This document shows, in pieces, positions 1 through 40,720 of a DNA stretch of 40,720 nt. The position numbers and the translations under genes were made by a program. The notes beneath the pieces are model-generated. The model had not been told where the DNA came from. It saw only the letters and a list, made by a program, of their open reading frames with translations, and did not search any database. Source of the stretch: a virus (lineage: Duplodnaviria; Caudoviricetes); IMG/VR virus record IMGVR_UViG_3300036793_000091, positions 1 to 40,720 of that record, one strand, 5' to 3'. Numbering within the stretch: the first letter of the stretch is position 1; each line of letters begins with the position of its first letter.

Positions 1-115
1 CACCCTGCATCGAATCACCGAACGCCGCAAGGATGCGTGTCTCGAATGCGTCGCACGACTCGAAGCCGAGCACAACGCGCGCAGACCAGAAGCGGAAAAG
101 CAGCAGGAGTTGTTC
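1..115 (+). repeat. Diverged copy (about 10 mismatches) of 40024-40138; variant allele of the Zn-finger gene 39959-40156
   Basis: TLHRITERRKDACLECVARLEAEHNARRPEAEKQQELF vs TLHRITDRRKDACLDCVARLEAEYNARKPEAEKQQELF. Confidence 0.9.
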
Positions 116-120
116 CGTGT

Positions 121-247
121 CGATTCTTTTTGAAACGATAATCTTCGGCGGGTCTCACGATCAGTACATGGATCGCTATCACACGCGAGACGAAGCCATC
201 GCTGGACACGCAAAGGCGGTGGCTATCGCGAAAGGTGAACTGGAGGA
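121..247. repeat. 127-bp exact terminal overlap with 40594-40720 (circular assembly)
   Basis: cgattctttttgaaacg...aactggagga is identical at both ends. 127 bp equals a common assembler k-mer. Implies a circle of ~40473 bp (121-40593). Confidence 0.95.
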
Positions 248-250
248 AGC

Positions 251-478
251 ATGATCGCTCAGGATGACGATCTTCAAGTGTTCGAGTGGCTGGTGAATGC
301 GGCGGCGGGCGGCGGCGGCTTCGTCTCGTCCTTCGCGATCGCGGCGCTCCGGGCAGATGACGAGAACTATCCCATCATCCGGCCTGCGCTGATTGTGTTG
401 CGGAAAAAGTATCCGGTTTACGAGCAAAGCGAATTCATGAAGCAAGAGATTCCGCGCAAACCGGAGCCAACCCTATGA
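251..478 (+). CDS. hypothetical phage protein
   Basis: GGAGG RBS; ATGA coupling to flanking ORFs; GGGFVSSFAIAALRAD core. Confidence 0.75.
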   Translation: MIAQDDDLQVFEWLVNAAAGGGGFVSSFAIAALRADDENYPIIRPALIVLRKKYPVYEQSEFMKQEIPRKPEPTL

Positions 479-792
479 CCGCCCGCGATCTCGTCTCCCA
501 ATTCCGCCCCCTGAGCCTGCCGTCGACGGAGGAGTTTTTTCTTTACCTGGCAAACCACGTCTACGAAGCCCGCCTTTCCGATGGCCAGCGATTGAACGAC
601 GCGACCGACTTCGCAATGTTCCTGCGCGAGCTCGCCGATGCGATCGAGAGCAACGGTCCGCGGCCGTTCCGTCCAGTGCCGGCGCATGCGACCTGCCCAC
701 GATGCGGACACGTGCACGAAGGCGTCTCCGAGTGTGGGATAGAGATCGGCGGCGGAAGAATTTGTCGCTGCGAATTGAGTGTGCCGGCGTGA
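475..792 (+). CDS. hypothetical protein with C-terminal Cys/His Zn-binding motif
   Basis: CPRCGHVH...C...CRC; ATGA overlap with upstream stop. Confidence 0.7.
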   Translation: MTARDLVSQFRPLSLPSTEEFFLYLANHVYEARLSDGQRLNDATDFAMFLRELADAIESNGPRPFRPVPAHATCPRCGHVHEGVSECGIEIGGGRICRCELSVPA

Positions 793-1034
793 ACCTTCTC
801 GCGATCGTTGGCCTCACGATCTTCCTCGTCGTCTGGGACGTGGCAATGTTGCTCGGCTTTCGCGCGTGGGGCTACAAGCGGGGCCACCGCGAAGGCAGCG
901 ATGACGGCTACAAGCGCGGCTACGAAAAAGGCCTGTCACAAGGGCGCATCGTCGCCGACAATTGGTGGATGAACGTCGAGCAGCAGGTCGACTATGAGCG
1001 GTTGAAGATTTGGAAAGAGGGGATCGAGTCATGA
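789..1034 (+). CDS. membrane-anchored protein with GxxxG (GYKRG) repeats
   Basis: GTG start overlapping upstream TGA; hydrophobic N-terminus; GYKRGHREGSDDGYKRGYEKG. Confidence 0.7.
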   Translation: MNLLAIVGLTIFLVVWDVAMLLGFRAWGYKRGHREGSDDGYKRGYEKGLSQGRIVADNWWMNVEQQVDYERLKIWKEGIES

Positions 1035-1279
1035 AGATCGACGAACAGGCTAGGAACGCGCTGCAAAAGCCAGATACTCACACGCTGCCGAAAGAGATGA
1101 CGCCCGAGCGGCGGGCTCGTTTCAGCCACGTTTGCAACCTAGTCGATGGGATTTTCCGCGCCAACCTCGACGGCCCCCTCGAAGGCTATATGGTTTTGAA
1201 ATTCATGATGGCCGCTTTCGAGGAAGCCTATGGGATTCGCGGCGCGATCGTGATCGGGGAAGGGGAAAAATCACAGTGA
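1031..1279 (+). CDS. hypothetical protein
   Basis: ATGA-coupled ORF in operon (MKIDEQ...). Confidence 0.65.
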   Translation: MKIDEQARNALQKPDTHTLPKEMTPERRARFSHVCNLVDGIFRANLDGPLEGYMVLKFMMAAFEEAYGIRGAIVIGEGEKSQ

Positions 1280-1593
1280 GCGAACAAGATGATCTTCCGC
1301 TGTGGCACCAATCGGGCGTGAACCGCGAAGGTGAGCCGTTCATTCAACTAATTCTCGGCGAGAAAGTTGTCGCGCAGCAATCCGTCGAGCAAGCGCGTGA
1401 GCACGCATTGGCGATACTAGCAGCGGCTGAAGCTGCGGAGCAGGATGCTTTTCTGGTCTATTGGGTAAAGACTCACATGGGAGCTGGCGAGCAAGCAGCG
1501 GCAGGGCTCTTACAAGAATTCCGGAATTGGCGGCGCGAACAAACCGGAAAACGTTCGGGGCAAGAAGTGATTCCGGATGGAGCCAAGTCGTGA
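1276..1593 (+). CDS. hypothetical protein
   Basis: GTGA-coupled; SGVNREGEPF...AREHALAILAAAEAAEQDAFL. Confidence 0.7.
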   Translation: MSEQDDLPLWHQSGVNREGEPFIQLILGEKVVAQQSVEQAREHALAILAAAEAAEQDAFLVYWVKTHMGAGEQAAAGLLQEFRNWRREQTGKRSGQEVIPDGAKS

Positions 1594-1787
1594 GCTACCG
1601 CGAAGAGAACGGCCAGGTGATGGTCACCATGGACATGCTCGATTGGCAAATCCTGCTAATTTTGCTCGGGCGAACACTTACGATTCTCGAACGCGATGAG
1701 CGACCCGCATTTTTCTCGCTCGTGAACCGCCTCAACCAGGGGAATCCCGATTACACCCCGTACCAGGTGGAGGCGAAGCGTGAATGA
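1590..1787 (+). CDS. hypothetical protein
   Basis: GTGA-coupled with GGAG RBS; ...LVNRLNQGNPDYTPY. Confidence 0.65.
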   Translation: MSYREENGQVMVTMDMLDWQILLILLGRTLTILERDERPAFFSLVNRLNQGNPDYTPYQVEAKRE

Positions 1788-2079
1788 AAAACGCGTAATT
1801 GTTTGCAGGTCTGTCAGCGACGGGGTTACTCAAGGCGCGGCGCTCGGCTATGAGTGTTCGATTTGTGGCGAGGCGTTGCAGCTGACATTCGGCGGACAGA
1901 CCGCGCTCAAGAGTTATCCCGACTCCGATTTGCTCTGCAATGCGTGCGGCCTGGTCTATTCGGAAATTGCCGACTCCGTTGGCGCTCTTGAGAGAATCGA
2001 ACTGAGCCCCGAAGCCAAAGATCAGTTGGAACGTCAGAACGCGTCCCCGCTCGCAAAGTTCGTGCGCAAGCGGGCTTAG
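1780..2079 (+). CDS. Zn-ribbon protein
   Basis: CSICG...LCNAC; GGAGG upstream; last gene before convergent operon. Confidence 0.65.
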   Translation: MNEKRVIVCRSVSDGVTQGAALGYECSICGEALQLTFGGQTALKSYPDSDLLCNACGLVYSEIADSVGALERIELSPEAKDQLERQNASPLAKFVRKRA

Positions 2080-2423
2080 CCTTTTTCCCGATTGCAGCTC
2101 CAATGCATCGCCGCATTGATCCAGGTCCCATCCGGCAGAGCGACTCTATCGTCGCGAAAAGCGGCTCCCATTTTTCTCCTGGGATTGTGGTCGAAGGTCG
2201 CACCGAATAGCGATAGCCGCCGTTTGCAGCCGCTACAGCGAAAGTTCTGGCGCTGCACCATGATCTCCAGCCTCCGGAGGTACTCTCGCCGTCCAGCGGG
2301 CGAGTCCTGGCACACTTCCCTTCCGTCGGTGTATCGCCTCACAGCCCCATCGAGGATCAGCTCGTAGTGCTGCGATACGGGAGGGCGGAGCTTGAAGCGC
2401 GGGATCGGCCTTCGTCTAATCAT
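2076..2423 (-). CDS. HNH endonuclease family protein
   Basis: CSGC...TFDH...AMHWSCNREKG HNH-type motif. Confidence 0.75.
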   Translation of the reverse strand: MIRRRPIPRFKLRPPVSQHYELILDGAVRRYTDGREVCQDSPAGRREYLRRLEIMVQRQNFRCSGCKRRLSLFGATFDHNPRRKMGAAFRDDRVALPDGTWINAAMHWSCNREKG

Positions 2424-2689
2424 CGGCCTTTGGCTTTGAGCATGACTCGCTGAGCTTGGCCGAGGGTGGCCGAGATCATGTCCGACAGAATGGCATTTTC
2501 ATCGTGCGCGAGAGAACGGCGAATCCCATCCTCGACTGCGCTGGTGAGTTCTTTGAGCGCTTCGAAGATCTCGACCGCGGCGTCGACCAGCGCAAATTCT
2601 TTGCACGGGCAGCCGACCCGCGAGCATTCGCTCCCGAAATGGACCTCTCGCGTGTGGCCGCAAAGACAAAGATCACCTTGATTCATCAA
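2420..2689 (-). CDS. small Cys/His Zn-binding protein
   Basis: CLCGHTREVH...CSRVGCPC; coupled to neighbours. Confidence 0.7.
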   Translation of the reverse strand: MMNQGDLCLCGHTREVHFGSECSRVGCPCKEFALVDAAVEIFEALKELTSAVEDGIRRSLAHDENAILSDMISATLGQAQRVMLKAKGR

Positions 2690-3672
2690 TTGAGCAGCCT
2701 CCGCTTCTTCTTCGCGGCCTCGATCTCGACGGGCGTGGGCGCCTTCAACAGTTTCGCCTGTTTCTCCTCATGCAACCGCAGCGATTCCAAAATCAACCAG
2801 ATCGATTTGTCGGTATCGTAATCGTCGAAGCATGAGTAGTCCTCAACTTTCGGCTTCGCGGTTAAAAAGATGCTCTGAGCGGCCGCGGGCTTCTGCCGTG
2901 TGGGGCGGATCGGTTGCGGGGCTGGTTTCTTCGGCGGCGCCGGCGCATCGGCAGGCGCTGGCTCCGGAGCTGCTGGCTTCGGCTGCGAATCTTGCAGCGG
3001 TTCACTGCAATTCTGACTAGCGGCCGCTGCAAAATGGATCCGCGCGAGGAGTGCATCTGCCTCCTCGAGGAACACCGTGACGGCCGTCTCGATCTCCGCG
3101 ATCATTGCTTCGTCGCGGTAAAGGCGGCGCACGAACAGCTGCAACTCGGCCGGAAGCCGCGGGTCGAACGAAACAAAATCGCACCAGGCGCGGCCCGTGC
3201 ATGCCATCTCGACGAGCATCTGCGGGACGTACTCTTCCGGCACGACACCGGCGAGGATGTACTCGAAGTGCGTGGACGTCTTCACGCATTTGAATTGCAC
3301 TAGGCCATCTGCGCCGACGAATCCATCCGGTGAGCAGCCCAGCCGCGGGTTTGTTGGATGGATCACAAAGCCGACGGTGTCGACGATCACGTCCTGCTGG
3401 CATTCGTAGGCGGCGCGGGCTCGCGGCTCCTGCTCTTTGCCCCACCGCATCTCCGGCGTGACGTAGCGCTCATCAGCGGGCAACCCGGTGAGAGTTTCCG
3501 AAACGATCTCGGCCCGGTAGTTCGCGCGCTTCGTCGCTTCGCCCTTCTGGATTTTCGCCCGGACGTCCGAGATCCTCGAGGCTGTGACCTTGCCGACGCG
3601 GAGCTGGACCCATTCGGGAGTTCCCTGCTCGCATTCGCTGATTGTGGGAAGGAGTTCGGGCGCGGCGCTCAT
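2686..3672 (-). CDS. YqaJ/lambda-exonuclease-family recombination exonuclease with Pro/Ala-rich C-terminal extension
   Basis: QGTPEW..LR.GKVTAS, MRWGKEQEPRARAAY, GCSPDG, QFKC, QM.C.GRAWCDFVSFDPR. Confidence 0.92.
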   Translation of the reverse strand: MSAAPELLPTISECEQGTPEWVQLRVGKVTASRISDVRAKIQKGEATKRANYRAEIVSETLTGLPADERYVTPEMRWGKEQEPRARAAYECQQDVIVDTVGFVIHPTNPRLGCSPDGFVGADGLVQFKCVKTSTHFEYILAGVVPEEYVPQMLVEMACTGRAWCDFVSFDPRLPAELQLFVRRLYRDEAMIAEIETAVTVFLEEADALLARIHFAAAASQNCSEPLQDSQPKPAAPEPAPADAPAPPKKPAPQPIRPTRQKPAAAQSIFLTAKPKVEDYSCFDDYDTDKSIWLILESLRLHEEKQAKLLKAPTPVEIEAAKKKRRLLN

Positions 3673-4475
3673 TGCGACACCTTCGCGAGTTCCTTCTTGC
3701 GCGCGTCTTTCACGGCGATGTAGCGGTCCATGGCGGCTTTGTCCTGGGCCTGGGCGGCCTCACCGTAGGCGTTGCGGAAGTACGAGTGCAAATCTTTCGG
3801 GGTGAGTGCCGAAATCATCAACGCGCAGTGTCGCTCTACGCGACCGTTCTCCGCTTCAAGCACTCGTCCGTCGCTGTCGGTGTTCTTCGCGGCCGCGCCA
3901 ACGGCGGAGAGGAATGTGTAGCGCTGCAGCATGGTGACGGTGCTCGAAACAGCCTGGACGGGATTTTTATTGCCAGAGTTATCGGGCGGAGCTTCGAGCG
4001 TCGCTTGCTCGCTGTGGCCGAGAACGTGCGTCAGGATGCAGGTGATCCGGACTAAACCAGGCGGTTGAGCTGGCACCCATTGGTGCGTAATCCCGTGCTT
4101 GCTGAGTGCCGGGATAAGAACGTCGCAGACATGATCGAGTGTGGCGTGCCAATAATCGGTCGAAGCAGTTCCTTCCTTTTTGGAGTCGAAGCGGACATGC
4201 TTGTTTTTGCTGATCCGCGGGATCTCGGCCTTAAAAAGTTCCATCGCCGCGAAGTAAGCCTTGCGCCGCTCGTTTTTCTCCCAACGTTCCTGCAGGTCCA
4301 TCAACTTCGTGAGTTGATCGACGTTCGCATTCTGCAGAATGGCCAGCTGCAGCAATTCGATCGGCGTCAAAGTTTTCCCCGCCGGGATCATCGCCGACGG
4401 CGTTTGGATGTCGAGTTCCAGGTCCACATTCGGATCGACACCGTTTGAGTTGTTAGGCTGTGGCGCGGTTGCCAT
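3669..4475 (-). CDS. erf: ERF-family single-strand annealing protein (recombinase)
   Basis: Y.HATLD...PALSKHGI, V.CILTH..GH.E, KNPVQAVSSTVTMLQRYT, DSDG; AAGGAG RBS at true ATG 4475; adjacent to exonuclease. Confidence 0.85.
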   Translation of the reverse strand: MATAPQPNNSNGVDPNVDLELDIQTPSAMIPAGKTLTPIELLQLAILQNANVDQLTKLMDLQERWEKNERRKAYFAAMELFKAEIPRISKNKHVRFDSKKEGTASTDYWHATLDHVCDVLIPALSKHGITHQWVPAQPPGLVRITCILTHVLGHSEQATLEAPPDNSGNKNPVQAVSSTVTMLQRYTFLSAVGAAAKNTDSDGRVLEAENGRVERHCALMISALTPKDLHSYFRNAYGEAAQAQDKAAMDRYIAVKDARKKELAKVSQ

Positions 4476-4701
4476 GAGTGGCTCCTTTCGGTTGGTGGCG
4501 CAAATGCTTGTTGGTGAATTCGGTGATGCGCTGATCGGCCGCTGCAAATTCCGAGTGGGCGCGTTTGAGAACGGTGAGCGCTTCCTCGAAGTCGGTTGCC
4601 TCCCAGAAGCGGATGACGGTTTCGACGGCCGAGACGACACGGTAAGCGGCGAGATCGCGGCGGTCGCAGAGTTCGGCGAATTCGAGGGCGAGATCAGCCA
4701 C
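4453..4701 (-). CDS. hypothetical protein
   Basis: ORF filling the leftward operon, overlapping neighbours. Confidence 0.55.
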   Translation of the reverse strand: MADLALEFAELCDRRDLAAYRVVSAVETVIRFWEATDFEEALTVLKRAHSEFAAADQRITEFTNKHLRHQPKGATHGNRATA

Positions 4702-4930
4702 GGAAGTGCCCCGCGCAAAACACCAGCCCAGAGCTGATTTCAGTGACGGTACCTAGTTCGTAACAGGGGTGCCCGCCGTCACACGCTCCCAGGCTCGACT
4801 CCGGAGATTCGTAGGAGCAAGCGGAGAGGTTTTCAGCGACCGCCAAGATGCGATCGACCCGCGCAATTTCGCGCTCGAAGAACTGTGGAAAAATGAAAGG
4901 CGGGGGAAGCGGTATAGTGCTTTGAGCCAT
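4694..4930 (-). CDS. hypothetical protein, first gene of leftward operon (C..C..C..CxxH)
   Basis: GAGG RBS before ATG at 4930; downstream of strong leftward promoter. Confidence 0.6.
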   Translation of the reverse strand: MAQSTIPLPPPFIFPQFFEREIARVDRILAVAENLSACSYESPESSLGACDGGHPCYELGTVTEISSGLVFCAGHFRG

Positions 4931-5009
4931 ATTGGCCGACCTCATTTCGGCTGATGTGGTTAGGGCTGATCGGGTGGTTGCACACTCGGTCAGTCCGCTG
5001 ACTTTGACA

Positions 5010-5039
5010 ATTCTATGCTCGCCCGCCGAGCATTGTCAA
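5010..5039 (-). promoter_or_regulatory. leftward sigma70-type promoter TTGACA-N18-TAGAAT with operator in spacer
   Basis: minus strand: TTGACA atgctcggcgggcgagca TAGAAT. Confidence 0.75.
5015..5033. promoter_or_regulatory. operator O1: ATGCTCG-CCCGC-CGAGCAT
   Basis: 7-bp inverted repeat with 5-bp spacer; near-copy at 5060-5076. Confidence 0.7.
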
Positions 5040-5058
5040 GCGCTCTTAGGGGAAGTCC

Positions 5059-5088
5059 TTGCACGTCCGCCGTGCACCGTGGTAACGT
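5059..5088 (+). promoter_or_regulatory. rightward promoter TTGCAC-N18-TAACGT overlapping operator O2 (TGCACG-TCCGC-CGTGCA, 5060-5076)
   Basis: Direct reading; the -10 lies 7 nt before GTG 5096 (leaderless geometry). Confidence 0.6.
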
Positions 5089-5095
5089 CGTCCTC

Positions 5096-5242
5096 GTGGC
5101 TAGCGATCCAGTTCGTGAATACCTCTCGAAATTAGGCAAGCGCGGCGCGGAGGCTGCGAATGAGAAGCGCACCCCAGCCCAGCGCAAAAAAGTAGCTCGA
5201 AATGCCGCCAAGGCCCGTTGGTCGAAAAAGAAGAAAACATGA
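5096..5242 (+). CDS. 48-aa highly basic protein (GKRG..A...RT..QR..AR.AA.ARW type), candidate nucleic-acid-binding regulator
   Basis: SDPVREYLSKLGKRGAEAANEKRTPAQRKKVARNAAKARWSKKKKT; start chosen from promoter geometry. Confidence 0.7.
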   Translation: MASDPVREYLSKLGKRGAEAANEKRTPAQRKKVARNAAKARWSKKKKT

Positions 5243-5520
5243 AGTGGTTTGCAAATGCCGTATTCTTTCTGCTGCTCGGCTTTGCGATCGGCTGGTACGG
5301 CGGGAAACGGGCTGCGAACCGAGCCCCGCGATTCGATCCGAGTCAACCCTACCAAAGCGGGGGTGTGGCAATCGAGAAGCAGGACGGTGCCGTGGCTGTC
5401 GATTGTTACGACGCAAAGGGGAATCTCGTCCCGGACTTCGCTAAACAATTCGGCGGCGTGACCGTCGCGTGTGGCCCGGGAGAAACTACGAAAATTCACC
5501 AAGACGCCCCGAAGCCCTAG
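5239..5520 (+). CDS. N-terminally anchored/exported protein, candidate superinfection exclusion
   Basis: MKWFANAVFFLLLGFAIGWYGG hydrophobic segment; two Cys in the distal domain; ATGA coupling. Confidence 0.65.
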   Translation: MKWFANAVFFLLLGFAIGWYGGKRAANRAPRFDPSQPYQSGGVAIEKQDGAVAVDCYDAKGNLVPDFAKQFGGVTVACGPGETTKIHQDAPKP

Positions 5521-5557
5521 AACCGCCCCGATGGGCGAAGAAGGAGAAGCCAGCGAA

Positions 5558-5842
5558 ATGATGGTGCGAAGGAAATTCTTAACAGCCCTGATTGGCGCAC
5601 TTGGAATAAGCGCAGTCGCACAGAAAACTAGTAAGAAGTTTTACATCACCGGCTTCACGGGGGACAGTGTACAAACCGCCAACGGCTGCATCCTTCCTCC
5701 GATCGTTAGCTATGGCACGGACCGCGTTGACGCCCTCTTCAATTGGGCGAACAACGGCGGCATGACGGTTTGGACTAAAGAAGAATACGAAGATCTCAAA
5801 CGGGGCCGGGATTCAGGCGATGGTTGTAAATACACGCGATGA
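5558..5842 (+). CDS. exported protein with twin-arginine-like signal
   Basis: MMVRRKFLTALIGALGISAVA|Q; AAGGAG upstream. Confidence 0.6.
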   Translation: MMVRRKFLTALIGALGISAVAQKTSKKFYITGFTGDSVQTANGCILPPIVSYGTDRVDALFNWANNGGMTVWTKEEYEDLKRGRDSGDGCKYTR

Positions 5843-6059
5843 GCCGGCTCGTGACCCTGCACGCTGAAGCTTCCCTAGCCTCATCCCCGCCCCGAACGTC
5901 ATAACACCGCCGTAATCTGCCCTTTTCTTTTTCCAACAGGCACAATGCGGACTGCGCACGCTCCAGGCCAGGCATCCCGCGCCATGCGGTGTTCTCCTTG
6001 AAGCTCCCCTGCCCTTGGTGTGTTTAGTTAAACCTAAAGTCGGTCCCAGAAATGAATTC

Positions 6060-6392
6060 ATGAGAGTCGGATTCTTAGCCCACGATCAGCCGATCGGCAC
6101 TCGTCCGCGAACCTTCCTCAGCGAGGAGGGCGCGAAGTTTTTAGAGAAGAAGATGGCCGTCGAGCGCATCTCGCGTAAGCTCGTCCGCGCTTTCCCGCCG
6201 AATTCGAAGTTCGCTATTCTTCCCGCCGCGCACCGATCCATTAAGCGTTGCAAACTAGGTTCCTCCGCCGAGATCCCGGGACTCCGTTTCCGCCTTGAGC
6301 GATCCCAAGCTGGCCGCTACGTCGCCGAAATGCATCACCTGGCGCTCAAAGCCTTTCAGCACGGAATGGCGCAGGAAGCAGCCGCGCTGTGA
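6060..6392 (+). CDS. hypothetical basic protein
   Basis: First ORF of a coupled chain leading to the resolvase. Confidence 0.55.
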   Translation: MRVGFLAHDQPIGTRPRTFLSEEGAKFLEKKMAVERISRKLVRAFPPNSKFAILPAAHRSIKRCKLGSSAEIPGLRFRLERSQAGRYVAEMHHLALKAFQHGMAQEAAAL

Positions 6393-6658
6393 GCGCCGAA
6401 GAACTGCGTCACGATCCCGACGTCAAGAAGGCCCTCGAATCCTACGACAACCCGCGGGGGATGCCGGAAAAATGGATCCTCGGCTACCTCGGCCGCAACC
6501 GGCTCCAGCTCGCGATCGATGTCATGCGGGCATTCGACGAAAACGCAAAACTCCGGCGGACGATCAACCGCTACAAAGTCATCAACATCGCCCTCACCTC
6601 GATCATCACCGCGCTCGCGATCGAAGGATTGAAACTCCTGATCGGAGTGCTACGCTAG
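6389..6658 (+). CDS. hypothetical protein with C-terminal TM helix
   Basis: GTGA-coupled; VINIALTSIITALAIEGLKLLIGV. Confidence 0.65.
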   Translation: MSAEELRHDPDVKKALESYDNPRGMPEKWILGYLGRNRLQLAIDVMRAFDENAKLRRTINRYKVINIALTSIITALAIEGLKLLIGVLR

Positions 6659-6663
6659 TCGCC

Positions 6664-6831
6664 ATGAAAATCAGCATCAACAGCGATCAAAGGCGCTACG
6701 AGAAATACCAGGCATTCTGCCAGTTGCTCGACGTCGAGGCCGCGCCCTTCGACAAGTGGCTGCGCGAAACCGCAAAGATTTCCGAGAACCACGATCCCGA
6801 TCGGTATTCCACAGTTTTGAGAAGCGCATGA
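6664..6831 (+). CDS. hypothetical protein
   Basis: MKISINSDQRRYEKYQAFC...; coupled to next ORF. Confidence 0.55.
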   Translation: MKISINSDQRRYEKYQAFCQLLDVEAAPFDKWLRETAKISENHDPDRYSTVLRSA

Positions 6832-7202
6832 GCACCGTCACTGTTCCCAATTTAAATTCCGAACGGCGCGCAGCCAGCTACGATCTCCACGAGGGAACGC
6901 GGCTGAGCGAGCACCTGTTCGCGACCTGCGAGAATTGCGGCCGCCCCGCGCTGATCCATCCGAAGTACGAGATCACCAAGGCGGCGCTTACTCCCGCCGG
7001 CAGCGAACAGAACGTCCTCTGCTGCTCCTGCCTCTACACGCTCAGCCGAATGGATGCTCAGCTCTGGGCCTGCCTCGTCTGCAACGCGGTCCGGCAGTGG
7101 GGCCTCGATTCCCCCTTCGATCCGACAGCAAGCCCGTCACTTCGCTGCGATCACTGCGATCGCGCCACGCTGCACACGTTCTGCCGCCGGCGACACCGAT
7201 GA
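6828..7202 (+). CDS. Cys-rich multi-Zn-ribbon protein
   Basis: CENC, CCSC, CLVC, CDHC..H; ATGA coupling on both sides. Confidence 0.65.
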   Translation: MSTVTVPNLNSERRAASYDLHEGTRLSEHLFATCENCGRPALIHPKYEITKAALTPAGSEQNVLCCSCLYTLSRMDAQLWACLVCNAVRQWGLDSPFDPTASPSLRCDHCDRATLHTFCRRRHR

Positions 7203-7750
7203 AAATCGCCCTCTACGCGCGTGTATCGAAACCTCCAAAAGGTGACCTGAGCGACCAGCAGCGCCGCGACCAGGACCCGGAGGTCCAGCTCCGCCAATTG
7301 CGCGAGTGGGCGGAAAAATGCGGACACACGATCGTCGAAGAATATGTCGATCGCATCTCCGGCAAAACCACCTCTCGCCCTGGCTTCGACCGCCTGATGG
7401 CAGACGCGACGAAGGGCCGGCAGAACATCGAGGCCGTGGTCGTGTGGCGCCTCGATCGCTTCGGCCGATCGATGCAGCACCTGCAAAATTCGGTCGCCCT
7501 GCTCCGCGATGCGAACGTCGCCTTCATCAGCTTAAAAGAGGGCTTCGATCTCACGAACGCGATGGGCAAGGCCTTCTTCGGCATGCTCTGCGTCTTTGCC
7601 GAGTTCGAGCGGGATCTGATCATCGAGCGCACCAAAGCAGGAATGGCCAACGCCCGCGCTAAAGGGCACCTGCCCGGCCGCAAGATCGATCCCGCCAAGG
7701 GTCCGAGCCGCACGACCCTGTGGCGCCGCGGCGCTCGCCTGGCGTCCTGA
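7199..7750 (+). CDS. small serine recombinase (resolvase/invertase family)
   Basis: ALYARVS catalytic Ser, Q..QL, SG...RPGF..LM, VWRLDRFGRS, AEFER.LI.ERT.AG..AR..G...GR; short C-terminal SRTTLWR helix; no large-integrase domains. Confidence 0.93.
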   Translation: MKIALYARVSKPPKGDLSDQQRRDQDPEVQLRQLREWAEKCGHTIVEEYVDRISGKTTSRPGFDRLMADATKGRQNIEAVVVWRLDRFGRSMQHLQNSVALLRDANVAFISLKEGFDLTNAMGKAFFGMLCVFAEFERDLIIERTKAGMANARAKGHLPGRKIDPAKGPSRTTLWRRGARLAS

Positions 7751-7802
7751 CTTTAGCTACAGCTAAACCTCTGATTTTGGGCGTATATACGCGTAGAGAA
7801 CC

Positions 7803-7855
7803 TGTTTCATATCGACCGTAGTGAAACATCAATGACTTACGAGGCATTTGAAACG
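7803..7855. promoter_or_regulatory. candidate res/recombination site
   Basis: TGTTTCA-N12-TGAAACA inverted repeat plus TGAAACG half-site in the AT-richer gap directly after the resolvase. Confidence 0.45.
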
Positions 7856-7986
7856 CGTTTTTGAGCGCGGATCCGCGAGTTTTCGCGCTTCTTACCCTGC
7901 AGTTGCTCACACCTTTCCATTTGTGAACCTGATCCGACCAATTCTTAGCCAGGACCGCGCGGAATCGCGCTTTTTGGGGGTATTTT

Positions 7987-8547
7987 GTGGCTAATAAACG
8001 CGCAGACCTTACCCCGAAGGAACAGATTTTTATCCGCGAGTATTTGATCGATGGGAACGGCACAAGGGCAGCCATTGCAGCGGGTTACGCTGCAGCGAGT
8101 GCAGGGGTGGCGGCTTCCAAGCTGCTAAAGAAACCTAAGGTCAGCCAGGAACTACAGGCGCTCCGCGCCGGCTTGTGCGCGAAGCTCGAGATCACCGCCG
8201 AGCGCGTCCTGCAGGGCATCGCGCAGCTCGCTTTCTTCGATCCGCGGAAGTTCTACGCGGCCGATGGATCGCTCAAGCCGGTGATGGAGCTCGACGAGTT
8301 GACCGTCGCTTCGCTCCAGGGCATCGACGTGCAAAAGCTCTTCCGGCATTACGGCAAGGGCGCCTCGGAAGAGATCGGCACGCTCACGAAAATTAGATTC
8401 GCCGATCGCGGCTTAAACCTCGAGCGCCTCGGCCGCCACCTGAAGCTCTTCACCGACAAGCTCGAACTGAACAACAGCGACGCCATCATCGCAGCGCTGA
8501 AAGCCGGCCGAGCCCGCGTTGCCGAAGCAAAGAAAAAGAAATCATGA
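7987..8547 (+). CDS. terS: terminase small subunit
   Basis: LTPKEQIFIREYLIDGNGTRAAIAAGY...ASKLLKKP, ITAERVL..IAQLAF.D, LE.LGRHL.LF. Confidence 0.92.
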   Translation: MANKRADLTPKEQIFIREYLIDGNGTRAAIAAGYAAASAGVAASKLLKKPKVSQELQALRAGLCAKLEITAERVLQGIAQLAFFDPRKFYAADGSLKPVMELDELTVASLQGIDVQKLFRHYGKGASEEIGTLTKIRFADRGLNLERLGRHLKLFTDKLELNNSDAIIAALKAGRARVAEAKKKKS

Positions 8548-10073
8548 GCGCCGCCGCAGCCATCACCGAAGTTTTCAATACGGTCGATCCCGACGTCGCG
8601 CTGGCGCAGGAGATCGCGCAGTTCTACGAGGATCCCTTGGGCTTTGTGATGTTCGCCTACCCGTGGGGCGTGCCAGGCACGGAGCTCGAGGGCGAGATCG
8701 GACCGGACGAGAATCAGATTGAATTCCTCACCTCGCTTGGCGAGGAAGTAAGAAAGCGCGGCTTCGATGGGATGTTGCCGGTCCTGCCGATCCGCATGGC
8801 CGAGACGAGCGGACACGGCACCGGCAAATCCGCGCAAGGCGCCTGGATCGCCGACTGGATCCTCTTCACGCGGCCGCACTCGATCGGCACGGTCACCGCA
8901 GGCACATTTACGCAGCTCATGGACCGCACCTGGGCCGCGATTCGCCACTGGACAAAACTTTCCGTAGCGGCGCACTGGTTTGACATCCAGGCGCGATCGA
9001 TCCACCACAAGAAGCACCCGGAGAGCTGGAAGGTCGTCGCGCAAACTTGCAAAGAGCAGAACGCGCAATCGTTCGCCGGCCAGCACGCGAAGACGTCGAC
9101 GAGCTGGTATTTGTTCGACGAGGCCTCGGAAGTTCCGGACAAGATCTGGGAGACGGCTGAAGGCGGACTCACCGACGGCGAGCCGATGATCTTCGCGTGG
9201 GGCCAGCCGGTCCGCAACTCCGGCGAGTTCTACGTCATCAACTTCGGCAAAAAGAAACCGCGATGGAACACTCGCCGCGTCGACTCCCGCACCAGCCGCT
9301 TCACGAACCTCGATCTCATCAAGCAGTGGATCTCCGATTACGGCATCGATAGCGACTTCTGTAAGGTCCGCATCCTCGGCCAGCCGCCCTCCGCATCCGA
9401 ACTCCAATACATCGATAAGGCCCGCGTCGAAGCCGCGCGTCGCCGGACAGTGGCAGCACTGCCCGATGATGCCCTCGTCGCGGGCTTTGACGTTTCTGGT
9501 GGAGGTCTCGCGTGGAACGTAATCCGCTTCCGCCGCGGGCTCGATGGCAAACCGACCGACGCCGCCGGCAACGTCATCAAGCCGATCCGGATCCCAGGCG
9601 AGCACGATGTCGATCGATCACAGCGTGTCGGGATCTGCGCCGAGCTGCTGAAAGATCGCAGGCCTGGCCGTCAGCTCGCAGCGATGTTCGTCGACTCGGC
9701 CTTCGGCGCCGTGATCGTCTCGCGGCTGAGAGCCCTCGGCTTCACGAATGTGCATGAAGTGAACTTCGGCGGCGCGAGCCCCGATATCCACTGCTTGAAT
9801 ATGCGGGCTTACATGCACATGAAGGCGAAAGAATGGCTGCTCCTCGGTTGCCTTCCCGATGATGACGACCTATGTGAGCAGCTGAGCATTGCCGGGTATC
9901 ACATCAACAATTCCGGCAAGCTCGTGATCGAATCGAAGGAAAGCATCATCGCCCGTGGCGAGAAGAGCCCGGACGATTCCGACTCTTTCATTTTGACCTG
10001 GGCGCAGTCAGTAGCGCCGCCGAAACTTCCTTCCCGTTCTTCTGCACCGAAACGACACTCAGCCTGGGGATAA
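8544..10073 (+). CDS. terL: terminase large subunit
   Basis: Walker A SGHGTGKS, Walker B YLFDEAS, RNase H-like GFDVSGGG...VDS...SPDDSD. Confidence 0.95.
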   Translation: MSAAAAITEVFNTVDPDVALAQEIAQFYEDPLGFVMFAYPWGVPGTELEGEIGPDENQIEFLTSLGEEVRKRGFDGMLPVLPIRMAETSGHGTGKSAQGAWIADWILFTRPHSIGTVTAGTFTQLMDRTWAAIRHWTKLSVAAHWFDIQARSIHHKKHPESWKVVAQTCKEQNAQSFAGQHAKTSTSWYLFDEASEVPDKIWETAEGGLTDGEPMIFAWGQPVRNSGEFYVINFGKKKPRWNTRRVDSRTSRFTNLDLIKQWISDYGIDSDFCKVRILGQPPSASELQYIDKARVEAARRRTVAALPDDALVAGFDVSGGGLAWNVIRFRRGLDGKPTDAAGNVIKPIRIPGEHDVDRSQRVGICAELLKDRRPGRQLAAMFVDSAFGAVIVSRLRALGFTNVHEVNFGGASPDIHCLNMRAYMHMKAKEWLLLGCLPDDDDLCEQLSIAGYHINNSGKLVIESKESIIARGEKSPDDSDSFILTWAQSVAPPKLPSRSSAPKRHSAWG

Positions 10074-10077
10074 CGAC

Positions 10078-10509
10078 ATGATGCCGATGGGAATGCCGAA
10101 TGGAATGCCGCAAGGACGTCCGATGCCGAACGTGTTCGCGCAACGCATGGGAATGCCGGCCGCGGGCGTGCCCGGAGCTCCTGCCGCCGCCTCGGCAATG
10201 CCGCCCGCAGGAATGCCTGGCGCGCCCGCTCCTGCTCCCACTCCTGCACCGATGATGAGCTCGGGAATGACAGGTGCACCGCCGATGAACACATTCGCCG
10301 CGCGTCCGGTGATGGCGCCAGGCGCGATGATGCCGCCACCAGGCGCGCCCGGTGCACCGCAGATGGGCGCACCGTCAATGGGCGCTCCAACGATGGGCGC
10401 CCCGGGAATGATGGGCGCTCCGATGATGCCGCCCGGAGGCCTGCAGCACCCGATGATGCAGGGCGCGCAGAACTTCCTGCGCCAACGCCTCGGAATGCCG
10501 AGTTACTAA
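10078..10509 (+). CDS. Met/Pro/Gly-rich low-complexity protein
   Basis: ~27 Met, MGAP tandem repeats, no D/E/K; fills the gap exactly between terL and the next ATG. Confidence 0.7.
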   Translation: MMPMGMPNGMPQGRPMPNVFAQRMGMPAAGVPGAPAAASAMPPAGMPGAPAPAPTPAPMMSSGMTGAPPMNTFAARPVMAPGAMMPPPGAPGAPQMGAPSMGAPTMGAPGMMGAPMMPPGGLQHPMMQGAQNFLRQRLGMPSY

Positions 10510-10621
10510 ATGGCGAAACTCACAAGTAAAACGCGCAACCCAGGGAGTCAAGCGAGGAACGCTCTCGCCGGCGAGCGCTGCGAAGGTGCGCGCGAAGGCA
10601 AATCGTATTCTAGGCAAATGA
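10510..10621 (+). pseudogene. decayed remnant of small basic MAKLT...ARNALA...KVRAKANR.L family protein
   Basis: MAKLTSKTRN..SQARNALA in one frame and AAKVRAKANRILGK-stop in another; the stop overlaps ATG 10618. Confidence 0.55.
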
Positions 10622-10842
10622 CCAGACCTCTTTTCTCAATCTATTTACCCGACGGGCGCTGCTACGACGTAACCGCCGGACGTGCCTATCAGGTAACCGC
10701 GATAGAAGGCGCTCACATTCCGCCGTTTGTCGAGAAGCCCATCGCAATTCTCAGCAAAGGTGATCGGGCTGAATTTCTCGAAGTTCTCAACATTTGCAAG
10801 GACATCACCGAACGAATTCAGGAAAAGGACAAAACTTTATGA
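10618..10842 (+). CDS. hypothetical protein
   Basis: ATGA-coupled to the remnant above and to 10839. Confidence 0.5.
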   Translation: MTRPLFSIYLPDGRCYDVTAGRAYQVTAIEGAHIPPFVEKPIAILSKGDRAEFLEVLNICKDITERIQEKDKTL

Positions 10843-11303
10843 CACTGCTCGCAGCTCTATTGCTCAACCATTCCGCGGCCGCTGTACTGGTATCGGTAGC
10901 GATGGCCCTCGGATTTGCTGGCCTCTTCGCCACCGTGCAGCTCGCTCAGGGCGCCTTCACGACCGACGCCATCAACAAACTACTTGCCGGAGACTTTCTT
11001 CCGATCGCAGCGAGCGGCGTCGTCGATCCACACACCCCAGCGCGCTACGTGATTACAAAGGCCGGCGTCGCCGCGCTCACTTTAAAGGCGCCTGTAGCCG
11101 GCGCCGAAGATGGCCTTTTGATTGAGATCACCTCGACGACTGCGAACGCTCACACCCTGACAACCGTCGCGCTATTCCGCAACGGAGGCGCGAATACGAA
11201 CGTCGCGACCTTTGCCGCGGTCGATGGCGCCTCGATCCTGCTCTGCGCCTACAACGGCAAGTGGTACGTGCAGGGCTCGCAGAACGTGACCTTAACCAGT
11301 TAA
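10839..11303 (+). CDS. beta-rich fibre/decoration-like protein with hydrophobic N-terminal export/anchor segment
   Basis: AGGA RBS; long hydrophobic leader ending QLA|Q; ALTL.AP..G.EDG..I.ITS...AHT...G.S..L.AYNGKWYV. Confidence 0.65.
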   Translation: MTLLAALLLNHSAAAVLVSVAMALGFAGLFATVQLAQGAFTTDAINKLLAGDFLPIAASGVVDPHTPARYVITKAGVAALTLKAPVAGAEDGLLIEITSTTANAHTLTTVALFRNGGANTNVATFAAVDGASILLCAYNGKWYVQGSQNVTLTS

Positions 11304-11407
11304 CGAACTTTTTCCGGCTCGTCTCCACAACTTAATCAGACCAACGCCGGAATCAGAAAGGGGCGGGGCTCCCGCATGGCCGTGCCCCGGTTTAAAGGAA
11401 GGAAATA

Positions 11408-11920
11408 ATGCTGACGTCAAGCGAGCTAGAACTCGAGATCGAAAGGCTCACCGTCTCCAAAGAGGCGCTGACTGCGTTCGTGCGCCGCGTGGCCGGCGCC
11501 TTTTCTCGGGCGCTCACCATTGCCGGAGTTGAGTTTCACGCTATTAATGGCCCCGATCATTACCATGGCGATGGCTTCGACGAGGTCGCAAGGCTTAGCG
11601 CTAGGCCAAATGACACTGGCTGGGACTTTCAGGTCTCCGACACAATGAAGTGGGAAACTGGGGATGCCGCTCCGGAGATGATCAGTTGCACGAGTCTTTC
11701 CGACTCCGAGCTGGCGCGGATCGCCGATCTCTGGGCGACGAACATCGCGGCAAGGAGCAAGCGTGTCGCCTTCGCAAATCTATACAAGCCGAAAGCGGTC
11801 GAAATGGCCGAGCGCTACAACGATCTTCGCGTCGCTTTCCGTGTAATCCGCGCATGGGACCCCGTGTTTGGCGGCTACATTCTCCGCTTCGATTCAGTCT
11901 TTAAAAAACTCGACGTGTGA
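11408..11920 (+). CDS. truncated paralogue of the P22-type coat protein
   Basis: AAGGAAGG RBS; C-terminal YKPKAVE...RVIRAWDPVFGGYILRFDSV aligns with coat YLPKSVE...RFVKAWDPVRSMQIHRFDTV. Confidence 0.7.
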   Translation: MLTSSELELEIERLTVSKEALTAFVRRVAGAFSRALTIAGVEFHAINGPDHYHGDGFDEVARLSARPNDTGWDFQVSDTMKWETGDAAPEMISCTSLSDSELARIADLWATNIAARSKRVAFANLYKPKAVEMAERYNDLRVAFRVIRAWDPVFGGYILRFDSVFKKLDV

Positions 11921-11931
11921 CAAGGAGCACT

Positions 11932-12201
11932 ATGAGCAATAAAAGCAAAGGACACCTGCGCCGGCTCGAAATCGAAGTCCATCGCGAGCCCGCGACCAAG
12001 GGCGGCGGGCCTGGCAAGGTAACCGGCCACACCGTTCACCACTACATGGAGCCGAGCGCTGCCTCGTCGAAATCGGGCGCCTTCATGGAGCACGGCCATC
12101 ACTCCCAGCCCTTCAGTAAAAACGAGCACGAAGCGATGCTCGATCACGTCATGGAACATCTCGGCGGCGAAGGCGAGAGCAAAGACGAAGCCGAAGAGTA
12201 A
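11932..12201 (+). CDS. His-rich small protein
   Basis: AAGGAG RBS; GHTVHHY...EHGHHSQPF...EH..MLDHVMEHLG; acidic tail. Confidence 0.7.
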   Translation: MSNKSKGHLRRLEIEVHREPATKGGGPGKVTGHTVHHYMEPSAASSKSGAFMEHGHHSQPFSKNEHEAMLDHVMEHLGGEGESKDEAEE

Positions 12202-12253
12202 ACGGCGCAGTGATCGTGTGATCCCGTTGCCACAGCGAAAGGCCGCATAGACC

Positions 12254-12934
12254 ATGCCAAAACAACTCACCCGCACGCAGTTGAATCACGAGCTGAAGAA
12301 GCTCGGCTTCGGAGGCCTCGAGGACCGCAATCTCATGCAGCAGCTCGCGTGTTGTTATCAAACGCACGAGCAGTTTCGCGGCATGTTGATGTCGACGGTC
12401 CCGGAGCAGCGCCGTAACGCCTATGAAGCGATAGCCCCGCATTTGAGCTTTCGGCCGAAGCCGCTCGATGTCTACGAAATGGAGATGCGGAGCAAAGCCG
12501 AGCGCGAGCAGCTGCCCGGCTACAACCCAACGACCGGCGAAATCATTCCCTTCAAAGTGCCGGAGATTTCACTCGAGGACATGGCGCAGGAAGCGATCGC
12601 GCAGAACCAGCACGAAAAAGACGGCGGCCTGTCGCTTGTCTGCACGAAATGCACGGTCGAACAAATCTTCCGCGCGAAGACGCGCAAACAGGCCTACAAG
12701 GACGCCGATCGTGAAGGCTGGCGCATGCAGGGCACGAAAGCCTATTGCCCGCAGCACGTGCCGACGCGGCTCACAATGACGCTCTCCTGCTCCGATCCCG
12801 ATTGCGGTCGCACCGAGAAAGTGCGCGCCTGGGACGAGCAGGACGGCTACCGCAGGGCGCGGTTGATGGGCTGGGTCATTGAGGACGCAGCAACGTGTCC
12901 GAGATGCGCAGCGAAGACGATTGTCATTCAGTGA
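12254..12934 (+). CDS. protein with tandem duplicated Zn-ribbon domains
   Basis: LVCTKC...EGW...YCPQH and LSCSDPDC...MGW...TCPRC. Confidence 0.75.
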   Translation: MPKQLTRTQLNHELKKLGFGGLEDRNLMQQLACCYQTHEQFRGMLMSTVPEQRRNAYEAIAPHLSFRPKPLDVYEMEMRSKAEREQLPGYNPTTGEIIPFKVPEISLEDMAQEAIAQNQHEKDGGLSLVCTKCTVEQIFRAKTRKQAYKDADREGWRMQGTKAYCPQHVPTRLTMTLSCSDPDCGRTEKVRAWDEQDGYRRARLMGWVIEDAATCPRCAAKTIVIQ

Positions 12935-13080
12935 TGTCGCAACCTACTCCCACTATTCCGATGCCGGCGCGCACACAGGAGCTCGCTTGCGGCAAATGCG
13001 GGCGCCCGGTCCTTGTATCGACGCGGACGATCCTCGCCTTCTGCCGTGATTGCTCAGCGACGCTCGGAGTCAAGCGCTAG
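12934..13080 (+). CDS. small Zn-ribbon protein
   Basis: CGKCG...FCRDC; TGATG coupling. Confidence 0.6.
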   Translation: MSQPTPTIPMPARTQELACGKCGRPVLVSTRTILAFCRDCSATLGVKR

Positions 13081-13367
13081 CGCCTGTTTACGCCGGCGAT
13101 TGAGAACACGTCGCCCCGCTTCAAGATTTGAGGGTCGGCGGTAATAGCGGTGACGATGCTCCTGGACGGGTTCCCGACAAACTCGACAACTCTATATTCA
13201 ATGAACTTCGGATCGACAAACGTCTCGACGATCGTGAAAAGCCTCGGGAATCGCGGGACGACGATCTCTTTCGGAAACGACCACACACGATTAAACGGAA
13301 TGGCCTGATCGAGCGCAATGCCCGCCACTCCTCCAGCGATTAACCGCATGAAGCCACGCCGATCCAT
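13077..13367 (-). CDS. Tat-signal small protein ending in a coat I-domain-like motif
   Basis: MDRRGFMRLIAGGVAGIAL twin-arginine signal; C-terminal LKRGDVFSIAGVN. Confidence 0.65.
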   Translation of the reverse strand: MDRRGFMRLIAGGVAGIALDQAIPFNRVWSFPKEIVVPRFPRLFTIVETFVDPKFIEYRVVEFVGNPSRSIVTAITADPQILKRGDVFSIAGVNRR

Positions 13368-13383
13368 GCACGCAGTTTAGAAC

Positions 13384-15627
13384 ATGTCCACACTCGACCC
13401 GAAAGAGATTCGCGAAACCTACTCCGATTTCCGCTCGGAGTGGCAGCCCGTCCGCGACGAAGCCGGGCTCGACATGCAGGCCATCAGCATTGAAGGCCCG
13501 TGGACCGACGACGATCGCGCCGCCCGCGAAGATGCCGGCCGACCGTGTATCCATCTCGACCAGATCAATCAGTATCTGCATCAGTACACCGGGAACCTCC
13601 GCAAAACGAAGCGCGCCATTCAGGTCACACCGAAGGGCAACGGCGCAAACGATGCCGACGCAAAGAAGCGATCGAGCGTCATTCGTGGGATCGAGGAGAA
13701 ATCGAACGCGCCGACGGCCGTCTACATCCCGGCCGCGGAATCCGCCGCGCAGCGCAGCTACGGCTACGCCGTCATCCGCACCGATTACAAGGACGAAGAG
13801 AGCTTCGACCAGGAAATTCTCGTCAAGCCGATCGCAAATCCGGATTGCGTGCTGCTGAGCCCCTATTACAAGCAACCGAACGCCTCCGACGTCGAAGAGG
13901 CCTTCCTGCTCGAGCCGATCACGAAAAAAGATTTCAAGGCGCAGCATCCGAAGGCGAAGATCACGGACTTCGATGGCGAAGAGATGCAGGGCTGGGGCGT
14001 CTCCGACTGGGTCAAAGAGAACTATGTCATGCGCGCCGAGTATTGGAAGATCGAGCACGATCAGCGCACCTTGCTCCTGATTAAGACGCCCGAAGGGACC
14101 TCGATCGCCTGGGAAGATGAGCTCAAGAACCGCGACCGCGGCGGCCGCTTCAAAAATGTCCGCAACGGAATCGAAGTCTTACGCGAGCGCGATGTCATGA
14201 TCCCGCGCGTCGTGCAGCGCCTGACGAACGGCCTCGAGGTCCTCGACGAGATTCCCTGGCACGGCTCGCGCATCCCGATCATCTCTTGTTTCGGCCCGGA
14301 GCGATGGCGCACGATCGGCGGCCGAGCCCAGCGGCAATTGCTCTCGCTTGTCCGCTTCGCGCGCGATCCGCAGATGCTCTTCGATTTTCTCGCCACCTGT
14401 GAGTGTGAAGTAGCGGGGCAGGTCCCGAAGGTCCCCTTTGTCGGCTACAAAGGGCAATTCGAAAGCGATCGCGACGTGTGGGAGGAACTCACGAAGGTCC
14501 CTCACGCCTTCGTCCAGGCGGACATCGTCCTCGATGCCGGCACAAACGCGCCGCTGCCCCTGCCGACAAAGCCCAACTGGGAGCCGAATTTCCAGACCTA
14601 CGAGATCGCGAAAGATTCTGCCGGCCGATCACTCCAGTCCTCGATGGGCATCAGCCCGCTGCCGACCGCCGCGCAACGCTCGAACCAAAAATCAGGCGTC
14701 GCACTCGAGAAGATTCAGGACGAAGAGGACATCGGCACTCATCAGTTTCTCGACAACTTCGAAAACGGCTTCCTGCACAACATGGGCTGGCAGATCAATG
14801 AGCTCATCACCCCGATCATGGACACCCAGAGCGAGATGCCGATCGCGCAGCCCGATGGCACGCGGAAGACGCTGCACCTCGTCGGCAAAACCTCGCACCC
14901 GCTGCAGGAAGACGGCTCGTACGAAGTCCAGGGTGTCCCGGACGATCACCTGCACACGGCGAAAGGCGACTTCGATGTCACGATCGCCTCCGGGCCGAGT
15001 TATGACTCCGAACGCGACGAGCAATCGCAATTTGTCGACTCGATGGTCGACAACCTTCCGAACTTGCCGCCGCCTGGCTCACCCGCGGGAAAAGTTTTGG
15101 CGCTCGCGATCCGCATGCGTCCGAACCTCGGGCCGATCGGCCAGCAGATCGCCGACGTCTTCGATCCGCCGGATCCGTCAAATCTGCCGCCTGAAGCACA
15201 GGCCGTCATCACGCAGCTCAAAGGCCAGATGCAGCAGCTGCAGCAGGAGAACACCGCGCTCCACATGGACCGCGCCGGCCGCGTCCTCGAGCAGCAGACG
15301 AAATTGAAGATCGAAACCATGCGCGGGCAGCATTCGCTCGACGCGAAGACGATCGACTACATCACGCAGATCGTGAAGGCGGAGCTCGCGAAGGGATCGA
15401 AGGCGGAAACCTTAAAAGCGCAGACCGATGCCAATCGAGAGCTCGTTAAGCTCGGCTTCAATCATGACCAGATCGATCGCGCCCACGACGCTGCGCATGA
15501 AGTTGCAATGAGCGGAGTCGAACACGCGCGAGCGCAGGAAATGCAGCAACAGGCAGCGGCTAACCAGCAGTCGGCGGATCCGGCGGCAGCGCAGCCGCAG
15601 ACTCCGGAACAACAACCGGCCACTTAA
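13384..15627 (+). CDS. portal protein (P22-like)
   Basis: 747 aa; W...R..R...GRPC...D.I, G.GY..I, IPII, LVR.ARDPQ..F, SGVAL, G.FDV.I..GPSY.S.R, Q-rich C-terminal barrel. Confidence 0.93.
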   Translation: MSTLDPKEIRETYSDFRSEWQPVRDEAGLDMQAISIEGPWTDDDRAAREDAGRPCIHLDQINQYLHQYTGNLRKTKRAIQVTPKGNGANDADAKKRSSVIRGIEEKSNAPTAVYIPAAESAAQRSYGYAVIRTDYKDEESFDQEILVKPIANPDCVLLSPYYKQPNASDVEEAFLLEPITKKDFKAQHPKAKITDFDGEEMQGWGVSDWVKENYVMRAEYWKIEHDQRTLLLIKTPEGTSIAWEDELKNRDRGGRFKNVRNGIEVLRERDVMIPRVVQRLTNGLEVLDEIPWHGSRIPIISCFGPERWRTIGGRAQRQLLSLVRFARDPQMLFDFLATCECEVAGQVPKVPFVGYKGQFESDRDVWEELTKVPHAFVQADIVLDAGTNAPLPLPTKPNWEPNFQTYEIAKDSAGRSLQSSMGISPLPTAAQRSNQKSGVALEKIQDEEDIGTHQFLDNFENGFLHNMGWQINELITPIMDTQSEMPIAQPDGTRKTLHLVGKTSHPLQEDGSYEVQGVPDDHLHTAKGDFDVTIASGPSYDSERDEQSQFVDSMVDNLPNLPPPGSPAGKVLALAIRMRPNLGPIGQQIADVFDPPDPSNLPPEAQAVITQLKGQMQQLQQENTALHMDRAGRVLEQQTKLKIETMRGQHSLDAKTIDYITQIVKAELAKGSKAETLKAQTDANRELVKLGFNHDQIDRAHDAAHEVAMSGVEHARAQEMQQQAAANQQSADPAAAQPQTPEQQPAT

Positions 15628-15742
15628 TCATGACCGTTTGAATTCGGTGCTTGCTTTTGCAGTCCGCGCACGTAGCAAAAAAACAGCCACCATCGAAGGC
15701 GAGATTCCAATCGATTCCGCCACATCTTGAGCATTTAAGCAT
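15560..15742 (-). CDS. possible antisense small Zn-ribbon protein
   Basis: CSRCGG...TCADCK; occupies the portal-scaffold gap and overlaps the portal 3' end. Confidence 0.4.
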   Translation of the reverse strand: MLKCSRCGGIDWNLAFDGGCFFATCADCKSKHRIQTVMIKWPVVVPESAAALPPDPPTAG

Positions 15743-15807
15743 CGCCCGACTTTAGCACCTTCGCCCGCCGCTGCGTCATGCGGCAGAACCACCAAGGAAA
15801 ACAAGCC

Positions 15808-16890
15808 ATGAGCACACTCGCCGTTACTCCGGCCGCCTCGGCAGCGGCCGCCACCACAGTCGACACCACGGAACGCCACGCGGAATTTCTTCCGACCGAT
15901 CGCAACTATCGCATGACGGGAGAACTGCCCGCCGCTTCCGGCGAAAAAGATGACGCCTCGCAAACGTCGGAAAAAGAAACGAAGGACAATTCGTCGCAGG
16001 ACAATTCGTCAGAGAAGGTGGACGCCTCGGCAGCGGCCAGCGACGCCGAAAAAGCAGCGGCCTCGGAAGCCGCATCCGCGCAGAAGGATAAACCAGCGAC
16101 CGAAAATCGCTTTCAGAAGCTCAGCCGCGAGAACAAAGAGCTGCGCGAACGTCTGAACCGCCTCGAATCGGCCCAACCTCGTCGTGACAATCCGCAGGCC
16201 TCGCAACCTGCCGCCGATCAAAAGACGGAAACAGCCGCCGCGCAACCGAAGGCCGCACCGAAACCGAAGATCGATGACGTCGACCCGAAGACGAGCCAGC
16301 CGAAATACAAAACTTTCGCCGAGTACGAAGAGGCGAAGGATGAGTGGAACCGGAAGGAAGCGATTCGGGAATTTCAGGAAACGACTGCGAAGACGCAGCG
16401 CGAGCAGAACCTCGCGCACTCGAAGCAGGTCATCGCCCAGGAATTCGGAAAACGCGTCGAAGCCGCGCGTGCCAAATACGCCGACTTTGACGAAGTGGCC
16501 CTCAACCCGGACCTGCCCATCAAGGAAGGTTCGCCCGTCGACATCTTCACGCTCGATTCGGCGAATGGGACCGACGTCCTCCAGTTCCTCGGGAAAAATC
16601 CGGGCGAGCTCGATCGCATTAACAAGCTGAGCCCTGTGGCGCAGATTCGCGAGCTCACGAAGATCGAGCTCGAAGTCTCGAAAGTGGCGGCGAAACCCAC
16701 TGCTGCAGTTGCTGGCGAAAATCCCTCTGCAAAACCTGTCACCCAGGCCGGCCGGCCTCCACACCAACTTTCCGGAAAAGGAACCGTGACGAAAGACGCG
16801 GTGGAGCAGGCGGTCGAAGACGGCGACCAGGACACCTACATGCGCGAGCAAACCGCGCGGGACCTGGCTCGCAGACGCAAAGGAAAATAA
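15808..16890 (+). CDS. capsid scaffolding protein
   Basis: Between portal and coat; AAGGA RBS; charged coiled coil, RF..L, Y.DFDEV, L.K.P.EL.RI..L.P..Q.REL..IE. Confidence 0.88.
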   Translation: MSTLAVTPAASAAAATTVDTTERHAEFLPTDRNYRMTGELPAASGEKDDASQTSEKETKDNSSQDNSSEKVDASAAASDAEKAAASEAASAQKDKPATENRFQKLSRENKELRERLNRLESAQPRRDNPQASQPAADQKTETAAAQPKAAPKPKIDDVDPKTSQPKYKTFAEYEEAKDEWNRKEAIREFQETTAKTQREQNLAHSKQVIAQEFGKRVEAARAKYADFDEVALNPDLPIKEGSPVDIFTLDSANGTDVLQFLGKNPGELDRINKLSPVAQIRELTKIELEVSKVAAKPTAAVAGENPSAKPVTQAGRPPHQLSGKGTVTKDAVEQAVEDGDQDTYMREQTARDLARRRKGK

Positions 16891-16891
16891 T

Positions 16892-18130
16892 ATGCCGAAC
16901 CAGTTTTTGAACACTTCCTGGATCTCCATGGAAGTGCTCCGCAACCTGAAGAACGCGATCAAGGTGATCGAGTACTTCAACTCCGACTGGGAGAAGGACT
17001 ATACGAAGACCTTCGCCGTCGGATCAACGGTCCAGATCAAATTCCCGCAACAGTTCCTCATTCGCGATGGTCTGAACTACAACCCGCAAGGCATCAACCG
17101 CCTCACCACCACCGTTTCGCTCGATCAGCCCTTTGGTATCGACTTCCAGTGGGACGATTACGAAGCGGCCGTCAAGGCGGAGCGCTCGGAAGAGGAGATC
17201 AAAGAGCAGTACCTCAATCCGGCCGGCGTGCAGATCGCACAGGAGATCGATTCCCGCGCGGCTCTCTTCGCTAAAAACAACACCTCGCAGATCGCTGGCA
17301 TCCTCGGCACCGATCCGACGAGCGTCGCGTACCTCGATATCGCCCGCGCCCGCTTGCTCCAGAAGGCTGCGCCGCAGACGAAGCGTTGTGCATTGATTTC
17401 TTCCTCGATGCAGAACAACTCGATCAATACGCCCGTCACGAGCCTTTTTCACCCATCGGATGAAATCACCATGGCCTTCAAGGAAGGCGCGCTCGGCCGT
17501 CTCAAGGGCTTCGACGTGTTTGAAGAGCAGGCGCTCTACTCACACACCGCTGGCACCTGGGCTGGCGCAGTCACCGTCAACGGCGGCGGCCAATCAGGCA
17601 CAAACCTGATCGTCACTGCGACCGCTGGCGATACGTTCAATAAGGGCGACAAGATCGCGGTCCTGAACGTGAACATGGTCAACCCGCGCACTCGGCGCTC
17701 GCCTGGGCCGAAGACGCAGCAGACGTTCACCGTCACGCAGGACGTGGTCTGTGTCGGCGGCGGCGTCGACGTGATTCCAATCCTGCCCGCGATGCGCGGT
17801 CCTGGCGATCCTTACCAGACGATCGATGCATTGCCCGCAGCCGGCGCTGCGCTCACGCTGTGGCCCGGAACCTCAAACCCGAACGGCGTTTCCGGCACTT
17901 TCGGACTCGCACTGACGAAGCAGGCATTCGCTGTAGTTGGAATGCGCTTCTATCTGCCGAAGTCGGTCGAGGCCCGCAGCCAGGCTGAAGACAAGGCGAC
18001 CGGAATCCCGGTGCGCTTCGTTAAGGCGTGGGATCCGGTCCGCTCGATGCAGATCCACCGCTTCGACACGGTCTGCGGATTCGGCAACCTGTATCAAGAC
18101 AACGGGGCCGTCGGCCTCCTTGGAGCCTAA
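16892..18130 (+). CDS. major capsid protein (P22 gp5/coat family)
   Basis: N.FL..SWIS.E.L..L.N, G.TV.I..P, L.PA..QIA..ID, I-domain GD...VNP, RFD...GF. Confidence 0.93.
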   Translation: MPNQFLNTSWISMEVLRNLKNAIKVIEYFNSDWEKDYTKTFAVGSTVQIKFPQQFLIRDGLNYNPQGINRLTTTVSLDQPFGIDFQWDDYEAAVKAERSEEEIKEQYLNPAGVQIAQEIDSRAALFAKNNTSQIAGILGTDPTSVAYLDIARARLLQKAAPQTKRCALISSSMQNNSINTPVTSLFHPSDEITMAFKEGALGRLKGFDVFEEQALYSHTAGTWAGAVTVNGGGQSGTNLIVTATAGDTFNKGDKIAVLNVNMVNPRTRRSPGPKTQQTFTVTQDVVCVGGGVDVIPILPAMRGPGDPYQTIDALPAAGAALTLWPGTSNPNGVSGTFGLALTKQAFAVVGMRFYLPKSVEARSQAEDKATGIPVRFVKAWDPVRSMQIHRFDTVCGFGNLYQDNGAVGLLGA

Positions 18131-18187
18131 GGAAAAGGAGAATTCCCGCCAACCGATATTTCCCCGATAACGGCCGGGATCCAAACC

Positions 18188-19141
18188 ATGAAAAATAAAA
18201 TCGTAGTTCTCTCGCTCGTCCTTCTGGCTTCCATGCTGGCGCTGCCGGCATTCGGCCAGACCTTGCTCACGCAAACCACGCTCGCCGCCGCGGTTTCGAA
18301 CTCATCGACGACCACGATCAAAGTCGCTTCGGCGACTGGCATCACCGCCAATTCCACGGTGCTCTATATCGCCGATGGCAATTCCGGTGAGGCCGTTGTC
18401 GTCAACTCGGTGAACGGAACCTATATCGGCGTCACGCGCGGCTACCAGACCCTCGGGTCGGCCGCGCCGCACGCTTCAGGAGCTCTCGTTTTCGTTGGAC
18501 CGTCGAACGCCTTTACGACGGTTCAGCCAAGCGGCTCCTGTGTGCGCGCGAACGTGCCCTATTTACCCGTCATCGCGCTCGGTCTAGGCGGGGCCGCAAC
18601 CACCATCTCCGACTGCCTCGGCGGCGTCTGGGTGACTGGCGTCGGAAATCCGTTGCAAGAGTTTCAGGTTCAGGCACCGGGGACCGGCGGCACCGCGTAC
18701 ACGTCGCTCAACGGAACAGGCACGGCAACTGTCGCTGGAACGTTCTACTGCAACGAAATCGATCTCGATGCAAATACATGGATCACCGGCCTCGGTGTCC
18801 TGAACGGCACCACGGTCGGAACCGATAACCACCTGGTCGCGCTCTACGATGCCAGCGGCAACCTGCTGGCGAATAGCGCAGCGGCTGGCGTGCTGGCGGC
18901 TTCGGCTTCCACCTACCAGCAGATTGCATTCACGTCGAAGTACTTCGCGGTTGGTCCCGCGCGGTTTTTCGGCTGTGTGCAATCGAACGGCACGACCGCC
19001 ACGGTACGCATGATCGTCACCGGAACCCAGGACACCTACTTGACTAAGAGCTTCACTGGGGTGTTCGGGACGATCCCTGCCACCTTTACGGTCCCGACCA
19101 CGTTCACAACCGCGGTTGGGCCGTATCTGTACGTTTATTAA
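18188..19141 (+). CDS. putative capsid decoration/fibre protein with Sec signal peptide
   Basis: Directly after coat; MKNKIVVLSLVLLASMLALPAFG|Q; TTL.AAV....T.I.VASATG...E.V.V...V.RG..T.A..H..GA.V; Thr/Gly-rich beta protein. Confidence 0.7.
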   Translation: MKNKIVVLSLVLLASMLALPAFGQTLLTQTTLAAAVSNSSTTTIKVASATGITANSTVLYIADGNSGEAVVVNSVNGTYIGVTRGYQTLGSAAPHASGALVFVGPSNAFTTVQPSGSCVRANVPYLPVIALGLGGAATTISDCLGGVWVTGVGNPLQEFQVQAPGTGGTAYTSLNGTGTATVAGTFYCNEIDLDANTWITGLGVLNGTTVGTDNHLVALYDASGNLLANSAAAGVLAASASTYQQIAFTSKYFAVGPARFFGCVQSNGTTATVRMIVTGTQDTYLTKSFTGVFGTIPATFTVPTTFTTAVGPYLYVY

Positions 19142-19189
19142 AAGAAGTCGTCGCACGTTTTTCGGGGGAGGACCGTGCGCTTGACTGGC

Positions 19190-19228
19190 GCGGGGCTCGG
19201 CCTAACCGGACCGGCCCCGCCCATTTTC
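19190..19228 (+). terminator. possible intrinsic terminator after head genes
   Basis: GCGGGGC...GCCCCGC stem followed by CCATTTTCT. Confidence 0.45.
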
Positions 19229-19238
19229 TAAAACCGCA

Positions 19239-19724
19239 ATGCCACTGCACGAAGCGAAATCCAAAAACTCACGCGAGAGCTTTCCGCTCGCCTTCGATCT
19301 TGAAGGCGTGCCACGGGAAAGAGCGACGCGCGAACTCCTGATGCAACAGGAAAGACAAAAACAAAACGAGGATCACAGCATGAACAGCCCCGAGAATCAC
19401 TTCGCCGTGGATCAGATGCAGGAATTCGATCCCAACAAGCCGCCGCAAAGGCCCTACAATCCGCACGATCCGAAAAACCAATTTCCGCGCATCGTCTACC
19501 ACCACGACACCGGACACGTGCTTCAGGTCGAAGATGAGAAGCAGTTGAAGGCCGCAACAAAACGCGCCTACAAGCTCACACCTGCGCCCGATCGCGACTA
19601 TTCGAAGATCACGAGCTCTGGAATCGCGGCGAAGATTTCAGCCGCCGACGTTCGCGAAGAGCAGCAACTCTCGGCCGCCGATCTCGCCGCGATCGATGAA
19701 GCTGAAAACACAAACGACGAGTAA
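19239..19724 (+). CDS. head-associated hypothetical protein (start uncertain; may be 19341 or 19380)
   Basis: FPRIVYH...V.DE..L..A....Y..P motif typical of the post-coat gene in P22-like phages. Confidence 0.6.
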   Translation: MPLHEAKSKNSRESFPLAFDLEGVPRERATRELLMQQERQKQNEDHSMNSPENHFAVDQMQEFDPNKPPQRPYNPHDPKNQFPRIVYHHDTGHVLQVEDEKQLKAATKRAYKLTPAPDRDYSKITSSGIAAKISAADVREEQQLSAADLAAIDEAENTNDE

Positions 19725-19728
19725 CTAG

Positions 19729-20556
19729 ATGCCGATCGCACCGCCCAACGCGCCGCCCAACCCGCTCTCCTACATCGTCCTCGACCTCATCACCGATGCG
19801 CTCATTGAAATCGGAGCGCATCCACCAGGTGAAGAAGTCTCGGGCGAAGAGGCGCAGTGGGCCTTCCGCAAGTTCAATTACCTTTGCGACACATGGGCGG
19901 CGCTGCGCGGAAAAGTCTTCTCGTCGCAGTTCAACGTCTACACACTGATTGCCGGCCTCTCGCCGCACTTGATCGGACCGAGCGGCCTCGCGAATTTTTC
20001 CACGTCGCCGCAACCGCGCCCGGTCCGCATCGAATCGGCTGCTCTGCTTTTGAATAACGCCGGCGCCAACGGCCCGGTCGATCAGCAGATCAATATTCGC
20101 GATGCCGCATGGTGGGCGGCACAGCAGGTCAAGAGCATTCAGACGGACGTCCCGACCGACCTCTTCTACAACCCCTCGAGCCCCGATGGCCAGCTCTATT
20201 TCTGGCCGGTCCCAGATTCGCAGCAAAAAGTTCGTTTGCAGCTCTGGCAATCGGTTTCGCAATTTGTCTCGATCCAGGACCCGATCGGCGGACCGGGCGG
20301 ACCGGGCACGCTCCCGCCTGGCTATCGCAACGCGATGATGCTCACGCTCGCCGAGGAGCTCCTGCCGGCGAACAAGCGAGATGAGAATCCGACACTCGCG
20401 GCAAACGCCTTGCGAGCTCGAACCGCAATCTTCGGGAACAACGCGAAGAGCCCGCGGATGACGACACAAGATTCAGGGATGCCGCGCGCCGGCGGAAAAG
20501 GACGCGGAGATTTCAATTGGCAATCCGGCGGAAGAGTCGGCGGTCCGCCCGAATAG
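19729..20556 (+). CDS. head-to-tail adaptor (P22 gp4-like)
   Basis: DLI.DAL.EIG....GE...EE...A...N...D.W; P..LFY......LYFWPVP; LPPGY..A....LA.EL. Confidence 0.82.
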   Translation: MPIAPPNAPPNPLSYIVLDLITDALIEIGAHPPGEEVSGEEAQWAFRKFNYLCDTWAALRGKVFSSQFNVYTLIAGLSPHLIGPSGLANFSTSPQPRPVRIESAALLLNNAGANGPVDQQINIRDAAWWAAQQVKSIQTDVPTDLFYNPSSPDGQLYFWPVPDSQQKVRLQLWQSVSQFVSIQDPIGGPGGPGTLPPGYRNAMMLTLAEELLPANKRDENPTLAANALRARTAIFGNNAKSPRMTTQDSGMPRAGGKGRGDFNWQSGGRVGGPPE

Positions 20557-20562
20557 GAATTT

Positions 20563-20778
20563 ATGCCTGAGAATCCAAAGAACATTCTGACGCTCACTCT
20601 TCGCCTGCACGATCCGGACGAAAAGCAAAACGCTGATCTCTCGACGTCGTGGGTGGTCGTCTCCGTCCCGCGCGAGAACCTGAAGCTCTCGCAGCCGGAT
20701 TTCATCGCGAAATATATCGTGCCGGCACTCGGAGAACTGAAGCAGATCGCCGTGGCAGCAGAAAGCAAACTGCCTTAA
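20563..20778 (+). CDS. hypothetical protein
   Basis: AGGA RBS; fills gap in tail operon. Confidence 0.6.
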   Translation: MPENPKNILTLTLRLHDPDEKQNADLSTSWVVVSVPRENLKLSQPDFIAKYIVPALGELKQIAVAAESKLP

Positions 20779-20784
20779 CCCTTT

Positions 20785-22239
20785 ATGGCCGGCTCCTGGG
20801 GCTTCTGCGGTCCAACTTACACGGCGCAATCGCCGAACATCGACGACGAAGACGCAATGAACTGCTATTGCGAGAAGTCGGAGTCGAGCGGAGCGAAGGT
20901 GCCGATCGCGCTCCTACATACGCCCGGCCTCAAGAAGTTTGCGGCCGTCGGCGAAGGCTCGATGCCCGGCAGCTTCAGCGTGAACGGCCGCACCTTTTTT
21001 GCCGCTTCGAATTTGTATGAGCTCGCAGCGAATGGCGCGACCACAAACCGCGGGAGCTTGGGCGCGGCGCCGACGACGCCGACACAGATCACCGCGAACG
21101 AAACGCAGCTCGTCGTTTTGAACAATGGCAACATCTACGTGCTGACGCTCGCGACCAATGTTCTCGTCGCCGTCAACATGGCCCAGTTCAACGGCCCGGT
21201 CGCGCAAATCGATTTCATCGATGGCTACATCATCGCGACGCTCCAGAATTCGCATACTTTTCAGGTTTCAAACCTCGAAGACGGGACAACCTGGAACGGG
21301 CTGAACATCGCGACGCTCTCTTATTTCCCGGACAACATCGTCTCGATGAAGGTCGATCACCGGCAACTGCGATTCTGGTCGAACAAAAAGTCGATCGCCT
21401 ATTACAACGCCGGCGCCGGCTTCCCGCCCTTCATCCCTTACCAGGACTCTGAGCTCGAGGACGGCTCGGGCGCGGCCTTCGCAACCGTGCAAGCGGATAA
21501 CACGCTCTTTTGGCTGAGCCAGGACGAGCGCGGCGCGATGGTTGCGAAGCGCCTCTCGTCGAACAGCGGGAGTGAGCGCTTCTCGACGCACGCGGTCGAA
21601 CTGGCCTGGCAGCAATATGCGATCAACTCCGATTGCGTCGGCTATTCGTATCAGGAGTACGGGCACACTTTCATCCACTTTTATTTTCCGAACGCGAATG
21701 CTTCCTGGCGCTACGACGTTGCGACGGGCCTCTGGCACAAAGTCGGCTATTTCGTCACGCAGACCGGAAAGTATATTGCCCATCGCTCGATGTGCCACAC
21801 CTTCAACTTCGGAATGCACCTTGTCGGCGACTGGGCGACGGGCACGGTTTATCAGATGTCGAGCTTGCTCCTCGATGACGACGGCAATCCCATCCGCGGC
21901 TATCGGCGCACGCCGACGAATTCAAAAGACAACGAGTGGATTTATTTTGAGGAGCTCGAGCTCGACGTCGAAACCGGTCTCGGCCCGCAGCCGCCTTTGC
22001 TCGACGGCGACGGTCAACCGCGAGGACCGCAACTCATGCTCCGCTGGACAAATGATGCCGGGAAAACATGGTCGAACGAATATATTCTGTCGTGCGGCAA
22101 GGCCGGAGAAACCCTCAAGCGAGTCGTGAAGCGCATGCTCGGCCGCGCGCGCAAACGGGTGTGGGAAGTTTCCTGGACGGACCCGGTTCCCTGGCGCTTC
22201 GCCGATGCCTATCTGCGCGCCACACCCGAAATTGAGTAA
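20785..22239 (+). CDS. tail hub / packaged DNA stabilisation protein (P22 gp10-like)
   Basis: N.Y.E...L..TPGL, F.DGY, S.L.D...W, PD.I, ST.A.E, Y...GH.F, YD..TG.WH, L.W..D.G.TW, R.LG..R.R. Confidence 0.9.
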   Translation: MAGSWGFCGPTYTAQSPNIDDEDAMNCYCEKSESSGAKVPIALLHTPGLKKFAAVGEGSMPGSFSVNGRTFFAASNLYELAANGATTNRGSLGAAPTTPTQITANETQLVVLNNGNIYVLTLATNVLVAVNMAQFNGPVAQIDFIDGYIIATLQNSHTFQVSNLEDGTTWNGLNIATLSYFPDNIVSMKVDHRQLRFWSNKKSIAYYNAGAGFPPFIPYQDSELEDGSGAAFATVQADNTLFWLSQDERGAMVAKRLSSNSGSERFSTHAVELAWQQYAINSDCVGYSYQEYGHTFIHFYFPNANASWRYDVATGLWHKVGYFVTQTGKYIAHRSMCHTFNFGMHLVGDWATGTVYQMSSLLLDDDGNPIRGYRRTPTNSKDNEWIYFEELELDVETGLGPQPPLLDGDGQPRGPQLMLRWTNDAGKTWSNEYILSCGKAGETLKRVVKRMLGRARKRVWEVSWTDPVPWRFADAYLRATPEIE

Positions 22240-22242
22240 GCG

Positions 22243-22581
22243 ATGCCGACAAGCGTAACCAATCTCTTTCCGCCATCGCTACGTGATTCGTCGCTCCCGA
22301 AAGGGCTCGAACGGTATCTCTTCACGCTGCAAAGACTCTCTCCGCTCTACGAGGTCGACACAACGAGCGGCCCCTACTCGGAAGCGGTCCCGCCGGCGGG
22401 GCTCTCGTCGACAGCAACTGGCGCGAGCAATCAAAACATGGAGATCACTTACGTGAAGACTTCGGCTGATGCGAACGTCTTCACGCTAACGGGCGTGCAG
22501 CTCGGGGCTTTGACACTCACCGCCCAGGGCGATCACTTCAAAATCAAAAGCGACGGCACAAATTGGTGGCGGGTTGCATGA
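22243..22581 (+). CDS. tail needle/knob-like protein (gp26 position)
   Basis: Position after gp10; C-terminal VKTS.DAN..T....LT.Q......SDGTNWW beta-knob motif. Confidence 0.6.
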   Translation: MPTSVTNLFPPSLRDSSLPKGLERYLFTLQRLSPLYEVDTTSGPYSEAVPPAGLSSTATGASNQNMEITYVKTSADANVFTLTGVQLGALTLTAQGDHFKIKSDGTNWWRVA

Positions 22582-23033
22582 AAGTCGCAAGATGCCGCGA
22601 CTGGAAGCTCATCTGGGAGCTCGCAACCGACCCGTCGATCTTCCCGCACATTTCGGACGACTTCACGACCGAGCCGCGGCAATGGGTGCCGCCACAGAAC
22701 GAGCAGATGATCTGCCTCGTCGCCTGGGACGGTGACAACCCTCTCGGCTTCGGGATCTTCGCGCCGACGAACTGGGTTTGCTACACAGCGCACATCGGCT
22801 TTCTGCCCAGAAGTTACGGGGCGAAGTCGATCGCCGGTTTCAAACAGATGCTCAGCTGGATGTGGGAGCACACGAAGGCCGTTCGCATCGTCGGCGAGAT
22901 TGCGATCGAGAACCGGCGCGCGATCGCCTTTGTGCGGCGCGCGGGCTTCGTCGCTTACGGCATCAATCCGAAAAGCATTTTGCGCGGCAACATCTTGCGC
23001 GACCAGGTTGCGCTCGGGATCTCCCGACCATAA
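22578..23033 (+). CDS. GNAT-fold protein (P22 gp14 position)
   Basis: H.GFLP..YG, G.I...NRRAI.F..R.GF..YG. Confidence 0.8.
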   Translation: MKVARCRDWKLIWELATDPSIFPHISDDFTTEPRQWVPPQNEQMICLVAWDGDNPLGFGIFAPTNWVCYTAHIGFLPRSYGAKSIAGFKQMLSWMWEHTKAVRIVGEIAIENRRAIAFVRRAGFVAYGINPKSILRGNILRDQVALGISRP

Positions 23034-23043
23034 GGAATAAACC

Positions 23044-23775
23044 ATGTCATTCGTCAGCTCATTAGTCGGTGGAATTCTAGGCTCGGGCGCTGCGAACGAT
23101 GCAGCGAGCGTCGAATCGCAGGCAGCGAAAAAGGCGCAGGATCTCGAAAAGCAAAACCAGACCGACGCGCTCAACGCGCAGAACGGCGTCTGGTCGGGCA
23201 CGCAGGCCGCGGAGCAGCCCTACCAGGACCTCGGCCGGACTTCCGCGAACAGTCTTCGCAACCTGCTCCAGACGGGCTTTAAAGCCCCGACCCTCGCCGA
23301 AGCGGAACAGACTCCCGGCTTCAAGTTCAACCTCGAACAGGGCACGAACGCCATCAATCAGAACGCGGCCGCGAACGGTACGCTCATGTCCGGCAACACC
23401 GGCGTCGCGCTTGAGAAGTACGGCCAGAACCTCGCCGAGACCACATATCAGCAGGATTATCAGAACGCCATGAATTCTTACATGGCGAACTACAACACGC
23501 TCCAGGGCGGAACGAATACCGGCCTCACATCCACCGGGCAGCTCGGGCAGTTCGGGCAGGAGTTCGCAAACAACACCGGCAATATCGATCTCACCGCCGC
23601 AGATCAGCAGGCAAAGCAAATCAACAATGCCGCGGCCGCGCGAGCTTCCGGGTATCTCGGATCAGCGGGTGCGTGGAGTGGCGCCGCCGGCGGCATGGCC
23701 GCGGGCGCAGCAAACCTCGATCTCAGCGGCGGCTCTTCGCTCTTAGAGAACGTCGGAAATTTTCTGATGGCTTAA
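23044..23775 (+). CDS. DNA ejection protein (gp7-like)
   Basis: AAGGA RBS; Gly/Ala/Gln-rich; PY..LG, PGF.F.L.QG..A....AAA.G...SG.T..AL..YGQ.LA. Confidence 0.85.
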   Translation: MSFVSSLVGGILGSGAANDAASVESQAAKKAQDLEKQNQTDALNAQNGVWSGTQAAEQPYQDLGRTSANSLRNLLQTGFKAPTLAEAEQTPGFKFNLEQGTNAINQNAAANGTLMSGNTGVALEKYGQNLAETTYQQDYQNAMNSYMANYNTLQGGTNTGLTSTGQLGQFGQEFANNTGNIDLTAADQQAKQINNAAAARASGYLGSAGAWSGAAGGMAAGAANLDLSGGSSLLENVGNFLMA

Positions 23776-23779
23776 ACCT

Positions 23780-25465
23780 ATGGGAACCGTACCAGCTCCA
23801 AACATCGCCGAAATGGGCATGCAGATTGCCCAGGCACCGGCAAACACTTTCGCCGAATACGCGCGTGCCGCTAACTTGCGGCAGCAGACCGCGCTCGCCC
23901 AGCAGCAAACGCAGGGCGCCGCGCTCGAAAATCAGCAGAGGCAGCAGGCGATCACCAACCAGAAAGCCATCGGCCAAGCGATGCTCGGATGGGACGGCAA
24001 AGATCCCGGCGAACTATCAAAAGCGATCATCACTCATGGGGGCACCGCAGATGCCGCCATGAACACGCAAAAGCATTTTCTCGATGTTCGCACGCAGGCC
24101 TCGACCCTCGACAAAGACAACCTCGCGAACCTGAAAATGCACAACGATGCCGCGCTCGGGGCCTTTCACTCGCTCGATAGCGTCGCTGACGAGGATCTCC
24201 CGAACGCGGTCCTCACAACCGCTCACGGCCTGCTCCAATCTGGACACATTCAGCCGCAGGATTTTCAGCAGGTGCAACAGATGGCTGGATTGCCCGGATC
24301 CGAATTACGCCAGCATCTCGCCATCTGGGAAAAAGGCCATCAAGGCTATGACGAGCAGTTTAAGCAGGCCGATGATCTGAGGAAGAGCCAAGTCGCGAAG
24401 CAGGAGGCCGATACAAAACAACAAGAGGCAAACGCGAAGGACTGGCAGAAGGACGATCAGCTCGGCATGTTCTTCAACACGCGGACCGGCGAAGTGAAGA
24501 CACCGATGGGGCAGATGGTTTCGCCGGCGATGCTCGAATCGAAGTACGTCCAACTTGCGGCCAAAAAAGCCGCCGGCCAACCTCTCGCTCCCGAAGATAC
24601 CGCTTTCATGAAGGGCGTCGAAAGATATAAAACGCTCGTGCCTCAGTTCACGATCAACCAAAACACGACCGGCGCGGGCTTGATCCCCGGGGCTGGGCAA
24701 CCAGGTGGCCAAGGCGGCGCTCCGCCGACCATTGAAAATGTTCCGGCTTCGATTGCCGGCCGCGTGAAACAGATCATCGATTACCGTGGTCCGATGCCGC
24801 CAGCTGGCCGCAATAATCCCGTCAATACCGCGATCAGCTACTGGGTGAACCAGCTCGATCCGCAACACGACGAGACGAACTATGGCGCGCGCAACAAGAT
24901 GATGACCAACATCACCTCGGGCGCTCTCGGTAAGCAATTGAACGCGACCAACACGGCTCTCGGACACATCAAAGTGCTGAACGACGCGATCGACGCACTA
25001 AACAATAACAGCGTTCCAATGCTCAACGCGATCGCGAACAAACTCGGCATCGCGATCGGCGACACCCCCGCCACTACGTTTAAAACGATTGTGCACCGCG
25101 TTGGTCCAGAACTCGCATCGGCCTACATCGAAGGCGGCGGCGGAGAACATGAGCGCGGGACGACGGCCGCTGATTTCTCGGAAAACGCAGCGCCAGCGCA
25201 ATTGAAGGCGAATGCGGCGATCACCGCCCAATTGCTGCGCTCGAAAATCGGCGCTACCGAACAGCAATACAAAACGACAATGCGGCGCGAGGACTTCCAG
25301 GACCGCTTTCTCACTCCCGAAGCGAAGGCCACTCTTGCAGAACTTTCGCCTGCTAAGAGCGCAGACGGCAAGGCGATCTCCGTCAAAGCCCCAAACGGTA
25401 AGACCTACAACTTCCAAGATCAGGCCTCCGCCGATCGATTCAAGAAGGCCGCTGGAATCCAGTGA
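23780..25465 (+). CDS. DNA ejection protein (gp20-like)
   Basis: Position; Q/A-rich helical protein; C-terminal V.APNG..Y.F..Q..A..FK. Confidence 0.7.
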   Translation: MGTVPAPNIAEMGMQIAQAPANTFAEYARAANLRQQTALAQQQTQGAALENQQRQQAITNQKAIGQAMLGWDGKDPGELSKAIITHGGTADAAMNTQKHFLDVRTQASTLDKDNLANLKMHNDAALGAFHSLDSVADEDLPNAVLTTAHGLLQSGHIQPQDFQQVQQMAGLPGSELRQHLAIWEKGHQGYDEQFKQADDLRKSQVAKQEADTKQQEANAKDWQKDDQLGMFFNTRTGEVKTPMGQMVSPAMLESKYVQLAAKKAAGQPLAPEDTAFMKGVERYKTLVPQFTINQNTTGAGLIPGAGQPGGQGGAPPTIENVPASIAGRVKQIIDYRGPMPPAGRNNPVNTAISYWVNQLDPQHDETNYGARNKMMTNITSGALGKQLNATNTALGHIKVLNDAIDALNNNSVPMLNAIANKLGIAIGDTPATTFKTIVHRVGPELASAYIEGGGGEHERGTTAADFSENAAPAQLKANAAITAQLLRSKIGATEQQYKTTMRREDFQDRFLTPEAKATLAELSPAKSADGKAISVKAPNGKTYNFQDQASADRFKKAAGIQ

Positions 25466-27129
25466 GCACAGCAGCTCCAACTCTAAGCGTCGACTACGAT
25501 GCGCTCGCCGCGCAACACGGAGCGACTCCGGCAGTGGATTACGATGCGCTCGCACAACAGCACGGAGCGTCATCAAGCGAAGCGCCGATCGACAACCGTT
25601 CCTTGACGGAAAAAGCGGGCGACGTGATGGGGCGCGCCGCCGAGCGAGTGAAATCAAATCTTACTCCGGACAATATCGCCGACAGCATCTCCGCTCTCAT
25701 CCAGCAAGCGGAAGACACGATTCGCCATCCTTCACAAAAATCAAACCTCGTCGAGAACCTTAAAAATGCCTATAACTCCCTGAAAACGACTTACTCCGAT
25801 CCGGCAAACGTTATCGGCGATGTCGCGACCGGCGCGCTTACCGGCGGGTTAGGGGAAGCAGAAGGCCCGGCCGCATCTGTTGCCCGCGAAGCCGCTCCCG
25901 CTGCTGCTCGAGGCGTTGCCCCCGCCGTAAGCGAAGAAGCGCTCGGAAGAATCAGCCGCGTGGCGAATGTTTTAGAGCACAACGTCCCTGGCGCAGAGCC
26001 GATCGCGAAAGCGGTTCGTCTCGTGAAACTGCCCGGCAAGTTGCTGGATGCGTGGAACGGACCAGAGCCGCCCGCGCCGCCAACGCCGAAGCCTCCAGCA
26101 GCTGCGATTCCCGAAACCGACGGAGTCCCGTGGGGCAGCGGCGGACAAGGCCCTCTCGACTTGCGTGGAAAAAGAATTGAGACGCCTGCATCTGAAGCGG
26201 CTCCCGCGCCGGAAGCGACTGCGGCCGCGTCAGAAACCCCTGCGACGGCCGCGTCGCCGGCGACGGTGCCGGCGGGATCCGCGAAGCTCGAAGAATTATT
26301 GAACGATGCTTTAGGCGGCAAGCCTCTGAAGCCTGGCGTCACGCTCAAGAATCAGGCGACAGCTGCAGCTGTAGCAGATCTTCCCGAGGGATTCACGCCG
26401 GTGAAGTCATCGGCCTTACGCGGTTACAAGTACGATCCCGCAACCCGCGAATTCGAATCGGTTACAAGCGGTGGCCAGCGCTACGTTCACGGCGACGTCT
26501 CCCCTGAAGAGGCGCAGGCCTTCGAGTCGGCCGAGTCGAAAGGAAAAGCCTGGCAGCAGATCCGCGAAAATCCGCTTGTCGCAAAAGTTGTGAATGGCAA
26601 ACGGATGCCGATCGTGAAGCCACAACCACGCACCGTCGTGCTGGATCCAGAAACTGGCCGGCCGGAATTTTCCGATGTAATCGCGGCAAAGAGAAACGCA
26701 GCAGCTCCAGCAGCTGCAGCTCCACAATCGAAGCCTGCGGCTGCACCTGGCGAAGAGGACCTCACTTCCCTGCTCCAGCAATCTGTCGACCAGGTGAAGG
26801 TTGGTAAAGGCGGTGTCATGACGTCGGCCGAGCCTGGCGCGCTCGCTAAACGTTGGGGAGTGGATCCGGAAAGCCTCAGCTCGGGACGCGAGCAAACTCG
26901 CGGCATGACTCCGGAGCAGACGGAAGCGTACATCGAGAAGCTCGCCGACTCTTATCGCAAGGGCCGTCCGGTCGAACCTGTGATGGAAACGCGCGACGCT
27001 CAGAACAACATCGTCGACGTGGATGGAAGAGCACGCGCGATCGCGGCGCAGCGGGCAGGAATTAAAAGGATTCCGATTATGATCCGGCGCATTGGCGCAG
27101 CTGCGGAGAAAGCGGAGCGTCCTGAGTGA
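25462..27129 (+). CDS. DNA ejection protein (gp16 position) with KTSC and ParB/Srx-like domains
   Basis: N-terminal VDYDALAxQHGA x2; PVKSSALRGYKYDPATR...Y...V......F..AESKGK (KTSC); IEKLADS......EPV......VDGRARAIAA...G...IP (ParB-like). Confidence 0.75.
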   Translation: MSTAAPTLSVDYDALAAQHGATPAVDYDALAQQHGASSSEAPIDNRSLTEKAGDVMGRAAERVKSNLTPDNIADSISALIQQAEDTIRHPSQKSNLVENLKNAYNSLKTTYSDPANVIGDVATGALTGGLGEAEGPAASVAREAAPAAARGVAPAVSEEALGRISRVANVLEHNVPGAEPIAKAVRLVKLPGKLLDAWNGPEPPAPPTPKPPAAAIPETDGVPWGSGGQGPLDLRGKRIETPASEAAPAPEATAAASETPATAASPATVPAGSAKLEELLNDALGGKPLKPGVTLKNQATAAAVADLPEGFTPVKSSALRGYKYDPATREFESVTSGGQRYVHGDVSPEEAQAFESAESKGKAWQQIRENPLVAKVVNGKRMPIVKPQPRTVVLDPETGRPEFSDVIAAKRNAAAPAAAAPQSKPAAAPGEEDLTSLLQQSVDQVKVGKGGVMTSAEPGALAKRWGVDPESLSSGREQTRGMTPEQTEAYIEKLADSYRKGRPVEPVMETRDAQNNIVDVDGRARAIAAQRAGIKRIPIMIRRIGAAAEKAERPE

Positions 27130-27499
27130 TTTCGAAATCGCCATACCGGCACACAGTCGCTTGCGGCAGGATCTTCGCCATGACGTCGGCTTGCTCTGAT
27201 CGGGAATGGATCACGACTTTCCCCGCGAACTTCGAGTAGGCGAGATAGCGCGCAACCTCTTTGCCGTTGCCATGCTGCCGATCGGGATAGCCGGCGTCCA
27301 TCCAGTGCAGATCGTGATCGAGAAAGACGGCGTCGAACTCTTCAGCTGAGAGGATCGCGAGCGCTTCCTCGGCCGTCTTCGCCGAGCGGATCCGCGGCAA
27401 CCGCGAACGAAACCAGTCCAGACGCTCTTCGGTGTCATCGAGCACGAACACTCGCCAGCCGGCAGGAATTTGGATCGACCTACACATCGACGTACACAT
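27077..27499 (-). CDS. cyclic-phosphate-processing receiver (cREC)-like protein
   Basis: VFVLDD..ER, T.EEA..IL, FD.VFLDHDL, G.EVA..L, VVIHS; start may be 27487 or later. Confidence 0.75.
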   Translation of the reverse strand: MCTSMCRSIQIPAGWRVFVLDDTEERLDWFRSRLPRIRSAKTAEEALAILSAEEFDAVFLDHDLHWMDAGYPDRQHGNGKEVARYLAYSKFAGKVVIHSRSEQADVMAKILPQATVCRYGDFEITQDAPLSPQLRQCAGS

Positions 27500-27501
27500 A
27501 T

Positions 27502-29007
27502 ATGAGACATTTTGACGCTCTAACTCGCCCGCGACAATGGCACTTAGGATCAGTTACCAGGCTCGGTTTCTGGCTGTTACTGGCTAGTTACTTCTGTGCC
27601 TCCGCTCTTGCGCAGACGCTGCCAACCGTGATTTTGGCGCCTCTGCCGCAACTTCAGTTCTTTGACCAGGGCGGCCGGCCGCTCGCTTTTGGCTGCGTCT
27701 TCACCTACGTTTCGGGCACGACTACCCCGCTTGCGACCTACACCGATTCGTCGACAGGAACACAAAACCAGAACCCGGTGATCCTCACGGCCGGCGGATC
27801 CGCGAACATCTGGATCCAGGCGGGGCAGGCCTACAGCTTCCGCGTGAAAACAGCGGGCGGCTCGAATTGCGCCTCGGGGAGCACGCTTTACACGGTGAAC
27901 GGCATCGGCGGCGGCGTCTCCGTTTTGACGACCGTGGTGCCTTACTCGTCGACGGTCACTTTTCAGGTTGCTTCGCAGAATCAGCTCTTCCAATTGACGC
28001 TCACCGGCAACGCATCGAGTCTTCCTCTCACGGCCGTCGGAATTGTTCCGCCGGGGCTCATCGCCTTCCAGATCACGCAGGACTCGGCCGGCGGTCACAC
28101 CTTCAGCTGGCCATCGAACGTGATCGGCGGCTGCATCATCGGGAGCGGGACGAACCAGGTCACGACCCAATTCTTCGTTTGGAACGGGACGAACGCGACT
28201 GCAACCGGGCCTTGTGTCACGGGCAGCGGCCCCTCGATCGACGTGGGAGCGATTCTTGCGAGCGGAGTCTTCACCTCGACCGTGACGACAGGCACGTCGC
28301 CGTTTGTGGTCGCGTCGACGACACAGGTAAGCAACCTCAATGCGAATTTCCTCGAAGGCGCCGACTGGGCCTCCCCGGGCACGATCGGATCGACCGCGCC
28401 GAACACCGGAAAATTCACAACCCTCGAAGCGCAGACGAGCTTCAAGCTCAACGGGTCGACGGTACAGACCGGAATTCAGGGCAGCGATACGAAGCTCATG
28501 ACCGCGGGCACCGTTGGAGGGGGGACGGGCGCGGTCCTATGCACTGACGCCCTGGGCGGATCGACGACCGTCTCGTGCCCTGGTGGCGGAACCGCCAACG
28601 TGCCGCAACGCGTCGTGCTCGGATCGCCGTTTTCGCTCACGGCGAATACAGAAGCGATCGTTCTCACTGAGTCAGTCACCTTTCCCTCGGCTCCAGGCAC
28701 TTACCGCGCCGACATGCGATACGGGGCCTGGATCACGGCGGGAGCGAACGCTTGCGCGGCTGAAGTGATCAACGCGACCGGCTCTCACGCGTATGCCTTA
28801 AGCGGCCAGAACGCGAACGGAACGGGATATATGGGGCTCTCGGGCTCCGAAGTTTCTCCGGACACATTCGCGGCCTCGTCGACGGCCACCTTCAATCTGG
28901 TGATGATCTGCAACTCGAACCAGACCGTAACCGTACTTAGCGGAATCTTCTCCTTCTCCATCGGTGAGCCGACCTATCTCGCCGTGACGCCGGTTTTAAG
29001 CAACTAG
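27502..29007 (+). CDS. tail fibre/adaptor with podoviral virion-attachment N-domain, preceded by signal peptide
   Basis: FWLLLASYFCASALA|Q then QFFDQGGRPLA.G.V.TY.SGTTTPLATYTD..G..N.NPV.L.A.G.A.IW; GTSPFVVASTTQVSNLNA fibre motif. Confidence 0.8.
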   Translation: MRHFDALTRPRQWHLGSVTRLGFWLLLASYFCASALAQTLPTVILAPLPQLQFFDQGGRPLAFGCVFTYVSGTTTPLATYTDSSTGTQNQNPVILTAGGSANIWIQAGQAYSFRVKTAGGSNCASGSTLYTVNGIGGGVSVLTTVVPYSSTVTFQVASQNQLFQLTLTGNASSLPLTAVGIVPPGLIAFQITQDSAGGHTFSWPSNVIGGCIIGSGTNQVTTQFFVWNGTNATATGPCVTGSGPSIDVGAILASGVFTSTVTTGTSPFVVASTTQVSNLNANFLEGADWASPGTIGSTAPNTGKFTTLEAQTSFKLNGSTVQTGIQGSDTKLMTAGTVGGGTGAVLCTDALGGSTTVSCPGGGTANVPQRVVLGSPFSLTANTEAIVLTESVTFPSAPGTYRADMRYGAWITAGANACAAEVINATGSHAYALSGQNANGTGYMGLSGSEVSPDTFAASSTATFNLVMICNSNQTVTVLSGIFSFSIGEPTYLAVTPVLSN

Positions 29008-29026
29008 AACCCGCAAACCTAATCCC

Positions 29027-32017
29027 ATGAAAACCTTTATCTGCTCACTTCTGTTACTCGCTTCCCTTCCTGCGCTGGCGCAAAACGTGCGCTTTGACGC
29101 GCCTTTCCCGTCGGTCTCTTCAGCGTCGACGACTCCGTACCTGGTCGCGAACGTGCCGCCCAATTCGCCGGTGCTTGCGGTCTGCAACTCGCCCGCGAAT
29201 GCCGTGCCCTGCACGAACTATGCGACGACTTACACGAGCGCCGGCGTCGCGTGCCCGAATGGAGCGCAAGACACTCCGCAGCCACAGCCCTCCGCGTGCC
29301 AGGCCTCCGGAGACGCGCAAGGCAACATCGGCTTCTGGGCTCCGCCCGCAAAATACGACTACACGGTCTGCGTCGGCACGAATTGCTATGGCCCCTACAC
29401 GGTGACGATCGGGGGCGGAAGCTCAAGCGTCGCCGGCGCGACGCCGAATGGCGGCCTGTTGCTGACGGGCGGCACGACTCTCGGCCTGTTGACTAGCTGC
29501 AACGCGCCAAACGTCGAGATTTACAACGGCACGGCATGGATCTGCGGCAATCAGATCCCGATCACAAACGTCGCGGGCCTTGCGAGTGTGCTCGGGAAGC
29601 AGAATGGTTCGCTTGCTGTAGTGACGAATGGATCGAGTGCCCTCGATTGCAGCAGCGGCGGCGGTGCGAACACCGTACTCTGTCAGTTCAATGGCTCGGG
29701 CTGGTCCGCAGTAGCGAGCGCCGGGAAACAGCTCGTCGATGTGCGGGACTACGGCGCCGTGGGCGATGCGCAGCTCGCGACCGATTGCTCGTCGATATCC
29801 GGCTCGGCGGTCATCAATTGTTCGACATCCCATTTCACGTCTGCTGATATCGGGAAAGTAATCGTTCTATGGCAGGCGGGACTAATCTATAGCGTTAATT
29901 TTACCGAGCCTTTAAGCGCGACCATCCTCACCGTCAATTCTGGAACGCAAGTAACTCTAAGTGTGGCAGCGGGAGCGACCATCAACCCATCGCCCCATAC
30001 GGCCTGGGGCACAAACAATCAGACCGCCGTCACGAACGCGATCAATAACTCGACGTGCTCGAAAACAAACGCGGGCGATCAAAGCGGGTGCACTCTTTAC
30101 TTTCCACACGGCTACTACCTGTTGCAAATGATCGAATTCCCGTGCGGCGCCCTCGGGACGTTTGGACCGTACACGTGCACCACGTTTTCGAAGAATATTA
30201 CGATCACCGGCGATTCGGCCACGACAACACACCTCGAGAATTGGGATGGGAACGAAGCGAACACAATTTGCGCGGCTTACACCTACACTTGCGGGCTGAT
30301 CTCGTTCGGGGCACACAGCACAAACGAGGGAAGCTTCTCAGATGCGGCGCACGTGGTTCAAGGCGTTACGATCAAAGACATGCGACTGACGCAAGCACCG
30401 TACGGTGCTGGCAATTTCTTCAAGTCGAATGGCGTCGTGTCCCTCGGCCTGACCAAAGATTCCGAGCTTCGCAACACCTTCATCGAGGGGTCTTCGTATC
30501 TATGTGTGAGCGGCGGCGGCGGCACGATGCCCAACGCAAACATGAAGATTCACGACAACTTCTTGCGCTTTTGCGGGTGGGGCGGTCCGGCGATCGGCAA
30601 CTCACAGGCAGCCCTCAACCCGATCGCGCCCTACACGAAGATCTACAACAACACCGTTTATTACTCAGCCCAATGCGTGGAGACAAGCGCGCCATTCGTC
30701 GAAGTATTGAACAATCGCTGCGAAGCTCTCGACGACGTCACGGGAGCCGCGATGCCGGCCTATGTCAATCCGCAATGGTGTCTGAATTTTGATTCCTCTA
30801 CGTACGGCTTTTGGGATATGACGATCATAGGCAACCTCTGCCGCCACTACGGCAGCGGCGGCTACATAGTGAACACCGTCAACGTGATGAGCAATATCGA
30901 CATGGAGGACAACACCTTCGTGAACACGCAGAGTTTCACTCTGCAGGGCGGGATCGAGGGGCCGACGACGGGATGGCCTAACGGACTTCTGCCGCCGCAG
31001 GTGCACGGCACATCGTATTTTGTTAATAACAAGTTCATTTTCGACGGCAGCTTCACCGCAGGACTCCAAACCATTGGGATCATTCTTAATTCTGCGAAAG
31101 AAAAGTGGGTGATTGATCGCAACACCATAGTGTTAGCGGGCTCACTCAACGGTTCGAATTGCACCAGTTGCAACGGCCTAAAACTGATAGGCGGCATTCC
31201 CGGTTGGCAACCCTCGACTACTTACACGGTGAGCCTCACGGCGCCGAGCTATGTGCAGCCATCGATCCCGAATAGCTTCTGGTACGCGACGCTTGCGGCG
31301 GGAACGACCTGCACGAGCGGCGCGGCCCCCGGTCCAACGTTTCCGACGGTTATCGGCAACACCGTGGCAGACGGTACTTGCACCTGGAAAAACATGGGAC
31401 CAAAGCCGGTCCACGCGATCTCTAATTTGAGTATCGCATTCCCCACCGGATCGACGAATAACCAGTGGGTCGTGTGGAACCAAGGGGTGCTTCCGTCCGA
31501 CTTCACTATCAGTAATCTCCAGGTCTCGGGCGGCCTGATCGGCGGAGTGCCCGAGAGCCAATATCAAACCGCGGTGAGCTTCGGTTTGCAAGGATTCCCG
31601 CCGTCATGGAGCCCAACGACGGGCTTGAGAATTCGCGAGGGTCTGCCATTCGGTAACGCGAATTTGCTCAGCAGCAACAGCGCGATCCCCGGCGGAAATT
31701 ACTATCGTGTGGGCGACACGGTTTACCAGCACATCCCCGCGGCCACCACGAGTCCTGGATGGGTCACGCTCACCGCAGGATGGCACGCAAACGCATGGAT
31801 TGCGACTCACGCGTACGTGTACAACGACATCATTCAAGCGGTCACCGATAACGGACACGTATTCGTCGCGCAAGGTACATGCACGTCCGGAACTCCAGAA
31901 CCAACGTGGAACCTAGGCGCGGGAACAATCACCGCAGATAACGCCGGCGGCGGTACTTGCAGCTGGAAGGAAGCTGGCGCCGACGCCACTTTCGGCAAGA
32001 TCGCAGCTCTTCAATAA
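29027..32017 (+). CDS. tailspike (beta-helix depolymerase-like) with signal peptide and two CBM-like W-x4-Y repeats
   Basis: MKTFICSLLLLASLPALA|Q; VDVRDYGAVGD...A...AI...TLYFP.G.Y pectate-lyase-3-type entry; Asn-rich beta-helix; 30 Cys in the mature part. Confidence 0.82.
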   Translation: MKTFICSLLLLASLPALAQNVRFDAPFPSVSSASTTPYLVANVPPNSPVLAVCNSPANAVPCTNYATTYTSAGVACPNGAQDTPQPQPSACQASGDAQGNIGFWAPPAKYDYTVCVGTNCYGPYTVTIGGGSSSVAGATPNGGLLLTGGTTLGLLTSCNAPNVEIYNGTAWICGNQIPITNVAGLASVLGKQNGSLAVVTNGSSALDCSSGGGANTVLCQFNGSGWSAVASAGKQLVDVRDYGAVGDAQLATDCSSISGSAVINCSTSHFTSADIGKVIVLWQAGLIYSVNFTEPLSATILTVNSGTQVTLSVAAGATINPSPHTAWGTNNQTAVTNAINNSTCSKTNAGDQSGCTLYFPHGYYLLQMIEFPCGALGTFGPYTCTTFSKNITITGDSATTTHLENWDGNEANTICAAYTYTCGLISFGAHSTNEGSFSDAAHVVQGVTIKDMRLTQAPYGAGNFFKSNGVVSLGLTKDSELRNTFIEGSSYLCVSGGGGTMPNANMKIHDNFLRFCGWGGPAIGNSQAALNPIAPYTKIYNNTVYYSAQCVETSAPFVEVLNNRCEALDDVTGAAMPAYVNPQWCLNFDSSTYGFWDMTIIGNLCRHYGSGGYIVNTVNVMSNIDMEDNTFVNTQSFTLQGGIEGPTTGWPNGLLPPQVHGTSYFVNNKFIFDGSFTAGLQTIGIILNSAKEKWVIDRNTIVLAGSLNGSNCTSCNGLKLIGGIPGWQPSTTYTVSLTAPSYVQPSIPNSFWYATLAAGTTCTSGAAPGPTFPTVIGNTVADGTCTWKNMGPKPVHAISNLSIAFPTGSTNNQWVVWNQGVLPSDFTISNLQVSGGLIGGVPESQYQTAVSFGLQGFPPSWSPTTGLRIREGLPFGNANLLSSNSAIPGGNYYRVGDTVYQHIPAATTSPGWVTLTAGWHANAWIATHAYVYNDIIQAVTDNGHVFVAQGTCTSGTPEPTWNLGAGTITADNAGGGTCSWKEAGADATFGKIAALQ

Positions 32018-32026
32018 AACACCGCA

Positions 32027-32089
32027 GTGACTCCACAACAAAAGCAATTCTTGAGGGAAGCCTTTGCCTCGGCCGAGAAGGCCTTATGA
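32027..32089 (+). other. 20-codon mini-ORF coupled to the lysin (possible remnant of a replaced lysin gene)
   Basis: GTG-TPQQKQFLREAFASAEKAL-TGA; stop overlaps ATG 32086. Confidence 0.35.
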
Positions 32090-32514
32090 AGATCGATATT
32101 TTTAGATTCCTCGAAACCGACCGCTCGATCACGGACCGCGTCCTCGTCGACGGCGAGCAATTCTGTTTCGCGCTTGAGCCTTCGCGCCTTCACCCGGTCC
32201 ATGCGGGGCACCCGTGCATTCCGTGCGGAGTCTTCAAAGTGAAGCTCACCATGAGCCCGCATTTTGGTTATGTCACGCCGGAGCTCCTCGACGTCCCAGG
32301 ACGCACGAATATTCGCTGGCACAAAGGCAATGAGCCGAAAGATTCTCTCGGCTGCACCTGTGTCGGCGAGAGCTACGGTCCGCAACCTGATTGGGTTGGC
32401 GGCAGCAAGCCCGCATTCGATCGACTGATGCAGCTCTGCGAGGCGGCAGAAGCGCGTCACGAAGAGATCACCGCGGAATATCACGACATCGCACCACAGG
32501 AGACAAAACCATGA
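32086..32514 (+). CDS. DUF5675-family putative endolysin (L,D-peptidase-like His/Cys)
   Basis: FCFALEP...CIPCG.F.V....SP.F...P.L.DVPGR.NIR.H.GN...DS.GC..VG. Confidence 0.85.
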   Translation: MKIDIFRFLETDRSITDRVLVDGEQFCFALEPSRLHPVHAGHPCIPCGVFKVKLTMSPHFGYVTPELLDVPGRTNIRWHKGNEPKDSLGCTCVGESYGPQPDWVGGSKPAFDRLMQLCEAAEARHEEITAEYHDIAPQETKP

Positions 32515-33077
32515 GCATCACCTCGTTCGCCAAAAAAGCGGCACCGTGGATTGCGACCATCGCATCGGCCGCCGTCCCGGGCGCTGCGCCTTTTTTAAAT
32601 ATCGCCGCGAAGCTTTTGTCGAATGGCCTCGGAGCAGATATTAAGGCGGACCCGCAAAGCATTCAGAATGCGATTACGACTGCTATGGCGAGCCCAGAGC
32701 AACTAGCGATCCTGAAAAAGGTCGACGATGACTTCGCCGTGCAAATGCGCTCGCTCGGAATTCAGGAAGCCGAAGATGTCGCGAAAATGATGACCGACGA
32801 TCTAGCGAACGCCCGCGCCCGCGAAGTGGCGGTGAAAGATTCAACCCCGCGCGTCCTGGCATACGGGATCGTGATGCTCGCGCTCCTGGCGTCGTATATC
32901 GTCCTCGCCGGGAAATCTCCGGCGCTCAAAGACACGACTGGCGCAACACTCGTCGGCGTCGTGATCGGTTACATCTTTGGCGAAGTGAAGCAGGTTTTCT
33001 CGTACTACTTCGGCAGCTCGGCCGGCAGCGATCGCAAAACCGAATTGCTCGCCGAAGCGCCACCGGTTTCGAAGTAA
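32511..33077 (+). CDS. holin
   Basis: AGGAG RBS; AP.IAT, D...AR.RE, two C-terminal TM helices, V..YYFGSS.GS..K. Confidence 0.82.
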   Translation: MSITSFAKKAAPWIATIASAAVPGAAPFLNIAAKLLSNGLGADIKADPQSIQNAITTAMASPEQLAILKKVDDDFAVQMRSLGIQEAEDVAKMMTDDLANARAREVAVKDSTPRVLAYGIVMLALLASYIVLAGKSPALKDTTGATLVGVVIGYIFGEVKQVFSYYFGSSAGSDRKTELLAEAPPVSK

Positions 33078-33107
33078 TAGATTTTCCAAGGAAGGAACAC
33101 AAACAGC

Positions 33108-33338
33108 ATGCACCCATTAATCGTGATCGCTCTCCTCGCGTCGGGCTTCGCCTCTGGAGCCTGCGTCGCACTTGTCTTCCACAAATTCATTTTGAGCGAC
33201 GCGGAACTCGCGAAGCAGCAGGTTGAAGCCGAAGCCGCGGCCATCAAGTCGCACGTCTCGGCCGTCATCGCGTCCGTCGAAGGGCGCATCCGGGCCGACG
33301 TGCAACATGTGCTCAGCAAGATTGGGGCGAAGGTCTAG
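33108..33338 (+). CDS. membrane-anchored coiled-coil protein (spanin-like position)
   Basis: AAGGAAGG RBS; N-terminal TM followed by helix; end of lysis cassette. Confidence 0.55.
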   Translation: MHPLIVIALLASGFASGACVALVFHKFILSDAELAKQQVEAEAAAIKSHVSAVIASVEGRIRADVQHVLSKIGAKV

Positions 33339-33712
33339 CTCGCTTCTTTGAGCCGTCTGGGCGGCGGGATGATCTGGCCGGTTAGTTCGGGCCTATAGAG
33401 CAACTCCTGGCGGCGCTCCTGTAGTTGCTTCCACGCTTCGTGAGCGACATCGGGATCCGCGCCGACCAGGTCGAGCAGGATTTTGAAAATCGCGACATCG
33501 AAGGGCGCGGCTTTTGAGGGCTCCTTTTCGACTGTGACGGTCCGGGTCGCACATTGTGGGCAGAGGAACATGCTCTCTGACTTCGACGTGCGGCGCTTCC
33601 CCATGCCGTGCGTGCGTGCAAAGCATCTGATCTCGACGGCGCTCTCGTAAGGTTGAATTTCCCGCAGACATCGCGACGAACAGCAGATTTGCGGCTGGCG
33701 CAATCGGGCCAT
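33335..33712 (-). CDS. Zn-finger protein, possible regulator
   Basis: GAGGAG RBS; CCSSRC...FLCPQC; palindromic sites directly upstream. Confidence 0.65.
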   Translation of the reverse strand: MARLRQPQICCSSRCLREIQPYESAVEIRCFARTHGMGKRRTSKSESMFLCPQCATRTVTVEKEPSKAAPFDVAIFKILLDLVGADPDVAHEAWKQLQERRQELLYRPELTGQIIPPPRRLKEAS

Positions 33713-33727
33713 ATAGCTCCTCAAAAA

Positions 33728-33762
33728 GGTTTGGTACCAAACCGGAATCGCATTGGTACCAA
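33728..33762. promoter_or_regulatory. paired palindromic operators TTGGTACCAA (33731, 33753)
   Basis: First lies within the perfect 16-bp palindrome GGTTTGGTACCAAACC; 22-bp spacing; divergent intergenic region. Confidence 0.7.
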
Positions 33763-33960
33763 ATTGTTTTGCGCTTAGCTTAACAGCCCGGTGTTACTTC
33801 GGGCATCTAGTCAGTCAACACGAGCCGGAATAGAGTGGCGCGCATGTGCTGCGAAGAGAAAACAAATCAAGCTCCAATCTCCGACCGCCGCCTCAGAAAT
33901 TCACAGGCGAACTACGGTGACACAGTGGCCGATTGCGCCGGCGGACAAATTGGGAAAGCG

Positions 33961-34182
33961 ATGACCGACGCCGAAATTCTGGCCGCGCTTTTTAGCTACC
34001 ACCCGCCAACGCCTGAGACGTTGCCGAAATATGCAGCGATTAACCAGGCGGCGAAGAATTTCGCGGAAGTGCTTTTGCAAAACTGCCCGCCGAGCGCTGA
34101 CAGGTCCGCCGCGATCCGCCTCATCCGCGACGCGCGCATGACCGCAAACGCATCGATCGCGCTGAACGGGTTAAGTCTCTAA
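33961..34182 (+). CDS. Acb2/Tad1-like helical-hairpin protein (candidate signalling-nucleotide sponge)
   Basis: F.YHPP......Y..I..AAK.FA......CP.S.DRS.A......A.M.ANA.IA. Confidence 0.7.
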   Translation: MTDAEILAALFSYHPPTPETLPKYAAINQAAKNFAEVLLQNCPPSADRSAAIRLIRDARMTANASIALNGLSL

Positions 34183-34230
34183 GGCAAGCCGCGGCCGCTG
34201 CCGGATGTGTGGCGGCCGGGAATTTTTGTC

Positions 34231-34644
34231 ATGTCGCCCACCGCCGAAAAAGTTTGTGTCGTCGTCACGAAGGCCGAGCTCCTCGAGCTCGCCGAGTGGG
34301 AGACGAAGTACGCGGCCGCGAATAAAAAAGTTGCCGAGGCGAAAAAAGAAGTCGAGTTCCGCCGCCAGGCGCTCGCGGAAAAAGTTCTCGGAGTGAAATC
34401 CTCGGACGAGCTGAAGCAGTTGGACCCCGCGAAGCTCGTGAAGCTGCAAACGAAACGTCTCACCGACGGCGATTGGAAGGTCGAGCGCGGCGCTCCGTTT
34501 TTCGTCTTCACAAAAACCAGCTCCGGGCAGTACCCGGCGTGGAAGCAGATCTACATCGACGAGCTCGGTGAGACTTCCGCCAACCAGGTCGCGGCTGAAG
34601 CCCCTCTCGTGTACTCGTACAAAGTAGAAGTCGTCGTCGCCTGA
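34231..34644 (+). CDS. coiled-coil hypothetical protein
   Basis: Helical N-terminus, ..PAWK..Y...G.......V C-terminus; clean codon usage. Confidence 0.65.
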   Translation: MSPTAEKVCVVVTKAELLELAEWETKYAAANKKVAEAKKEVEFRRQALAEKVLGVKSSDELKQLDPAKLVKLQTKRLTDGDWKVERGAPFFVFTKTSSGQYPAWKQIYIDELGETSANQVAAEAPLVYSYKVEVVVA

Positions 34645-34879
34645 TCTCGATTTTCAGATTTTCCTCACGGTTTTTCCACTCCCGCTTTTTCCCTCCAGCT
34701 CCACCGCAGTAAATCCCTGATCCGAATTTGGCCTCGCAGTTGCTTTCGCGCTCCCCAGCGAAGGTGTTGGGGTTGTTCGTCCAAAAAATGCTTTGCCCAG
34801 ATCGCGCGCGGGGTTTGCGCGCCTCCGTGTGCTCTTGCGGTTGCTGTTGCTTTTGAATTCCCGCGGGGCTTTCGGAATG

Positions 34880-34985
34880 TATCTATCTAAACCTTAAGTT
34901 CTAAAGATCTTTTTTATGACAACTTGTCAGGAGTCTGATGGCAAGTTGTCGCATGTGACAAGCTGTCAGCCGTGACAAGTTGTCA
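34880..34985. repeat. candidate replication origin: AT-rich tract plus four TGACAAGTTGTCA-like iterons
   Basis: TGACAACTTGTCA 34917, TGGCAAGTTGTCG 34939, TGACAAGCTGTCA 34956, TGACAAGTTGTCA 34973; adjacent ATCTATCTAAACCTTAAGTTCTAAAGATCTTTTTTA. Confidence 0.7.
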
Positions 34986-35076
34986 GGGGTACCTGGGAGG
35001 CTCGGTGCGGCAGCGAACCACGGTCGCCATCGAATCTCCTTGACGGGTGTAACGCATTACCGTTACTGTTGGCGGC

Positions 35077-35409
35077 ATGGAAAAGCGGATTTGTGCCGCC
35101 GACGATTGCAACCAAGAGTTTGTCCCGACGGATTTTCGCCAGAAATTCCACTCGTTTGCCTGCGCGAACAGGACGCGCGTTCGTCGCTGCCGCGATCGCA
35201 AACGACGGACACCCCCATTGCCCCCGCAACCGCCAAACGGCGGCGGGCCTGACGACGGAGATTTCGTGGTCGAACTTGCGCCCGGTGTCGATGTCCGAAA
35301 ATTCCGCATGATACCTGTTATCGGACCTTCGCCATCCGATCAGCCCAAACCTCCACAGTCAGATCACCGTGACGAATTCCGGAGGCAGAGCCTTGCAATC
35401 GCTGCCTAA
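35077..35409 (+). CDS. Zn-finger DNA-binding protein (CGNR/treble-clef-like)
   Basis: CAADDC...F.P....QKFHS.AC..R.RVRR.R.R. Confidence 0.7.
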   Translation: MEKRICAADDCNQEFVPTDFRQKFHSFACANRTRVRRCRDRKRRTPPLPPQPPNGGGPDDGDFVVELAPGVDVRKFRMIPVIGPSPSDQPKPPQSDHRDEFRRQSLAIAA

Positions 35410-35495
35410 GACGGGGTTTGTTCTGAATTTAGAAAACCGGGCGGTTCAAGCGCAGCTTAACCGACTTGTGGTCATAGCCTTCCCTTCCGGAGGGC

Positions 35496-35864
35496 TTGAT
35501 GGCCGCAGCCCGTTTGCGACGGGTTACACAGCGAATTCTCTGGCACTTGGAGCAAGCCGAGATTTGCGAAACGCACCCAGATTTCCAGGACGCCTTTCGT
35601 CTTGCCTGGATCACCGTTCTCTATGCCGCGCGCGGCGAAGCGCAGCCGTTCGTACACGCCCACTACCGGGTATACGGACTCCATCCAGGCCGCCTGGCCG
35701 CCGCAGTCGAAGCCCGACGCCGGGCGCAGCTAGGCCCCTTTTACGAAGTTTTCTATCCGAACGGGCCATTCGATTTCGTGAGCGATGGGCTTGCCCTGCC
35801 GCCGAAAAAGCAACCCGCGTCGGAGAGAGAGCCCGGCAAAAAATCGGCGAAGGCTGCTGCTTAG
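35496..35864 (+). CDS. hypothetical protein
   Basis: GGAGG RBS; intact ORF. Confidence 0.6.
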   Translation: MMAAARLRRVTQRILWHLEQAEICETHPDFQDAFRLAWITVLYAARGEAQPFVHAHYRVYGLHPGRLAAAVEARRRAQLGPFYEVFYPNGPFDFVSDGLALPPKKQPASEREPGKKSAKAAA

Positions 35865-35936
35865 GAAGGCAGCCGGCCTAAAAACAAACACGGCCCGGAA
35901 TCATCAGTTCCGAGCCGCTGGTTAAAGCACGTTGAT

Positions 35937-36758
35937 ATGGCATCAACAGCGAGATCATACCGCGATTCCGGTGACCTTAAAAGCGCGAATTTCGCGCCTC
36001 CAGAGTCGTCTCCGCTCGTGCGCCGCATCGACTGTTCCCGCCTTCGCGGATGGCTCGGATCGAAGAACATCGACCGCAAAAATCTCGATCCGCTACGCGA
36101 AACGCTGAAGTGCTTTGTCATCGTCTCGCAGCAGGGTCCAGATTTTTTTGCCTCGACTTTCGGCGTGAGCATACAGTCCGGGCGCTCCTATCGCACCGTG
36201 CAGCGCCACATCGATCGGTTGTGCGAATTGAAAGTGTTGAAGCTCAAGCACGAAGCGAACTCGCTCGTCGGGAATTCGCTCCGTCGTCCAGCGACTTATG
36301 TCCTCCACGAGGAAGCCGGGAAACTTCTGTCGCCCGCCGAAACCTACGAGGAGTGGAAGCGGCGCCACGGACGATCAGCCATCAGGCGCTTCGGGCCACA
36401 GCGCGTCACTCGTCCAGTTCAGGGCGAAGCATCGGCTCCAGCCGAGCCGCTGAAAGCGGCGCCCGAAGAGCGTCCGCACCGATCAGGCGCACGTCCGCAG
36501 CCGAAGCTGTCGAAGACCGAATGCGCGAAATTCATGGCCGACATGGCCGTGCTGACGACGGGCGCCACGGGTCACAAGCAACTCGACGGCTACTACGTCG
36601 ATTACTTACGCGATCCCGATCATCCCGATCCACGCTATCGCCCGAAGATGAAATGGGGCGAAGCTCTCGAAGCAACGTGCAAGCTGTGGAAGCGCACGCA
36701 GGAGTCGGTGAACGATGCGTTGAAGTTTTGGGGCTTCCAGATCGAGGGCGACTCGTGA
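35937..36758 (+). CDS. winged-helix protein, candidate replication initiator
   Basis: SGRSYRTVQRHIDRLCELKVL....N....RRPATYVL wHTH; upstream of ATPase; near iterons. Confidence 0.7.
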   Translation: MASTARSYRDSGDLKSANFAPPESSPLVRRIDCSRLRGWLGSKNIDRKNLDPLRETLKCFVIVSQQGPDFFASTFGVSIQSGRSYRTVQRHIDRLCELKVLKLKHEANSLVGNSLRRPATYVLHEEAGKLLSPAETYEEWKRRHGRSAIRRFGPQRVTRPVQGEASAPAEPLKAAPEERPHRSGARPQPKLSKTECAKFMADMAVLTTGATGHKQLDGYYVDYLRDPDHPDPRYRPKMKWGEALEATCKLWKRTQESVNDALKFWGFQIEGDS

Positions 36759-38485
36759 GCCGGCTACCTTTCCCGGAGCGGATCCTCGGACAACACATCG
36801 CGGCGCTCGGAAAAACCGGATCCGGAAAATCCTCCGTGTTGCGTGTGATCGCCGAGTTCCAGCTCGACAAAAAGCGCCGCGTCGTCATCGTCGATCCGAA
36901 GGGCGATTGGTGGGGATTGAAATCTTCGGCCGACGGCAAGGGCGCTGGCTACCCCGTCATCATGTTCGGCGACTTCAAAGAGCCGCGGGCGTCGGACGTT
37001 CCGATCAATGAGACCTCCGGCAAACACGTTGCTGAATTGATCGCGACCGGAAACCGGCCGTGTGTCATAGGCTTTCGCGGGTGGATGCCGGCGCAGCTCA
37101 CGCGCTTCTGGCTTGAATTTGCAGCCGCGCTCTTCAACAGCAACGAAGGCGAGCTCTACGTCCTGATCGACGAAGTTCACAACTTCGCACCGAAGGGCAA
37201 GATCCTCGATCCGAACGCCGGCAAGTGTCTGCACTGGACGAACCGGATCATGAGCGAAGGCCGCGGGCTCGGGCTGACGTTCTACATCGCATCGCAGCGG
37301 CCGCAGAAGGTGCACAACGACACGCTCGACAACTGCGAGACGCTGATCGCCATGCGTGTCACACACCCGCGATCGCGCGAAGCCGCGGTTGAATGGATCA
37401 ACGCTAAAGGCGACAAGGAGCTCGGCAAAGAAGTCATCTCGACGCTCGCCGAACTCAAGCGCGGTGAAGCCTGGGTGTGGTCGCCCGAAAATGGCTTCGG
37501 CCCTTCGCGTGTGCAATTTCCGATGTTCTCGACCTTCGATTCTTTTGCGCCGCCCCAGCTGCAAAAGAAAGTCTCACAGGCGGGATGGTCCGAAGTCGAT
37601 CTCGACCAGGTGAAAGAGAAGCTCGCCGCGGTCATCGCGGAAGCAAAGGCGAATGATCCGCGGGAGTTGAAAGCCGAGCTCGCGCGGCTTCGACAGGAGC
37701 TCGCGAAAAAACATCCGGCGCCGGCGCTCCCGAGGACAATGCCCGCGGATCCGAAAGCGATCGAGCGCGCCGTCGCGAGTGCACTGAAAAAGCGCGACGG
37801 AGATTGGTTGCGATCGGTGCGGGACCTGCAGCGTTCGATCGAGCAGATATTGGGCGCACGCACACGCGATCTCGTCGGAGCGATCAGTGCGGTTAAATTC
37901 GCCGCTCCGGATCCGGCCGCGATCGAGATCCCGCCGGCGCCCGTCGTTTCCCTTCCGACGCCGGCGATCGCGCTCGGGATTCTGCCGCATCGCGAGCCCG
38001 CGGAATCAAACGGTTCGCTCGCCGCCGGCGAAAAAGCAATTCTCTTAGCGGCCGCGCAATGTCACCCCGCCGATCGCACGCAGCTGACGGTCCTCACCGG
38101 CTACAAGCGATCGACGCGGAATCGCTACATCCAATTCCTGCAGCAGAAAGGCTACGTCGAAGTGGAAGGCGAACAAGTTAAACCGACCGCTGCCGGCATG
38201 GCTGCGCTCGGCTCTGACTATGAGCCGCTGCCGACTGGAAGCGAGCTGCAGAAATATTGGCTCGAACGCTTGCCCGCCGGCGAGAAACACATTCTCGCAT
38301 TCGTGCTGCAGCATGGCGGCCAGAAAGTGAATCGCGAGGCCATCGGCGAAGCTACCGGCTATCAGCGCTCAACGCGCAATCGCTACATCCAGTATCTGCA
38401 GGCGCGGCACTTGCTGAAAGATGGCAGCGGACCGGTCGAGCCGGACGAAATGCTCTTCGATGGCGCCGTAGCGAGGCACGCATGA
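36755..38485 (+). CDS. HerA/FtsK-superfamily ATPase (DUF87-like) with coiled coil and two tandem C-terminal winged helices
   Basis: GTGA-coupled start; GKTGSGKS, IVDPKGDW, VLIDEVH, GRGLG, SQRP; repeats TGYKRSTRNRYIQFL / TGYQRSTRNRYIQYL. Confidence 0.88.
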   Translation: MSRLPFPERILGQHIAALGKTGSGKSSVLRVIAEFQLDKKRRVVIVDPKGDWWGLKSSADGKGAGYPVIMFGDFKEPRASDVPINETSGKHVAELIATGNRPCVIGFRGWMPAQLTRFWLEFAAALFNSNEGELYVLIDEVHNFAPKGKILDPNAGKCLHWTNRIMSEGRGLGLTFYIASQRPQKVHNDTLDNCETLIAMRVTHPRSREAAVEWINAKGDKELGKEVISTLAELKRGEAWVWSPENGFGPSRVQFPMFSTFDSFAPPQLQKKVSQAGWSEVDLDQVKEKLAAVIAEAKANDPRELKAELARLRQELAKKHPAPALPRTMPADPKAIERAVASALKKRDGDWLRSVRDLQRSIEQILGARTRDLVGAISAVKFAAPDPAAIEIPPAPVVSLPTPAIALGILPHREPAESNGSLAAGEKAILLAAAQCHPADRTQLTVLTGYKRSTRNRYIQFLQQKGYVEVEGEQVKPTAAGMAALGSDYEPLPTGSELQKYWLERLPAGEKHILAFVLQHGGQKVNREAIGEATGYQRSTRNRYIQYLQARHLLKDGSGPVEPDEMLFDGAVARHA

Positions 38486-38727
38486 CGCAATGGGCCTGCC
38501 GCCGTCCCGCTTCCCTGCTCGCCCAAGAGCTCGTCGGCTGCAAGGTGCGCTTCCGTCATCTGCCGCACGGAATGGAGCCGACTTCAATTCTCGTGATCGG
38601 AGCGGAAGCGAACATGATCCGCTTGCACGGCTGGACGGGGCTTTTCGCTCCACATCTGTTTGTGGTCGTCGAACAAAAACCAGTTTCTTCCGCGGCGCGT
38701 GAGGCTGAAAGGAGTCCGTCATTATGA
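38482..38727 (+). CDS. hypothetical protein
   Basis: GAGG RBS; ATGA-coupled. Confidence 0.55.
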   Translation: MTQWACRRPASLLAQELVGCKVRFRHLPHGMEPTSILVIGAEANMIRLHGWTGLFAPHLFVVVEQKPVSSAAREAERSPSL

Positions 38728-38939
38728 GCTGGCCCGAACCGATGGGCTTCTTCGAATACGTCGGCGACATCGAGCAGCTCGCGACGCAGGTGCAGTTCAC
38801 GCGCTATTGCCCGACGTGCGATCGCGAGCAAATCTTCGTGGCGGGATGGCAGTGCGAAACCGGCCTGGTCGGTTGCTGTTTAGGTTGCGGCGACGAGCGG
38901 ATCGCGCCCTTCACGAGGACCACGGTGGAGGCAGCGTGA
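38724..38939 (+). CDS. Zn-ribbon protein
   Basis: AAGGAG RBS; CPTC...CLGC. Confidence 0.7.
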   Translation: MSWPEPMGFFEYVGDIEQLATQVQFTRYCPTCDREQIFVAGWQCETGLVGCCLGCGDERIAPFTRTTVEAA

Positions 38940-39191
38940 ATGGAATCGCACGAGATTTTCGAAGCGTTTGTCGGAATCGTCTGCGCTGGATGTGGCGGAT
39001 TAAAACACAAACGCAATGCGTTCTGCCTTCCCTGCTATCGGCAACTTCCGAAGGCGCTGCAAAGTTCGCTCTGGAAGCGATTCGGTTCTGGTTTCGAGGA
39101 GGCGTATCACGCGTGCCTCTCATGGTTTCGCACTCATCCCCTGCAAGGCGCACACCGCGCCCGGCAGAAATCTTTATTCGAGGGCGAGTGA
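38940..39191 (+). CDS. Zn-finger protein with C-terminal QKSLF
   Basis: CAGC...FCLPCY..LP..L...LW; ends RQKSLFEGE. Confidence 0.7.
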   Translation: MESHEIFEAFVGIVCAGCGGLKHKRNAFCLPCYRQLPKALQSSLWKRFGSGFEEAYHACLSWFRTHPLQGAHRARQKSLFEGE

Positions 39192-39240
39192 TGATTTGAA
39201 AAGGAAACCGCGGACCCGCTCCAAACGGATCCACGGTCGT

Positions 39241-39654
39241 ATGAAAGGAAAGGAACCAGTGACAGCATACAACAATTCAGAACTCTCGAACATTTACCTT
39301 TTTGCTTACGCCCTCGTGAAGCTCGCGCTCTGCACCGGGTTTGCGCCTTGGCTCCTCGTGATGGGCTCCCTTCACATCGGGCGCAGTTATCGGATCACGC
39401 ATTTCAGCGCGGGCGTTTTCATCGGACGCTGCATCGGCATCATTACGATCGGCGGCGAGCGCACCATCCAATTTCTCATCATCGACACCATGCGACGGCC
39501 GCCAAAGGTCCGCAACAAATGCCCCTTCCCTCACTGCGTTAACGAGCAGGAGCATCGCGGCCCGCATGAATTCCCTTCGATTCGCGAGGGCTACTACATC
39601 GATGTGCCGGTGAGCCAGGCGCGCTTCGCCGAGGTTCCGAAGGAGGTCGCATGA
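39241..39654 (+). CDS. hypothetical protein (start uncertain)
   Basis: Hydrophobic middle; C...C....H.GPH motif; AAGGAGG coupling to next gene. Confidence 0.45.
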   Translation: MKGKEPVTAYNNSELSNIYLFAYALVKLALCTGFAPWLLVMGSLHIGRSYRITHFSAGVFIGRCIGIITIGGERTIQFLIIDTMRRPPKVRNKCPFPHCVNEQEHRGPHEFPSIREGYYIDVPVSQARFAEVPKEVA

Positions 39655-39959
39655 TTGTGATGCTAGGAGGACGCGAAGGTTCGAACGAGGTGCTGCTGCT
39701 TTTGGTGCTCGAACCGGGCAACCTCGAAAAACTGAAGGAGGGGAAGCCGATCCACAAATGGCTCAATGAATTCATCCCCGGCTTGCCGCAGAAGGTTGAG
39801 TTACTTTTCGCCTACACGCCGGATGCAGAGTGGGTCGCGCGCGAAATTGGGGCGAACTTCGATCTGGAGCACATCGCTGAAACCATCGAGAGAAGCCTTG
39901 AGCGGAAGCCCATAGTGAATCGCGCCAAATCTGCTGAAGACTTGAAGCGGGTGTTTTGA
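39651..39959 (+). CDS. hypothetical protein
   Basis: AAGGAGG RBS; L.LEPGNLEKLKEGKPI. Confidence 0.7.
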   Translation: MIVMLGGREGSNEVLLLLVLEPGNLEKLKEGKPIHKWLNEFIPGLPQKVELLFAYTPDAEWVAREIGANFDLEHIAETIERSLERKPIVNRAKSAEDLKRVF

Positions 39960-40156
39960 TGACCGAGCACTTCACCCGCTCGACCGTCGCCGCCCAACTC
40001 TGGTGCGGCAAATGCCAGAGGCGCACCCTGCATCGAATCACGGACCGCCGAAAGGATGCGTGTCTCGATTGCGTCGCACGACTCGAAGCCGAGTACAACG
40101 CGCGCAAACCCGAAGCTGAGAAGCAGCAGGAGTTATTCGCATGTGTGAAGAATTAG
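39959..40156 (+). CDS. Zn-finger protein with C-terminal QQELF
   Basis: WCGKC...H......CLDC; conserved allele at 1-115. Confidence 0.75.
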   Translation: MTEHFTRSTVAAQLWCGKCQRRTLHRITDRRKDACLDCVARLEAEYNARKPEAEKQQELFACVKN

Positions 40157-40416
40157 AAATCGACGGCGACAGAATCGTCGTGTGCGGGCTTCGCGCCTTC
40201 AAAAAGTTCTGCGAATGCGGCCGGCCGGCGGAGGCGCTTTGTGACTGGAAAGTTGCGGCGCGGAAATCCGGGACCTGCGACAGGCCGATTTGCTCGCGCC
40301 ACGCAAAGCAAGTTGCACCCGGCAAACATCTCTGCCCCGAACATCAGGGCGAGTACGACGACTGGAAAGCACGCAATCCCCCGGCGCAAGGAAGTTTGTT
40401 TCAGGAGGCTGCATGA
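40141..40416 (+). CDS. Cys/His Zn-finger protein with C-terminal QGSLF
   Basis: AGGAG RBS; CECG....LCD......TCD..IC..H......LCPEH. Confidence 0.75.
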   Translation: MCEELEIDGDRIVVCGLRAFKKFCECGRPAEALCDWKVAARKSGTCDRPICSRHAKQVAPGKHLCPEHQGEYDDWKARNPPAQGSLFQEAA

Positions 40417-40720
40417 CGATCGATCACTACATCGAGCACGAGGATGGCTCAATCGAAGCGGTTGACCTGATGACGTGGGCGCGGTGGTTTGAAACTCATG
40501 ACCGCCATGTTGTGAACGATATCCTGCCGGATGGCGTGCGCGTCTCCACCGTCTTTCTGGGCCTCGATCACAGTTTTTCCTTGAACGGCCTGCCGATTCT
40601 TTTTGAAACGATAATCTTCGGCGGGTCTCACGATCAGTACATGGATCGCTATCACACGCGAGACGAAGCCATCGCTGGACACGCAAAGGCGGTGGCTATC
40701 GCGAAAGGTGAACTGGAGGA
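40413..40720 (+). CDS. conserved phage hypothetical protein; continues across the circular junction to stop at 252-254
   Basis: AGGAGG RBS; DLMTWARWFE...VSTVFLGLDH....P.LFET.IFGG..D....RY.T..EA.AGH. Confidence 0.8.
   Translation, partial: MTIDHYIEHEDGSIEAVDLMTWARWFETHDRHVVNDILPDGVRVSTVFLGLDHSFSLNGLPILFETIIFGGSHDQYMDRYHTRDEAIAGHAKAVAIAKGELE

Follow-up and report, generated by a model that had tools for sequence, protein, structure and literature searches.

The window analysed here, which is the whole stretch of DNA at its full length of 40,720 nucleotides, comes from an uncultured, P22-like soil phage. Its terminase, portal and scaffold genes were assigned by Pfam and PHROGs annotation, and the major coat protein is of the P22 type (PF11651, E 2.4e-23). 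An additional gene, located between those for the large terminase and the portal, codes for a 170-aa paralogue of this coat. The relevant features are as follows.

7987-8547: small terminase (Pfam/PHROGs annotation)
8544-10073: large terminase (Pfam/PHROGs annotation)
11396-11403, + strand: ribosome-binding-site-like sequence AGGAAGGA, directly 5' of the 170-aa ORF
11408-11920, + strand: the 170-aa gene, an intact ORF with an ATG start, coding for a predicted N-arm helix and P-domain core of an HK97/P22-type coat
11459-11521, + strand: predicted helix 18-38, which holds the invariant Arg27 and probably corresponds to the N-arm helix of the coat as posed in the procapsid
11702-11755, + strand: predicted helix 99-116, which probably corresponds to the initial half of the spine helix (weak sequence support)
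11741-11899, + strand: residues 112-164, the C-terminal strands of the P-domain, in which the motifs YxPKAVE and AWDPV-x6-RFD lie
13077-13367, - strand: a gene with a twin-arginine-like leader and a tail that weakly resembles the coat I-domain (7-12 bits), representing a second class of coat-fragment genes
13384-15627: P22-type portal (Pfam/PHROGs annotation)
15778-16890: scaffold (Pfam/PHROGs annotation)
16892-18130, + strand: P22-type major coat protein of 412 aa, with the segment matching the 170-aa protein at 17909-18073

Several other genes surround these features. The large terminase gene is followed by a low-complexity ORF rich in Met, Pro and Gly (10078-10509, +), and similar ORFs are found nearby in related loci L011, L015, L020, L034 and L046. 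Three unannotated genes between terminase and portal (10794-11303, 11917-12201 and 12254-12934, all +) are conserved in many relatives. The last of these carries Cys-x2-Cys motifs and is present in nearly all loci covering its slot. At position 12197, contigs from two runs, possibly including the source run, carry 28 extra bases, and the window may contain a mis-assembly or a deletion at the end of the ORF at 11917-12201. Farther downstream, an 811-aa HerA/FtsK-like ATPase with C-terminal winged-helix domains is encoded at 36050-38485 (+).

The original prediction held that the 170-aa gene has an intact frame with a strong ribosome-binding site and that its C-terminus matches the coat. The intact frame and the ribosome-binding-site-like AGGAAGGA upstream confirm the first point, and pairwise comparison, which had been proposed as a check, confirms the second. 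BLASTP aligns the protein with its own coat at E 1e-6 (24/87 identities). The family profile matches the coat profile with a probability of 97.8% (E 1.3e-12), placing residues 112-164 of the ORF on residues 340-394 of the coat over 53 columns, and the spacing within AWDPV-x6-RFD is equal in the two proteins. The likeness of the product to the coat exceeds chance.

Database searches with the 170-aa protein gave no match in Pfam or PADLOC, and none of the 27 family members yields a Pfam coat hit (PF11651, E 0.1). Its sole PHROGs match is a weak one to phrog_31803, a family of unknown function (E 0.02, residues 101-168), and PDB sequence searches returned nothing better than E 0.48. A single match in an annotated phage collection was judged to be due to chance, and the ESM Atlas offered no usable feature match for two family members.

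An AlphaFold2 model made from 27 sequences has a compact alpha/beta architecture (pLDDT 91.5, pTM 0.85). When it was compared with 48,161 representative chains, the top eight matches were all HK97-fold proteins (lambda gpE at Z 5.7, encapsulins, CUS-3, P22, Sf6 and YSD1), as were 29 of the top 50 judged from their titles, and no Z among these representatives reaches 8. A second ranking, obtained by re-aligning Foldseek's top 1000 chains, places the P22 procapsid coat 8i1v first (Z 8.9, rmsd 3.4, 125 aligned residues, model 14-170 on chain 2-416) and a P22 virus-like particle second (Z 7.8), with the first non-HK97 row appearing at Z 4.7. Foldseek run against the PDB lists nothing at E <= 0.001, with HK97 coats among its top rows over about 50 columns. 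The structural comparison suggested at the outset supports an HK97 fold for the model. Mature P22, Sf6 and CUS-3 subunits reach Z 4.9-5.9, and their alignments either omit the first 33 residues or have an rmsd near 6 or more. A preference for the procapsid over the mature form is predicted in this way, from the model and the alignment end-points only.

Because the superposition runs from residue 14 to residue 170 of the model, almost all of the protein is predicted to derive from the coat, consisting of an N-arm helix and a P-domain core. Judged from alignment ranges and secondary structure, the predicted layout begins with an extra helix (5-16) and an N-arm-like helix (18-38). A short hairpin then stands where the coat has its E-loop, and a spine-like helix (99-116) leads to the P-domain strands of the C-terminus. 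The N-terminal half scores 23.9 against the first 135 residues of the coat (E 0.0016; maximum of 15.9 among 74 null windows), but an unrelated neighbouring gene scores 24.3 against the whole coat. Given this weak sequence support, the coat assignment of the N-terminal half rests on structure. The earlier suggestion that the likeness extends into the spine helix survives in part, in that the register of ADLWATNIAARS on GVQIAQEIDSRA is recovered by way of a distant subfamily, but the alignment is weak (E 0.069).

The protein is 242 residues shorter than the coat, in line with the earlier estimate that about 240 residues including the I-domain are missing. That estimate understated which domains are gone. 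Since the HK97 superposition takes in the N-terminal half as well, the loss extends beyond the I-domain to the A-domain and, probably, to most of the E-loop. The profile of the N-terminal half stays at background (8.5-9.4) on coat windows 91-360, the C-terminal half maps to coat 340-394, and 170 residues are too few to hold an A-domain. Likewise, coat 226-360 gave no match that would correspond to an I-domain, for which the protein is also too short. The E-loop looks shortened, with only a short hairpin at residues 59-77 of the model, and an IRDGL-like motif occurs in 11 of 24 members.

The 170-aa protein has 23 full-length homologues of 167-177 aa that share 32-76% identity, and all 24 family proteins are mildly acidic (pI 5.0-6.6). 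A distant subfamily is formed by three proteins of 153-158 aa that align with the family over 152 columns at 99.7% probability. One distant member of 224 aa (P0025) is fused to a crAss001_48 domain (PF21825). Profile searching across 1.84 billion representatives, with any length allowed, gave 19 matches, and thus fused forms are rare at that sensitivity. The crAss001_48 domain also occurs as a free-standing ORF in an equivalent slot of one related locus (L020:2802-3008, +). Relatives were found neither in GTDB genome contigs nor in five viral scans that used the query or subfamily alignments. Shorter proteins resembling the C-terminal part include A0A6J5NY35 in BFVD, a stand-alone protein of 116 aa (E 2.2e-4), and an 84-aa cluster in the ESM Atlas that falls below the naming threshold of that tool.

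Among the four members with DNA sequences, pN is 0.24-0.49 versus a pS of 0.68-0.84 in all six pairs, and dN/dS is 0.16-0.35 where the correction is finite, three pairs being saturated. The family is under purifying selection, and the view of this gene as conserved rather than decayed, reached originally from the sequence of a single copy, holds across its homologues. Together with the profile match and the predicted structure, this selection also supports the proposal that the product is an HK97-fold fragment lacking all but the P-domain, to which the predicted N-arm helix is now added.

A decaying coat duplicate, or a chance likeness, could account for the lack of Pfam coat hits among the 27 members and of a Foldseek PDB match at E <= 0.001. 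However, the 24 sequences are intact and nearly constant in length, the protein is conserved even though synonymous sites have almost saturated, the family has strong support as a branch (see below), and its predicted HK97-like fold is a confident one. This explanation is largely refuted, and we regard it as very improbable.

The origin of the family was examined with a tree of 56 C-terminal columns, a small alignment for which long branches call for caution. The 24 members lie on one side of a branch with support of 100/98, and the family groups with the coats of its own lineage against 10 distant P22-type coats (99/97). Residues of the lineage coats are retained at Tyr126 (24/24), Lys129 (20/24), Glu132 (16/24), Trp150 (19/24) and Ser155 (18/24). 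Each is present in 19 of 19 near coats, and none is typical of the 10 distant coats. When 52 coats are ranked by C-terminal local score, the own coat comes 23rd for the window, 33rd for L020 and 7th for L034. The C-terminus of the protein does not track its own coat, and on these ranks we reject a recent duplication from that coat. The tree grouping, the kept lineage residues and the absence of tracking point instead to one old duplication inside the lineage. The family is derived from the P22 coat family but is not a member of it.

The P-domain core might also have been adopted as a small scaffold for some non-capsid job, such as binding another phage protein or a host protein. This would suit the conserved polar residues that the family has on its own and the coat lacks (Arg27, His44, Asn47, Asp99-Ser100-Glu101 and Asn138-Asp139), the extra N-terminal helix, the long stem branch of the family in the C-terminal tree, and the fusion of one distant member to crAss001_48. 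However, the coat-like part (residues 119-170) is the best-conserved portion of the protein, with column conservation of 0.66-0.68 versus 0.39-0.59 elsewhere, and it keeps coat residues of the lineage. We consider this explanation improbable and rank it below the two structural roles discussed next.

We compared 24 related loci that span the region from large terminase to portal, leaving out the window and three duplicates (L044, L045 and L049), with some near-copies still among them. A clear orthologue is found in only two (L020 and L034) and a divergent member in one other (L011), and so the gene is accessory. Among the loci left out, L049 is a Terriglobales provirus that also has a divergent member. 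The orthologues are 41-44% identical to the 170-aa protein, and the coats of the same relatives are 68-76% identical. All four DNA contexts place the gene after the large terminase and on the strand of the head operon, and in three it precedes the portal, the fourth contig (L046) ending before that point. Neither a sigma-70-like promoter nor conserved DNA was found upstream of the gene, which leaves independent, moron-like expression without support. A strain that is about 96% identical on both flanks diverges at position 11388 into a different ribosome-binding site and an M-L-T start, which hints, in a single contig, at a divergent allele of the gene.

The region or parts of it are present in four runs, all of which are soil metagenomes, one possibly being its source; no RNA dataset is listed among them. 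As for the host, close coats come both from a MAG of the Terriglobales (76%) and from a contig of a Betaproteobacteria MAG (78%). No family member was found in 400 sampled genomes from the class of the Terriglobales MAG.

These contexts bear on two roles that had been proposed for the protein. An inhibitor of competing phages, taken to mean a lysogen product that blocks superinfection, is made less likely by placement on the head-operon strand and by the lack of a sigma-70-like promoter. A nucleation factor with an essential role is argued against by the absence of the gene from 21-22 of the 24 relatives.

The protein could serve in the virion as a minor component that plugs portal-adjacent three-fold sites, where a penton P-domain is missing, or other three-fold sites. 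Such sites are common places for reinforcement of HK97 capsids (bioRxiv 10.1101/2022.09.09.507160), and a P-domain unit of conserved length (167-177 aa) encoded near the portal in a late operon would be well suited to them. However, only two of 24 relatives that share the portal and coat have a clear orthologue, the protein diverges far faster than structural genes, and the model matches the procapsid rather than the mature subunit. We judge a virion role to be quite unlikely.

A further explanation is that the protein modulates assembly or terminates chains, docking on growing procapsids via its P-domain and taking contacts from neighbours while giving none. It could thereby tune assembly of its own phage or poison that of co-infecting relatives. 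Resemblance of the model to the procapsid pose, retention of the P-domain strands and lineage residues, and location in the head operon are all in keeping with this function. Moreover, P-loops meet at the three-fold axes of the capsid (bioRxiv 10.1101/2022.09.09.507160), and the capsid homologue Ccm of SaPIbov5 illustrates that such proteins can redirect assembly (PMC8569155). Against this, a poison made alongside its own coat would hurt the phage that encodes it, and most relatives assemble without the protein. In addition, the invariant Arg27 falls on Glu/Asp14 of the coat in a low-confidence alignment (16% probability). By number this is the P22 N-arm Asp14, which is reported to bind the basic helix-turn-helix of the scaffold (bioRxiv 10.1101/2022.12.13.520362). 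Provided that this register and the matching by number are correct, the charge of the scaffold site would be reversed, which makes it unlikely that scaffold recruits the protein. A co-folded model with the last 45 residues of the scaffold scored 0.01, which speaks neither for nor against such recruitment. Overall, a role in assembly seems unlikely, although we place it ahead of the virion component.

The 170-aa family is not the only coat-like piece in this lineage. Nineteen short ORFs in 16 of 44 loci match coat profiles at 11 bits or more, compared with none of 14,027 reversed ORFs, in a count that leaves out one coat cut by a contig end. Many of these genes are on the opposite strand and join a constant twin-arginine-like leader to a variable piece of coat, which can be the N-arm, the E-loop base, the spine start, the I-domain or the AWDP turn. 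Of 21 rows that bear the leader, 14 reach at least 6.5 bits, or 12 of 18 once duplicate loci are removed, whereas the maximum in 420 shuffles is 1.9. The leader is absent from the 170-aa protein, as the leader profile found 21 ORFs and 11408-11920 is not one of them.

Additional candidates are less clear. A conserved 71-aa gene (20563-20778, +) located between the head-tail adaptor and head closure genes ends in a helix with some likeness to the beginning of the coat spine helix (profile score 28.9, E 0.0005, probability 30%), and it is possibly a third coat-like piece or a product of chance. Four leaderless small ORFs (L011:4735-5274, +; L028:12829-13212, -; L041:1867-2235, +; L034:14926-15393, -) have coat-like C-terminal strands and are more divergent than the 170-aa family.

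Bacterial immunity has one of its main triggers in major capsid proteins, which mutate only with difficulty. A capsid look-alike made by the phage would thus be an obvious counter-move. We rank first the possibility that the 170-aa protein is a decoy for capsid-sensing immunity of the host that acts inside the infected cell, because the gene is dispensable, diverges quickly, is likely co-expressed with the coat and keeps lineage residues, in a lineage where many pieces of the coat are sampled. We nevertheless hold this reading only tentatively, and it may well prove wrong.

As a decoy, the protein would presumably be made late, from one transcript with the portal, scaffold and coat genes and upstream of them. 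The prediction is of a soluble protein that copies the base of the capsid subunit, does not assemble and could not close capsomers. Capsomers are centred on the A-domain, with P-domains and P-loops converging at the three-fold axes (bioRxiv 10.1101/2022.09.09.507160), so a protein with this domain content would be unable to build a shell. It would then bind a host capsid sensor without activating it, offering the P-loop face of an unassembled subunit while missing the second surface needed for the trigger.

Sensors of the HK97 fold have been described. Avs7, Avs8 and Avs10 are reported to wrap or recognise this fold, and Avs7 grips mainly the A-domain (bioRxiv 10.64898/2026.01.04.697583). In staphylococcal Thoeris, the E-loop serves for ThsB1 binding and the P-loop for ThsB2 recruitment on a proposed monomer, and ThsB2, which depends on the P-loop, did not by itself copurify head protein (PMC12578639). 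These two systems are no obvious targets, since Avs7 would need mainly the missing A-domain and ThsB2 alone did not bring down the head protein. Still, a subunit with only one of the two faces could bind a sensor without triggering it. The kept lineage residues could reflect fold constraints or coat-coat contacts, and in the latter case they would fit the assembly explanations equally well.

Full-text searches, covering mostly openly accessible papers, found no experimental precedent for a capsid-fragment decoy, nor was one found in the accessible portion of a review (PMC13728456). Another report (10.1101/2023.04.06.535777) was considered as a precedent and set aside, as the 'decoy' it describes belongs to host-side immunity and is not relevant.

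A broader proposal, which we find doubtful, is that the lineage runs an arsenal of capsid-epitope decoys in which a folded, monomeric P-domain mimic and the export-leader genes, each displaying another piece of the coat, jam host receptors for the HK97 fold. If true, the trigger of defence would itself have been turned into a counter-defence, with the 170-aa protein as a minimal soluble core of the HK97 fold in its procapsid state. For tests of the capsid look-alike idea, the family provides 24 natural variants of a small protein whose predicted fold is confident. The protein is also likely to be a soluble reagent for mapping the coat surfaces that are read by sensors and scaffolds.

Among known systems, the closest comparison is with the P22-type coat gp5 (PF11651), for which the structures compared were the P22 procapsid (8i1v) and mature form (5uu5), CUS-3 (8skg) and Sf6 (5l35). 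By prediction, the 170-aa protein shares with this coat the N-arm helix, a portion of the spine helix and the P-domain strands at the C-terminus, and its last 53 columns are homologous to its own coat. It differs in being 170 rather than about 412-430 residues long, in lacking the A- and I-domains, and in having an apparently short E-loop, an extra N-terminal helix, accessory status and no Pfam match.

SaPIbov5 Ccm is likewise a capsid homologue that exists alongside a true capsid protein and could act on assembly. However, Ccm is encoded by a satellite and forms shell pentamers (PMC8569155), whereas the 170-aa protein is encoded by a phage and has no pentamer-closing domain. A pentamer-forming satellite product of the Ccm type is not what we find, as the A-domain is absent and the phage has its own terminase, portal, scaffold and coat. 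Full-text searches of the same kind and coverage found no description of a phage capsid paralogue consisting of only a P-domain.

Family 4 'A-domain encapsulins' (PF08967/DUF1884, PDB 2PK8) offer another parallel. They too are stand-alone, heavily shortened pieces of the HK97 fold, and their function is described as unknown (PMC8346489). These proteins retain only the A-domain and are found in cellular operons with enzymes (PMC8346489), whereas the 170-aa protein has the N-arm and P-domain and is part of a phage head operon. No DUF1884 match was obtained for the 27 family members, and the sequence maps to the N- and C-terminal parts of the coat rather than to its middle. The model suggests that the N-arm and P-domain of the HK97 fold can stand alone as a unit of 170 residues. 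Such a unit would be the mirror image of the A-domain-only encapsulins and bears on the modular evolution of the HK97 fold.

Follow-up and report, generated by a model that had tools for sequence, protein, structure and literature searches.

Completion of the tailed-phage virion is taken to be cytoplasmic, and a phage locus in which genes for outward-facing parts begin with apparent signal peptides therefore raises the question of where such parts fold and when they join the particle. The locus lies in a viral DNA stretch of 40,720 nucleotides (IMGVR_UViG_3300036793_000091; hereafter, the window), and a reading of the sequence alone had assigned textbook signal peptides to three of its genes, named here by their first nucleotide: a decoration-like gene behind the coat gene (18188), a fibre/tailspike gene (27502) and a large spike gene (29027). 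The analysis reported here suggests that the decoration-like protein and the two tailspike-type proteins are probably exported by Sec, folded with disulfides in the periplasm and attached to finished heads at lysis.

The window belongs, by its P22-type portal, scaffold, coat and tail gene order, to a P22-like podovirus known here from genes alone; the portal and coat match their families at E 2e-86 and 2e-23, respectively, and the gp10-type hub and DNA ejection protein stand in the P22 gene order, as in PBR31, without a tape measure. The late operon is contiguous from terminase to lysis (Table 1) and contains no leaderless tailspike. The host is probably a member of the Acidobacteriota, on the strength of three named MAG records. 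Scans of the window found no terminal repeat, no match in Rfam and, among protein families, no recognisable phage protease gene, nor was a lipobox (spanin) ORF found in 32480-34000. Pfam, PHROGs and NCBIfam gave no name to the three leader-bearing proteins, except for phrog_26190 at the fibre anchor and phrog_20658 at the spike C-terminus.

Table 1. Features of the late region of the window.
Feature	Position	Strand	Basis
Small and large terminase	7987..10073	+	family matches
Small beta protein with uncharged hydrophobic extension, outside the exported set	10839..11303	+	relatives compared
P22-type portal, no leader	13384..15627	+	PF16510
Scaffolding protein	15778..16890	+	phrog_8865
P22-type coat, no leader	16892..18130	+	PF11651, phrog_283
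Sec/SPase I-type leader of post-coat protein, 23 aa, predicted cut before Gln	18188..18256	+	heuristic, conservation
Mature decoration-like protein	18257..19141	+	structure model, four invariant Cys
Neck/tail genes, no leaders	19729..22581	+	order as in PBR31
gp4-position protein	19729	+	named from position only
gp10-type hub	20785	+	phrog_578 head closure
gp26-position protein	22243	+	named from position only
GNAT protein; three proteins at ejection-gene positions; all lacking Sec leaders	22563..27129	+	phrog_598 DNA ejection
Long leader of fibre/tailspike, 37 aa	27502..27612	+	comparison of related loci
Predicted tailspike head-binding (virion-anchor) domain with added pair C65/C123	27613..27930	+	phmmer
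Rest of fibre: Ser/Thr-rich beta regions, six further Cys (C211/C238 co-vary)	27931..29007	+	sequence
Leader of large spike, 18 aa, predicted cut before Gln	29027..29080	+	heuristic, conservation
Conserved N-terminal beta-sandwich, six Cys	29081..29413	+	Cys conservation in relatives
Variable spike part: Cys-paired linker, predicted right-handed beta-helix (pectate-lyase-like), C-terminal phrog_20658 module	29414..32017	+	sequence
Probable lysis pair: DUF5675 protein and membrane protein (phrog_1544)	32086..33077	+	functions inferred from position

Leaders were called with our own heuristic for n-, h- and c-regions together with conservation across relatives, which were drawn from the best matches (the best 120 of 703, 150 of 15,636 and 120 of 163), so that the counts lean towards close kin. 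The products of 18188, 27502 and 29027 have the pattern of Sec/SPase I substrates, with a basic n-region, a hydrophobic h-region and small residues at -3 and -1, and in all three sets the Gln predicted at +1 agrees with the Q-rule of Bacteroidota; the string “Acidobacter” does not occur in PMC5837995. The same heuristic was failed by the terminase, portal, scaffold and coat and by the gp4-, gp10-, gp7-, gp20- and gp16-position proteins, in agreement with the earlier statement that portal, coat, gp4, gp10 and ejection proteins lack leaders. A fourth leader protein, proposed at 10839, was rejected; it has no basic residue ahead of its hydrophobic stretch and a single Cys, and a similar uncharged extension occurs in only about 14 of 119 relatives among the matches listed.

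A leader was present in 119/119 relatives of the post-coat protein among the matches listed, comprising 117 that could be aligned and two (P0069 and P0090) which were excluded from the alignment because their called starts are over-long, but which each have an embedded leader. Pairwise identity across the 117 is 31% in the leader vs 57% in the mature part, and as the pattern is kept while the leader sequence is poorly conserved (positive n-region in 116/117, a 10-residue hydrophobic core in 112/117, Gly, Ala or Ser at -1 in 117/117 and Gln at +1 in 113/117), the leader is more than chance. The protein has four mature Cys (118, 143, 188 and 263), and the mature count is even in 116/117 relatives; an extra pair has been gained by nine of the 117, and C188 and C263 have been lost jointly in two distant relatives. 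The gene lies at most 160 nt from the coat gene in all 47 metagenome loci with an upstream coat match (79 loci examined). The counts of this study are to be read in the light of common ancestry, as relatives are not independent and 43/47 coats labelled leader-type form one branch. No tblastn match to 18188 was found in cultured phages, and one locus from the genome contig search (L027) was dropped as a spurious, leader-only match.

The structure model of 18188 (pLDDT 94.4) consists of an N-terminal barrel (mature residues 1-85), a linker with C118/C143 and a C-terminal jelly-roll of carbohydrate-binding type with C188/C263. The closest structure is 9jwb_Z (Z 16.8, rmsd 3.4, 156 residues aligned; a match of the C-domain), a chain taken, from its length and fold, as gp25 of cyanophage A4, a carbohydrate-binding jelly-roll and auxiliary cement protein (PMC12002296); the jelly-roll also resembles tail-tip and minor tail proteins and cellular lectin domains. 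The N-domain resembles beta-barrels of phage virion proteins, the P22 coat I-domain among them (Z 7-10.7), and “beta-tulip-like” is our own reading of it, lambda gpD being absent from the match list. No single solved chain matches the full length with barrel, jelly-roll, leader and two Cys pairs, but the protein models as a known decoration class, similar to the cyanophage cement protein. A gene adjoining the coat gene and a tulip-like barrel are features it shares with the known decoration proteins, which include the beta-tulip class (lambda gpD, P74-26 gp87, phi29 gp8.5) and phage L Dec and which attach at a late stage or once assembly is over (PMC7602432, PMC6449081). Mature particles are the sole target of Dec, and its addition in vitro is possible (PMC6449081). 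The words “signal”, “disulfide” and “periplasm” are absent from the text of a review of decoration proteins.

The 27502 leader was said to stand directly before a virion-attachment domain, and this was borne out; the predicted cut lies before a Gln, and the leader is similarly long in eight of 10 related leader-bearing loci and short in two. The N-terminus following it is assigned by similarity to the tailspike head-binding domains (phmmer: 9vyg tail spike, E 7e-4; Pam1 7eeq head-binding domain, E 1.2e-3) and has 50% identity to the N-terminus of the PBR31 tail spike. Beyond the anchor there was no family or structure match, and the plasmid collection gave no match to the fibre. Among the best 150 of 15,636 matches to the anchor, 134 have a leader, 123 of these with Gln at +1; the remaining 16 comprise three with a long upstream region ending in a leader, five seemingly cut at the N-terminus that have both Cys, and eight leaderless. 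Joint retention of leader and Cys pair had been proposed as a check; both anchor Cys occur in 129/134 leader-bearing anchors and are absent from all eight complete-looking leaderless ones. In four cultured proteobacterial phages the same anchor domain begins at Met and has no Cys pair. Further along the fibre, C211 and C238 are both present in 18 relatives, both missing in 36 and single in one, and the mature Cys count is even in 109/117 fibres of at least 300 aa.

The N-terminal beta-sandwich of the large spike is a probable second anchor domain; five of the 16 top VIA rows are head-binding domains (Pam1, Sf6 and P22 included), with weak Z of 5.4-6.0 that are level with unrelated sandwiches, a Foldseek search with the domain model gave nothing at E<=0.001, and hhalign against the fibre anchor was not significant (1.5%). 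The domain had no tblastn match in cultured phages, and was also seen on short proteins distant from tail genes (L011, L013, L014). The body is predicted to be a right-handed beta-helix from an Atlas score of 0.95 to beta-helix clusters, though 149/256 features are shared, a match to a BcepMigl pectin-lyase-like protein (E 1e-3) and PF12708 in 3/57 relatives. After exclusion of P0122-P0124, which have no N-domain match, a leader was found in 54/55 relatives, the exception being N-terminally cut, with Gln at +1 in 54/54; four N-domain Cys are invariant in 55/55, whilst C115 and C120 are both present in 50, both absent in five and never single. The mature Cys count is even in 50/54.

The mature Cys counts of 4, 8 and 30 given by the sequence-only reading for 18188, 27502 and 29027 were confirmed, as was the close pairing described in the spike, where all 15 consecutive pairs are at most 26 residues apart; equal closeness arose in two of 100,000 random placements. 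In a cytoplasmic control of 95 terminase, portal, coat, gp4, gp10 and GNAT proteins from related loci the Cys number was even in 40, odd in 53 and zero in two. The Cys of the three leader-bearing proteins are gained and lost in pairs, and two P22-like phages (L097, L115) have leaderless, Cys-pair-free versions of 18188 and 27502 at the same positions. Conservation, paired gain and loss, and these leaderless, Cys-poor counterparts strongly support the part of the earlier proposal that concerned export and oxidative folding, and we consider it very likely that the three proteins pass through Sec, are cut by SPase I and are oxidised by an enzyme of the DsbA type. The other part, virion attachment, we infer from gene position, the head-binding domain, the lack of a leaderless tailspike and the analogy with structural proteins of another phage.

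The tailspikes P22 gp9, Sf6 gp14, Pam1 7EEQ and Xanthomonas PBR31 gp34 share with the window an N-terminal head-binding domain and a variable receptor-binding body, and the P22/Sf6/Pam1 type also the gene position after the ejection genes of a P22-type late operon and, with the large spike, a beta-helix. However, the tailspikes of this type that were checked start at Met, have no anchor Cys pair and contain 0.6-0.8% Cys, in contrast to a predicted cleavable leader ahead of the anchor and 1.7-3.1% paired Cys in the window. As the leaders are conserved, both tailspike-type proteins depart from the P22 type; this lowers the case for membership, but the working analogy stands.

Virion proteins with host-processed leaders are familiar from the filamentous phages (Inoviridae), whose pVIII and pIII carry them and whose pIII is disulfide-bonded. 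These phages assemble at the membrane and are extruded without lysis; the window phage, in contrast, has a terminase, a portal, a leaderless HK97-type coat and probable lysis genes, and assembly of the Inoviridae type, which goes with an ssDNA genome, a Zot-like ATPase and an exported major coat protein, was rejected. Among tailed phages, gp085-gp087 of Cellulophaga phi18:3 (KC821620), annotated as structural from MS/MS in a record silent on leaders, have basic-hydrophobic leaders and Gln at +1; they are likened to the window by leader type rather than homology, belong to a phage of a Bacteroidota host and contain 0-3 Cys, so that export need not serve disulfides. In the cultured lytic Acidobacteriota podovirus Tunturi 1 (PP887698; PMC11924767), leaders begin gp12, gp13, gp14 (tail spike) and gp17, and the mature proteins have 20, 10, 20 and 32 Cys (for gp14, 21 minus one in the leader); unlike the window, its post-coat gene has no leader, and neither BLAST nor profile searches linked its proteins to those of the window. 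The main text of PMC11924767 contains neither “signal peptide” nor “mass spectrometry”. A host-imposed export rule was rejected, as the fibres of Tunturi 3 and 4 are leaderless and Tunturi 3 shares its host strain with Tunturi 1. The mosaic adhesive trimers of Bdellovibrio (PMC10769870) are phage-fibre-like, carry a signal peptide and disulfides and join a conserved N-terminal beta domain to variable tips, but are bacterial surface proteins and not virion parts.

The host Sec system would export the three proteins, SPase I would cut before Gln and a DsbA-type enzyme would pair the Cys in the periplasm; by analogy with the Bacteroidota Q-rule, the N-terminal Gln may cyclise. The proteins would wait as trimers until lysis opens the inner membrane, and then bind finished, DNA-filled particles. 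Periplasmic trimers that use their head-binding domain to dock on the gp4/gp10-type neck, with the post-coat protein docking on the mature capsid, we regard as likely. Export would be confined to parts that allow addition as a last step, which would explain the choice of genes, and the likely gain would be stable, disulfide-stapled surface parts that bind and cut sugars. Concealment from cytoplasmic immune sensors and the pre-positioning of a depolymerase, put forward in the sequence-only reading, are speculative as purposes.

The same export could instead serve proteins that never enter the particle: a free depolymerase and lectins at the envelope or outside the cell that aid release or spread, receptor decoys against superinfection, or host-surface proteins like lambda Lom, whose gene encodes a signal peptide and lies among the tail genes (PMC12309495). 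A leader normally keeps a protein apart from cytoplasmic capsids, free phage depolymerases are known (PMC6116005), Matrishin et al. interpret Porphyromonas phage genes with Q-rule leaders as host-membrane modifiers (PMC10367356), and the short proteins off the tail locus that carry the spike N-domain could be understood in the same way. We consider this unlikely, however, given that the fibre retains a tail-docking domain so similar to the tailspike of a cultured phage at the same gene position, that the phage is otherwise without any tailspike, that leader-bearing proteins were detected as structural in phi18:3 and that 18188 always lies behind the coat gene.

Two further explanations concern the leader itself. 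An internal start past it could yield a cytoplasmic virion form, the exported form being a by-product or having a second job; an in-frame GTG does lie just past the cleavage site (mature offset +2 in 7/8 spike loci, +5/+6 in 7/10 fibre loci), and weak ribosome-binding sites genome-wide mean that their absence ahead of GTG says little. But GTG is an ordinary codon for Val at 59% genomic GC, a start codon is so placed in only 3/18 loci of 18188, conserved Cys pairs would stay unoxidised in the cytoplasm and Gln at +1 is kept in the post-coat and spike sets, all of which make such dual forms highly improbable. Least credible is that the leaders are membrane tethers or phage-protease pro-peptides and that air oxidises the Cys once the cell has lysed, a route proposed for disulfides of other phages. 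Disulfides do occur in tailed virions with proteins not reported as exported (PMC13576161; A4 gp26-gp27), and leaders of Porphyromonas phage capsid proteins have been ascribed to prohead proteases; against this stand the tripartite structure with small -3/-1 residues and variable leader sequence, the lack of a recognised protease gene in the window, and the joint occurrence of leader and Cys pairs.

Export followed by attachment at lysis thus remains our preferred reading. That it represents a two-compartment virion in widespread tailed phages, with head, neck and ejection proteins made in the cytoplasm and all outward accessory parts exported and added at lysis, seems plausible on balance. 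Such assembly has not been described for tailed phages, and no description of their virion proteins as Sec-exported was found in a literature search that covered few subscription journals. The idea is testable in culture, as spikes of this kind occur in Tunturi 1, for which Tunturi 3 offers a leaderless control with an identical host strain. If true, annotation pipelines misread phage signal-peptide genes as host-modifying cargo, and these phages would be a source of naturally secreted, disulfide-stabilised proteins that bind and cut polysaccharides. Particles inside the cell would be non-infectious, infectivity would depend on host secretion, SPase I and Dsb, thus exposing a new point for host resistance, and the secreted branch would constitute an extra step in the morphogenesis of the Caudoviricetes.

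The Sec-type leaders cut before glutamine that the sequence-only reading placed on the post-coat decoration-like gene (18188), the fibre or tailspike (27502) and the large spike (29027), with 4, 8 and 30 cysteines in the respective mature parts, were recovered unchanged when the window's open reading frames were re-examined. Leaders were called by an n-, h- and c-region heuristic together with conservation, and as judged from sequence the predicted leader with paired cysteines is a real, conserved and widespread feature. For 18188 the best 120 of 703 relatives were taken, query included, and 117 were aligned; two relatives omitted from the alignment both have embedded leaders. Across the 117 the leader has a median length of 23 residues, a positive start (116), a strong hydrophobic core (112), glycine, alanine or serine at -1 (all 117) and glutamine at +1 (113), with 31% identity as against 57% for the mature part. 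A leader and glutamine at +1 are found in 54 of 55 proteins bearing the 29027 N-domain, and the 27502 anchor, the head-binding domain at the N-terminus of its product, has a leader in 134 of the best 150 representatives. The small beta protein 10839 had also been counted as leader-bearing, which did not hold: its hydrophobic extension is without charge and occurs in about 14 of 119 relatives, and it was dropped from the exported set. In three relative proteins (P0443, P0454, P0473) the 10839 domain forms the later part of a fusion that begins with a leader and an 18188-like N-terminus. Serine and threonine make up 19-25% of the three putatively exported proteins as against about 14% of the coat and hub, a richness that would be compatible with periplasmic O-glycosylation.

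The cysteines of the putatively exported proteins behave as if paired in disulfides. In 18188 four are invariant, nine relatives have gained an extra pair and two distant ones have jointly lost C188 and C263. In the spike, C115 and C120 are both present in 50 proteins and both missing from 5; in the fibre, C211 and C238 occur together in 18, are both lacking in 36 and stand singly in 1. An even number of mature cysteines is seen in 50 of 54 spikes, the C-terminal parts of which are variable, and in 109 of 117 fibres; a comparison set drawn from related loci, made up of 95 terminase, portal, coat, gp4, gp10 and GNAT proteins, gave 40 even, 53 odd and two zero counts. All 15 consecutive cysteine pairs of the window's spike span <=26 residues, which was equalled by 2 of 100,000 random placements.

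That leader and cysteine pair are kept together was borne out in the homologues, as both cysteines are present in 129 of the 134 anchors with a leader, and among the best 150 representatives none of the eight leaderless anchors that look complete has either. The anchors of PBR31, H6/1, P26218 and VvAW1 start at Met without the pair, whereas that of the window has both leader and pair. In the metagenome phages L097, L099, L100, L102 and L115 the coat gene is directly followed by that of a leaderless protein of ~235 residues, with an 18188-type jelly-roll devoid of the C188/C263 pair and a small N-terminal domain unlike that of 18188, and in L097 and L115 the fibre at the usual locus is leaderless too; leader and disulfide pattern thus appear to switch together in both genes. 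In a quick coat tree (54 rows, midpoint root, careful search unfinished, labels of L056/L057 and PBR31 not individually checked), 43 of 47 leader-labelled phages, the window's included, fall on one branch, four are placed elsewhere and six leaderless metagenome phages form a branch of their own, and the leader and cysteine counts are therefore not independent events.

The window record is a linear virus contig of 40,720 bases (59% GC, estimated completeness 87%) in which a P22-type late operon runs uninterrupted from the terminases through a probable lysis pair, in a gene order agreeing with that of Xanthomonas phage PBR31. The host is probably a member of the Acidobacteriota, because three relatives are named from Terriglobales or Acidobacteriaceae MAGs. 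In every one of the 47 metagenome loci that had a coat hit upstream, of 79 examined, the 18188 gene lies <=160 nt after the coat gene. The mature 18188 product was modelled by AlphaFold (pLDDT 94.4) as two domains: an N-terminal barrel, which resembles barrels in phage virion proteins (Z 7-10.7) and may be read as beta-tulip-like, and a C-terminal jelly-roll, for which the cyanophage A4 capsid supplies the top match, its chain Z (Z 16.8, rmsd 3.4, 156 aligned; Foldseek E 3e-5). This chain is taken as gp25 because length and fold agree, and A4 gp25 is described as an auxiliary cement protein that forms trimers and contains a carbohydrate-binding module (PMC12002296). Tail-tip and minor tail proteins share the jelly-roll fold. 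The protein 27502 opens with a domain that matches solved head-binding domains of tailspikes, as well as tailspike N-termini in 33 phage-collection records. With a conserved N-terminal sandwich joined to a highly variable body, 29027 has the layout of receptor-binding proteins, and its middle part is a beta-helix; the Pam1, Sf6 and P22 head-binding domains are among the best matches to its N-domain (Z 5.4-6.0, tied with unrelated sandwiches), so that a head-binding role for it may be treated as a lead. Leader-bearing spike N-domains also occur between terminase and portal or directly 3' of the gp4-position gene, and the relatives L032-L039 have extra small and large leader-bearing genes, up to four (L033), between the fibre and lysis genes. 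On this sequence evidence, the window phage is P22-like, with outer accessory proteins predicted to be rerouted into the secretion pathway.

Coordinates of features in the window and in compared phages and loci
Source	Coordinates (strand)	Feature
Window	2686-4718 (-)	ERF and YqaJ recombination genes
Window	6935-7750	Serine resolvase/invertase, directly upstream of small terminase
Window	10078-10509	Low-complexity ORF rich in Met/Pro/Gly, 3' of large terminase
Window	10839-11303	Small beta protein 10839; extension shared by ~14 relatives has a conserved His
Window	12254-12934	Cys-rich (CxxC) gene, kept upstream of portal in many related loci
Window	18257-19141	18188, predicted exported protein
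Window	25462-27129	gp16-position protein with KTSC and ParB-N domains
Window	27077-27499 (-)	Lone receiver-domain gene (PF20274 cREC_REC), antisense, between last ejection gene and fibre
Window	27613-29007	27502, predicted exported protein
Window	29081-32017	29027, predicted exported protein
Window	32086-33338	Atypical probable lysis genes: DUF5675, phrog_1544, small N-terminally hydrophobic ORF
Window	32480-34000	Searched for lipobox spanin, none found
Window	36050-38485	HerA/DUF87-type ATPase, C-terminal winged-helix domains; true start probably downstream of called start
Window		Late operon order: terminases, portal (PF16510), scaffold, coat (PF11651), 18188
Window		After 18188: neck genes with gp10-type hub (phrog_578), GNAT protein, three ejection-position genes (phrog_598)
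Window		After ejection-position genes: 27502, 29027, probable lysis pair
Tunturi 1 (L119, PP887698)	10371-23028	Leader-bearing genes
phi18:3 (L122, KC821620)	2892-8584	gp085-087
L097	4287-5003	Leaderless post-coat protein
L011	3185-3856	Spike N-domain with leader
L013/L014	3453-4178	Spike N-domain with leader
L022	3936-5801	Spike N-domain with leader

Among cultured phages, the lytic Tunturiibacter podovirus Tunturi 1 (PMC11924767), which has no detectable homology to the window, has predicted leaders on gp12, gp13, gp14 and gp17 (20, 10, 20 and 32 mature cysteines) and leader-like starts on the small gp15 and gp16. No fibre leaders were found within the first 50 kb of Tunturi 3 (L120) or Tunturi 4 (L121), and as Tunturi 3 has these leaderless fibres on Tunturi 1's own strain, export would belong to the phage lineage and not to the host. 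In Cellulophaga phage phi18:3, gp085-087 have leaders with glutamine at +1 and 0, 1 and 3 cysteines, suggesting that export need not serve disulfides. These three are annotated in the record as structural from MS/MS, and are the sole experimental sign of leader-bearing proteins reaching tailed virions; a leader was absent from the other eight MS-annotated phi18:3 proteins examined.

The exported gene products would be those able to join the particle last, and the proteins needed before or during packaging are all without a leader. In vitro, tail-less heads are able to bind P22 tailspikes. Phage L Dec binds mature particles only, and adding it in vitro is feasible (PMC6449081), and decoration proteins in general are described as binding late or post-assembly (PMC7602432). 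The late operon of the window contains no leaderless tailspike, so that receptor-binding parts would be missing from the particle if the exported proteins did not attach, a consideration which favours export with docking; the chief rival, that the exported proteins have a role outside the virion, we regard as unlikely. The leaders could also be bypassed by internal starts, to which the GTG codons following the cleavage site lend slight support, and yet this is improbable, and a combination of non-Sec pro-peptides with air oxidation is a little more improbable still. We thus consider it probable that the proteins would be exported, oxidised in the periplasm and docked once lysis opens the inner membrane. 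Immune hiding of the exported proteins is at best a speculative possibility.

In the literature searched, which lay largely outside subscription journals, no account of tailed-phage virion proteins being exported by Sec was found. The inovirus coat proteins are a known neighbour case. Phage endolysins are exported (PMC6116005), Lom lies among the lambda tail genes (PMC12309495), fibre proteins with a signal peptide are reported for Bdellovibrio (PMC10769870), Q-rule leaders occur on functionally unassigned genes of Porphyromonas phages (PMC10367356; for the rule itself, PMC5837995), and in rumen phages leaders were merely counted (PMC5723332). Tail-tube disulfides have been described with speculation on host DsbA, in a report where the word periplasm is absent from the text (PMC13576161). 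Tunturi 1 makes virion attachment directly testable and, if such attachment were shown, the rerouting of outer virion proteins through secretion would come close to a new assembly principle.
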